Below, in pieces: positions 1 through 64,000 of a stretch of 64,000 bases of DNA. This DNA is from Marsupella aquatica (Eukaryota; Plantae; Marchantiophyta). The stretch lies in contig OZ316894.1 of NCBI GenBank assembly GCA_973895155.1, positions 2,992,457-3,056,456 on the forward strand, read 5' to 3'. Numbering within the stretch: position 1 is the stretch's first letter; each line of letters opens with the position of its first letter. Made by a program: the position numbers and the translations under genes. A model generated the notes under the pieces. The model was not told the DNA's origin. It did not search any database and saw nothing but the letters and a program-made list of their open reading frames with translations.

Positions 1-1819
1 CCTTTAGTTTGGGAACGACGGTGGATGGGTACATCATTCCCCCATCATTTCCTGTTGGTTCTCTCTAAGTACCCATTTCTCCAATTCGAAATCTTCCGTC
101 CCTGTACCCGTCTTTCAAGGAATTCTGGAATACGGTCAGCTCCATTTACGTTCATTATTTTACTGAAGCTGGTGCCCAGATGGACGGCAATAGGAGCGGT
201 GAAGTCATTTCTAGCTGTCATTAGTTAGATTTAGGGATTGGCGATAATGACGGTGCGTCATTCATCTTAGTAATGAAGGGTTACTCGTACAGTAAGATTA
301 CTGTTCACTTGTTCAGTGCGGTCGGATGGTCGCTCATCATCTCGTCATGGTATCATGAATGCGGTGGGACAAAGTCCACAAAATTCCACAGCCCACAGCT
401 ATAGCGAGAATTGAACTTCTCAAGTCATCTCTCTGAGCTTGGGAGTTGGAGATTTGACCGTCGAATTGAGTCTTCCCACCATCAATGAGAACACTGCGTG
501 TCCAAATGTCCAATGCTCGAAATCGGTCCACTCCTTTTCATTCTGGATTCTGCTGAAAATTTTCAGGCTGACCTGGACAGACAGTTTCTGAGCTTATAGT
601 ACTGTGGCTATTTGCAAGGTCCTGCCAAGCGTAGCCTGTGACACACGAATTCAACGTGACAGTGGTGTGAACGTGAACACAGGCAGTCTTATTATATCTC
701 ATACCTTCTCAGTCGATCCTCATTTTCCTTGCTTGGCTTTGGAAACTCAGGCCCTCAATATAAAGTCCTTTATGCTCACAAACCGAAGAACCGAAGGTCA
801 TCCAAGTGAGCCAACGAGTCGTCCTCAACCAGCCCGTTATCGACTTGTAGCATTTAATAATCAAATACTGTGGCTACTATAAGTCATATTTCCTTGAATA
901 GTCTACTGCTAGAATTTTTCAGTCTGCATGACTCATTAACAATATTTGAAACAGCTACGTACACTTGAGTCAATCCAAAAATAGAATGTGACCATCCATG
1001 CTGCTGTGATGAGGTTTATATGTGGAGATTCTTTAGTGCACAGCAAGCATTGCATCAATCAACACAACGAATGGCATGGAAGAATGAAAATAATCTTTAG
1101 ATGGTGATGCATTCTCTCGAACTTTTACACTTCGGTTCTAAACAAGCTACATCTAGAAGTCCAACACTTTTTTACAAGCATTCCACATACTTGTGGAGCA
1201 CCAATATGCCTTTTTAGATGCATGGTTCGGTCTGGAATGGAACCACACACATCGAAATTAACAAACCAGTGTAGGAATTGTCAAATGATAATCGAGTGGT
1301 GCAGACAGTCTGGATGCCACTGTGGACAATGTACAATGGCTTTTATAGTGTCTATCTTTGTTTATTTCGAACTGCTGGATTTCACATATCATGTGGAGGA
1401 TGATCATGCGTGAAGACGTCTCAATCACCCATCGGATTCTTACAGAGTGCCGTAGCAGAATTTCTCTTGAAAAACTCGCATGTGACGCTGTGTCGAGATT
1501 GCAGATTAAAAATGCATGAAAGGGCACCCTTGCGTCGCTCCACGTTCCAAAAGGAACTGTACCGTTGAAATGGACCTTCCCGCTTCCTCCTGCCGCCAGA
1601 CCTTTGACTAAGTTAGTAAATAAACTGTTCACTTAACCGAAGTGCAAACACGGCATCCCACGAAATGACATAGTCCAGTGGATCGTAGGTCTGTTGAAGT
1701 CCTCTTCAACACCATCGTGGCCTGCTGAGTCAGTTTGGAGTACTCCTGACCAAATTTGTCCGCCAACAAGCTACTGTACTGTGTCTTGAATATGGCGTCC
1801 CCTGAATCAACCAACTTGC

Positions 1820-3740
1820 TGACTGTCAATGAGATCAGATAACACTGTTTCTTCAATCCAACCACAGTCTGCCGAGATGCCTTAACCCGTACCGAGTCAA
1901 CCTGGCACTGAATCCATCGACTCTCAGAAATCAGAAATTCAGGATGTCGATACTCATGCCTGTACTCGAAACTACAGTACATACCATACTTCTCATAGAG
2001 TATTAGAATTAGAAACTAGATTAAACGCAAGGGAAGGATCTCTCAACTCTGACAATGGTGAGCCCCATCCAAATAATGGCCAAAAAAGTATTGCCTCCCC
2101 CGCCTTGCGACAATTTCTACCTCCAGCCACATTTATTTGCATCGCTAAGCAGGCGCACGTGGTGATGAGATAATTTCTAGTAAGATCACCGTACCGTCAT
2201 TGTACTGCACGAGACCTGTGGACTGCTAGGTTATGCATGCTACGGATCCAATATCCTTCTTCCAGTCTTAGTGATGATAGTGTTTCGCTCTTTAGTAAAG
2301 TACCTTCAGTGATATGTAGCTGTTCATCACGGAAGATGTTTCAGTTTATCTCTTGACACTGTTATAATCTAAACAGAATTATAGTATTATTGTGACATAT
2401 ATATTAAACGAACCATTTCTTGAAAGTGCTATGATTATAGTGTACTTGATGTGTGTTGCCAGGAACACCGGAAAGTGTAGTATTTGGGAGAGGATGATGG
2501 GAGACGTTTTTCACGGTTGCAATTGTCCATCCAGCTATGGTGTCTATCAACCCTACATGAAAGGAAGTGAGCCGAAGGAAACACTAATTTGGAGTGTGTT
2601 TTTTCTAGAATTTTTGGATCCACCTGGAAACGTCATTCAAACAAATGATCTTTACAATTCCAACCTTGGCTCTTTCATTCCCATTTATTCAGTTTCATAT
2701 ACAGTCTATGTAGAGAAGACCAAATGGCCATCCAATTGCTGTGATACAAAATTACAGCTGCCCCTGACTCCTTGCAAAGACAGATACCGTTGTCTGCTTG
2801 CTCTTAGTCACATGATTACTGTTTAACTCAAACCTTGTGTCGGCTCAGACCTATAAACGACAAGGCGGTATGGTGGCTGGGACTGCAAGTGTCTCCTTGC
2901 TCCTTTCTTAAAATAAATTAAAAAGACACAACACTCAGAAACCAGAATGTCTATGCAGAGGAGCTGTACTACAGTACTTATAACCAGACATTTTAAAAGC
3001 CAGATTGAACGAAAGGAAAGGATCTCAGTCATCTCCCCTCTGACAATGTCACAATGGTGTCATGGTGGTGAGCCAAAGATAATGCCGAAATGGGTATCAC
3101 CTCCCCTTGCTAGCGACAATTTCCATCCCAAGCAGTCCATTAATTTGACTGTCAATCAGATCAGGTAACAGTCTGTTTCTTCAACCCAACCACAATTCTC
3201 AGACTGATGCCTCGAAGGTGAACCGAGTCAAACCTGGCACTGATCAGTCGACTCTAGTAGGTGCTCACTTCTCAGCAATCAGATTATCAGAATGTCAATA
3301 CAGAGGGGCTGAACTATGGTACTTAGTGCTTACCGTACTTGTACTCAAATGTACTTCAGTATGAGAACTACTGTAGATTTGAGCCAAATGGATTACAGTA
3401 GCATACTACGCTTGTACATGAGTATGAGAACGAGCTACTATAGATTAAACCGAAAGAGTAGGATCTCACCTCTGACAATGGTTAGCCGAAAATAATGCCG
3501 AGATAGGTATCGCCTCCCCCGCCTCGAGACATTTCTACTTCTAACTGCAAAAATTTCGAATCCCTAAGCAGGTGCACGTGGTGATGAAATTTGGGATGTC
3601 ACTGTCTTCTCCTGCAATAATATACCGTTGTTGTGCTGCACGAGACCTGTGTTCTGATAAGCTACGCATCCCACCGCTACAGTAAGCGTCTTTCGTCTGA
3701 CTGATTGTGGTGTTTTTGCTATGTTTCAGTAAAGTGCCGT
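1820..3740. repeat. Diverged local duplication: ~1820-2305 vs ~3145-3740, plus a partial third copy ~2935-3125
   Basis: Colinear shared blocks gactgtcaat.agatcag, accgagtcaa(a)cctggcactga, ggatctc..ctctgacaatg, cctccccc.gcct, ctaagcagg.gcacgtggtgatga, tgcacgagacctgtg. Confidence 0.75.
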
Positions 3741-4295
3741 CGGCGAATAAGGACCAAGGGTGAAATACAACTCCGGAAATGGGCGGTGATCAAGCAGCTG
3801 GCGGCCTGACTGTGTTGGCCTATTGGGAGTGGTATCACACTGTCGTAAGGGCAATGGCGGAAAATCGAGCAGACGATACGGGCGCAACCAAGGAAACGGG
3901 CCGGCTGGTCTGTATCCTGATTTCGATACGAAGCTCACTTTCTGGTTACACACATCGATTGACTTCATTACAAACCGCCACACTTGTCTGAATTGTCTGT
4001 TGCATGATCTCAGGAAGCCCAGTACGACTTCTTCGAGCACGAGCTCTTTCCCTAAGGAGTACTTTACAAGAAGTGGGGGCACTTGGGAGATTTTTTCACC
4101 AAAGCAAACTGGAGGAGCATTGCACACACTAAATATAGTGTCCCGAGGCTAAAAGCATTTTGAGAATACTTTTATTGCCCCCAAGGTCTTGCAAAGCCAA
4201 GTGCAGCCAATGGTGCCAAATTAATTTACTATAAGACAGATTTAGGACACACTCCACATGAATGTCACCTAATATTTGGCTAAAGTCTTTCTAGA

Positions 4296-4625
4296 TGTGA
4301 GAAGAGAAGATCTTATGAAGGACTTGTGATCATCTAACGCACAAGTAGTCAACACAAAGAGATGTGGTTCACCTTAGCTGAGACTACGTCCACTAGAACA
4401 TGCGAAAGCTTTACTGCACTCTAGGCCATTGACCATATCAAGTCTCTGCAATACAATATCTCCCTATCCCTTGACTAGTTTCATAACAATGACCATGAGT
4501 TCCCACTATCCAAGCAAACACCATTTGGGATACAATGTGCAACCTAGTTAACCTAACCAAGTCCGCAACTAAGGTCATCCCTAACTACGATTATACTTGT
4601 AACCCTAGACCTAAGAGTAAATGCA
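4296..4625. mobile_element. Degenerate LTR of the same family as 10711-11055
   Basis: Shared colinear blocks gagactacgtccac, gctttactgcactctagg, gttcccact, aacctaaccaagt, ctagacctaagagtaaat. No TSD recognisable. Left edge approximate. Confidence 0.7.
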
Positions 4626-4637
4626 TATAACTCCTTC

Positions 4638-5180
4638 CACACACAACCAGTGTGGAGCGTATATGTGTGTGGGTCCCGGTGTGCGTGGGGTGTAGTGGTA
4701 GGAGTACTGGTTACTCTTTGACTCTTGGCCTGTCCACTTTGAGGCCTTGGTTTAACCCTCTCTCCCTCAAGGTCTGGATCCCTAGTGGTCTTTGGGCATC
4801 GTCCCTTTGTTGCCACCTTACAATATTACAAGCTTTGGAGTAGATCACTCTATCTTTTGTTTGATAAATTTGCATTTAGTTTCAATGCAAAAACAAATTG
4901 ACTATAAGTAGACATGTACATTAGTTCTTGGTGTCTTTTTTCACATTTCTGGAAAGGCATCCGGATTGTTGGGACTTGAGCAACCTAATTTCAGTTGGCC
5001 AGGAGACTAGCCTAGAACAAAGTCTCAGTTCAAACCCCCCACACAAGAGGTGTGGAGGTTGTGTGTTTATGGATGGGGTGTAGTGGTGGGAGTTCCAGCT
5101 TCTATTTGACCCTTAGCTTCTATTTGACCCTTGGCTGTCTGTTTTGGGGCTTAGTGTAACCCTCAGTCCCTCTTGGTTTG
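4638..5180. repeat. Diverged ~140-bp direct repeat (4638-4780 and 5040-5180)
   Basis: Both copies contain cacacaa..gtgtggag..tggggtgtagtggt.ggagt..tttgac.cttggc..aaccctc..tccctc. Confidence 0.6.
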
Positions 5181-5226
5181 CTATTAGGATGCCTCAAAGG
5201 GGGGGGGAGGGGGGGTTTCCGGAAGT

Positions 5227-6238
5227 GATAATCGGAAGCTCACAACCGATCACATGGCTAAGATCATGGACTGGCTGGAAGAGCCAAACAACTTTGCCAT
5301 GTTGAATGGATCCAGTAGTAGGCTGCCTCTTGGGACCTACATCCTTTGAAGAAGACTTTATTCTGACTCATGCTTATTAGTCTGCATGCAAGAGGCTCCC
5401 CTAAAGTTTTGAGCACATGAGAGAACTTTCAATCATGGTAAAAGGTTCAGTCGTTATGTCGATCAAGAAGACTAAGGAGGCCTTGGCTATGAAAAGTGAT
5501 TATGAGGCTGGTTTAACAATGGTAGAGCTCCGGGCTTATATCACGCCTAAGGACAAGCTCAATAAAATCTGCCCTCACTTTGAAAGGATGCATGCCCGGC
5601 CCTTTATGGAGAGACGGCAAGTGTTGCCCCTCCTGCCACAACATCTGCTGGATTGCCAGGCCACTGTGAGGTATATGTGGATCCTTGATTTGATAATGAA
5701 GACCCAAATGACTACTAACGAAGTAGCGCAAGACCAGGAATCACTGGTTATATGTATAAGCCAATGCACTCACTGCATAGGTTTTTCCACTGCCTTAGTT
5801 GAAATCTTTATGTTTTCCTGCATAACCACATATTTTCAACACCTAAATTCTTTGATGATGTGCGCGCAGAAGTTTTGTGAGGATGCTGGGGAGTCTGAAT
5901 TTGAGTTTCAGCCAAGCTTTACCAATGAGATTTCTCATCCTGCCATGGAGTTAATGGTCCCCAAATTTTCTTCATGGCGAGAGGCAGCACCGGTTCCTTC
6001 TGCAGAACCTACATTCTGCCATAACGATGATGGCCAGGCTTCAACAGCCCCTACAACTCCGCCTGCTAATCCAATTGTGGATAGGGGCAATTTTTGGAAG
6101 AAAAATAAGAGAAGGCCTGTCCCTTCCCAGGCAACGCTTGACCCAATATATCCACAAACTCCTAACTCTGCACGGACAAGTGCTCCATTAGACAAGGAAA
6201 TTGGGGAGGTAATTGTAGACTTGCATAAGGTATCCTAG
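5227..6238 (+). pseudogene. Second, more decayed Harbinger ORF1 homolog
   Basis: RKLTTDHMAKIMDWLEEPNNFAMLNG and KEALAMKSDYEAGLTMVELRAYITPKDKLNKICPHFERMHA align by eye with ORF1 at 21560-21960. Confidence 0.75.
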
Positions 6239-6249
6239 AGACCAACAAA

Positions 6250-6900
6250 TTTCCAATTGCAAGATGACAATGTGGAAATTGTGACAGTTAGATCCATTGT
6301 GAATGTGCTTCACACGGGGCTTCACACACTCACCACTGTTGTAAACAGTATTTTGGCCAAAGTATTAATTCAAATTCAGTATGAGATTTTCAGTACAAAA
6401 TCACTCATGTGCCTAATATCTCTGTTCACTTGTTCTAAATTACTTTGTGTTTTGGTTACAAAAACTCTCTCCCTATTGCCCATGCAACCATAAGAGTTGC
6501 AAATTGATTTATCTGCAAAATGTTAGAGGTTCTTCTCACGAAAGAGGTTGTGTTACTCTACACACATAGACCAAGCTCAAACATAAATCATGAATCACAA
6601 ATCATCCTGTCCTGAAAGATGACACCGTAAAGCCCATCACACAACACAACATTTTCCCTCTACTAGATGATGAAAAGGAAGCACTTGAGTTAGGTTACAC
6701 ATGTTCTTGAAGAAAGTTTGGGTTGTTCTTGAAGCAAATGTGCTTGTTAGGAGAACGTCCAAACTTGGTTTGCTTAGGGCATGTTTCTTGTTGTCGCTTT
6801 CAGTTATTCTTAATTGAATCGTTGTTGAGATAAAGTTTTCAGACAGTGCTTGTCGTTTATGTACACGGAATTTTGACAGTGATTTGTTCGATGCTCCCGA
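6250..6900 (-). pseudogene. Possible internally deleted, convergent DDE_Tnp_4-type transposase remnant
   Basis: Stop-riddled translation FFKNMCNLT..FHHLVE..RCHLSGQDDL*FMIYV resembles the HTH N-terminus of IS5/Harbinger transposases. Same convergent layout as the intact element. Confidence 0.3.
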
Positions 6901-8983
6901 GAAATCTTGGCATCCCATGGATTTTCATTTCTATTTTAGTACTTTGTTTCTATTACGCCTTTTATTATACAGAGGTTTACATCTCCACTACATACATACC
7001 ACCGCATTTGTTTTTTCTTGGTTACCAGTAAATGCGATGTGACTTTTGTTTTTTGCATGTTGTTTGCTAGCAGCTTACACATGCATTGTTGGTGATTTAT
7101 ATGTTTTCAATACACTATGTCTACAATACTATATGTCACGACACCCTGATTCTGCATCAACTGAAGAACAAGTGCTCAGTGTTTTCAATATTCACTTTGC
7201 AAGGAGAACACTTCCCGTCCGAAATACTATTCATACTTTAGTTCACCTAGGCAAGGTTGAGTCAAAACCCTAACACTCTCTTCCACCTAACAATGTTCAA
7301 ATTCTCGTTTGGAGCAATCAGCCGCCACCCCGGTCTAGTACCCTAACTTTGGTAAGTTTGGGTGCCTGATTCTGACCCACATCATTCTGCGGCCTGCGGT
7401 TAGGGGAAAAATGCCCCGGGAAAAAATGTGTGGTCGCCAACTTGGGCAACCGCACATAAGTGGGCCGCATCCCACTCCACGCACTCTCTAACTCGGGTTT
7501 TGATAACCTTGAGACTCTCTATTGGATCCCTGGATATGACCCCTTGTGATTAGCCTACAGAGGCAATCTCCAGAATTGGTCTTCCATCCACTGTTGAATG
7601 AACTTTGGGTTTCAAAGCAAACAAATAATTGTTGGGACCTTGCTGGATGAATCGCCAACGATGACCTTCAATACTTTCAATACTTCTTCACTCAGGAGGA
7701 CCAGGATGAGCCCCCTCGTGATATTATTTACATTGTTCGGGAGTGCTGGCAGTATTGTGGATAGAGTGTCTCAAGACAGTCTTCTTTCAGACTAAATTCT
7801 AGTTTTTCTGGGGTTCTTACTTAGTTCACAATTCGAGGTGCCAGACAGTACTGATTGGGGATGGCACTACTGTCAGTAACAGTGACGCGATTTCAGATTT
7901 TTCTCGAATCTAGTTCCATCTCAACTTTGCAAACCTTGAAGTGCACGAGCTCCCGCTCGGACTTCCAAAACCATCAACACTCATAACATGAGATTAAAAA
8001 TTCATCAAAAGTTGCGATGGGCTGTCCAATACTATTTTGCACAACGAAAAGTTGGGATGCATGTCCTAAGCCAGGGACTTGCTGGGAGTCTAAACCGTAG
8101 AGCATGTGTTGGATGCACCCAACCTTCACCTAATAAGACGATCTTATGGAGAAGGAGAGCTCGCAGGGACGAGGACAAATAAAAGCCACAAAAAAATGAA
8201 GTTCATGATCTGAGCACATGCCGTTTTCGGCAAGATGATTGTGCTCTCATTGACGATGCGTGGATTGGCGGGCCTAACCTTCGCACTAGAAGTTCGAGCC
8301 GGAGGAACAATATTCATTTGAGCAATTTGAATTTCATTGGATCCATTTTCCGTAGTCACCGTCTGAATACGTACAAAGGTCAACTATAGTATTCAAGAAT
8401 GCAAAGACTGTACAAATACACGTAAAGATGAAGTTCCAGACTTCTTATGAATACTCAATTGAATTGTTTGCGACGCTGAAACAATAAAAAACCGATGTAC
8501 AGTCTTTGAACATGAACAACCTTGGGAAGAACGATTTCAGGCCCTCTCAATCTATAAAATAAGCGAGTACAGTTCTGACGACAGGCCTAGGCAGGATTTT
8601 GTTGATGACCGTGTGAAGGCTACGACCCATCCTTTGGAACAGTGGACGACAGTGGCAGGCGGGTCAAAGGCCGTGGTTAAATGAGCGAATTGCAAGTTGA
8701 CGCAATCTCATTGCATTCTGATTGGATGACTGTGAAAAGGAAGAATATTGGTCTCAAATGAATACAAGCATGTGGGGCAGACCTGTGACACAGGCTTGAA
8801 ATTATTATGGCCGTTCTACGGCAATGAATGGCAAATTGGCACCATCACATTTCTGGAGAGAACGAAATGTAGTCGTCCTTTGCAAGAATTTTTCTCGAAC
8901 TTCATAGAATTGCATCACCGGACTTCCTTTTGGTATGAATGAAGCAAATACCTGGCTATCAATTAATGAGCAGTCAGACCGAG

Positions 8984-9454
8984 CTAGTGGAAAAGCCCAT
9001 GGTGATGTTTCTTCTCGTGTTTATGATGACCGTGCTCAGGATAGTAACCCGCCCCCTGGACCTGGTGATGATCGTGCCGCACCTGGTGATGCTCGTACAA
9101 CACAAAGCCTCCTGCGCCGACCGCAACGGCTTCGGCCATATGCTCTTCCCGCCGATGCCTCGCAGCGTGTGCAGGGTCGACCCTCACTCGGTGATGCTCG
9201 TACGCTGCCAAGGCACCAGCTCCCAAAGCAACTGCCTCTGCCAAGTGTTCGTGTCTCTTGTGCTTCTGCTCTGTGGCGTGAAGATAGTTCACTGCTTGTG
9301 GGTAAGACAGAACGGCACCATAAGCATTCGGCTGTGCAGATCCATAGCCCCCGTAGCCCAATTGCTGTTGATGTCCGTGTGCTACTTCATGGTGGTGACC
9401 GTGGTGGTGATGACTGTGATGCTTCTCCTCGTGGTGATGGCCGTGGTGACCCAT
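8984..9454 (-). CDS. His-rich ABA/WDS-domain (ASR-like, abscisic acid/stress/ripening) protein, 156 aa, single coding exon
   Basis: Core KHKRHEHLAEAVALGAGALAAYEHH..DPAHAARHRREEHMAEAVAVGAGGFVLYEHH matches the ABA/WDS family signature. His-rich termini, ending HHHGLFH. Confidence 0.9.
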   Translation of the reverse strand: MGHHGHHHEEKHHSHHHHGHHHEVAHGHQQQLGYGGYGSAQPNAYGAVLSYPQAVNYLHATEQKHKRHEHLAEAVALGAGALAAYEHHRVRVDPAHAARHRREEHMAEAVAVGAGGFVLYEHHQVRHDHHQVQGAGYYPEHGHHKHEKKHHHGLFH

Positions 9455-9734
9455 CTTGATTTGGCGATCTACCTTAATTAGAATGGTCTAAACTCAACTC
9501 AGTACGAGTTCTCTCCTCCAAGTTTTGGCTGTCGAGCAACGAGATATAGAGAAAATAATTATGACAGTGTCCAAAAGCTCCTAATTCAGAGATCCGAATC
9601 ACGGATAACTACTGTAGCTTTGGCTCTCAATACCTCCTTCTCTCAGCAATCAGTAAGTTAATCTTGTGAAACAATTGATATGAAACTCGGTATGCGTTCG
9701 CCATTACTTATACCCATCTGTTTCAGCGTAGCCC

Positions 9735-10310
9735 TTTATTTGGACGTGAAGTCTCATCTGACTTGCGGAGTTTGGATCAGAATCGAAACACCGAGCCACC
9801 GACACAGTTCACTGAGGAAGCAGCGCTGCACAGCCCCACTCCTGTGATACGCGCGATCCATCATCACTCGGTTCCAGTTTCCGTCGTTGTCAATCTCTTT
9901 GTTCCATCCTTGAGATCCGGACACGGGATCCTGGCTTCGTATCGAAGTTCCACTGCTCAGCTCCTCCGCTCAGAAGATCGACCGACCCCAAACGACAAAA
10001 CGAAAACAAAAACATAGAAAACTGGATAGACCATTTCATGACGCGGTATCGTACGTCACTTCTGGGGGAAGGAATCGAGAGCAGACTCGATCTTTCCACC
10101 AAAAAGGTACGACGATCTATGAGCTCGTGAAGTTCGGAGGAGGAGGAGGAGGGGGAGGAGGATAATGATGACGTGATTCAGCGAGTTCCGGAAGAATCTT
10201 GCACGATGTGTGAAAAGCGAGCCCCCCGACGGCCCAACTCCCCCTTTCCCCATGATTTTCTTTTGTCTTTGGAACGCTGATCGTTACGGCTGCCTGCCTC
10301 GACGTGATGT
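9735..10310 (-). promoter_or_regulatory. Putative ASR upstream region with several ACGT-core (ABRE/C-box-like) motifs
   Basis: ggacgtg near 9741, cgtacgtca near 10050, gacgtg near 10170 and 10301, all upstream of an ABA/WDS gene. Motif matches only. Confidence 0.3.
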
Positions 10311-10359
10311 TCTAACGGAACCGCATTACTATTTCGGCCCAAAATCCGCTTGAAACAAA

Positions 10360-10560
10360 ACAGCAAGAATCTAAGAGTAAAAAGGACCGATTTACCAAAA
10401 AGGAAAAAAAGGAGCAAGAATCTAAGAAACAAAAGGACAAATTTACTGAAAAGGCCCAAACAAAGTACAATCTAAGGGGAAAAGGACCGATTTACTAAAA
10501 AGTGCCAGAAAAAGTACCAATCTGAATGGGAAAAGGACCGATTTACTAGTAGGGCCAAAT
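10360..10560. repeat. Degenerate ~50-bp tandem repeat, 4 copies
   Basis: aaaggaccgatttac-like core at ~10381, 10432, 10481 and 10532. Confidence 0.65.
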
Positions 10561-10710
10561 AATGGAAGAAATACTGTAGTTCTTTACTCTCCTATCTTGC
10601 ACACTGGGTGAAATTTCCAATATTCCTCCTAAAGATTGACTCCTAAATATTTGTAAATTGTTACCCAAACCAATCTAATTATCAGGTTGCCTTTCATTTC
10701 GTATTCATGG

Positions 10711-11055
10711 TGTTGAGCATAGATTACAATCGCAATAACAAGCCCATCAACCATCCAACTTACAAGAGTCGACACAGAGAGATACGTGATTCACCTTCAC
10801 ATGAGACTACGTCCACAGAAACACACATGAGCTTTACTGCACTCTAGGTCGACCAGTCATACCAAGCATCCACAGCACAAACTCTCTCTATCTCTCAACT
10901 AACTCCGTAACAATGAGCCTAAGTTCCCACTCTCCAAACAAACACCGATTGGTTATAGAGTGTGCACAGCATGACTAACCTAACCAAGTTTGTAACTAAG
11001 GTTAGCCTTAACTACGATACAGTTATAACTCTAGACCTAAGAGTAAATCCTAACA
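10711..11055. mobile_element. Solo LTR (345 bp) with 5-bp TSD CATGG
   Basis: Begins TGTT and ends AACA. CATGG at 10706-10710 and 11056-11060. A diverged second copy lies at ~4300-4625. Confidence 0.85.
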
Positions 11056-14000
11056 CATGGGAGGGCTGTTGCTTCGTGAAGCAACTGTATGTTATCTCCA
11101 ATTTAGGGTCAGAACATTAGCAATTAGCTTAAGTTGATTACATTAACCTCCAACTAGAGCACACAATTAGTTCTGAGACACATGAAATCTCAAACTTTGC
11201 CAGTGCTAACTGCCTCCAACATTACGATCCCCTTGGACCAGATTCTCCCCCATCTGACACTCACTTGATCAAAAGAGGGTGTCACCTACTGTCCCGGGGC
11301 AAAAACTATTGCATTATTGTCCCTTTCATTTTCCTCAATAATATGGTTGGAGGAGGTTAGCTTAGACAATTATGAATCTCCACATGCCCAATTGAAGGCA
11401 ACCTCAGGCTAGCTAGTTTGGTTAAGCCAACCCATATACAAAATAGGACGCAACCTGATAATTAAATTAGATAAGTTTGGGTAGCAGGCTGTTAATTATT
11501 ATTGACTAGTTTGTTTGCTTTCTGTTCTTTTTTGGGGGAGGGGGAGGGGGGAGGGCGGAAATTAAAAAGGGGATGGCGTGACAGCAAAAGAGATCCAGAT
11601 AGGACAAACACCAGACAAAAAAGTCAAGGGCAAATTTAAACCCCAAAAGCCTAGAAAGAGGAAAAACTAGAATATTGGGATCTACCAATTCAATAGTGTG
11701 GTGAGCTCATGGTACACATCTGGCTTAGTAACTATGCTTGTAAGTGGGCCATGGATGTCCTCTAAGGGGGCAAGCCTCTCCCGAGGCAAAAAGAAGGTGT
11801 TGGATACCACACCAGGGTGGCTTTACAAGACATGAGGCACTTGTGACTCTTTTCCACCAAAGCAAACAGCTAAGGTCAGTTCTTATTCTAAGCATAATCT
11901 CCCGACCAAAAATCTTTTGGAATGTGCAAATCTCTCTTTCTACAGTAGGTTTTTGGGGTTCCATGTGCGCTCTTCTTTTGAGTGTAGTGTTTGTCTTGTG
12001 TCGACCTATTATGCTTTATTTCATTGTATCAGTTGTTTGGCCCTCTCTTTGAATTAGTCCCTTTGCCTTGAATGAAGGGGACAATGTTTAGACCACCTTT
12101 CCAGGTGTTCTAAAATTCTAAATTAAATAAGCACTTCAGATCAACATTTCCTTGAGCCATTAATTACCATGTAGGATTGGTGGACACCATACTGGAACTG
12201 GCCCATCCTGAGTGCTTGTAAGGCCAATTGTAGTTGTTCCACTCATTATAGGGTCCTGATTAATCTCAAAGGAATACAAAGAAGTGATGAAAATGACTTC
12301 TTCTAAAGTGACACTGAGGTCCAATGAAAATCATTTGATCAAACACGGCTTTAGTACGAAGTCTGGCCAGGCCAGCACCTGATAATTTTCAAGAAAATAA
12401 TTAATAATAATTTACATTAAATTGGAAATCTGAATAACAGGCATCACTTTGTTTTGATTTTCAATTGAAATTTTATGGTTTAAGTTGTACAAAAGTATTT
12501 AAAAAGAAAGTCTGCTCCTTCCTATGTGGATCTTTACTCTGGATCTTTATCAGACTTTCCAATTACTTTGTTGCTTCAGAAGGGTTTTAGTTTGTTCTTT
12601 GCCAATGTTGGGGACTCTAGGGCTTTTCAGCTCTTTGGTCTTCCTGGTATTTTCCCTAGTTCCCTCTCCCATATTCGTAATGTTTTGATGTGACCATCCA
12701 AACTCATGCACAAGGGGTTTGATCATTAGGGGCAACTACAGTAGTCCCTGGAAGATTGTGCATTTATGGCATTGTTAGGCTGGTCGATGCAGCTACTGCC
12801 AGCTACTTTCCACTTGCTCTCTGTGCACATGATATAGATACTAGTCGTGGAGAGGGTTTTCATCTATGGATCCGGCTGAGGTTTCATGGTAGACCAGGTG
12901 AAGTGGGGGAAGCAGGTGCCAGGTTCACATCCTATTTGTGCCAGCCACTCTTCTCATCCCTCTTCTCACTCACACAAACTCCACCCAAAAGTGGGGTGGA
13001 CATATAGCTCTGGACAATTATTTAGAAAAAAATCACAACAACTCAAGTTGTGTTGGGCAGTCTAAGTTACTGCCATATATGTAATTCAAAAAACATTATA
13101 ACAACCCAAGTTGTTGGAGATGCGGGCTTTGGGTGGAATACAGCCATAGCTCTTGACACTTTAAAAAACTGACGATAACTGAAAATGTGCAGGGCAGTCT
13201 GACACACATAGCTCTTTGAGAATAGAACAAATGACAACATTTCAAGTAGTGCGGGGAAGTCTGACTGCCATACATACACTTCCAGGGACACATCTCCATG
13301 AATGGTTGGTCAAGAGCACCGTTGCCCATTTGAGCTATTAGCTTTTGTAAATGGACCTTAATGACATTCTTATGTGCCCAAGCCAGAGCCATCCATCGCA
13401 GAATGTGTTGTAGACACCAGTGCATCTTATCATCACATGCCATGATTCTGATGTATCCCTTGCAGATTTTAGTCTCTCCAAGGGATATAATCATTAGTAC
13501 CTTTCTTTGGTTTCAGTTGGTATTCGCTTATCATACTTGTTTCTATATATGCCCTTAGGTGGTCCACTCTGGACTTGTTTCTCTGACTTTTTTTTTGGTC
13601 TACTTTGTTGGGCCTTTCTTAGTAAAGTTTGTTCCCTTTCTGACTGCAAACCAAAGAACATTCCTTATAAAATCCAATCATTTTGTCAACAAAGGCCAGC
13701 TAGGAATACAAAGAAGAATCATCTCTTATTATTCATATGTGACCATCCACACTTCCAACGAAGATTCCCTTACTAAACTTCCTCAGATTTGACAATGCAG
13801 TTTATTTCCATCATGTTTGGGTTTTATTTTTGGTCCAGGTGGAAACTATACTCATTAGCAAAAAAGGCTCAAATGGGAACCAATGAATCCTTAAACCACC
13901 ACTGGCCATACATAAGGGGTATTGTCCAATGTTTTCTCTTTTTCCACATTCCATTCACTTTTACCTTCTATTCCGCCATTTTCTCCAATGCGCCAGTTTC

Positions 14001-16333
14001 TCCAAAATTTCAGGAAAAAGTTGATTTTCTGGGTAGCTATGGGTGACCTTAGCTTTTGAAGGGGCAGGTGTGTTTGAAAGAAAAGGGACCTAGTGGCATG
14101 TTGGCGTAGACTATGGAAACTTCTTGGAACCACATGCAAACAAACATACGGAGATTTGTGTGATATTTGATATTTTCTACAAAAGCTTAAGAGGAAAACA
14201 AGGAAAAAGAAGGTAAAATACTCTCATATATTATATCCCTAATAATAGGTATTTTTAGCAAAATAAGATAGGCCATTGAAAGTGAATATAGAATATTCCT
14301 AGAATATTTTAGTTTTGAAGCATTTCAATTAGACTATGATCACATGTGGGGCCCCAAACTTAACTAACCCAGAGGTGGCATGGTGAACTTGGGGGCCGTA
14401 CAAAAGCTACCTAGGGGCATTCATTTTTTCAGGGCCCCTTGTACAATCTTAGAACTCAGACCATGTCAACTGGCCAGACTCCCTTAGCTAATAAAAAACT
14501 TGGGGGCAGAGTTCCACAATTTCTTTGTGTGTAGCTAGTTTGCAAGCATTGAGCCCTCCATATAACAGTAAAGCCACATAATGGATCATTTCTATGATTC
14601 CCAGCTACCCCTCAAGGCTGCTGAACTGGGAGAACTTTGCCAATAAATTTGGCTCCTATGAATCCAAACACAAAAACAAGCTTCAATGTGTTATTGATAT
14701 CCGTATTGGTTCATTTCTTGTTGTATTGCTATTTGTATTCATGGGTTAGTTTAATATTTGGGGATTGGGATTTGTTTGACAGCATCGGACGTTTGTTAGC
14801 CTGGTTATTAGAGTTGGGTTTAATGGATATGCAAACGAGGTGAGCTTACTTTCAGGATACAACCAGATAATTGTAACAAACTTCGACGTAAGTTTTAGGC
14901 ACCCACATAGTAATTTTTACACTTTTCTGACAGAAATGAAAACTGCCAACTTCAATGTTTTTGAAAGTGATTTATTGTGTGGAATATGAATTTCAATACC
15001 CGATTTAGATTTTGCTTATTTTCTTCTAAACAAGTGAATATTCAAAGACTCACAATTCCGATGTAATCCTATTTCTGATGCGAAAATCAAGATTTTGGTG
15101 GTCGGAGTATGGCAATGTACATATATGAAATGGAAAATATGCCTATCAAGATATGGTTGCCAGAGAAAGGGAAGGTGCCTCCGGAACACTAGTAGGGCAC
15201 ATCAGTATGGAGGTTTTCTCCACAAATGCAAGGCTGTACACTGCTCATGTCAAAACAAAAGAATTTAGATGAGGTGCAGAACTGTATATATGCAGATGGG
15301 CTCATAATCAATCCTCCCATCAGTTGATATGCAGATGACTGCACATACCAACGATCCCGTGTGAGTTAGATGACTGACTCCTGCTGCAGGACCAAGAATC
15401 TGGCACCCAGTATCCAGTGCATAGCCATTGATGAACTTCCTTTGGAGGCAATCCGTTCCGGGAGGAGCAAAACAAAATCGATATCCTGCAAACCTCCAAC
15501 TAATCAATTATACCACTCTAGGGTCATATCAGCTACCAAAAATTGCTGTCGCTCAGATCACCAGTGCGTTTGCTCAATGAAATTCTTATAATAAGGAAAG
15601 CAGCCTACTGGGTAAAAGGACATGTTGCTGTGACAACTCGTATGTCCTGCATGATAATTCTTACCTGGAATAGCACCAGCCAGAGGATCAGAGGATATCG
15701 AGGAAGTCGGAGGAATACATGACATGTTTTCAATTCACCACTTCAGGAGACAAACATGTAGTCAGCAAGGATGTCAACCCTTTCACCGGTGCTAAGGATA
15801 TTCATCAATAAGCCTGGTACATGAGGGCAACAGCCAAGTACAAACAATGGATTCAGTGAAATTTCTAGCCCACTTTACAAGTACCATGAACATCACATGG
15901 AGGTTTCCGGATCAAAATGTGGACTGAGAATGAGCCCCTGATGACAGAAAAATTCTTCTAATCCAGATCCTAACGGACATGAGGCTTCTAGTGGCTGGTA
16001 GCGTGTTTTTTTGGACGCTTAAAATATGTTCATCAAATACCTCTGTACCCCTTGTGATGGACAACCCCTTGTCTACAAAAATATGTGAGTCAAAGTTGAG
16101 TGAGGAATTTGGCAGTAAAACATACTTTCCACTGCCATGGCACCTCCCTGGCTGTACTGTGGGCATTATACATTTGACAAGTTTTTTTACACTGTTTTCC
16201 TAGCCTAGCAAACAATAGAGTACAAGCCTAATAGAATGTGTGTCAAGGAAGCCAAAACGCTGATTTAGCGCGCTTCCATAATCGAGCACATTCCAGAACG
16301 TGGTCATCTTCATATGAAGCAACGACTCGGCAA

Positions 16334-19300
16334 TCACACGTGTCGTAGTGCTGCCAATCTCTCTTCCAACTCATCAACTCCGGAACTGCAGTGTCGTACA
16401 GATACCATTCCAAGGAAAGCAAATTAGAGCAGCCAAGATACAATAATACAGTAGAAGGCTCATGCATATCAGACACACTGTAGATGTATCATATTGTATA
16501 AATTCCATAGATGCTCTGAAAGGCTCGGTGAGGTCTTAGATAGACGGTCAATCAAAACGACCAAACGACCAAAAGCTTGTTAAACACCAACGATACACAG
16601 GACGAAACGTATTTCTATGCCAAACGATAGACCAGGTCCTCATCCCCGGAAGTAACAAGTGCACCCCATCCTTGCTTCTGCAATGACTGACGCTATAGGT
16701 CCACGGACCTTTGGCCTGTGGACAAATAGAAAAGGTTCTTCTCCTGCAAGAGACCGACCCTCACATCCAAGTTCTCCTAGCATCACGAACTTGCTGATAG
16801 AATCTCTTACAATCTAAACTGAGGATCATCACACCAACTTAGTTGCATTTTGATATCTGTTCAGTGCAATATCCTTAAGGATTCTTTTCACTTCAACATA
16901 CTAAAGATCACGTAAAACTACTCAGTCATTCAATGCTCCTCTCGTACCTTCCTACATCTTGTGCCCTTGTCTTTCCTGCCACTTTCCCTCTAGGAGCCGC
17001 TGTCATCTGAGCAGCAATGTCAATGCCAATCTCATCCAGAACCTGGATAAACGTAAGGAAACGTGTACACAGATGTCAGCTGCTTATGGGATCGTTAATA
17101 CTACAAACATAATTAGCTTGGACGAATGATGCAAGATGGCATTTTACAAACTGATAGGACAAAATACACTCCACACTAGCGACGAAAAGCCTACCTGGTT
17201 TGTCAACTCGTCAGTTTCCTCCTCTGCATCATCATCGTCCAAAGCATCATCGATGGCATCGGACATCATCTCCGTCTGCGATGATCAACCATCAAGCAAC
17301 AGACCAAAATTAGAGCTGGTGTTGCCCGTCCCAATCTTGTTGAACAGACTTAGGGACGAACTGCAATGAACATCACTCGCGCGATTCATCCACTGAATTA
17401 GTTAATTGGCTGGGGAGGTTTGCGTACCGTCATGTCCATTTGAGCTGACTGCTTCTGGAACTCTTGCATCACCTTGGCCTGTTTTGCAGGCTCCATTTGC
17501 TGTTTGCATGACAGGTAAACACAAATATAATGTCAAAGCAACATACAGATTGCAATTTGTGTCTAAGAATGTTTGTATAATTGTGTATTTCATGCTTAAT
17601 TGAAATCAAGCTAGTGACGGCAGACAAGTGCAGAGCATCTCTACTATCATTAAGTTTACACCGGGAAAAAAAAACACTCGGTTCAAATAAGAGAACGGCA
17701 TATTGCAGCCTGAACATGATGTAAGCACCACCAGGACTGCGCTATGCAAGCTGAAATATACAGGATCACGATCATAGCATAAGTTGATATGGACATTGTC
17801 AACTGACCTTGTTCATCGCTGCCATAGCCGTGCTAGCTCCTTTCATAGCACCGGCGACCGCAGTATTGGCATACATAGCCTGCACTTGTCGGCGTCAAAA
17901 GGGTCAGCTTGGTTGTGACAAAACATACACTAGATACTAATGTCCGAGGGAGCTGGGCTATCGATAGGAACAACAAAGGTACCAAAATGAGATCCATCCA
18001 TGGACCGGACAAGTTTTCTATCGCTGAGTCCACAAGTCCCAATGATTTCGTTTGAGACCTCCCCTATAGAAGGAAAACCTTGAGGAAGGTGATAGAGAAC
18101 TGCTTCCGTCTATTCATGGTCGAACCTTTATGGACGTGCTAAACAACCAGTTGCAACGAAATACCTGAGTATGAGTGGCAACGCCACGCATTTGGGCGCG
18201 ACTACCCTGCAAATTAGCGATCTGCTGTCGGAGGCGAATGAGCTGCCTTGCAAGGATCTTTGTTGCTGCCTGCAAGAATTGCCAATTTCAGCAGCTTCAT
18301 AACAGCGTCCATCGACAACAACACATGCTTTCAGATGTGTTTCCGGTAAAATAATACCTATACACTTTCCTTTCATAGAGAAATAAAAAGGATCCTACTC
18401 ACGTAATTTCGGGAAAATCAGTGATTCAATAAAGACCCACACCTCATTTCCGGTCTTTGCTGTTTTCTTGATCTCGGCAACGAGTTTCTTTTCCTGTAGC
18501 AAAAGCAAGATTTTCGTAAAACTCAAGATACTATCCGTTGAACTTCAGACAGAAAACAAGTGCCATTCAGGGCTCAAATTGCTGTGAGAAAAAGCTATCT
18601 TGCTGTACTAGGACGCATTCCAACAAATTACCTAATGCGAACACACATATGATTAAGTGACCCGCTAAGTAAAATTACAACCGCAATTTCAAGTAATGCG
18701 ACGATTGAATTTATCGAAGATCGAGTGTGTGATCCACCAAAATATAATTGTGTGATCGCACTAAAATATCCAAAACCGTATCAAAAATAAGACGGCACCT
18801 AATCAAGTATGACGACCCCACTTCAACAAGGAATGGGCTTCACAGCTTACCTCCAGCTGAAGCGTCCCAATCTCTCGTTCGATGCCTGTAGCAACAAAAA
18901 TAACTAAACAGGTGAGATGCAATCTTTCAAGTTGGGCATCCGACAGCTCAAACGAAACGATGCAATGGAGGAGGCTACCAGAAAGGACGTCTCACGCAAT
19001 GGCACGTTAAGTATCAGGCAAAAGACTCAGAATTTCCCACAAGAAATTATTCAAACCAAATCCAGAAAGCGCCTGCATAACTATCTACCTTCTTGACCCC
19101 AAGGACAAGCAGATCATCCTTTGGAGGTTAACGTGCGGGAAAGAGGTTCTTTCATTATTTCTACTGTTGTACAACCTGCAGTTCATCCAAGCCCTAATTG
19201 TCAACAGAACACTACAAGATGTCCATTGTTTCTGTTCGGATAAATGCAAAAGTGAAACATTGCCCTACCTCGTGTGGCGACCGCCATCTCTCGCTTGCTA

Positions 19301-19781
19301 GTTCGCAGGGCATCTGCACGGCAACCAAATGAGGAATGACCCATGTCAAGGCGACAATAATTTCGATCTCCATACGCAAAATTAAATGAAGATCCGCAGA
19401 AGTAGTAACGGAAAAACCAACGGGAAAAGTGCTACGAAATTGTAAAAATGCGTTGATAGACAACTGAAAAGAACTCTGAACTATTTTCTAAAATAGTGAG
19501 CCCTCCCCACTATTAGATGTCGTGGGGGTGGGGGGCGCCCAACGAGGCACACAATCTACATGACAAGTTGAAGTGCTGCACTATAATCCCACCATCGACT
19601 GAAGCAGGGTTGTTTAGAGTCCAAAACAGGGCCAAGAGTTTAGAGTCCAAAAGACAAGGTTGAGCAATAAGTAGCAGTGCTTTTCTTAAGAGTGGGGAAT
19701 GGCAGGATGTGAGCGAATGGTCAAAAGCCACGAGGAGCGGCGCACACCTTTGGCATTTGTTTTCTTCTTGAACATGTTCAT
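16334..19781 (-). CDS. VPS2: ESCRT-III subunit VPS2 (CHMP2, plant VPS2.2/2.3-like, Snf7 family), ~213 aa, 10 coding exons
   Basis: Hand-assembled GT-AG exons: 19781-19748, 19313-19269, 18885-18851, 18493-18443, 18269-18165, 17879-17808, 17499-17428, 17275-17195, 17042-16948, 16385-16334. Translation MNMFKKKTNAKDALRTSKREMAVATRGIEREIGTLQLEEKKLVAEIKKTAKTGNEAATKILARQLIRLRQQIANLQGSRAQMRG...SGVDELEERLAALRHV*. Exon lengths sum to 642 nt, in frame. Confidence 0.95.
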
Positions 19782-21228
19782 CTTGTCACAGTTACAGGGC
19801 TCCGAATGAATACAGGCTCCGAATGAATACGGCTGTTTCTCTCCTCGTCGAGTCACAGACCAAGCCAACGATGTTTTCAAAGAAGGCCACAGGGGCAAGC
19901 CAGGCAATAAAGATTTTAATCTCGATCGTCTTCAAAAACGTACATTTCCCCAAGCAACGCTTTACTGACGAAATGCCGCCGCCGGTGACTACACCTCGCA
20001 CAAAATATCGACACTACAACGTAAAACCAGACGGTGTTCTCACAGCCGCCTTTTCCTTCGTCCTGGCAACACCACCACGACCTCCTATGCTGCCCGAAAC
20101 AGCTCCTAAAGGAACCGCTGCAGGCCAAATCCAATCCAATCCTCCCACTGCAATTTGAGAGAAAAGCCCTTCCTCCCTCGACCACGAGAAACCCTTCAAT
20201 CGAACCCCCCCTGCCCAGGAGACGGACTTTGACTCTTTCCAATTTTCCACTTTCTCGGCACAATTTCTTCTTCACCCAGGGGAGATCGACCGACCGATCA
20301 ACCAACCAATCGCACTCGACCGCCCCCACGGCACAACAGATAAAAAAACGTTCCTCTTCTTCACAATGCTCTTCTCCTTCGAAAGGACCTTTCTCCCATT
20401 CCCTGCCACTCAATCACTCAATCACTCAATCAAACCACGGCATCTCAGTCCGTCCAGAAAAATTCCGCCCACACTTCTCCGCCGAGGCTGCTTCGTTGCG
20501 GTACCTTCCTCGACACGGAACGCTTCCTCAGCGCTGTTCCGAGAAGCGAACGTTGGGACGAGACAGAACAAGTAGTGCTGCTGTTGAGAGAAGAGAAAGT
20601 TGTGATGGAGCGTCCATACATTCGAGCGAACGCGTCATTCGAACCTCCTCACCCTCCTCCACCTCCTCCTCGTGGGCGGTGGTGTTTGATGAGAACGATG
20701 CTCATTCACAGTCCGGTGAAATGTCTGCTCTCCTCGCCTCTCCTCGCCTCTCGTCAATGTGTGTGTCTCGGTGACTCCATCGCTCTTTCGCTTGAATTTC
20801 CGATGGCCAGTGACTAGTCTGGACAGGCGAACGTCTTTTCCCGTTTCCCACTCCCTCGCTACCTCCCTCAACGGGCCGAAAGGGTTGCTTTTAGATTTAT
20901 TTACGAGTAAGATAACACCCAAATCCCCGTGTCCTATATAGGAGCAAGATAACACCCACATATTTGTAGACTCCCCTGTTGTCCCATTCATAATGTACAT
21001 AGTACTACTAGGGCATCTCAAATATGGTTGTTTTTGGGAGATCTTTCGGGCTGCTCGCAAGGCACTCGGGTCACCCGCAACATGCTACTACCGGGCAAAT
21101 ATCTTGAAGGGTCACTGAAATATGAGACGGGTCACGGGTGAATATGCAACTGGGTTGCCCCCGTAACTGCGTCGTGGGTGCTCATGCAAGTTGGTTTCCG
21201 CTTAACTCCGGTTAACCATACATAGACA

Positions 21229-22933
21229 ATGTCGACGCCTCACTCTGCTCCCCCCTCAAAATTTTGAACGCGCCAAGAACAATTACAAGCTCCATGAAAT
21301 CAATGCTTTGGACGAATGCAGCGACATTTCAAATTGGCATTCCCTCGCTCAATTTTGGGGCTGAGCCTGAATTCCGCAGGATTGACATTACAACAGAAAA
21401 AATGACAAGCACAATGGGCATTTCTCCCAGCAGATCTGAGGTGAACAATCTTGATTTTCCGCCTCCGCATCAGTCTCGCTGTTCACATTTTGAGAGCGTC
21501 ATTCCTGACTCCCAACTTCCTTAATCGCTCCTCGACATGGTGCCACCAGCTTCTGCCATGGCTCCAAGTGGGGACAATTGTAAGCTGTTGCCAATGTACC
21601 TTGCTCACATCGTGGATTGGCTAGAAGTGCCAGAGAACTTTGCTATGCTCAATAGGATCATTAGCCGCCCTTCTGTACTGGTAAACATCCGCCAAAGAAG
21701 ACTGTGTTCAAAAAGATGCTTATCGACCTCCATGACGTTGGTTTTCCTAAATTTGTCGCCACATGAGATAACCTTGGGAAGCGGTTTCAACGTTTCATTA
21801 AAAAGTACAAGGAGGCCCTGGCGATGAAGCGAGACTTTGGTGCAGGATTGACAGATGCTGAATTGAGACAAGGTCTTACATTGGAAGATAAGTACGAGAA
21901 GGTGTGTCCCCATTTCGAGCCCAGGCATGCAATCTATGGGGAGCGAGCAAATGTGTCACCTCCCAGCACAGCCGCATGTGGGTTACCAAGGCATCAAGAA
22001 CTATACGTTGATGAGGGTTCAGATGACGATGAGCTTCCTGAATCATCATTTCCAATCCACGATGACCTGGACTACAAAGATTTAGGTAAGTTCATCTCTT
22101 TCTCATTTGCCTTCAGAGCATCATGATCATTTTTCCCTGCATTGTTGTTGGATGTTTGTCAAAATTGGATTGTACACAAAATGGACTGTGAGTAGTTACA
22201 TAACTGGGTTTCATTTTTTACTCTCTGCAGTCGACCCCAATTTCCAATTTTCTCAAACCATCTCCGAGGATGACGTCGAAGGTGGTCGACCTCCTGTTGG
22301 AGCCAACACCTCAGTTGATGAATCGCTGCCCAATACTCCAACTAAGACTCAATCGCAGCCTACATCGAATTGTCCTAGTGTGGAAGAACCAGTCCCAACT
22401 CCAACTTCCACCCCGGCAACTGCACCCACACGACCACAAGGTAGGGGCAGAGGCACGACATCTCCTCATCCAACCATCACACAAGAGCAAAATAGTCAAC
22501 AACCTCGGCGAGGCAAGAGGCCATCACCCACACAGGCTAGCTCTAGGCCCAATCTAGCTTAGGTGTATGCTGAGAAATTGCAAGACAAAAATGCTTTCAG
22601 AATTCAGATGATTGATGCAAGGGACAAATGCATGGAAAGCTCAAGAAATTGCTAATAGGAAAGAGGCCAGAGAAGTAGAAGCATTCAAGGAGAACGTTTT
22701 GATGGATGCCAAATCTGCAGAGTTGGCTAAAAGGGATCGGATTCAACGTAGACAAGAAGAAAAATGAGCAAGAATTGACCTTCATCATCAGCAAGCTATC
22801 ATCAAAGCCCGGCAAGCGGCAGTGCTATTAACGGAGGTTCTCAAGCAAGATAAGGGGCCTGATCACTTTAAGACAATGATGGGTATTATACATGCTGGAA
22901 ATTTGATTGCCCCAGATGGGTCGTGCCCATAGT
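21229..22933 (+). pseudogene. Harbinger ORF1 (putative Myb/SANT-like DNA-binding partner) with stops and frameshifts; intron ~22086-22230
   Basis: Segments IVDWLEVPENFAMLN, LGKRFQRFIKKYKEALAMKRDFGAGLTDAELRQGLTLEDKYEKVCPHFE, then a Pro/Thr-rich linker and a charged coiled-coil-like tail. Lies inside the TIRs, convergent to the transposase. Start position approximate. Confidence 0.75.
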
Positions 22934-23366
22934 TGTATTTAGTTGAATGTAGTAGTAATAGTTAGTGCTGCTATTATTGCCAGCAACTTGTACCAAAATC
23001 CAATGACATCCAAGACCTCAGTTTTGCTCCATGGCCAGATGGATGTCATTGGCAATAAATGGGCCCAAGCAATATCAGTTCAATTGATCCCTCTGTGTTA
23101 TGGTTTACAACCTTCATCAGAATTGTTGCTTTGACTGAGGAATTTTGTGACTGAGGCAAAACGAAGTGACAGATGCAAAATTGTGCAGAGGCAAAACCTA
23201 ATTGTAGGAGCGTTGTCTATAACACAAAAATGAGGCATCAATGAACGTGAACTGTCCATTGAAAAAACACATCATGAACTCGTAGGGCAGTGAGCCAGTT
23301 TTAGGGAAAAAAATTGTCGAACAACTTTGACTCGTTCCATTCATGAAATCAAAATGTTACATGTTC

Positions 23367-23945
23367 AAAATCTACCGGATTGGATAAGCTGCGATGTGCC
23401 ATTGCAATCTCCAACGAATGAGGAGTAAAACTCCAGAACTGGGGTAGGGGTAGAGGCCCTTCTAAAACGGATAACTACCTAATGCGCAAGGAAACCTGGC
23501 CTATTGTCTGATTCAGGCAGTGGGCGGTCCACTTTCCAGTGCTCGACCACTCTGGTCCTTGCTTCCTCCTTGTTGTTCATGCTCCATGGAAGACACCTCA
23601 CCCAAAGTGGACTCCCCAATAATTGACATTGTTACCGTGCTTGAAGCCTCCATGTCAAAATTGTCAACGCTTATGACTGGTAGATCAGGCATAGGGATCT
23701 CCCAGTAAGGGCGTGCTTCCTCTCTCCCAAAAAGAACCGCCTCTGAATAGAGTAGGGCTCGCGTGGCCTCAACTTTGAGGACTTGTACACCACGGAAGGT
23801 AGCATCAAAATTGTGCACCCCTGAATGTAGTCGCTGGAAGGCCAGCCGAGGTGCTTCGCGCCACAATGGAAAGCCACGTATAGCAATCCACATGGTGGCA
23901 TCAGTTTGTCCCTTTCCTACAAGCCAAACCCAAGTGTTCTCCATT
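23367..23945 (-). pseudogene. Additional unknown ORF within the Harbinger (from MENTWVWLVG...), probably frameshifted near 23590
   Basis: Protein-like open frame 23945-23513. A shifted frame continues WSMNNKEEARTRVVEHWKVDRPLPESDNRPGF. No confident family assignment. Confidence 0.4.
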
Positions 23946-24245
23946 TTAGTTGCTTCTCGATCACAAACAAAACTGGACTTCCTTCTTGCTGCGTTTGGCC
24001 GAATGAGAACTCGAATGTAAACTTTGCAGCTTTTGGTCCAACAAAAATTGAGCTTTTGGTCAAACAAAACCTGAGGCTGGAGGACTCGAATGCTAGTCAC
24101 ATGAAAACGCAGTTGGGCACCTCACATGAAAATGCCTTGTCCATTGACAGTACATAATGGTACCAGAAGTACTTTTAATGGTCTATTTCTCAAAAACAAA
24201 ATGTGACACAAGGGGCACATGCTTAAACCTGCCAAGTGTGCACAG

Positions 24246-25765
24246 TTACTCCCTCACGCTGCATAGAAATCTTCCAAGGGCCCTATTAAATCGCAGGGCA
24301 ATATCCATGACTTGCACTAGCAAGGCATTTCCTACCTGTGATGTTGCTTGCCTTGATGCCCTGGGACGTCCTTCATAGTCGGATGGGTTAGCACCATCCA
24401 CCTCAACCTGGTCATCTACCTGGTCATCTTTCGTCCACTCATTGTTTTCACTAATGATATAATTGTGCAGTTTACAACAAAGGGTAATCCATCTCACATC
24501 CAAACTGAATTTCTTTTGATTTAGTTGCAGTCTTATCTCTTTCAGTGAATGCCACCGTGACTTCCGAACTCCAATACAATGTTCATTTGTAACTCGACAT
24601 TTTGCCATACAAGTGTTGAAGTCCTCTCTGTTGTTTGATATATCAGCCCGTTTGAAAGAACATACTAAATGGGGACAGGCCTGGTAGCCAGAGCACCCAA
24701 TAAATATTGCCCTTCCTGCAACAATATGTTTGGACCCACCTGGTTGTAGTAGTCCCACAAGGGGGACCTCCTGAGGCTAGTCAAGTCACCACATGATCCT
24801 GGCATTCCTGAATCATTCCAAACTTGAAGTTCAGTGGCTGGAAGAAATTCAAACACATAATTACAAGAGAAAATAAAGAAATAATTTTATGCAAAAAGGG
24901 ATCAAAGTACCTGTGAACATGAAAGTAATTCTTCGGTTGTGGTCACACACAACTTGTGTGTTAATGGAGTACCGGCTCTTCCTATCATAGTAGTATTCTC
25001 CATGTTCCTTTGGGCGTTGTGTGAGTGGCATGAGGGACCCATCAATGAGCCCTACACATCCTGGGAAGCCGTGTGCTGCAAAATGCAGCCGAAATGGCCA
25101 CTCTTTCAGTAGGCTCTGGCCAGGCAATTTGGTCACACAGCACAGCCTCTAAAGCCACAAAACACCGCTTGCTGAAGTTGACTAGGCTGCCACAACTAAC
25201 TCCCCAAGTTGGTATCAAATCGTTTATATAGGCCCCATTACCATCATGGCCAAGTCTGTCAAAACAGACAGCTAGCTGTGTAATGATGGGTGCCTGTCCA
25301 TAGTTTGATTGGGATTAAAAAATGGGATGAGATTCAATTTTGTCCCCCAGACCAAAGAATGTGCGCTTATCTATTTTGGTCAGCTGTCTGAAAAGTGTGG
25401 CAGGCAAGTTGTGGAAGTATTGGGTCACAAAATCAGCTGACTTAGTAGTCACTTGTCTTGGCACAAAAAACCTGGTGTTATAAAGCACAAAATACAATTC
25501 AAACATAGAAGCAGGAGTTTCTCCTTGAAATTCATGTGGATCATCTGAGATCTCTGAATCTTCACTACTAGAGTCCATAGGTAACTCAGTGTCTGATTCT
25601 GATAAAAGGGAGGCATTGCCCTGGTCCACCGCCGAGAGGTAGCCCACTGAAAGGTCAAGAGAATCTGCATCGGATGAGGAGTCTGAGGACTCCATAGCAA
25701 TGTTTAGTTGAAGTTGATGCCTGATTGCCCTCAACTGTTTTTGGCGCTCTAGAACACGAGGCATA
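24246..25765 (-). pseudogene. Harbinger (HARBI1-like, DDE_Tnp_4) transposase pseudogene; intron ~24910-24808
   Basis: Motifs GFPGCVGLIDGSL, YYDRKSRYSINTQVVCD, G|MPGSCGD, RVTNEHCIGVRKSRW, CCKLHN. The YLLG[D]SGY motif has a 1-nt deletion in the Asp codon (~24694). In-frame stop at 25315. Confidence 0.9.
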
Positions 25766-25951
25766 GTAAACGAAGCAGAGTTTTGGAAAAGGTACAACAA
25801 CAATGGGGCAGATTGTTCAGAGTCTAACTACTGGTACACATAAATTTCACAATACCCATAAACTGAATGGCAGAGAATATACACAACATGAATTCACCAA
25901 TGGAAACTTTATATGCAAAACTGTCAATACATATGAGCAAATGATTGGGAG

Positions 25952-26790
25952 CTAGTCTGACAGGTCAGTTTCCTTAAGAGCTTCTATCAAATCCGCTAGG
26001 ATTCTTTTGACACTCTCTGGCTTGGTAGGAGTGCAATCCCATTGTGGGATTTTTTTGGGTGTACCCTGGTTGGGCGAAATTGCTATGCTTGTACCTACAT
26101 GGACCCCAGGACTGCTTGTACATGCATCGTGCACAAATGCCAAACGCTGGATGTGCAACTCTATGTCTTTCACCTCAAGCCACACTCGCATTTTAGGACA
26201 TTTCTGCAGTCCTTTGTGGACTGTGAGTAGTTGCTGGACTTCATCTAAAAGGCTGAATTCCCTTGGTTGTACATTCAAGAGCATAGTTGCCTCATCCCAG
26301 ATCAGGGCTTTGAGTGGAGGGGTGCCACCATTCACAGCATCAAAGAATTAGTTGAAATCGGTAATTTGGCTCCCCAGGGGCAGAATGCTCACATTTTAGA
26401 CCAAACTCAAGGGATTTCTTACAAGCTTGGCCAGGCTCAATGGGCTGAGAACATCCTGAATATGTGAACTTCCTTGGAAAAGGATTTTTTGCGCAATAAT
26501 TCCCTGCCCAAACTAGCGAAGGAGGAAAGGAGGAAAGGACTCGGTTTTGCCTGCAAGCCTTGCGTCCTCCACCACTGAAAGGGAAGTCCAGTCCCCAATG
26601 GCCTGGAATGCCACATGACACAGAAATTTCAAGCCCATAGCTATCTAAGAGGCAGAATCGCATAAAGGCATTTCATATTGCAAGTTTTGATTCAAAGACT
26701 TCCCTACAAATTTGAGTAGTCGGGTGACGAACTGTTTCAGGCCGCTGCACAAACAGTCGTCAACGAAGCTCCTTGAAACTCACTGCTCAC
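25952..26790 (-). pseudogene. RPA70 C-terminal-like (Zn-ribbon OB-fold) cargo ORF inside the Harbinger, frameshifted near 26340
   Basis: Joining ORFs 26340-26663 and 25952-26335 gives FTYSGC..ACKKSL..KCEH..PNYRFQLIL/DAVNGGTPPLKALIWDEATMLLNVQPREF. This follows the RPA1 DBD-C pattern (YxxC..CxK..C..YR..LxD....WD.A..LL....EF). 5' limit approximate. Confidence 0.55.
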
Positions 26791-27334
26791 GAAGAATGCT
26801 CATCAAGCTGACCTGATCCAGGGGCCCTCGACAAAGCGCTCTCGCGTCGACCTTCTTTGCAAATTTTTCACTCTGTGTCGCATGGGTCCGCTGCGCTAAA
26901 CCCCTAAGCTGAACTCCTAAACCCTTTACCTCAGTTACGCGCAGTCGGGCATGACTGGTCGGGCATCGCATGTGGGGCCCGACCAGTCACGCCCGTTGCC
27001 CTGACTGGCTACAGTCCCGGGCGCGGTCATTCATAAAAAAATGCATATTTGAGACGCCCTACTGTAGCTGATTACCTTCCTTCAAAGTAAATAGAGATGA
27101 AGACCAACAAATATCTTGCAAGAAAAAGAATTCAATGTAAATAGGGAAGAAAACAAAACAAATAATATATTTCAAACAAATAATTTATGTGTTATCGGCC
27201 GTTTACACTTGCCCCATCCTCCTTTTTTGTTCACCCTCACTTTGTCCTTATTTAGAGTCCAATTATTTTCCTTGTTTTTGAGTCCAGCTTTGTCTTTACA
27301 TGGAGTTAATGTTTAATAGAGGTTTCAATTTAGA

Positions 27335-27810
27335 CCCTGCAATAGAACCAAAGCAGTCCCATCAAACAAAAGATAGACTATCTCCTTCTGAACGTGCACC
27401 TCTGTAGGGTGGCCTCACAAGTTCTCATACTATTTATTTTTTTGTATTGAAACAATTAAAAGCAACCTTCCAACAGAGGATAGACGGCCTACTCGGGGGA
27501 GCATGTACCTCTGTAGGGTAGCCTGGGGTAGCTCACGTGTTTTCATCCTATTTTTATTTTTGCATTGAAACTTAAAGCACCCATCCAACAGAAGATACAC
27601 TATCTACGTTTTTCTTTGCATTGAAACCGAAAAGAAACCCATCTAACAAAAGATGCATGATCTACTTTGGGGCATGCACCTTTGTGGGGAGCCACAAAGG
27701 GACTAACACAATCTATCTTTTTGTTTGTAATGAAATCCAAAACAAACCCGTCCAATAGAAGATACTGATGACCTAGTGTGGAGCATGCACCTATTTAGGG
27801 TAGTCACAAG
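27335..27810. repeat. Degenerate tandem array, ~5 units
   Basis: Recurrent ttgaaac..aaagca.cc.tccaacaga.gata and gcatgcacct.tgtagggt.gcc blocks. Confidence 0.6.
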
Positions 27811-28797
27811 GGGACAATACAATATCCAGGGATCCAACAATGACCTTCCAAGAGGGAGAGAGGTTGAACTAGGGTTTAGACCCCACCAGTGCACCACATA
27901 TAAACGTACCTTCCATACCCCTTCCATGTGGGACAGGTCTTTCAATTGAAGTTTTCATACTATTTGCATAGTCAATGAATGACACATTTTCATTGTCATT
28001 GAATAACATCCTTCAGGCAATTGATTTTAGGGCCTCTAGTCAAATTTCCCTGCTCCACTCTCCCATACAATGCACCCCAGAGCTCTACCAAGCACTTAGG
28101 TTTGCTACTGGGTAACTTTTGGGTTTTTTGTTCCTAACTATTTGTTGGGGGGGGGGAAGGTTTGCCAGGTCCCCAGCATTGTTTTCATTGTTTTCTTTAT
28201 TGGCAAGAATTAGCCAAATTCCACCTCCCCAAAAAGCTTTTGCCCCACTTTTGGCAAAACTTTGCTTCTCTCATTAGCCAGTGTCCCACCTATTCACAGA
28301 CCCATTATCCAGAATCTATCCCACCTATTCACAGGCCCATTATCCAGAATCTAACGGTAATACTTAAATCTAGGGAGTTCTAAGGGTCAGGAAAATAGAA
28401 TATTTTGAGCATCTTTTCCTTCGCACACTAGACATTTGCCACTCTCGTGAAAAAGTAAAAACCTTTAAAAAGTACAACGCTGGTCCCCGGGCCTTTGGGT
28501 CTCTTTGGCAACCCCCCTTTTGATTGGGCCTTTTTGCCTGTTTGTTGGGAGCCTCTTGTTTTTTGAAAGTTACTTATATATATTTTTCCTCTGGGGCTAT
28601 GTAATTTATTTAGCGGAGATAAATGCGCTGTGAAGGCAGTGGAGAATAATTTCATCTCTGCCCGTGCATCCTTCGGAGATTTCGTCCCAAATGGCGTGGA
28701 ACAGAATGATATTCGAGAACAACAAAAGCTATGGCGGAAGTAAGAAAAGCCCTAATTCGAGAATCGTAAGAGCAGAAGGTCCCCTACGGTAGGCTCG

Positions 28798-29321
28798 ACC
28801 TGAAATTGTAGAGAAAGGAAATCCGAGGATGTTCAAATTGATGCGTACAAGGGACGTTGGTAGCAAATTCACCATCTCTCTATCGACCGGAAATTGTAAA
28901 GAAAGGAAATCTGAGGATGTTCAAATTGATGCGTACCAAGTAAGCTTATAGCAAATTCACCATCTCTCTACCGGACCGGAAATTGTAGAGAAAGGAAATC
29001 TGAGGATGTTCAAATTGTTGCGTACCAAGCAAGTTGGTAGCAAATTCACCGTCTGGACCGGAAATTGTAGAGAAAGGAAATCTGAGGATGTATTGATGCA
29101 CACCAAGTAAGTTTGTAGCAAATTATTCACCATCTCTCAACCGGACCGGAAACTGTACAGAAAGGAGATCTGAGGATGTTCAAATTGATGCGTACCAAGT
29201 AAGTTGGTAGTACATTCACCATCTCTCTACCGGAAAGGAAATTGAAGAGAAAGGAAATTTGAGGATGTTCAAATTGATGCGTACCAAGTAAGTTGGTAGC
29301 AAATTCACCATCTCTCTACCG
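28798..29321. repeat. Six-copy ~88-bp tandem minisatellite
   Basis: Unit ggaaattgtagagaaaggaaatctgaggatgttcaaattgatgcgtaccaagtaagttggtagcaaattcaccatctctctaccggacc. Units start at ~28802, 28890, 28979, 29061, 29149 and 29238. No unique spacers. Confidence 0.9.
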
Positions 29322-29858
29322 CTTAAGCAACTTGCCTAGTGATTCTAGACAGACGCAGTGGATACCTAATCAGGAAGTTATGATGTCCGCTCATCCACAA
29401 CTGCCGTTCTGTTCAGCGCTAACGCAGGCTCTTTGCGTGAAGGGGAGCTCATACCTCACACTGAACGCTAAGTAGTGATATTACTTGATTGCCAGCTTGA
29501 ATAGGGTTTCGTTAAGCGGTGCGCCTGCGATTCGGTTGGGATACTGAGGGGATCAGCTCATAAAAATTGGTTTCCTCCCCTGGTACTAGTAAGATCTGAA
29601 GGGGCTTTCTTTTTATTCATCACTGACAATTATAGAATGAGTGAATGGATCGTCAGTACATCCACATCTTCACATGTGCTCCGCATCTGAAACGGAGAAA
29701 CTCTGCAGACCAAAGCTCGGTAAGATCAAAGATGTATTGTCTACCTATTGCACCGAGGCCCATGAATTCAAGTTTTCTATAGCTCGTGTACTCTTCGTAA
29801 TCGCTTGTATGATGAGAAGCAAAGATGAGATAAAGTAATTAATTGCAAAGAACTGTCG

Positions 29859-31304
29859 TCAGAGCTTATTCAGAGTATCCGGTTGCTGTGGACTCAGTTC
29901 CCCCTCCCGTTTCCTCATCCGCTCCCTAACCTCTATATCCGTGAACGAAACCAATTTCTCCACATCTAAGCTCTCCTCCTTCAGCGTCCTAGCCCTGTAC
30001 CTACTTCCCCTGGTCTTCAAACTTTGCGGATTCTCAACAGCAGCTTTGATAAATTCACTCCATAGAGTGAAGCATTTTCTCGTAGTTTGATGCCCTTTGA
30101 GTACCAGCGCAAAACAATGTGGCATGGCTTCGAACTCGTCATACACAACAGTGACGCCCTGTCGCGCCGCGACCGTGGCTACGTACTTGCTTTCATCGCT
30201 TAACAGCTCCTCTCCTGTTACGATCCAAAGGGGCGGGCTGCCAGTCCAGTCTTTCGCAGCAATAGGTGACACCAGAGGATGGCAAAGCACAGCATCGTCC
30301 GCAAAGAGACTCTTCCTGGGAGGATTGGCCGGCCAGATGGAACAGGGAGGGTAGAAAGCGCCCGTAGGATGCATGCTGCGAGAGGGGAGATAATCATACC
30401 TCGCGTTAGCGTCGCATGAAGGGCTCGAGTGCGTGATGTCCATCCAAGGACTGTTTAGAGCCAGTCCTGCCGGAAGAGGAACTTCGCGCTCTGCGCCGTG
30501 CCATTGGATCTTAATGTTCATGCGGCGGAATTGCAGAAGCGTTTCGAGAAGCACTACAGAGAGATTGCCACCCGCGCTGTCGCCGGAGAAGACGATGTGC
30601 TGGGGTTGCACGGGCTTGTGGAAAGAGTCGGGAGGCGGGTAGAGCAGGTTGAAGTAGCAGACTAGAGCATCGAGGAGGGCGGCTGGAAAGGGATTTTGAG
30701 GAGCGAGGCGGTAGCGGACGGAGAGGCAGCGGCCATTTGTGAGCTTCGCAAGCTTAGAGGTGGTGGGACGATAGAAGGCCGGGTCGAGGAGGTAGTATGC
30801 TCCGCCGTGGAAGTAGAGAGTGGTTGTCGGGGCCGTCACTTCTTTCATGAGTTCTGCATACTTTTGTGCTTCTGAGATTTGAAGTTCGGGAGAGTTCTTC
30901 GTTGCTGCTTCCCGATAGCCTGTCCATTCAGCTTCAACCGGTTTCAGCTCGGGTTGTGTGTAACCTCCAGGTGCCTCGCCCGGCTCTTTCAACGCCTCGA
31001 TTGCTTGGAAGAGAGATTGCCGGATACTGTCCTCTTCTGGCACTGGCAAAGTAACTTTACTGATCCACATCTTGCCCTTGATGCCGGGATCACTTAAAGT
31101 GGACCTTTGAGCTTTAGAAACTGGTTGAGGACGAGGAGAAATGATAAACGAGCGTAGCATATTGACCGTGATCTCTGTTTTTAAATCCCACTGCTTGGCC
31201 GTCTCTGAGAGTCCTAACATATGGAACAGAGCAGTTTTCCCCAGGAGAGGCACTCTTGGCACGATGGCCTTCAGAATTCGTAATTGTTCGGAGACGCCAC
31301 CCAT
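29859..31304 (-). CDS. Intronless HSL-family alpha/beta hydrolase (lipase/esterase, Abhydrolase_3), ascomycete-like, 481 aa
   Basis: Intact ORF with YFHGGAY oxyanion hole, SVRYRLAPQNPFPAALLDAL, nucleophile GDSAGG, SPWMD, GEELLSDE and EAMPHCF. The N-terminal extension (WDLKTEITVNMLRS, DPGIKGKMWISK, VEAEWTGYR) and LLYPPPDSFH insert are what I recognise from filamentous-ascomycete members, not plant CXE/GID1 proteins. C-terminus is -NKL. Confidence 0.9.
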   Translation of the reverse strand: MGGVSEQLRILKAIVPRVPLLGKTALFHMLGLSETAKQWDLKTEITVNMLRSFIISPRPQPVSKAQRSTLSDPGIKGKMWISKVTLPVPEEDSIRQSLFQAIEALKEPGEAPGGYTQPELKPVEAEWTGYREAATKNSPELQISEAQKYAELMKEVTAPTTTLYFHGGAYYLLDPAFYRPTTSKLAKLTNGRCLSVRYRLAPQNPFPAALLDALVCYFNLLYPPPDSFHKPVQPQHIVFSGDSAGGNLSVVLLETLLQFRRMNIKIQWHGAEREVPLPAGLALNSPWMDITHSSPSCDANARYDYLPSRSMHPTGAFYPPCSIWPANPPRKSLFADDAVLCHPLVSPIAAKDWTGSPPLWIVTGEELLSDESKYVATVAARQGVTVVYDEFEAMPHCFALVLKGHQTTRKCFTLWSEFIKAAVENPQSLKTRGSRYRARTLKEESLDVEKLVSFTDIEVRERMRKREGELSPQQPDTLNKL

Positions 31305-32569
31305 TTTCGAGGAATTTTGGAGGCAAGCCCTTGACGATTGGAAAAGAAGAATACAGTAGTATGCAATGATCTACTCGGGTGATAGTCGAGTGCGTATGAG
31401 AACAGAGAACAGAACACAGCAATACGAAATGCTCTATGCGGCAATAGGCAGAGTGCGCGTATAGGAACAGAACACAGTAATACGATATTACCTAATTCGG
31501 CACAGAAATAGGCGATGATGGGAGCGAGAATCGAAGGTATCAACCTTGTGAGCCACAAGAAAAATATGGAAGAAACGTACCGCTTACCAACTGAACCATA
31601 CGGTGAGAGGCAGGAATCAAAGAGGAAGAATCAACGAGGATCTTGCGCGGTTGAGATGTGAGATCCACGTGGATGTCGTTGCAACGAAGCATGTGTGTGG
31701 GGCAGCCGCGAGCGGCTCACTTTCGCCGACGGGCATTTCATGCAAAGGCTGACAAAATGGCACTCTCACAACAACTCTCACCACGCTGACCCTGAGTTTG
31801 CACCTTTCGGAGACGGTCACGACCGAATTGGCAGATCGTCTAACGTAATCGCTCGACAGGCGAGATGATATGAGATTGTTGCCCAATATCTTATCCTCGT
31901 AGTATCACAGAACGCTGTCTTCCTTTGTCCACTGACACCTGTGACCCGATCGCTCAGACTAACGTATACACGGTACGACATCTAAGGGCCATTGCAGATG
32001 CATCATTACTGATGCCTCTCCACCGCCTACAAAGCGTGACGGACAATCACTCATCTTCCGCTAGCGTCCTCCGACCGACTGCTGCTCCAGCTCTCTCGAT
32101 CAATCCCGGAAGAGGATCCGTTCATAGGAGCTAGTACCTTTTAGGGTGGGATTGAAGCTGACAAAAGTGAGAAACGAACAAAATAAACAAGTAAACCAAA
32201 GAAAGAGTTCTTAATTGACACTGGTAAAAAGGAGCACACAAAGTCTGAACTCTCAATCCCTGCGCAGGCGTGATCATCATTACTTCAGCCGTGAATTGAT
32301 TTGGATGACCGCATATCCCCAATGGGAACAAGGGTCAGAGCCCAAGGCAGATATGTGTGCCAGAAAATGTGACCTTTACAAAGTGAGCATACTATTATTT
32401 AATGAGCTCCATACAAACGTTGCAGCAAAACGTGGATCGTACTTCGGTTCCAAGGGAAAAATATTGTAGGATTTTAATCACTACTGTAGTGATGGGCGGA
32501 TACAGCACTTCCCACCTCGAAGTTGCAGCATCTATCCACCGTTACTTCCAAACCAATCCTTTAAAGGAC

Positions 32570-35500
32570 TTAACATCTCTCAAACACCTTGTACAGATTC
32601 TCTAAGTGTGCCACCTGAAAAGAAATTGGCACATGAGGAGAATCAGCGGAGGATTAGTCAACCACAGTAGAACGTATCAACAGTCAGAAGAGAGATCGGA
32701 AGTATACCCTGACTATCGTGCCATCGTTGGCCATGTGTCGTGGAGGACGCAGAAACAATTTCATCGCCGGGAACAACACATGTTGAATCGTCCAGTCTCT
32801 CTGGGCCCAAGCCGTCGCGGCCTCAGCAAGAAGATCTGGATCTATGACCACATTCCTGGGGTATGCTGCTGAAATCTCACTCCCTCCGTCATTACGTGAC
32901 CCAGTACCGATTCCTGTAACAAGAACTATTGAGACTGACAAACTAAGTCGAACACAAATAGTTCGCAATTCGCTTTATGCCCTTCTCGAAAGCCTCTGAA
33001 ATGGAACCATTCAGAACCAAAACACGAAGGGTTCAACCTAACGACTACCAATAACAAGGAGACGTGTACGAAGCATTCAAGACCATCGCAGGGAAACACT
33101 CTGAAAAGCCAAACAAGGGCATTACTATGCGCAGACCGACAAAGTCATCAAACTGAAACCATCGCAGGAAAGCACTCTGAAAAGCCAAACATGGGCGTCA
33201 GTATGCGCAGACGATGTCCACTGTGGTCCTCAAGTTGGACCGTACCACTGTCGGTTGACGGCTTTGACATCTCCTGTGACTTCACTCCTTCATCGGATGG
33301 GTTTGGAAGCAACGGTGGATAGATGGCATAAAAATCAGCGAGAGCCGCTGCAAACGTCTCAAAACATTCCTTCTCTGACTCCCACTCTACCTGGATACAA
33401 CGAGCAACATCGTAAGCAGTTAGTTAAGTTATGCACCAGCTCTAATAACCCCAGGTCCAGCACCTCACTTGAATTATCTTAATAAACAATCGATAAATAG
33501 ACGTCAGACACAATTGAAAAACAACCCAAGGGTGGACCCCTTTTCATGAGCCAAGGAATGAAATTGTGAACAGAGCCATCAAACTGACCATCGGGTACGT
33601 TTTTGAAAAGCGCTTACATTATTCCCAACGTTCAACACAAAATCACAAATTCTGTCCATGTCCGGACTGTACTGGTCAAGGATGATCGGAATCGCGCATA
33701 AGTTGCCTTCCTTATCGATCTCCACCCCAAAGTATTCCTCTAACATCTCTGCTTTACCTTTGAGAAGATCTGAATTTAACTGCACAAGACCAGCCACATC
33801 AATATTTTATCTCCATCAGAACTCCCTTGATGGGTACATGGGACCATCAAGAGCCGTCACTCAACCAAAAGAAGTACAAAAGAAGGGGAAAGGGCACCTC
33901 AGCAATCTGATCCTTGGGTCCATCGCTCTCATCCCAACTGCCCTCTCTGTTTAGGGCCATAATGAACAGGTCCCTAATAGATGTCGGAGTACTCAGCTCA
34001 ACCGACTCAAAGTGAGCAAACCGGCGCAATACTTGCTGGTAGAGAAGCTCTTTACTGCACAAATGATGGAGTTGCAACCAAAATCTGCGTCAGATAGGTT
34101 CTGAGGCTGTCATTCGGTTAGATCCCCAGTGATGACATTGAGTTTCAGATCTCTGAACTCTAAATTCTAGAGGATTAGAGAGCCACATCTAAAACATCAG
34201 TGAAAGTGACTTTCATCATTCCATCACGAAACCCACTCAATCCATTGCATTCGGCTTCAATAGAGATGGCAGTCCTGTTCAAAAATTCCCGCAAACGATT
34301 GTGCGAGGTTAATGAAGAGAGGTCAGCAGAAGCATGCAATTTTGATAATGCAAGTCAATCTATGAAGCCATCCATCAGTATCCTGTCAATGTTTTTCGGA
34401 TACTTTTAAATATCCAACTATTAAAGTGGACAAAAGATCAGTGTGCTGGTGACGTCCAACGGTGGGGCCCCGGATCTTTATCTTAAGCTTATATTGGATC
34501 TGAACAATCTCAGGTTCCCTCTGTAATTGCATCTTTCCCCACGAAGTAGGACCAGCATCAGCACGAGAAACAAACTTGTTGTGGACGATAAGTCCAGGGT
34601 TTCTCTGGGCAAATAAGCTTCAAACTGAACTGTTCAGGCTGCGATATCTCACCTTAAGTCCACCACGTTCAGTAGATAGAGACCGGTCTTATATTGAGCC
34701 AAAGCCAAAGTTGCGTCCGCCATCCCCACATAGACACAATTCTTGACAATATCTGTCATTTCTGATCCGTCCACAACGCAAGGATGGCCAACAAGTATAA
34801 GGACATGATGTCATGAAGCAACTAGTGAAATTTGTAGTGCTCTTTTGCAACTGCTTTCTAAGAGGAAAAAAGTAACAATCGTTCTTGGCAAGTATAGAGA
34901 GACAGGAAAGGCTTGCGTCAGTACTTGACGACACACAAGACGAAATATCAACAACCTCATATATATATTTTTTACACAGAGACATGAATTTGGCTTCAAA
35001 CTAAGTCACGGCAGACTGGGAACCTGAATGGGTGTCTTGATCGACGTCAGCAAGGAGTTCTTGGACGCTAGTTAAGTCTGCACTCTCTTTGGGGTTGCGC
35101 CTTTGCCTGACCAACTTTCTGCCATTACCAAGACCAACATTTCAAGCTAATTTAGCACATACAGTAACTTCGTCAATGAGAACGTAAGTTATTGCCTACC
35201 CTTTTTGGGGGTCGACTTTCCTGGATTAAGATCGTATTCAGGAGAAATTCATAGATCCAAAGGAACGTGCTCCACACCCCGCCCCCCGTCCCCCCCACCA
35301 CCACGCACACACAGCCAAAACCCACCCCCACACACAACTATTGTACCACCAGCTTTCTCTCATTTCATTATGGGTAGTAAGTCCTTTGGATCATGTATAC
35401 CTGGTTACGGCTAGATCTTTCTTGTCGTTTGCTGGATCAGAAGTCTTGGTCTGCATATACGCATGAAGCCTCCCTGCTGGAATGAGTGCATCTGTACGGA

Positions 35501-38500
35501 CCAGCTTGTTGACAGGCACCTTCTTCGGAGGTCGTTGAGCTACCATACCATTTGAGTTTTAGTACTACTTCGAAAAACTGAGCCGTTCGATTCGTTACAC
35601 GAAGCAAATTGTCGGCCAACTCTAAACTGATTGAATCTTTGTATCTGGTTCTCACCAAGTGTAACAAGTGAGCTCTCCTCTTCATCCTTGCTGGCTGGAG
35701 TCGCTGCTGCTCCTGGGAGGAGTGTCTATCACAACAATCATCTCATAAAGCATTAACGACAACCTCCAACGCAGCTGTACTTTCCCCAAATTCTCTCCAG
35801 GCCATCCCATATATATTAATTGCATCTACGCGCATCTCATCGTTTTGAAGTCCTCAACTCTTCCATTTTCTCAGAGCAACGGGATGTACGGATCAAGTAA
35901 TAATAAACCACAAACTAGGTGCCCTCTTTTCAGGACGTGCAGCTGAATTATCTTAGGTTTGGAGAAAGAATATATCACGAATCATTCTAGACAAATAGAT
36001 CGGAACAAGTGCAAAGGACGTGAAGTGATGTCGAGCATCCTTACTTGGGTATAGAATGTTCTCGACGTATTCGACTGCATCAGTTGCCCTTCGACAGCCT
36101 TCTGTATGGTCTCCACCATACTCTCTTGATTGAGAAAACTGACCTGCCAGTTTAGAAAAAGCAACTTCGTTAGATGCACAACCCGCATTATCATAGTATT
36201 CGCAAAATAGCTTTCACAACACAAGCTAGTGATAAACAGTGTTTTTCACATCTGCTGCTACTCAGATCATGGTATTAATTTCGAAATAAGCACGCACCTC
36301 TCTTTTGGTGGGGTGAACATTGACATCCACATGTGATGGAGGCATAGCTATGGACAAATATAGGAATGGTTTGGATGCTTTAGGCAGTATCGTGGCATAT
36401 ACCACTTCGATTGCCTTTCTCAAGGTATTACATTCTACCAAACGATCTGCATATATCAATCATCAGCATCAGCTACATAACAACCTTTCAGTATGGTCAA
36501 ACGATGGTGAGACTATTTATAGCAATGTTATGAAAATTTTGAAGCTTGACAATATTCAAGAGGGGTCCGAGCAATGCCTTTCAATAAAAACTACTGTAAA
36601 CTTTCACCCATGAGAATGGACTAGTAAAATTAGCAGTTAGGACCACTGCAACTGAGAAAATTATTTAGAAGCAATCATGGGGGGTGACATGGTATTGCTT
36701 GTGACGTGATACCATTTATGAAGAGAACCATTGTCGTCTTTTTCGCACTGTAGTTGGCACTCGAGATCCAGCTCGTCAGTTGAAAAGTTGCACCCGACGA
36801 ACCATCATCAGAGACCGTCATGCGAATAAGCTCCCGAGCCACGTTTGGACCATAAACAGACCTTATGGCATTCAATGGCGAATCAGATGCTGCTGAGTGA
36901 ACGTCTGCCCTGTTTTCCCCATGCTACGGTAGATAAACAGAGAGATGAAGCATTAAGACAACGCTGCAGTTCTCTCCTGCTCAAACAAAACTCTCCTAGA
37001 TATCCATCATCTGCGAATTTTGGGGACCGAGCGGTACAAGATAGTTCCAACTTATTTGAAAATCCTTTCTACATTTGCGACTGACGTCTTCTGGATGGAA
37101 ATGGATGCCACAGACTATGTAAGCCACACTTCACAGCGAGAGAAAAATCCTTCCAGGCTTTTAAAAGGTCCACGGATCTCAATCAAAGACGGGAAGACCA
37201 AGGTATTGCAGTGAGAGCAAAGGATAAGAGATCAGCTCAGTAAAATTAAAGTAAATAAATTAACCTTTTTGCATGAAAATCTGGCTCCTATTTTGTGAAT
37301 TGCATATCGGCTGATCACATCCAGGATGCGACCGTACTCCTCGTTTGGGTTTTTAAATGCCTTTCTCCTTGCCACCACGTTGTAAAATAGATTCTCCACC
37401 TGAAAGAGATAGTCATCAAGCACCTCCGAAGTCAAGCTCCAATGAAGGTGCACCAAGCAAAGTTTGACATGCCATCGTAATAACTTGAACTCGGCTGCAG
37501 CTTCCATAAATATGTGAAACTACACACAAAATGAAAATTCATTGATTTGTGGTTACACAGGCATGAATAAATAGCTTGCACTAACCGTGACTAGTGTTCC
37601 TTTCAGTGCAGCACAAGGCCGTGGATTTCCCACCATAACCCCATCCTTATATGATGCCCTACAGCAATGAAACAACCGGATTGTGATACTCGTCTCGCAT
37701 CAGAGAATAAGCCTTTTCTCTGTAACAGAAGAACTTCCATCTCTCTTCAATATATGGGACCCCTATTGAATCTAAGTCCCATACAAGTGTCAGCTTGCAT
37801 CAGACACATGTCAAAGACAGTTCTTACTTGTAACCATGAGTTTTGCCTTCAGTCATCGTCGTCACGGATACGTGGGCAACGTAAGTCATGCTTGCAAGGG
37901 CCTCTCCCCTAAACCCCAGAGTATTGATGCTTTGTAGGTCTTCAAAGTCGCGAAGTTTTGAGGTTGTGTGCCTTTCGCAGAGGACAGGAAGGTCTTCGAG
38001 CTGCCATCCGAACCCCAGAACAAAGATTCAATCCACCGTTAGTAAGGTCTCACTTCACTGTCAGTTGGACTGGCGAGCTCATGATTGGAACATATGGAGG
38101 CAATGGATCTGCTGCTTCTAGCTAATAATGAATGATTGTTGCTAAGGCCAAGCCTCTTGTGGCAGCACTCTTGCCGTATTTCACCTGCCGTCCCCTTGTT
38201 TCAATTTCACTCGGTTTCACTGAGTAGCACAAATAATATTTCGTCAACGCGTATGGGCACAAGATGTTGTCTCTCTACACCCAAACGATATCAGGCGGGA
38301 CAGAAAAATAACAGAAGTCCACAATCTGTGAAGGGATCGAATAGGCATGATTTACGCCGGCGTAACGACCTCGACTTAATTATAAAATTGGCCGACAGTC
38401 ATGACAATACAAAGAATTACGAACAATAGAATGAATAATAGAAAACTACGCCGACTGATGAGCCCGAAGACGTTGAAAGGTTCTCAAATTGAAATCCAAT

Positions 38501-38908
38501 TGAATTGAATTAATTTCGGGGTTCAAATCAATTCAAAAAGAGGGAAGGGACAGAAAGTACTCGACAGCGACAGCTTGTCAAAAGAAAACCAAATTCAAGT
38601 GAACAGATATGATAGCACAAACGGACCCGAATTCCGTGTCCATTGTCGCTAATTTGGATGAGTTTAAGCCCGCCATCCTTCACAATCACGCTTACAGTTG
38701 TAGCGTCTGCGTCTAAACTGTTCTCGAGCAACTCTTTCAGAGCGGACGCTGGCCTCTGTATTACTTCCCCTGCTGCTATTCGGTTTACCACTGCTTGTTC
38801 CAAGCGACGGATGGGAGCTGGTTGCACAACGGGTGGAGGCAAATCCAGTTGTTCTCCAAGTGGTAATGGCAAATCCATGTCCGGCAAATCTTCACCCGTC
38901 TCCACCAT
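32570..38908 (-). CDS. MLH1: DNA mismatch repair protein MLH1 (MutL homolog 1), ~749 aa, 16 exons
   Basis: GT-AG exons: 38908-38627, 38000-37828, 37658-37586, 37399-37265, 36923-36713, 36446-36298, 36143-36045, 35725-35656, 35539-35401, 35118-35024, 34761-34653, 34054-33898, 33779-33618, 33390-33246, 32913-32708, 32614-32570 (2250 nt, in frame). Motifs [43 protein letters not shown] and terminal LYKVFERC*. Confidence 0.97.
33082..33212. repeat. ~55-bp direct duplication inside MLH1 intron 14
   Basis: accatcgcagg.aa.cactctgaaaagccaaaca.gggc..a.tatgcgcagac at ~33082 and ~33158. Confidence 0.75.
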
Positions 38909-40638
38909 TCCTAGGAGAGTAGTTTAGGACCAAATTAGGTTCTCCGTTTAGTTTAGCATTCAGAGAACTCCATCTCCACCGAGCAAAGAGAATTGCAGGA
39001 CCTCCCGAAATAACGACCGAATCAGTTTGCTGACGCCCTCTTCGTCTCGCACCACAATCTCAAAAGAAAACACCATCTGCAGCCTGCCTTGTACTAATTC
39101 GCGTAATTTGAGTTATAAAGGCCTAAACCCTAAACCTAGGATTCACTGACGGTCTGCATCGGAAAACCAAGATTGTTTTGCTGACGCGGTCTTCAGCTGG
39201 CAGCAACAACTCTAGGCGATGACACAATCTGCAGCCTACTGTTCTCATCTTAGGTAGAATTGAGGCATTTAGGGACGACAAGCACAGAGCCGACGGACCG
39301 GTGAGAGCATCCGCATCTTTCACACCGGCTTTTCAATTGCCAGTGAAAAGTCGAAACGGGGAGATTCAGCAGCGGAGTCGATCTCTTTGCGATGGAAACT
39401 CAGAGCTGGTCGCACTCTGCAGACTTTCATCTGCCGCAGCTGTTCAGAGGCTGAAACTCAGCTCAGCGCTCTGGAACAAAGGGAATCGAGCTTTCTCGTG
39501 GAAATCGAAATTAGAGATGACAGCTCAGGGAATGGAGAGCACGAATGCGGTTCTCCATCAACATTACTCTGTCTATTTCTTCACCCTTCCGGAGTACAGA
39601 ACGTTTCACCATAAGCGGACCAGCTCAAATTGACAAACTGATTTGAGATTCTGTTGAAAGCAAGGGCTGAAGAAACACTCCACATGTGTGATCGTTGCGC
39701 TTCAGCATTACGTACTCTGTTTTTCAAAACATTTTCCCGCCAAACTCGAGTTAATACACGACGTATTTTTGGGGGCAAACAAAAGCCAAATTAGATCATA
39801 CTAAAATTTTGAGCTATACGGCTTTTTACTAAGGTGTCCTCCAAATTGACCCAATTTAGTTACTCCTCCCCCAAACTAAATTATTTCTCAAGTGTCCCAC
39901 ACCCCCCCCCAATTTGTATATTGGGTTAAGTAAACCACAGGAGTTAACCTGAGGTTGGCCCTCATTGGTCTGATGCCACATGGCAAGGTGCTACTTGCGC
40001 GCTACCCTGGTCAAGAATACTCGGGCCGCTCCTCACCCCCTATTGCAAATTAGGGTCATTGGGCCCTTTTGGCTGACGATCACCCTGCTCCTGCCCAAAG
40101 CCTCCCAAGCCCTACAACTGCCCTGCGCAAACTCCCGTTTTCTCCCCAAAAAAGTTTGAGTGTTTACACATTTGCCCCTTACATAGGTGTAACTGTTTTT
40201 TACCTTCACGAGGGCAACGATTACTGCAAGAAAGAAGGGAAATAGCAAAGGGAAGAGGGTGCAAGGGAAGGTGTACGACCTCCCATTGCGGTCTGTCGAC
40301 CTCTTAAGCCTGGCGTCCCCATCCCCGGCAGCTCTATCCTGAATTTTATACATTCAAGTCTTCAATGTCCTGCAGCTTATTTTGAATGCGAGAGAGTTAG
40401 CGTTGTTGAGGCAGTCACCCATAGCACGTCAAGCAAGGGCCTGGACCAGGGCGGGTAGGACTGCTATCAAATTATCCCTTAGAATTGATAAGTATACTAA
40501 CTTGAAGACTTCCCCTAGCCCATTGGTAAGCACTTCCGCCTCCCAACCAGCAGGTTCGAGGCTCACGCAAAGTGAAATTATGCTCATTTGCATCTACAAT
40601 TGTTCCCTTTATTAAGGTACCAAAATAGAACAAAAAAA

Positions 40639-40666
40639 CCCTAAACCCTAAACCCTAAACCCTAAA
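40639..40666. repeat. Short interstitial plant telomeric repeat (CCCTAAA)4
   Basis: Four perfect CCCTAAA units. Confidence 0.85.
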
Positions 40667-43240
40667 CCAAATCCTCATGAGTGAGTACATAAATGTAGGG
40701 TTTTAGGTTTCACAGGCAATAGGGAAAAGGGATGTGGAGGCAAAGGGGCAATGTGGCTAGGCATATCACTCATTTGCAAACTCTAGTCCCCAAAGTACTC
40801 TTTCTTGTCTGGTCTCTTCTCTTTCCCTTTGTATTTGTTCACATATTTGTTTTGTCCATTTTTTTCATTTTATCGTGTATGGCATGGCATCCCGTCTCTG
40901 TGTAAAGGTTAGGGATAGTTTGTTACAGGTTAGAGGTGTTTTCTTATAGATAGGGGTTTGGCTTTAGCATAGGGTTCTATGATAATAGGGGGCCAGCCCC
41001 CCGATCTTCCAAATGGGGGGCAAAAATGTCAACCAAGGGGAGGGGGGTCCACCAAGAGAGCGTTATTTGAGTGATGATACAGATTACAAGAAGATACGGA
41101 GATTAGATACCAAGCCACAAATCTGGGTCCCACTTGAACTGTGGAATGAGTGGGAGGACCTCCGAGATTTGCTTGGACCAGACGCAACACACTCTACCAT
41201 TATGACATGGCTGCCCGATCGCGTGCGACCTACGGTTGAGGAGCTTTGAGCATGACGAGTAGCAAAGGCAACCCAAACTTGGCCCGAGGCAGTACTGGCA
41301 CCCACGGGTAGCGAGATCCAGGTCAGCCTTCACAACCACCTCAGGTGCGGACACTCTTCTATTTGCTGATTTAGTTATGGCTTCCATCATTGCATTGCAA
41401 GTGAGTCAAGATATATATTGTTTTCCATAAATTGTGTTCAAGCTTTAGGTCTCCTAGGTTATCATCTTCGATATGAAAATTGCATGAGGTAGTGTTTTCA
41501 TTGCATGTTTTCCCCTCTTCACCCAATTTATTAGCCAAACCAACACATTATGGTACAGACTTTCGTTGTAACCCACATGTGAAGTAAAATAACAAACCAA
41601 AAATGGATAAATTATGAACCCAAAAATTAGGATACACCTTTTAAACCCAGAATTAGGGCACACGTAACATACCTAATATTACCTAATATAATACCAAACA
41701 ATAAAATTTGGGTCGCAAAATTTGGGAAAGCATTACTAATACCCATTGGCACCCATTGTTTGTCCACAAATAGCCAACTCTATCGGGTGTCCCCACTTTC
41801 TATCCTTCATAAGCTGATCGCCCTGCCTTCAGGACATGACCATGGCCCAAGTAGCTAGCCCTCAAAACTCAGAGTCTGTCTGGGGGTCCGTATGCCCGTC
41901 CGTATGGTCCACCCTTGGCTTCGCCCTTCCCATGACCTAACTAGCTCCTAACTCCAATCTAAGTCCCTTGTATGCGCCACTAGCTCAATGCATCACCTTT
42001 GCTAGTGCAACACTTTCTTGTCCACAAGTTTCCTCATAGTTAGTCCCCTCCAAATGGCCGTCCCTGGGGGCTTGGACCATAGAGGATCTTGGCGTCAGAG
42101 TTAGTGCTGTCGAAGCTAAGTGGTAGTATGGTGAAGTTTTGTGACTCTTTTGTCACAATACCAAAGCAGCAAATTAGGGTAGATTATTATTGGGTCGTGT
42201 TTAGGGTTTGGGTTACCATAGAATTGTGTCGTCATACTCCCTAGAATAAAATTCTAATGTTTTCAATGTTTTTGCATCATCTATAATTTCCAAGAACATT
42301 ATCCAAGATGCAAGGGATTCACATGTCTTGGAGGATATTCTCTTGGAGGAGTAAATTGTTGAACGATATGCTTTGGATGCAGAAGATAAAAAAATTTATC
42401 AAGATGATGATCCAAATGCTCTCACGGCTTTAGGAGCAAACTTCACTATGAATGAGGGTATTGTCTAAGTATGAGTCTCTCCTTCCAACACTCTAGTATG
42501 CAAAGGTAATTCCATTATAATTAATACAAACAAATGGGAAAATGTCTGATTGCCAACTTTGTGGGGTTCTTTTACCAAGAACCATCAATTGTCCCTGACT
42601 CTCAACCTATATGACCTGCTTCCATTGGTGATCCTATTTAAGCTTTCTTTAGTTCTTGACTCTCATTCTACGGGACCTTTAGACACAAGTAATGTTTAGA
42701 GCACCACGTACCTCATCTTCCAACTACTATTGCATTTTTTGAGTGCTACCTGATGGTTACTTTTGTGGATAGGCTATTTGAGGACTCCGAGAGCTAAGCG
42801 AGTGACAAAATTGCATCAACTTTAGTCAATTCACATGGTTTTGGGGAGGTTGGTCATGCTTAGACTTTTGTTACAGGCGACAATGAGTTTGGGAGGTGTT
42901 CTTCTTTGATTATCCCTTAGTTGTATTCCCGGTTGTATTATTCCACCCGTTGTGTAGGCCTCACCTATACGTTCTTAGTTGTTGTTGCAACGCATCTTGG
43001 CTCCAAAAATATCATTCAAACTGTTTACAAAATTATTCTCTTACATGTCCCTACTGCAGTAGATTGGCATGACTTTCAAAATGGTCATGGGCGACCTCAC
43101 AATGGGTAGATAGTTGAAACAACAGTGATGTGTGGCAAGAGCTGAAGAATGAGATTGAGCAGAGGCAAGCAACTGAGATTGGTAAGTAATTGAATGTTAT
43201 AGGCCCTAAATGATTTTTTAGGGTACTCAAGGGTTATGCT

Positions 43241-43315
43241 TAGTGTAGTGTAGTGTAGTGTAGTGTAGTGTAGTGTAGTGTAGTGTAGTGTAGTGTAGTG
43301 TAGTGTAGTGTAGTG
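43241..43315. repeat. (TAGTG)15 pentanucleotide microsatellite
   Basis: Perfect repeat. It explains the HYTTL-repeat spurious ORFs. Confidence 0.95.
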
Positions 43316-45559
43316 TACATTTTGCTGAAGTTTCAACATTGAATCGGACTATAGGATTGAGATCATTGTGACACTCTATTATTGTTGTAAAGAAGTATGA
43401 AAAATCAGCCTGGACCTCTTTCAATGTTAGTGACAATCCTGACAGTGGGTGGATCAACCTCAATACATCACTAGGATCCTACCAAGTTAGATTGTAGGTC
43501 CCATACATTGCCATGTTCGATCAATGTGGCTTTCATTTTTTTAACTATTGCCATGTTTGACACATAAGAATTCACATCAATTACGACACACACTCATAGC
43601 AAAGATTGCATTGCCGCGAGCAAAGGTTCTCAGACTAAAACTATAGTCCTTCCAGCAGAAAATGCAGTACTACATTGTGACTTGCAACAATAGCAGCAAA
43701 GAGGTGACAAACTTGCAGCAAGCTAGAACATCCAAATTGCAGCCTGAACTCCAGCAAATAGGGCACAGACTTGTATCAGTAAATTGCAGCCCAAACTCCA
43801 ACAAAGGGACCAGATTCACCGCCAAAAATTGCAGCCACAACCCAAACTCTCAAACAATAGCACATTTGTAACTTCTTTGGTCAAGCTCAAGCTAAAGTAA
43901 CAGCAGAGCTTTAATGAACAATATGAGCCAAATTTTGCAAGAGAATTGTGAACAAAATCCAGCCAAATTGATCAGGAAAAATCAAGCACAAAAATGATCA
44001 GCATTAGATCAGAAATATGCAGCACCCGGGGCAACACCCTCTGGCGGCCTGATGAGGCAATAGAGGAGGCAAGCAGCAAGGTTGGGCAGTGAGGCAACAA
44101 GAGCTTTGCAGGGCTGGCTATGGCAGCCACCATGTCTTTGAAGTGGGGAGGCGAGCAGGGCTGCTCCTTTGCTTTGCAAGGACTGCTAGGGCTGGAGCCT
44201 GGGAGTGCTGCAGTGAGTGGGTAGGCAGGCCCTGCATAGGCCTGGTTGGCAGCCCGTGTGAGGGACGGGCTAGGCATGACACCCCTCCAGTCTGTCCCAT
44301 CTGGGGAGAGTGACCAGTACGCATGGGCAGAGCCTTAGAGGGTCTTTAAACCCCAAGTTTAACATTTTCTCTTCAATGTGACATTGGCCACCGTAGAGAA
44401 AAAACAAAAACCTGAAAGGCTACCTTGGTACATATTGAACCCGCTTAGTACAAAGATTGATGAGGGTGGAAATATTGCGAAATGTAGCTTTTTGGGGTAT
44501 TCTTTGTTTTTCCTTGATCATTACATCTGAATGAATTTAAGGAGAACTGTCACATGGTGACCCCATGGTTTTGCAAGAAACAGGATAATAAGACCCCCAA
44601 AAGTCATTCAGATGGAGGTGCAATTTGGTATACTTTTGCCACTAAAAAACCCTTCATCATTTTGTTTGTAGGATACTTATTATGTCAAGGATGCCAAAAA
44701 GGCTACCCATGGGACCATACCCATCTTCCCAAAAAATACAACACCATGGGACTAGATTTGAATAGTGGCACAAGAGTTTAAAGAATATATTTGACTTTCG
44801 AACAACACAATGGTGTGTTCAAAAAGCAATATCATGAATATTCAAGATGGAAGAGCTTTGATACATGTTCCTTGGCCAACTGTAGCTTTCAATCTTGTGC
44901 TTGTATTCAGAACCAAAGTTTTTGAATGTTAGTATCTTGGTTCAAATTGATACACTAGAGCCATCTTCAATACAAAATATCAATCAATCTATACACATTC
45001 AATTTGTTCTACTAAATTCATCATACAGTAGTGAAGGCGACTTCAAACTAGTAGTCCATATGTTGATGCATTATCTCTTTGTAACTCTAGAGATAAATTT
45101 ATTTATTTTAATTACTCTGATATGCATCATCATGCTTATAAATAGAATAAGGTACATTGGGGATAATCCATTCTAACTTTTCTTGACCACTAGAAGATTT
45201 AGCCATACTTTGAGCCATGCCAATCTTTTTAACATTCATTTCTTTGCTATCCAAGCCAAAGGACACCCCACCTTGAAGTTTCCCAAAAGACTTGAAGCCT
45301 TAAGATCTTATCAATCATCTAAAGAATTATCATTTAATCATTCCTTTGTTATATGACCAAGCAATGCACCACCTTTAAGTTCCCAAAGATATTTCAACCT
45401 TTTAAAGATCTATCACTCGTTCATTTGCTATTCGGGCTAAAAATTGTCTCCCCCCTAATTCTCACTTGTAGAAAATGAGAATTTAAAGAGAGACTACATT
45501 TGGTTAACAACTAAAAAAGGAGTGGAATGCATGAGTCCCTCTCATCTTTGTTTATAATG

Positions 45560-45930
45560 CCCAAGAGTTTGCTAGAGTATGTAGCACAAATATCATAGAA
45601 AATGTAGTGCAAGTATAACATGCACCCTATAGAATGCATAATGTAGATTGTATACTAGTGTAACATGCATGTTTTAAATCATACCTAATGGCGTGCATAC
45701 TCTGTATTGTACACTACAATATGCATGTGATACATTGTACATTGTAGCATGTATATTGTGAGTCAATTGTATACTCTTACATTGTAGCATGCATATTAAA
45801 GATTAAATATTATAGCATGCATGGTATATACAGTACATTGTAACACACACACTGTAGATTGTACACAATAAAATACATATTATAGATAGTGCATCGTAGC
45901 ATGCATACTATAGATTGTATACTACTAGTG
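45560..45930. repeat. Degenerate AT-rich short-period tandem repeat
   Basis: Recurrent tgtagcatgcata / gattgtatac motifs. Confidence 0.5.
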
Positions 45931-46954
45931 AATGTGCCCTTATTATTTATGTAACCATATATAATAATTTTTCCTATTTTTTCTATTTAATTATACAAAT
46001 TAATGGTTGATCATATTAGATATCATCACACTACCTAGAACACAAGTTCACATGGTCATAATATAGTTACATAGATCATAGATTAGAAATTGTAAATAAC
46101 CTTTAAATCACATATTATGTTGATTAAAAAATATACATAATAATCTAAAACATGCAATGATCAATCTCAAGTGAGATGCTGTAGCTATGGCTTTTAGTTG
46201 AAAATTTATCGTGTATGAGAAACTATCACTATTTTGGGTGGGGAGGGGGCAATTCACTTCCACAGACGTGGCATATGTGCGACAAAATATAGGCCCATAT
46301 AAATGGGTGTGACAAAAGAGAAGTTTTGTGGAAGAACAAATATGGCATGCTTTATTGATTGATCGGCTTTAAAGAAAAATAAGCCTATTTAATTATAAAA
46401 AATACTTTAAAAAAAGGTTTGAAGGGTTTTTCAGTAAACAATGACAAATTTTAAAGAAACAAAGGATGTTGCAAAATAAATTTGACTTATAAATTAGGGG
46501 GGTCAAGCTTGAAAATGTTGCATGCAATGTATGGCCCTCCGTATAGTGACCCTTTCTCCCCCCCCCCGAGATCACTATCAATGTTACAACTGGTTATTAT
46601 TTAGCTTTAAACATAGTTGTTGTGCAATCCATAAATAATTACATTAAGTTTTTACATTATCAAGTGTCCAATAAGAAGGGTGATTGTCCTCGAGTGATTG
46701 TTAATCCTTGCCATAGTCTTTAGTTGCTAGATTAATATAGTTTCTTGCCGTGGTCTTCACCTATTGTATTGGTGTAATCTTTTGCGGTGTGGTTTTCAGT
46801 TGTTGTAATGGCATAATCTACCCTGAATTTGTGTAAGCTTCATTCAATCTTCTAGCTCTTTGAAGAGAAAACAAACTTATGATTCATAAAGATACTGATT
46901 GCAAAACTCCAGGAAGCGTGTTTATTAATTGTTTAACAATGCTCATTGCATCCT

Positions 46955-47366
46955 ATAGCCTCTATGCTCTCTTGTCAGATTTATCGCCGCATCTCTCAAT
47001 TTATTTGAGCTACTTCTATGGATAGTGTATCACATGCTACTCTGATAGCTTCTGTGCTATATTGTCAGATTATCCGCTTTAGTCTCTTATTTGAGTTCGT
47101 GATACTATATCTCTAGTTCCATTCATTTGAGCTGCTTTCTAAAGACAGTGTATCACATGCTACTCTAATAGCCTCTATGCTATCTTGTTATCCACTTTAG
47201 TCTCCTATTTGCATTCATGATAGCGTCCGTCATACCCCATCTCTCAGTTTATCGAAGCTGCTTCTAAGGATAATGTATCAAATGCTACTATAATAGTTTC
47301 TATATGCTATCTTGTCGGATTATCCGCCTTAGTCTCCTATTTGCATCCATGATAGCGTCCGTCATA
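46955..47366. repeat. Degenerate ~120-bp tandem array, 3-4 units
   Basis: Recurrent gtgtatcacatgctactct.atagc.tcta.gcta..ttgtc.gattatccgc.ttagtctc.tatttg. Confidence 0.75.
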
Positions 47367-50300
47367 TCGTGTTGCATCTCGTGTCTTAACTGCTGCTATA
47401 CCTATTTATTATTGCATTACTCAATGCTGATACAACAAAAAATGCTTAATCATTGGTATTTGCAACCTTGACGCAGTTACTTTGAGTTGCTCCATGCTCA
47501 CAAAGGAGCAAATGCAAAACTTCACGAGACAAGAATTACAGGATCTGCAGGATATAGTGGGCAACCCCTACAACTAGTCTATGGCTGAAGCAATTATCTG
47601 CTGATGTCAAACACACTCTGTAAATTTGCTTGTTCTCCATGGAACAAGGTGATCTTGTTACTTTCCTAGGAGGAGGTCTTGCGAATTTTTGCACATTAAT
47701 TTTTTCTCCTATTTTTGAGAGCGTAACTCAACTATAACTTTGCTCTTCATCGCCCAACTTTGCTATACAATTTTTGTTTTGGATAAATATCCAGATTACC
47801 CATTTCTTAAATAAATATACATGTGATGCCAAAAATAATATTCCAAAAAAAGATTCTTTACTATTTTGATTCATCTTTGCGGCTTCATTTTAGACAATAG
47901 TCCCTATTTTTCTTTGTCTTTTGTCTATATTACTCTCTCCTCCAATTATGCTCTTAGAATCATAGTCTATCCCCATCTTTATCTGTGTATGCATTCTCAA
48001 TTTCAGTTATTATGTTCTTAGAGTCACCGTTTAGAGGTTTCACTCTAGACATTGGGTCCAAGTGGTAGCTTTTGATTGCGATCATATAACTGGTAGTTTG
48101 ATTACCTATTCCTTTGAATATAAATGGGGATGAGGAGAGGAAACAAATTTGAAGCCCCATGGACCACAATGTTGGTCTTTAAAACCCCCATTGATCACAT
48201 TTCCTATTATTTGATTTTAGTTGTAATAACTTGATATTAATAAATTCAAATATTTTGGAAAGTGAGGCCCGGATGGACCTCCATGTTGGATCACATTTTG
48301 AGGTTTCAATCACAAAATGCAATGTATACATTCCATTGGATTAATTTGCATTGCGTTAGCATGAAATATTTGGGCTTGTGCTTTTTTATGTCTCCTCCTT
48401 CTCTAATGGTCTTGCAGGTGCAAAGCTAAACATTATTTTAGCACTCCTAGTCATTCACTTATGGACCAAAAATCCCCATCATCTAGAGTAGTGATTGAAC
48501 ACCCTACTAGCCCTGAATGTATATATCAGATGCAAAAGATTTTTAGATGCACGCCGAGTTGTGAGTAAAATGTTCCATTCAGTTAAAAAGCCCTCTACAA
48601 ATTCCCTGTTTAGGAAGATCTACAAAGATCAAAATTGGCAAGCTCTCTCCCACAAGCCTAGTTTCATGTTAGATATAATCCCTATTCCTGTGCTATGGAA
48701 ACAAAATTCTCGGGATGCAAAAATCCAAATTGCTATAAAGTCCAGTATTTGCTTGTACTTGAAAGAGTAAATGAATCAAACTTAGAGTCCACTTGAGATC
48801 CAATAATAACCTGGAAGCCCAAAGTATACAATAAAGCTAGCAGAGTATCTAAATTTTGCTATACTGCTATATGGTGATTCCGCCTTTCAAATTTTGTGTT
48901 ATTCCAAATTCTTGTGTCAGGTATTTTTATTCAATGTGCCTTATCAAGGGGCATCCTTAGTATCATATAGATTTTAAATTTATTTTTGGACCCTTTTAAT
49001 TTTTGGTATTTTAGAAAATTTTGAACTCTTTTGGCAGCCCTCTTGATTGTTATTATCTTGAACAAAGTTTCCAATACTTCTCCTCGGGGGTCTCACTATA
49101 TGGAGGCCTCCCCATCACTTGCGACCTTTTTTGGCCTTGGACCCCCTAAAATGCTATTTTTCAACCCCTATAAAGTTAAAATATTTCAAAATTTTGGTTA
49201 AAATGACCCTAATGTTCTTATAAGTTTCAAAAATGATTTCAAAAACCCTATTGTTCTTTTGATAAAATTCTTAAATCTTCACTATGAATCAATAAAATGA
49301 CATTATTTTTTGTTGCACTTGATGTGCTAATTTTGTGGAAGTGAAACCCAAACTGAAACCCTCGAGGACTTCTTATGAATAAGAGAAATGACTTTACACG
49401 ACTTGAACTTATCTTGTCTTAAACCACCACTGTCCATATAAAAATAGAAGTATTCAAGACTTCTCAGTTTTTCATGTTCCTCTGCTCTAGTGTGATACAG
49501 TTACACTCCAGAATTTTAGGAAAAATGTATTTAAAATAGTAAAACCCGGTGGATCCTTTTTTCTCTCCTCTAGTGGGATACTTAGCTCCACAATTTCAGG
49601 AAATATGTATTAAAAATGGTGAAACCTGGTGGATCCAAGGTTTGACATAGACAATGGCGCTTTAAGCTTCTAGGTCCTTCATGACAGAGCTATCAACTTT
49701 CAATATCATTGTGCCAAGTTCAATTGACTAAAACAGACTTTTGAAATATTAGTGTAGCTTTGTGACAAGGTGAGTCAATGTAATGTTATCAAAGATCCTT
49801 GCTAGAAATTCCTCCCATATCATGACATGTGTCTCGATTCTACTATAATTAATTGCAATTTTGTATTTACGACCCCATGAGAGGTCCCTTCCAAAATTCC
49901 TGGCACCAGAGCATGCCATGTCAACAACAACCGCAACAAACAAGACTCATCAGGTTTATGAATCAATTTACAGTTTTCATTTGTGTTTGCGTCAATTTGG
50001 GTGTAAATTTTGGGACGTTATGCCGTAAAAAGAAATGTAAAAATTTAGAAATGCAAAGAGCAAGACCGGTAAAATTGTCACTATGTAACCGTTTTAGTTA
50101 CGTATCCAATTTTAAAAATTAAATTCAAAGATTTAAAAAGTATTTTTCAAATAATAAACAATGACTAATAACTAACTTGATAACTTCCTTGTTAAAGGGT
50201 AATTGGCACATGGAGTAAGATTTTTAGCCTTTTGCAATTCAGGCAAACTGCCACCTATGGTTGGAACCTGAACTCAATGAATTGATTCAATTCATTTGAT

Positions 50301-50864
50301 CAGACATTGATCTGGTTTCAAATGGACTTGCCACGGATTGACTATTGATTCTTGTAGCTTGAGAATTTGGTTGCATGTAGCGAAAAAACCTGATTTTGAC
50401 AACTACTTGTGATAACCATGCTGTCGACTGTGGCCTGCAAAGCAAAGTATTCATGTGGCAGTTTAATAAATGTCAACTTCTCAGGCATGGCTGAATGGGT
50501 CCACAATTGATTTCGTGAGAAAATCTAACTTAATCTAAACAATACAAGTTGTAAAATCTAACCTATTTGTCCAACACAACATGACTACCAGCTTCTCTTC
50601 TTAATCAGACTTCTCTCATTTGAAAGCTTAAAGCTGCCCTTCTCTATTTGGTGAATAGTTGCGTCAAGGTCATGAGGCTATTAACCTCTAATTCAAAACT
50701 TGCCAAATTTAGACTTCAGTGAAGTCTCCAGAATTTCCAATAATTTGAAAGTACATAGACAAATCAGGTGACAAATATTCTACAAAGAGGACTCAATTAC
50801 TAGAAAGCTTAGGGTTCCTTGCTTAGAAAAGCAAATTTCTCAATTGATCGGAGAAAGTAGTCAA

Positions 50865-51349
50865 GATTCTCAACTCAAATTGAGTGCCTAGGGCAATTTA
50901 GTGGTACTCATGATTCTCAACTCAAATTGAGTGCCTAGGGCAATTTAGTGGTTAAATATAGTGTCACCCAATGCCCAAATCAACTAACGTACACAAAATT
51001 ATGCCTTGGTTTTATTAATTAATGTTCTAAAATTAGTGAAATATCTCATAGACCTTAAGTGTTTTAATGTGTGCTAGCAGAGCATTATGGACCATATTAG
51101 CCTCTCAAAACGCAAGCTCAAACAAGGCCTAAAATTTGTAGGGAGGGGGTCCACGAACTAATTAAGTGAAGAAAGAAAAGTGACAACAACTAATGATCTA
51201 CAAAGGTCTATTGGAGTAGAGACAGGTGGATAATAGTTGTCGGTCTATTAGTTTGCAATTTTGTGTTTAAGTGAAGAAAGAAAAGTGACAACAACTGATG
51301 ATCTACAGAGGTCTATTGGAGCAGAAACGGGTGGATAATCGTTGTCGGT
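50865..51349. repeat. Two short direct duplications: 41 bp (50865/50913) and ~83 bp (51162/51267)
   Basis: gattctcaactcaaattgagtgcctagggcaatttagtggt occurs twice. ttaagtgaagaaagaaaagtgacaacaact..gttgtcggt occurs twice. Confidence 0.8.
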
Positions 51350-52063
51350 TGAGCAAACTTGCACTTGGATTGCCTTGTAACATTCTATTCTAATGATATA
51401 TAAAGTGAGAAGTTGAATTTCTGACAAGCCATCAAAGATACGCGTGGTCGTTTATTGATACGAAACAAATGATTTTTTAGAATAGTAATCACTCAAATAT
51501 TTAAGCCACAATTGAGAAACGTGGAGCTGTGAAGTTATAAAAACCTAAATGTCAATCGGTGGAGTTGGGGTTAGAAGGTCAAATTTCGGTGAAGTTGGAA
51601 CTAGAACATCGAATATCGAAACAATGCTTTAGTTCAACAGGGTCACCAATCCAACTGCAGTCCAATCACGTCATGTGGAAGGTGTCCATGAAATTCTAGC
51701 AATATCATAGACATGAATGGGAAGCCCGCTCATGGAAGGGCGTTTTTGTTATGCCAGAAGCACAATTCTATCCACCAGCTCCAAGAGAGTGATTTCATAC
51801 TACACCATGAAAGACATTGATGCGTACTGAAGCAAACGAGAGCACAGCCCAAAGGCTCATCAAAGAGACGAGCTGACCCCATGTTTTCAAGTTTCTATGC
51901 GAAAGACAATTGACTGGTAGATGACTTAATTCCAGTGAGGATTCTCGTACAAAACGATCGCTAAGGTGGTTTTCCATATACTTCGGCCGATCTTCCACGA
52001 AAAATCACTAGCTGCTACCTGCGCGCGACCTCAAATCCCTCAATTCATGCGAACTTCCTCCTC

Positions 52064-52531
52064 TCAGAAGTCATAGCATCGGCCCCCCTTCTCCCAGTCT
52101 CCATAGCGCGTGGGCTCAGGACCTTTGGGACCTCCAATTTCTCCCGTCTGTTCATTGATATCCAGTTCGTCCCCGTTGTCTCCTTCTTCACCTTTGATGC
52201 CTTTCTCCGGCACACTGGCATCCTCTCCCTCCTGCTGCTGCGGGTCAGGACAGGGAGCAGGTGTTCGTTTCCCCTTGACGTCCGCTTTCCCTATTTCATC
52301 GACGGCGATGCTTGTGGAAGTGGCAAGTGCCCTCGAGAATGGGAGAGCATCCCGCGAATTGCAAAAGGGTTTAAGGTTCTCGTAAGATGACCCGGATTGA
52401 GGAAAGGAATGAGTGGGCAGAGCAGAGGAATTTAAACTGGGAACATCGGAGATTGAGCGAGGCCTTCTCAGAGTTGAGAGAACTATGCGAGAGATGGATC
52501 TTGCCTGGACGCCTGTACTTGTCGCTGCCAT
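52064..52531 (-). CDS. SDHAF4: Succinate dehydrogenase assembly factor 4 (DUF1674), mitochondrial, ~155 aa, intronless CDS
   Basis: C-terminal [26 protein letters not shown] signature. First real ATG at 52531 ([12 protein letters not shown]..) gives an Arg/Ser-rich presequence-like N-terminus. Telo-box-like aaccctaa at ~52632. Confidence 0.93.
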
Positions 52532-53539
52532 CGCTGCTTCGCCCTCAAGAATCTCCTCCGCTCGCAAACCTAATTCCCGAAATCAATTCAAATCGAAATA
52601 CTTTGGCAATTTCCCACCGGGAACTGTACTGAACCCTAAATTAAGAATTTACGAGCGAGTACCCCGCATCGACATTGACTTTCTCCCCCACCCCGACGAA
52701 AGGAAATTTCTCCCCTCCACCTGCTGTTTTCCTATAAAGGAAATCTACACGATTCTTTTCTAGAAACATACGATTTGCGCGTTCTGTGGGAAGAATGCCT
52801 CTGAGTTCAATCTCACCTCGTCTAGCGAGCAAATGAATCTGTCACGTATCTGAAGAAGGCTTTCACATTCAACTGCTTTCAGTCACACCTGCCCCGCACC
52901 AATCCATGGAGCAAATAACCCGAAATCACATCGAATTCATGCGGTCCTCCACATGTCTCAGTTCCATGGATCGACGTGGTTTTTCCAAAAAGGGGTGATT
53001 GTCGTTCCTCTGAAGGAGTGCAATGTTTTCAGACTGTTGGTCACGCAAAGACCATCTTACAACCCATGACGTTGAACTGACTGAAATTCGAAAGCGAACT
53101 TCAATTCCTTCACATTCGAAATGGAGCTTTGCAGGTTTACTAATTAAACCTTGTTCCCTTCTGCATTCTTTTTCTGCTTTTGCGTTTTGCCTCAAGTGAT
53201 TTTATGTACTGAAATTACCAACTTAACTCTTCAACAATTTACCAAAACCACACAGTTAGTTCTGCACATACAAAAACACCCATCCACAAGTGAAATTATA
53301 AGGATCTTTGGGAATTCTTTGAGGTAAGATTTTAAGAGTCCCTTCCAGACCAAAGAGCCATACTATTTGGAATGTTAACACGAGTTCCTCTATTCAGGAA
53401 TCTATAATAATGCCTTCCTCTTGATGGCATTGGAGTGGCTAACTAATAGTGGGTATTGATGGCATGATGGCATATCTTTTCCTTTGCCCTTTTCCGTGCC
53501 TAGGAATTTATGAAGAATTAGCCAAATGTCTGTGCGTTG

Positions 53540-53960
53540 CACAAAAGATGTTGAGGTGAAAAAAGATGTCAAGTAGAAAAAAAGATGTCGGTGTGACAAA
53601 AGTTGTCAATGAGAAAAAAATGTTAAGGTGAAAATAATCTGTTTGTGTGAAAAAAGTTGTCGATGAGAGAAAAAAGATTTCGAGGCGAAAAAAACATGTT
53701 GGTGCAAAAAAAGTTGTTGATGAGAGAAAAAGACGTTGAGGTGAAGAAAAGAAATCAAAGTGAAAAAAGATGTTGAAGAGAGAAAAGATGACAAGGTGAG
53801 AAAAAGATGTAAAGATGTAAAGATGAGGAAAACATGTTAAGAAGAGAAAAAATGTCAAGGGTGAGGGAAAGATATCGTGGTCAGGTAACGAACACAAAAG
53901 ATGTTAAGGTGGAGAAAAGAGTCTAAACTAGAAAAAAATATAGAGGTGAGGCAAAGTTGT
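53540..53960. repeat. A-rich degenerate low-complexity repeat (aaaagatgttgaggtg-like)
   Basis: Recurrent aaaaagatgt motif. It produces Phe-rich spurious antisense ORFs. Confidence 0.6.
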
Positions 53961-55084
53961 CAAGGAAACAAAAAAAATGCAGACAAACTCATTCCCTATT
54001 CGTTGCAGAAAAGATGTAGCATAAAAAATGTATTGTTTGATGATGTTTGTCATTGTTGCAAAAATATTATCATTTTGATTATTATTGTGACCGTGTAATT
54101 GTTGAGGATGATGAAAGTGAGAACATGGAGATGCAAAATGGGTGACAATGGCTAGTACATTACGGAGGCATAGCATGATCAAACCAAAAAATGATGCAAT
54201 TTTTATTGAAATTAAAATGATTAATATTTAAATACATAAATTTATATGCATACTTAATTTTATAAAAATGGGGGCAGTAAAGTACAAAATTATCTCACTT
54301 TATCCCCTTCTTTATGTTTCCCAACCTTTTTTCATTCTCCTCTTACTCAATTTTGGTTACTTTTTTCCTTTATGTGGCCTCTTCCTCAATTTTGGTTTTT
54401 TTTCCCCTTTGTCTGGCCTTCCTTTTTTTTTTCCCCTCCATGCCAACTTATCTTTGCCTTCTCTCTCATCTTTGTTTAATGTTTTATCTTTATATCTTTC
54501 GAGAGTAGAATATGGTCATTGCACCCTTGTAGTTCTTATGGGAGAGTAAAAATGACAATCTAATACAATTCATAACTGTATTTTCAAGTACAACTGTTCT
54601 TGTTCTCACATAGGTTATTGCAATGTCATCATGTGTTATGTGTACCTTGGCCACAGGATTAATAATCAAATGGCTAAAAAAAATAAAAACCAAACCATCT
54701 AACTTTCATTCATGTTCACCCAAAATGCATTTTATAATGAGACAAAAGACTAAAATGAGAGAGATTCAATATTATAAATGTAATGCCATACAGAAAAATT
54801 ACTAGTCAGGGCAGTAGATTATCTAAAAAGAGAGAAATGGTTACACATAGGGATGCTCTATATCCCGCCAAAGAATAGCGACCCCTATACCCCATCACAA
54901 CACAATATCCTGACTGATGAAAATGCTCTAAACATGGGATCTCTGGCAAAATGTACATTATGTTGGAGAACTCTAACCAGAGCAGCGAACAGTGTAGAAA
55001 CACAGAAACGAGCTAACTACGCATAGTCCGCCCAGTACACAGATCTCGACTACTGGCCGTCGGATGCCTTAACCCCGATTGTTG

Positions 55085-55220
55085 AAACCCTAAACTCCTT
55101 CGAGAATGAGCTGACGTTAACCCGGGTTAGGTAGCGATCGCTTCGCACTATTCAGGGTTTCTCGGCCTCAATGTGGCCTTCTCTTTCGATCAGAGTCCTT
55201 CGTGTTGCTGCCGCTCTCAG
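55085..55220 (+). promoter_or_regulatory. RPL29 promoter and non-coding first exon: telo-box, pyrimidine-rich start, and donor of a 5'UTR intron (55221 to ~56164/56167)
   Basis: aaaccctaa at ~55085, cttctctttc near 55178, cag|gtgag at 55220/55221, and a tcagcag NAGNAG acceptor just before the ATG. Confidence 0.6.
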
Positions 55221-56172
55221 GTGAGAACATTGCCTCCTCATCGCCATCGCCTATTCGTTTCTCTCTGGTGCAACGCTTCTGTGGCCTTTAGATTGTTCTC
55301 GGCGACGACTTGGAGGTAGGTGTGTCTGTTTTTTGCACGTTTTGGTTCTTCGTGCAGCACGTTTCTGTTGAGTTTTTGGCCAATTGCTGGGTCTTCTATT
55401 GTTTTGCTGCCGTCTCTGAGGAAGGTGTGTAAGGCGTTCCAATGGCTTCTCGTGCATGTGGTGTACCTCCCGTCTCGTTTCTGTGGTCATGACTGATGAT
55501 TTGAATTAGGTGTTGTTGCTGCTTGCCGTCGATTTGTGAATGACTCGAACGTTTTCATTGTTTAGATCTCTAAAAAACTCAATTGTTGGTTGATTAAACT
55601 GAAAGCTAAATTGTTCTGTCATGTTTCCGGAGTAATTCTCAGTTGGGGTTTTTGGCCCTACTTGTTATTGGGCGGTTTTCTTGTGCCATCTTGTCCATCT
55701 CAGTATCGCAAATTTTGCTTTTCAGCTCGTGTTTGTGTGGATGTCATTATTCTTTCGTAGGGTTGAGTTTCTCTGGTGGTGGTAGTTCCTTTTGATTTGG
55801 CCCTTTGCCACCTTAATAGTCAGTCCACTTCTGTGCTTGTTTTGTGGGCATTGTCATCTCTTGCTGTCTCATTCGGTAACGTAGATTTTGTTTTCTAGTT
55901 GTTATTTGTGCTGCAACGGTTGCTGTTGACCTCTCGTAGTTGTCAGCGTGGCATTGGGAGGTTCAAGTAATGTATTTAGGGTCTTTTCGGTGTAGTCGAT
56001 GGATTTGAGGAAAGCAGTTTACGTAGTGACCTGTTTGATCAATTGAGTGAGAATTTGAGGATACAGAACTTGAAGAATTCTTGTAGCGCGTCGTGGTTGT
56101 TCTGTTGACGTTATTCGTTCTAACGGAAGTGTTTGTTTATACCCTTTGCGGGTTTTGTGCTCAGCAGTTACC

Positions 56173-56541
56173 ATGGCAAAGTCAAAGAATCACACGGCTC
56201 ACAATCAGTCCTACAAGGCCCATAGAAATGGGATCAAGAAGCCGAAGAAGACCAAGTATACGTCCAGGAAAGGAGTAAGTTTCTGCAGTCGCACAGCTGT
56301 TGTGGAGGTTTACTCCCTATTTTAGTTCGATTTTTTCGTTGTTTTTCCGTTCGCTCAGGTCTTTATCACGTCCGTGAGCGTCCTCAGTTCAGATTGTGTT
56401 GAAGTTTATCGACGAAGATGTACGTATACCCACCACGTGCTTAACTTGCTTGTGCAGATGGACCCTAAGTTCCTAAGGAATCAAAGGTACGCCAAGAAGC
56501 ACAACAGAGTAGCTGGAGCCGAGGATACTGCGGAAGAGTAA
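56173..56541 (+). CDS. RPL29: 60S ribosomal protein L29 (eL29), 61 aa, exons 56173-56274 and 56458-56541
   Basis: [34 protein letters not shown]|[27 protein letters not shown], with a GT-AG intron. Confidence 0.97.
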
Positions 56542-58579
56542 ATGAGTTTTGAACAGTATAAAAGAAAGTCAGGCTAAGAGACAATGCAGTTGCGTTTTAG
56601 TGCTTGGCATACTTTGAAATGGAGTTCCCAAAGGATGCGTAATTGGTCAGTATGGAGGTTTTTCATGTCAAGGATTCGTTGAGCTCTCTCTGCTGAATAT
56701 TTTTGACCTGCACTTCATTGTGCGCTGTTTCCGGTGGATTCTTGACAATAACGGAGCAGGTTGTATCCCCAAATGCCTACAGGAATGAATGAGATCCGTC
56801 CATGATCTGGGTTCCATTTCAGCTAGAGATCAGATATTTGAAGATTGTATGCCTGTCTGGTTCATGTGAATGCTTTTCCCCAAGTATTTATGTTTTCCGT
56901 TCCTTGCTGCTTTGCTGATTAGCACAGGCAGCTGTTCCAGGCTGATGTCCTTTCCATATTACAAACCTATGTAATTTCTACTTTCTACTTTCTACATTGC
57001 TACCACTAAACACTAGAGCAAATTAATCTACAGAATTGATTTCTGCTCCCAAATACAATGTAGAGTCATTAAAACTGTCTTCGTCCATTTTACCATTTCC
57101 GAGGATGATTCTTCAGATTGAGCTCACTAGAAATAATCCTGCCCTCTCCAATCACCCCTTTCCTGTAACAATGCGTCTGCCTGCCAACTGCTAATGAATT
57201 GGTTTTCGTCGTTCTCTCTATGTAGTTACCACCAGCTCTTCTAAATTCGATTTTCACTTTGAAGTCTCCTAGGGTCCTCCGTAACTACTTCTACTGTACT
57301 TCTGTACAAGAGAGCCACTTTTAGAGACCAGGAACTGGAAGCCAACGTCGGTGTAATCATTTGTGTAATAGAGTAATAATGAGTTTGAAATGCTAACGCA
57401 TCTGTAAAGGACTGAATTACCGTTTAGGAACCCTAAACTAATCGCAGCGTAATGCGCATCCTATGCTTCAGAAACTGTATATACTAGCAAGATGAGATTA
57501 TCCGGGCTCTACTGCGCTATGCTATTTGTGGGTGTTTTGTCTTGTTTTCTCGCCTTTATTGGGTCTCCTCTCTCCTTGGAATCCTGTATTTGGCACGGGA
57601 CATCAGCCCACAGATCAACTATGATGAAAGGTTAGAGGTGAGGGTTTAGGGTCAACTTTTACTTTTCCTTGTTGAAGTACAAAAGCAACACAATTGCTGG
57701 ATGAATCATGTGAATAATGATACTGCTAATCTATGGTGTGGTAATGAATAACACTCCATGGGGAATTGAGGCCGAAACTGTTGGTTACAGGGGGTACTCC
57801 CCTGGCCACTAAAGCTCATCCAATAGTCCTACCCTGAGAGGGCTATTCAGAAGAGTTTTGCATGGAGGGCGACAAATCCAGCTGTTTGTTTTGGGGGAAT
57901 TATAGCCACCAACAACCATTCAAATGAGGTGGGCAACACTAGGCAAAGGAATAGTGGATTGGCTTGGGTCAGTTCACCAAAACCTAGCGGTTGCCCTTGA
58001 TCACTTTGCCTATGTAGCCACCAAGTGGTCGTCGTTGCTTGTCACCTGGAGCTTAGGATAAATTGAAGCCATTGCCAAGTTATTTCTCCAGCAGCACATC
58101 ATTTGCCTGCATCTTGATGGTTGCAGTGCCTGCTGCTGGAATTACTCTAGACAAATCCTATGCATATGGATAAGTACACATACAATAAAGTAAATGTTGC
58201 TGTCAGAGGAAGTGCACTCATCAGGTAAGGCAAACCACATGTAAGTGCAAGTCCTGGGCTTCTTCACTGGAGTTTGTACTTGAGAGAGAGGCGACTGAAC
58301 ACGAGCATCCACCCCAGGGGACTCACATCTGGTAATTGTGGAGAAGACCTAGACGTCACCAAAGACCACCTTGAGGCTTAAGGTAGACTGTACACATGTA
58401 CCTGACTACGAAACCTCTCACAATCATCTGATTCTGGCTCGAATATTGACACTACTCATCGTGTGTGACATTCTCTCTCTCAGGAAGACAGCCACACCAC
58501 CACTGGGTCTTCTTCAATGAGAGAACTCCTCACCCCCAACACCACTAGCATAGCTGTTGTCGTGGCCACTAGAGACACA

Positions 58580-59480
58580 GTAAAGGGGAGAAAACAAGGA
58601 AAAACCCCTAGAAACCAAAGAGCCAGAAAGCCCAAGAGTTGGGAGACAAGATTTCAAAGGTAGGAGGCGCAATAAAGAGTAGAAAACAAGGAAAAACACC
58701 AAGAAACCAAAGAGACAAATTAAGGGGAGTAAAAAAAGTGACAAAACCAAATAGAGCAAATAAGAGAAGCCAGAGTCCCACACAATGACAAGAGAGTGTG
58801 CCAACAAAGGGAAACCCCCAGGAAAACCAACGAACCAAAAACCCGTCCCACATAATGGCCAACCAAAGTGTCAACAAGGAGAAAACCCCAAGAAGACCAA
58901 AGAACCCAAAGGCCCAAGAGCTTAGGGTTTAAGAGTGACAACTAGGGAAGGACCCCAAGAAGACCAAAATAACCAAAACGCCCAACAGTCCTGCACAATG
59001 GCTAACCAGAGTGACAACAAGTGAAAAACCTCAAGAAGACCAAAGAACCAAAAGCCCAAAAAGTCTCACAAATGGCTGACCAGAGTGACAACAAGGGGAA
59101 AAACCCGAAAGACCAAAGAAACAAAAAGGCAAGGGTCCCACACAAATGCCTACCAGAGTGACAACCAGGGAAAAACCCTAAGAAAGACCCAAGGACCAAA
59201 AAGGACAAGAGCCCCACATAATGGCCTACTAAAGTGACAACAAGTGAAAAACCCCAAGACTGACCAAAGAACCAAAAAAGCCCAAGAGTCCCAACAGCTC
59301 AAAGAAGGCGAAGAAAGACCAAAGAACTCAAAAGCCCAGGAGTCCTAACAGCTCGAAGAAGGCGAAGAAAGACCAAAGAACCCTAAAGCCCACGAGTCCC
59401 CAACAACTCAAAGAAGGAAAGGAAAGCCCAAAGAACCCGAAAAGCCCTAGTTTGAGTCCCAACAGCTCAAAGACCGAATG
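58580..59480. repeat. Degenerate, strand-biased (A/C-rich) tandem array
   Basis: Recurrent gagtgacaacaag.gaaaaacccc.aagaagaccaaagaacc.aaaagcccaagagtccca blocks. Confidence 0.7.
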
Positions 59481-60118
59481 TGCACTTACAGAGAGTTTAC
59501 TGTATCAACAGTAAGAGCAGCACCCATTGTCGAGTCCTATGAAAAGCCCGAACATTTTGGTGGAGTAGATTTCCATTCTTAAAGCGCGAGCATCTCAGCA
59601 TCTCTTCGCGCGCGCGAGAAAAAGAGAGATGGCGTGAGAATGAGGTCTCGTACACTGCTCCTGTGATACGTTTGCTTCTGTTCTGCCCTGCGAGACGAGA
59701 CCCGGTCTTTGGGCGCAATTCGGAGTTTACAGGAAGTCGGTGATCGTGTGATGATTTTGATGTGGGCAGAGTTCGTTCAGCCCCGATATGAAGAATTATC
59801 CTCCCCCCTGTGAAGATTCCAGTGCCGGTGCTGCGCTCTTTCTGTCGAGTCAGAGCTCTAGGCTTTGCGTCGGTGATCGCACAGAGGACGGGAAGAGAAG
59901 TGTCTTGTATTCCGATGATGTTCATCGAGTCTTGTCGTCAGTCTGAACGTGGGAGAGGATCAGATTGCGCTTGTGTTGGGCTATGAGTGAGATAGAGCAT
60001 GGTGGAGAGGCCAATCGAACGGGTATGAGGTTGGGAAGTCGGTTTTAGGGTGCGGGCACCGGGTGAACGGTTCTGTCGTCGAAGAGGGCGCAGGCGGGCG
60101 GAGAAATTGAGAGAAAGG

Positions 60119-61782
60119 ATGGCGTCGAGCGAGAAGAAAACGGAGTCGTTTGAGCCGGAGACACCGAAAAGGGCTGAAATCTATACGTATGAAGCGCCCT
60201 GGCTGGTATATGGTATGAATTGGAGTGTTCAGAGGGAACACAAATTTCGGCTTGCAATCGGAAGTTTCATCGAGGAGTATAATAACAAAGTGGAGATTGT
60301 GAGATTAGATGACGAGACTGGCAAGTTCATGTCCGACCCGAAGCTTTCTTTTGATCACCCATACCCTACAACGAAGATCATGTTCATTCCAGACAAGGAA
60401 AGCCAGAAGCCTGACCTTCTTGCCACGACAGGAGACTATCTTCGCATATGGCAAATCCAGGAAGACAAGGTGGAACTGAAGAGTTTATTGAATAACAACA
60501 AAAATAGTGAGTTTTGTGCTCCATTGACGTCTTTTGATTGGAATGAGTTGGAGATGAAACGAGTCGGCACTTCCAGCATTGATACAACTTGCACAATTTG
60601 GGATATAGAGAAGGAGGTGGTGGACACACAGTTGATTGCTCACGATAAAGCAGTCTATGATATTGCCTGGGGAGGTCTGGGTGTGTTTGCTTCTGTCTCA
60701 GCTGACGGTTCAGTCAGAGTGTTTGATCTAAGAGACAAGGAGCATTCCACCATCATTTACGAAAACCCTGAAAACACCCCACTCCTTAGACTGGGGTGGA
60801 ATAAGCAGGACCCTCGGTACATGGCTACCATTGTGATGGATTCAGCCAAGGTCATCGTCCTGGACATCCGATTCCCGACTCTCCCTGTTGCAGAACTCCA
60901 AAGGCATCAGGTTAGGAGCCCCATATCTTCCACCCCGCTGAATTCTTATGTTAGGAACTTTTTGGCACATTTGCGTAGAATCTTCGGCGGGACTGCTTCC
61001 ACCTTACCCAAAAAGAACAGTTCCCTCGGAGGCAAAGTCTTGTCCAATTACTGCTTAAATCCAATCGATTAATCGGGCTTGTGACGTACTTGATCCTGTT
61101 GTGTCCTTGCTGAGATACGTAAAGACCGCGATCAATCAACACTGCTTTTTCCGCAACCTAAAGTATTCCCGTCGACAGTTCGTAAAATTTGTGTGTCACG
61201 TGTTGACTTCGTTGTTGCTTGAGGAGGGATTTGCAGTCAAATGACAATTAGGGATCAATTTTGTACTGGAGTCTTACTCCAATTGCTGCGTCAGTCCAAT
61301 CGATTAATCGTGAAGGACTTGATTTTTTTGTGTCCTTGCTGAGATATGTAAAGACCACGAGCAATTAAGACTGCAATGTCCGCAACCTAAAGCATTCCCG
61401 TCAACAGTTCTTAAAATTTGTGTGTCACGTGTTGACTTCATTGTTACTTGAGGAGGGATTTGCAGTCAAATATATTCATGCATCAGATTTTGTACTGGCA
61501 GTGTTTCCTTCCGACCACCTAACTATTGGCTCCTTTGATCAGGCTTGTGTGAATGCCGTTGCCTGGGCTCCTCACAGTTCGTGCCACATTTGTACTGCGG
61601 GTGATGATTCTCAAGCGTTGATCTGGGATTTGTCGACAATGACCACACCTGTGGAGGGTGGGCTCGACCCTATTCTGGCATACACAGCCGGGGCAGAGAT
61701 CAATCAGCTTCAGTGGTCTTCTACACAGCCTGACTGGGTGGCTATTGCCTTCGCAAAGAAGTTGCAGATTCTTCGGGTGTAA
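60119..61782 (+). CDS. AN11/LWD/TTG1-family (DCAF7/WDR68) WD40 protein, ~343 aa, exons 60119-60910 and 61543-61782
   Basis: [63 protein letters not shown]|[35 protein letters not shown]. Phase-0 GT-AG intron 60911-61542. Confidence 0.95.
61043..61500. repeat. ~235-bp tandem duplication forming most of the WD40 intron
   Basis: Colinear copies from tccaatt.ctgc..tccaatcgattaatcg to gaggagggatttgcagtcaaat, starting at ~61043 and ~61278. Confidence 0.85.
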
Positions 61783-62896
61783 GAGGTTCGCCGAGCATTT
61801 AGTTGTTGGGTTACAAGAGCTCAAGGTTTGTGCTTTAATTCTCGAGGAAGGAGCCTCTGAAGAGTGTGCTCTCTGGGCCTGGAGGATCCATCACTCTTCA
61901 TTAGGAAGCGAGTTGGGTGCTGGTCAGGAAACGGTTTTACTTGAACCCTATACTATCGATTCCTTCAGATGACCTCAAAGCAGTTGGACGTAGATGATTT
62001 CTCTGTGCCATTGCAAGTTATGGGTCCAGGATACATGTCCAGCATCTTTCCCTCGGTCTTGGACATCCAGACAGAGGAGTTACACGGTGCCTTTCAGGTT
62101 GGGGAATCATTGGAATGAACAGTTTGCTATGTCCTGAGCCGTGAGAAGAGAAGGGGCGCCTATGTCCTGAAGTAGGTTTTGGCTGTATATTATTTGGTTA
62201 ACGCATTGACAGACGCATGGAAGGCTGAAGTCCGGCTGAGTTGACTACTGGATTTCGGTCCATTCGTTTGGCTCTGAGGTCTGTTCGTTTTGTTATGAAT
62301 GACAATTCGCATCACATTCCCACATCAGTTACTGGTATGATGCATTGGACTACACTCATGTTGTAAACGACTCTAGTTTAGACGATTGAGCGAACTGATT
62401 CTGTTAGTGTGGCTATTCCCGGTCATACCTGATCGTGGCATGCTCAGTCTACGGACGTAGTTACATCAGACGGACGATGAACATTGGGGATTTATGCTTT
62501 TTCCCTATCATATCGGAGATCGCGGTCTCATTCTATCGGAGGAATCGCAGTAAACGAGCATGAGGATTGTAGAGGACCTCTTCTTGGACTTTCGTTGTGG
62601 CACCTAGAGTATCTTGAATCCTCATGTATGCTTGTGATGATTGGCAATGAAGTAAAACATGCAAGCAGTGAAGGATCACTCTTGTGAAACCTTGGATTGG
62701 TCCTAAAAACTCAGTCCAGTTTCAAAACGACTTCACGGCTCCATCACATTTCACTTGCACATCATAGTCATCCTGTTTTTCAAATGAATCACCAGGCATG
62801 CAAAAAATAACTTCCTAATGAAGAGTGATGGATCCTCAGGGCACCGAACCCTGGGCGTACTTCATTCAATCCTTCTTTTATCTCAGCGTCCACGCC

Positions 62897-63149
62897 ACCT
62901 TCCGAACCTTTTGGGACAGCTTGGATGTGATCCACAAACACCAGAACTCGTCATGTGAAATATTCATATAGACAGAGATTGCTGGCACTCTAGAGTATGC
63001 CTTCAATTCCCTTGATCAGATTACACCTTCCGAGCCTTTAGGACAGTTTGGATGTGGCCCACAAACACCAGAACTTGTCAAGTGAAATATCGTATAGTAC
63101 AGAGATCCGCTGGCACTCTACGGTACGCCTTTAGTTCCCTAGATCAGAT
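62897..63149. repeat. ~126-bp tandem duplication
   Basis: caccttccga.cctt..ggacag.ttggatgtg..ccacaaacaccagaact.gtca.gtgaaatat..gctggcactcta..gatcagat occurs twice. Confidence 0.85.
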
Positions 63150-64000
63150 GGAATCTGCCAACACTAGACACTGCAAGTGGGGTCCGTGGACCTTTGCTTA
63201 GTCAGACTCCCATTAAAGTGATGGACAATATAAGCTCATCGACCTCTTTCGTGGAAATTAGAGACTCAAATAGTCAACTTCAGATCAGAAGTTTATGGGT
63301 AAGCTAACTACGATAGACATGTAAAGTAAGGTGGCACTTGGCACATAAGTCCCATCCAGCAGGGGTAACAAATTCAAAGAAGTAAACATCGCTAGAGTGG
63401 AGTTGGAAATCAGATCTTGGTCATCTCTCGGTTCGTTCTATTCTTAACTACAAGCATTTCCTCCGTTACTGGGGTCGATTGTGCTTCCCCGATCGTACTT
63501 TACCTCTGTCCCTAGTTTAAAAGAAGACAAGTCTCTCTTTACATTAACTCCGAGAGAAAGGATTGCGTACTGGAATCTTAGACGTGTCTCTAATGATTGT
63601 AACAGTACTTGATTCCTTTCATCAGGTCAATTGTGCTTCCTTGCTTAGCTTCCTTTTGATTATAAATTTTGTGGTCCATGTCGTCCAGTGCTGTGCAAAT
63701 AATAATTTTTTCGTGCGATCAATCATTTGTCTCCCTTGCTCGTGCTCTGGGTATTGAATGTCCTCCCGCAACGACAGTCTTCCCATAGCCCAATTGGTCG
63801 GGATGCACGTGAAACTACATCGACTCGATTGCATACTTTCTGTCAATCTGCTATAGCTCCTTTTTTCCTTGATCCTACCTCCGTTTGGCTCATCTGGACT
63901 TCATCCAGAAATGGACACTCATGCTCTCTCGTCGGGTCATTGACACTATCCCCTGTTTCAGTCGACGCCTTAGGGTCGTCAGTGAGGACGAACAACACTC

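Follow-up and report, generated by a model that had tools for sequence, protein, structure and literature searches.

The window, the whole stretch of 64,000 nucleotides that was analysed, carries a fungal-type esterase gene directly downstream of the host gene MLH1. In a Pfam scan of the window's stop-to-stop frames of at least 75 codons, which covered 150 out of 179, plant MLH1 was identified to the right of the esterase, and the MLH1 stop lies 1.27 kb upstream of the esterase start, on the same strand. The initial annotation, made from the letters alone, had placed the gene between intron-rich plant genes. This description fits the right-hand side, but the left neighbour is an 89-bp tandem array and not a gene, with transposase remnants farther left. 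The features of the locus are the following:

28797..29321, no strand: 89-bp tandem array of 6 copies, whose end is the left boundary proposed in the initial annotation
29322..29858, minus strand: region downstream of the esterase, with AATAAA near 29617
29859..31304, minus strand: intronless HSL-family (Abhydrolase_3) esterase/lipase gene of fungal origin, an uninterrupted ORF of 481 codons (481 aa)
29862..29870, minus strand: C-terminal tripeptide NKL, at the place where most fungal homologues have SKL or AKL (peroxisomal signal)
30117..30119, minus strand: predicted catalytic His396 in EAMPH (motif from residue 392), conserved in 92/92 aligned homologues
30207..30209, minus strand: predicted catalytic acid Glu366, conserved in 92/92 aligned homologues
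30576..30578, minus strand: predicted nucleophile Ser243 in GDSAGG (motif from residue 241), conserved in 92/92 aligned homologues and aligned with the GDSAGG of solved HSL esterases
30801..30809, minus strand: oxyanion-hole motif HGG, residues 166–168, with H in 92/92 and each G in 91/92 aligned homologues
31305..32135, minus strand: region upstream of the esterase, from the MLH1 3' end to the ATG, presumed promoter and leader, with a composition resembling host gene 5' regions
32570..38908, minus strand: host MLH1, an intron-rich plant gene in 15 tblastn pieces (stop 32570–32572, start 38908), a neighbour common to Calypogeia fissa

The ORF matches the Pfam family Abhydrolase_3 (PF07859) with an E-value of 2.4e-36 and 125.9 bits, against a gathering score of 25, and is thereby assigned to the HSL family. 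It contains the complete HSL motif set (HGG166, S243, E366, and H396), which confirms the initial description of an intact, intronless gene with all HSL motifs. Glu366 aligns with a Glu of PDB entry 9vmr, and the same position is Gln in 9vmu; we infer from the alignment that Glu366 is the catalytic acid residue. The AlphaFold2 model of the protein (pLDDT 91, pTM 0.92) has an alpha/beta hydrolase fold with an N-terminal helical cap, and its top Foldseek matches are HSL esterases, with the bacterial ones scoring best. The bacterial HSL family IV esterases E40, EstD11, EstE5, and Est8 (PDB 4xvc, 7at0, 3fak, and 6y9k) share this fold, with TM-scores of 0.73–0.84 by target length, and the same GDSAG-type arrangement of the triad, but they are only 21–28% identical in sequence to the window protein, which is about 180 residues longer. 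A strongly hydrophobic stretch was not found in the protein (maximum 19-residue Kyte–Doolittle mean, 1.17).

By standard HSL chemistry, Ser243, activated by His396 and Glu366, would attack an ester carbonyl held in the HGG oxyanion hole, and the N-terminal helices would form the cap. The enzyme is predicted to cleave small or lipid esters; as the substrate we would guess at lipids or terpenoids esterified with acetyl or short acyl groups. The source labels of the homologues, “acetyl esterase/lipase” or “acetyl-hydrolase”, are automatic names. The yeast steryl acetyl hydrolase Say1 (PF10340) belongs to the same clan and matches weakly over the catalytic core. An identity as Say1/Mug180 was rejected: the window protein reaches 14.6 bits, below the cut-off of 21, over profile positions 126–240 of 374 only, and this cut-off was passed by one of the five proteins tested.

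A homologue search with the esterase protein gave 3884 matches, and the best 120 were examined, of which 31 carry an organism name and 89 do not. Among these 31, C. fissa comes first, with 81% identity, and the other 30 are ascomycetes, 29 of which we take to be Leotiomycetes. Marchantia, Riccia, mosses, and vascular plants are absent from the 31 named matches, and their MLH1 proteins are present in the same collection. The nearest non-plant sequence among the matches listed is 78.5% identical to the window esterase, and a search of 50% representatives revealed no closer relative, the best of the 150 matches listed there showing 71% identity over 164 aa. Matches in the ESM Atlas were to fungal clusters only. 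The Pezizomycotina PF07859 proteins named “lipase/esterase” or “acetyl-hydrolase”, such as those of Hyaloscypha bicolor (PMD55668.1), H. hepaticicola (PMD22957.1), and Claussenomyces sp. (KAI9738961.1), match over the full length with 60–66% identity and resemble the window esterase in their motifs, intronless structure, and length of about 480 aa. All eight fungal orthologues that were checked read through without a stop. In fungi the gene is flanked by PEX14 and HMG-CoA synthase, as identified by Pfam (seen in 12 and 9 of 57 loci, many of which are too short to include them), whereas the window gene lies beside plant MLH1 and lacks the canonical SKL or AKL end. A functional study of this Pezizomycotina family was not found in our literature search.

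Trees were calculated with FastTree (143 rows) and with IQ-TREE (40 rows, LG+G4 without a mixture model), the latter from a hand-picked set that comprised the window protein, 33 fetched proteins, and an outgroup of 6 distant loci. The window protein groups with the two C. fissa copies in a single clade, supported at 100/99 in the 40-row maximum likelihood tree, and the same clade is present in the FastTree tree. It sits within a 7-row clade together with four environmental sequences, P0002, P0122, P0123, and P0126 (100/99), and the 33-row Leotiomycete-type group has a support of just 85/91 in the 40-row tree. AU tests rejected a placement of the liverwort rows with the outgroup (p-AU 0.028) and a grouping of the window protein with three environmental neighbours that excludes Calypogeia (p-AU 0.020), although p-values of 0.02–0.03 are modest and come from LG+G4 without a mixture model. 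These placements indicate that the gene is fungal in origin and nested among Leotiomycete-type sequences, with environmental sequences as its nearest sisters; the Leotiomycete-like origin suspected at first sight thus withstood the protein search and the phylogeny. We give almost no credence to vertical inheritance of a plant gene, or to a transfer from plants to fungi. The best match is indeed a plant protein, that of C. fissa, but it is the only plant among the named matches, the family is widespread in ascomycetes with a conserved PEX14/HMG-CoA synthase neighbourhood, and the liverwort rows nest inside the fungal family.

The same trees bear on the donor. Hyaloscypha, to which the usual rhizoid symbiont of leafy liverworts belongs, was tried and rejected: a clade with the Hyaloscypha orthologues has a p-AU of 3.2e-5, and the identity to H. 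hepaticicola is 65%. The donor seems to be an unsequenced lineage and not Hyaloscypha. Claussenomyces is the sole named member of a wider 21-row group (90/97, not starred), and PMC7325659 places this genus in the Leotiales together with the Mniaeciaceae, which are liverwort parasites. Kin of the Leotiales/Mniaeciaceae as the donor is a lead and not a result.

The identity of the four sister sequences also matters for the breadth of the transfer. With the same fungal origin, the transfer might have been older and wider, so that some of the sisters are copies from other leafy liverworts in moss or peat samples, and the gene would be general in the Jungermanniales or Jungermanniopsida. The sister rows are environmental and may include liverwort copies; since the liverwort WD40 protein also has JGI and Logan records in its cluster, such collections can contain bryophyte or green-plant contigs, and P0126 joins the liverwort rows with a support of 90/33. 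This last support is not starred, however, and the four sequences keep fungal-type ends, with MDLSDP at the N-terminus in three and -AKL at the C-terminus in all four. We regard this wider transfer as unlikely, though worth keeping in mind.

The DNA around the ORF had initially been described as a fungal island of about 2.8 kb, with flanks unlike the intergenic DNA of the host and with the gene's own promoter and terminator. The compositional part of this description is correct in that the CpG observed/expected ratio (0.80 in the left flank and 1.10 in the right) exceeds the median for the whole stretch (0.57, from 181 segments of 700 nt), and that neither flank contains an A/T run of at least 6. 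The 5' ends of host genes reach equally high ratios, however (1.01–1.16 near ASR, MLH1, DUF1674, and WD40), and a third-order Markov score of fungal versus host DNA gave −0.005 and +0.011 per nt for the flanks, within the range of seven host controls (−0.012 to +0.028). The proposed edges show no target-site duplication or terminal repeat, the longest shared word being 7 nt, and the left edge coincides with the end of the array. In blastn and tblastn comparisons with 57 fetched fungal loci, the flanks gave chance-level matches only (E 0.64 and 0.77), which is a weak test as, even within the ORF, the closest of these loci reach only about 68% identity. The fungal neighbours PEX14, HMG-CoA synthase, and NDC80 left no trace in the window (tblastn, no match at E ≤ 1). 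The flanks resemble the host's DNA close to genes, a bounded island was not confirmed, and co-transfer of a promoter and terminator is unsupported by flank composition, Markov score, or the fungal-locus searches, weak as these tests are, and is neither shown nor needed.

The stretch is present in five sequencing runs from three studies. In X1, which is possibly the window's own source sample, a single contig (29270–35512) runs with zero differences from the array through the ORF into MLH1 exons, at a depth of 9.9; the MLH1 contigs that follow have depths of 11.7 and 14.2. In X5, from another study, the depth is 3.7–6.4 for the ORF pieces and 2.9–5.1 for the MLH1 pieces. An X2 contig (31368–32439) crosses the proposed right edge, and the upstream region 31305–32135 is bridged by one X1 contig and one X2 contig. 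To the left of 29322, an X3 contig continues into the tandem array for 31 letters and an X5 contig for 75, and X4 contains the ORF in a single piece with 20 differences. None of the listed contigs spans the whole 89-bp array, and for the join to the DNA beyond it the evidence is the assembly of the window. The esterase is physically joined to plant genes at host depth. With the ORF and MLH1 on shared contigs at this depth, and the stretch present in several runs of three studies, the chimera that the initial annotation had offered as an alternative is very unlikely. Ascomycetes are common in liverwort samples, and the left edge abuts an array that breaks the listed contigs, but a fungal contaminant joined in by the assembler would have to recur across these runs, with the right edge bridged in a second sample, and in the C. 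fissa assembly, where the gene lies on contigs of 20 and 34 Mb. We put its probability close to nil.

The neighbouring genes agree with the initial view of a bryophyte host. Both MLH1 and the WD40 gene at 60119 have their best match in C. fissa, the latter with 99% identity. Over 670 shared columns, MLH1 is 90% identical to that of C. fissa and 74% to that of Marchantia, values that are inflated by trimming of the columns to well-matching runs. The host is thus most likely a leafy liverwort that is a relative of Calypogeia but not the same as it. C. fissa has two lipases, CAM6089479.1 on a 34.3-Mb contig and CAM6095876.1 on a 20.2-Mb contig, one per chromosome copy and both deposited as unnamed protein products. 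Its MLH1 proteins, CAM6089478.1 and CAM6095875.1, have the adjoining accession numbers, on contigs of the same sizes. From this consecutive numbering, and not from DNA, we infer that the lipase adjoins MLH1 in C. fissa too, at the same locus; since this applies to both copies, the insertion would predate the split of the two lineages. The C. fissa lipases are 19% diverged from the window esterase and have a longer branch (0.17 versus 0.085). They are 3.8% apart from each other, and their MLH1 copies 0.4% in the compared columns.

The split between the window's liverwort lineage and Marchantia is about 400 million years old. The MLH1 distance between the window and Calypogeia (0.10–0.11) is about one-third of that between the window and Marchantia (0.33), and this ratio, set against the deeper split, gives a crude age for the transfer of about 100–150 million years or more. 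The gene seems to have been maintained since. Among its close relatives, 16 of the 20 listed variants of the ORF are synonymous and 4 are non-synonymous (pN/pS 0.077, binomial p 1.5e-7; one of the 20 depends on a lone contig of depth 6.4), and no indel or stop was found among them. This excess of synonymous change, without stop or indel, indicates that the gene is kept under purifying selection.

These results leave very little probability for the initial proposal of a recent transfer at the DNA level, with the fungal promoter and terminator included. The right flank is CpG-rich, as described above, and the ORF is intronless and GC-rich (0.53). The intronless state is uninformative, however, as the fungal orthologues share it, and GC3 does not separate host from donor (0.573 for the lipase, 0.495–0.573 for four host genes, and 0.485–0.635 for eight fungal loci). 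Moreover, C. fissa has the gene apparently at the same place beside MLH1, the nearest non-plant sequence among the matches listed is far from identical, the flank composition lies inside the host range, and the fungal neighbours are missing from the window. A recent, species-specific island is contradicted by the shared locus. It is also highly improbable that the two liverwort lineages received the gene separately, each from one of two related fungi. Mosses have acquired fungal NAS genes repeatedly (PMC12454661 reports independent events), and the lipase distance between the window and C. fissa is about twofold that of MLH1 (0.22 versus 0.11), but both copies lie beside MLH1, in C. fissa by accession numbers, and the liverwort rows are monophyletic, with the tested split arrangement rejected.

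The C-termini differ between the fungal and liverwort proteins. Within the best 120 of 3884 matches, 101 of the 119 non-plant sequences end in [SA][KR]L. The last three residues are NKL in the window protein and HKS in the two C. fissa copies, outside the canonical PTS1 pattern [SA][KR][LM] (consensus as given in PMC9542071). Among the plant PTS1 residues reported as validated in PMC3487989, N is absent at −3 and S at −1; according to the same paper, x[KR]L tripeptides can act as weak plant PTS1. NKL fits this weak pattern, and the window protein may still be peroxisomal. We rate the chances as even or slightly better that a formerly peroxisomal fungal enzyme is now cytosolic in Calypogeia and probably in the window species, as the terminal residues suggest. 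The signal drifts in fungi as well, which calls for caution with the liverwort C-termini: among the 28 fetched loci, only 13 have [SA][KR]L at the C-terminus; all 11 that were examined at ≥61% identity belong to these, and the more distant loci mostly end otherwise.

Taken together, we consider it likely that the locus behind MLH1 holds an intact fungal-type serine esterase that was captured once from a Leotiomycete fungus before the split from Calypogeia and kept by purifying selection, and that the product is a predicted ester hydrolase, probably cytosolic. The capture would have been a DNA-level insertion behind MLH1; an RNA step is not needed, since the fungal orthologues are intronless too. 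The fungal ancestor would have been a peroxisomal matrix enzyme, and the liverwort copies would have lost or weakened its signal. A more specific scenario is speculative, and we think it rather improbable: leafy liverworts would have acquired a housekeeping esterase of peroxisomes from a fungus of the Leotiales (Mniaecia type), unsequenced and parasitic on liverworts, and dropped the targeting signal independently in two lineages, so that the enzyme moved to the cytosol and is now used on the plants' own acetylated terpenoids or against fungal esters. If true, a captured enzyme could here be followed through a change of both compartment and job.

Transfer of genes from fungi to bryophytes is already established and frequent, and the esterase is one more case. 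PMC12513842 reports 1,809 transferred gene families and several fungal genes in liverworts; counting every donor, a bryophyte species has on average 229 transferred genes. RDS1, YANB, EUPF, and the fruit-body lectin FBT (PMC12513842), and the moss NAS gene (PMC12454661), are described as fungal genes that likewise became fixed in a bryophyte lineage, are intron-poor, and have true plant genes around them; the esterase belongs to a different gene family. The words “lipase”, “hydrolase”, and “Calypogeia” do not occur in the main text of PMC12513842, and its Supplementary Data 8–11 with the HGT lists may contain the family. Our literature search, with most subscription papers outside its scope, found no paper on the liverwort esterase gene. 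The case is useful in that it is datable by a shared locus, marks a clade of leafy liverworts, and directs attention to a donor lineage that has no named genome. In addition, the three natural C-termini, AKL, NKL, and HKS, provide a simple test of organelle targeting after transfer.

The two lipase copies of the liverwort Calypogeia fissa (P0001 and P0121) are 3.8% different, compared with 0.4% in the compared columns of its two MLH1 copies and no difference between its WD40 copies. This contrast at the sequence level suggests that the captured gene may be changing faster in C. fissa, through relaxed or positive selection. In position, 21 kb separate MLH1 from the WD40 (DCAF7/LWD-type) gene in the window (38908–60119), whereas their accession numbers in C. 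fissa lie ~640–760 apart. Read from this numbering, the MLH1–WD40 interval would have been rearranged in one of the two lineages. Both C. fissa genes seem to lie on the same chromosome.

Among fungi, the gene order NDC80, PEX14, lipase, and HMG-CoA synthase is conserved, as at the fetched loci L002, L012, and L045. A Cudoniella homologue (P0088) is a gene model in which PEX14 and the lipase are fused, probably an annotation join. In the window, the 5′ leader of the lipase possibly contains an intron: upstream of the start (31340–31620, minus strand), GT donor-like sites precede a tract rich in pyrimidines, in which GTGTTCTGTTC-like words recur.

Three further host genes were identified by their Pfam domains:

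8984–9454, minus strand: ASR gene, His-rich ABA/WDS-induced protein (PF02496)
52064–52531, minus strand: DUF1674 gene, which we take to be SDHAF4-type
56074–56322, plus strand: ribosomal L29e gene

Within 15000–20800, no frame of at least 75 codons gave a Pfam match; a CpG-rich segment at 19950–20650 resembles the 5′ end of a gene.

Transposon remnants and simple repeats are also present:

24249–25148, minus strand: broken DDE_Tnp_4 transposase remnants (Pfam), presumably PIF/Harbinger-type
40636–40668: AAACCCT, 4.7 copies, a plant telomere-type motif in a chromosome-internal position
43241–43317: (TAGTG)15, a run without imperfection

The DDE_Tnp_4 remnants lie in a stretch that is multicopy in the sequencing runs.
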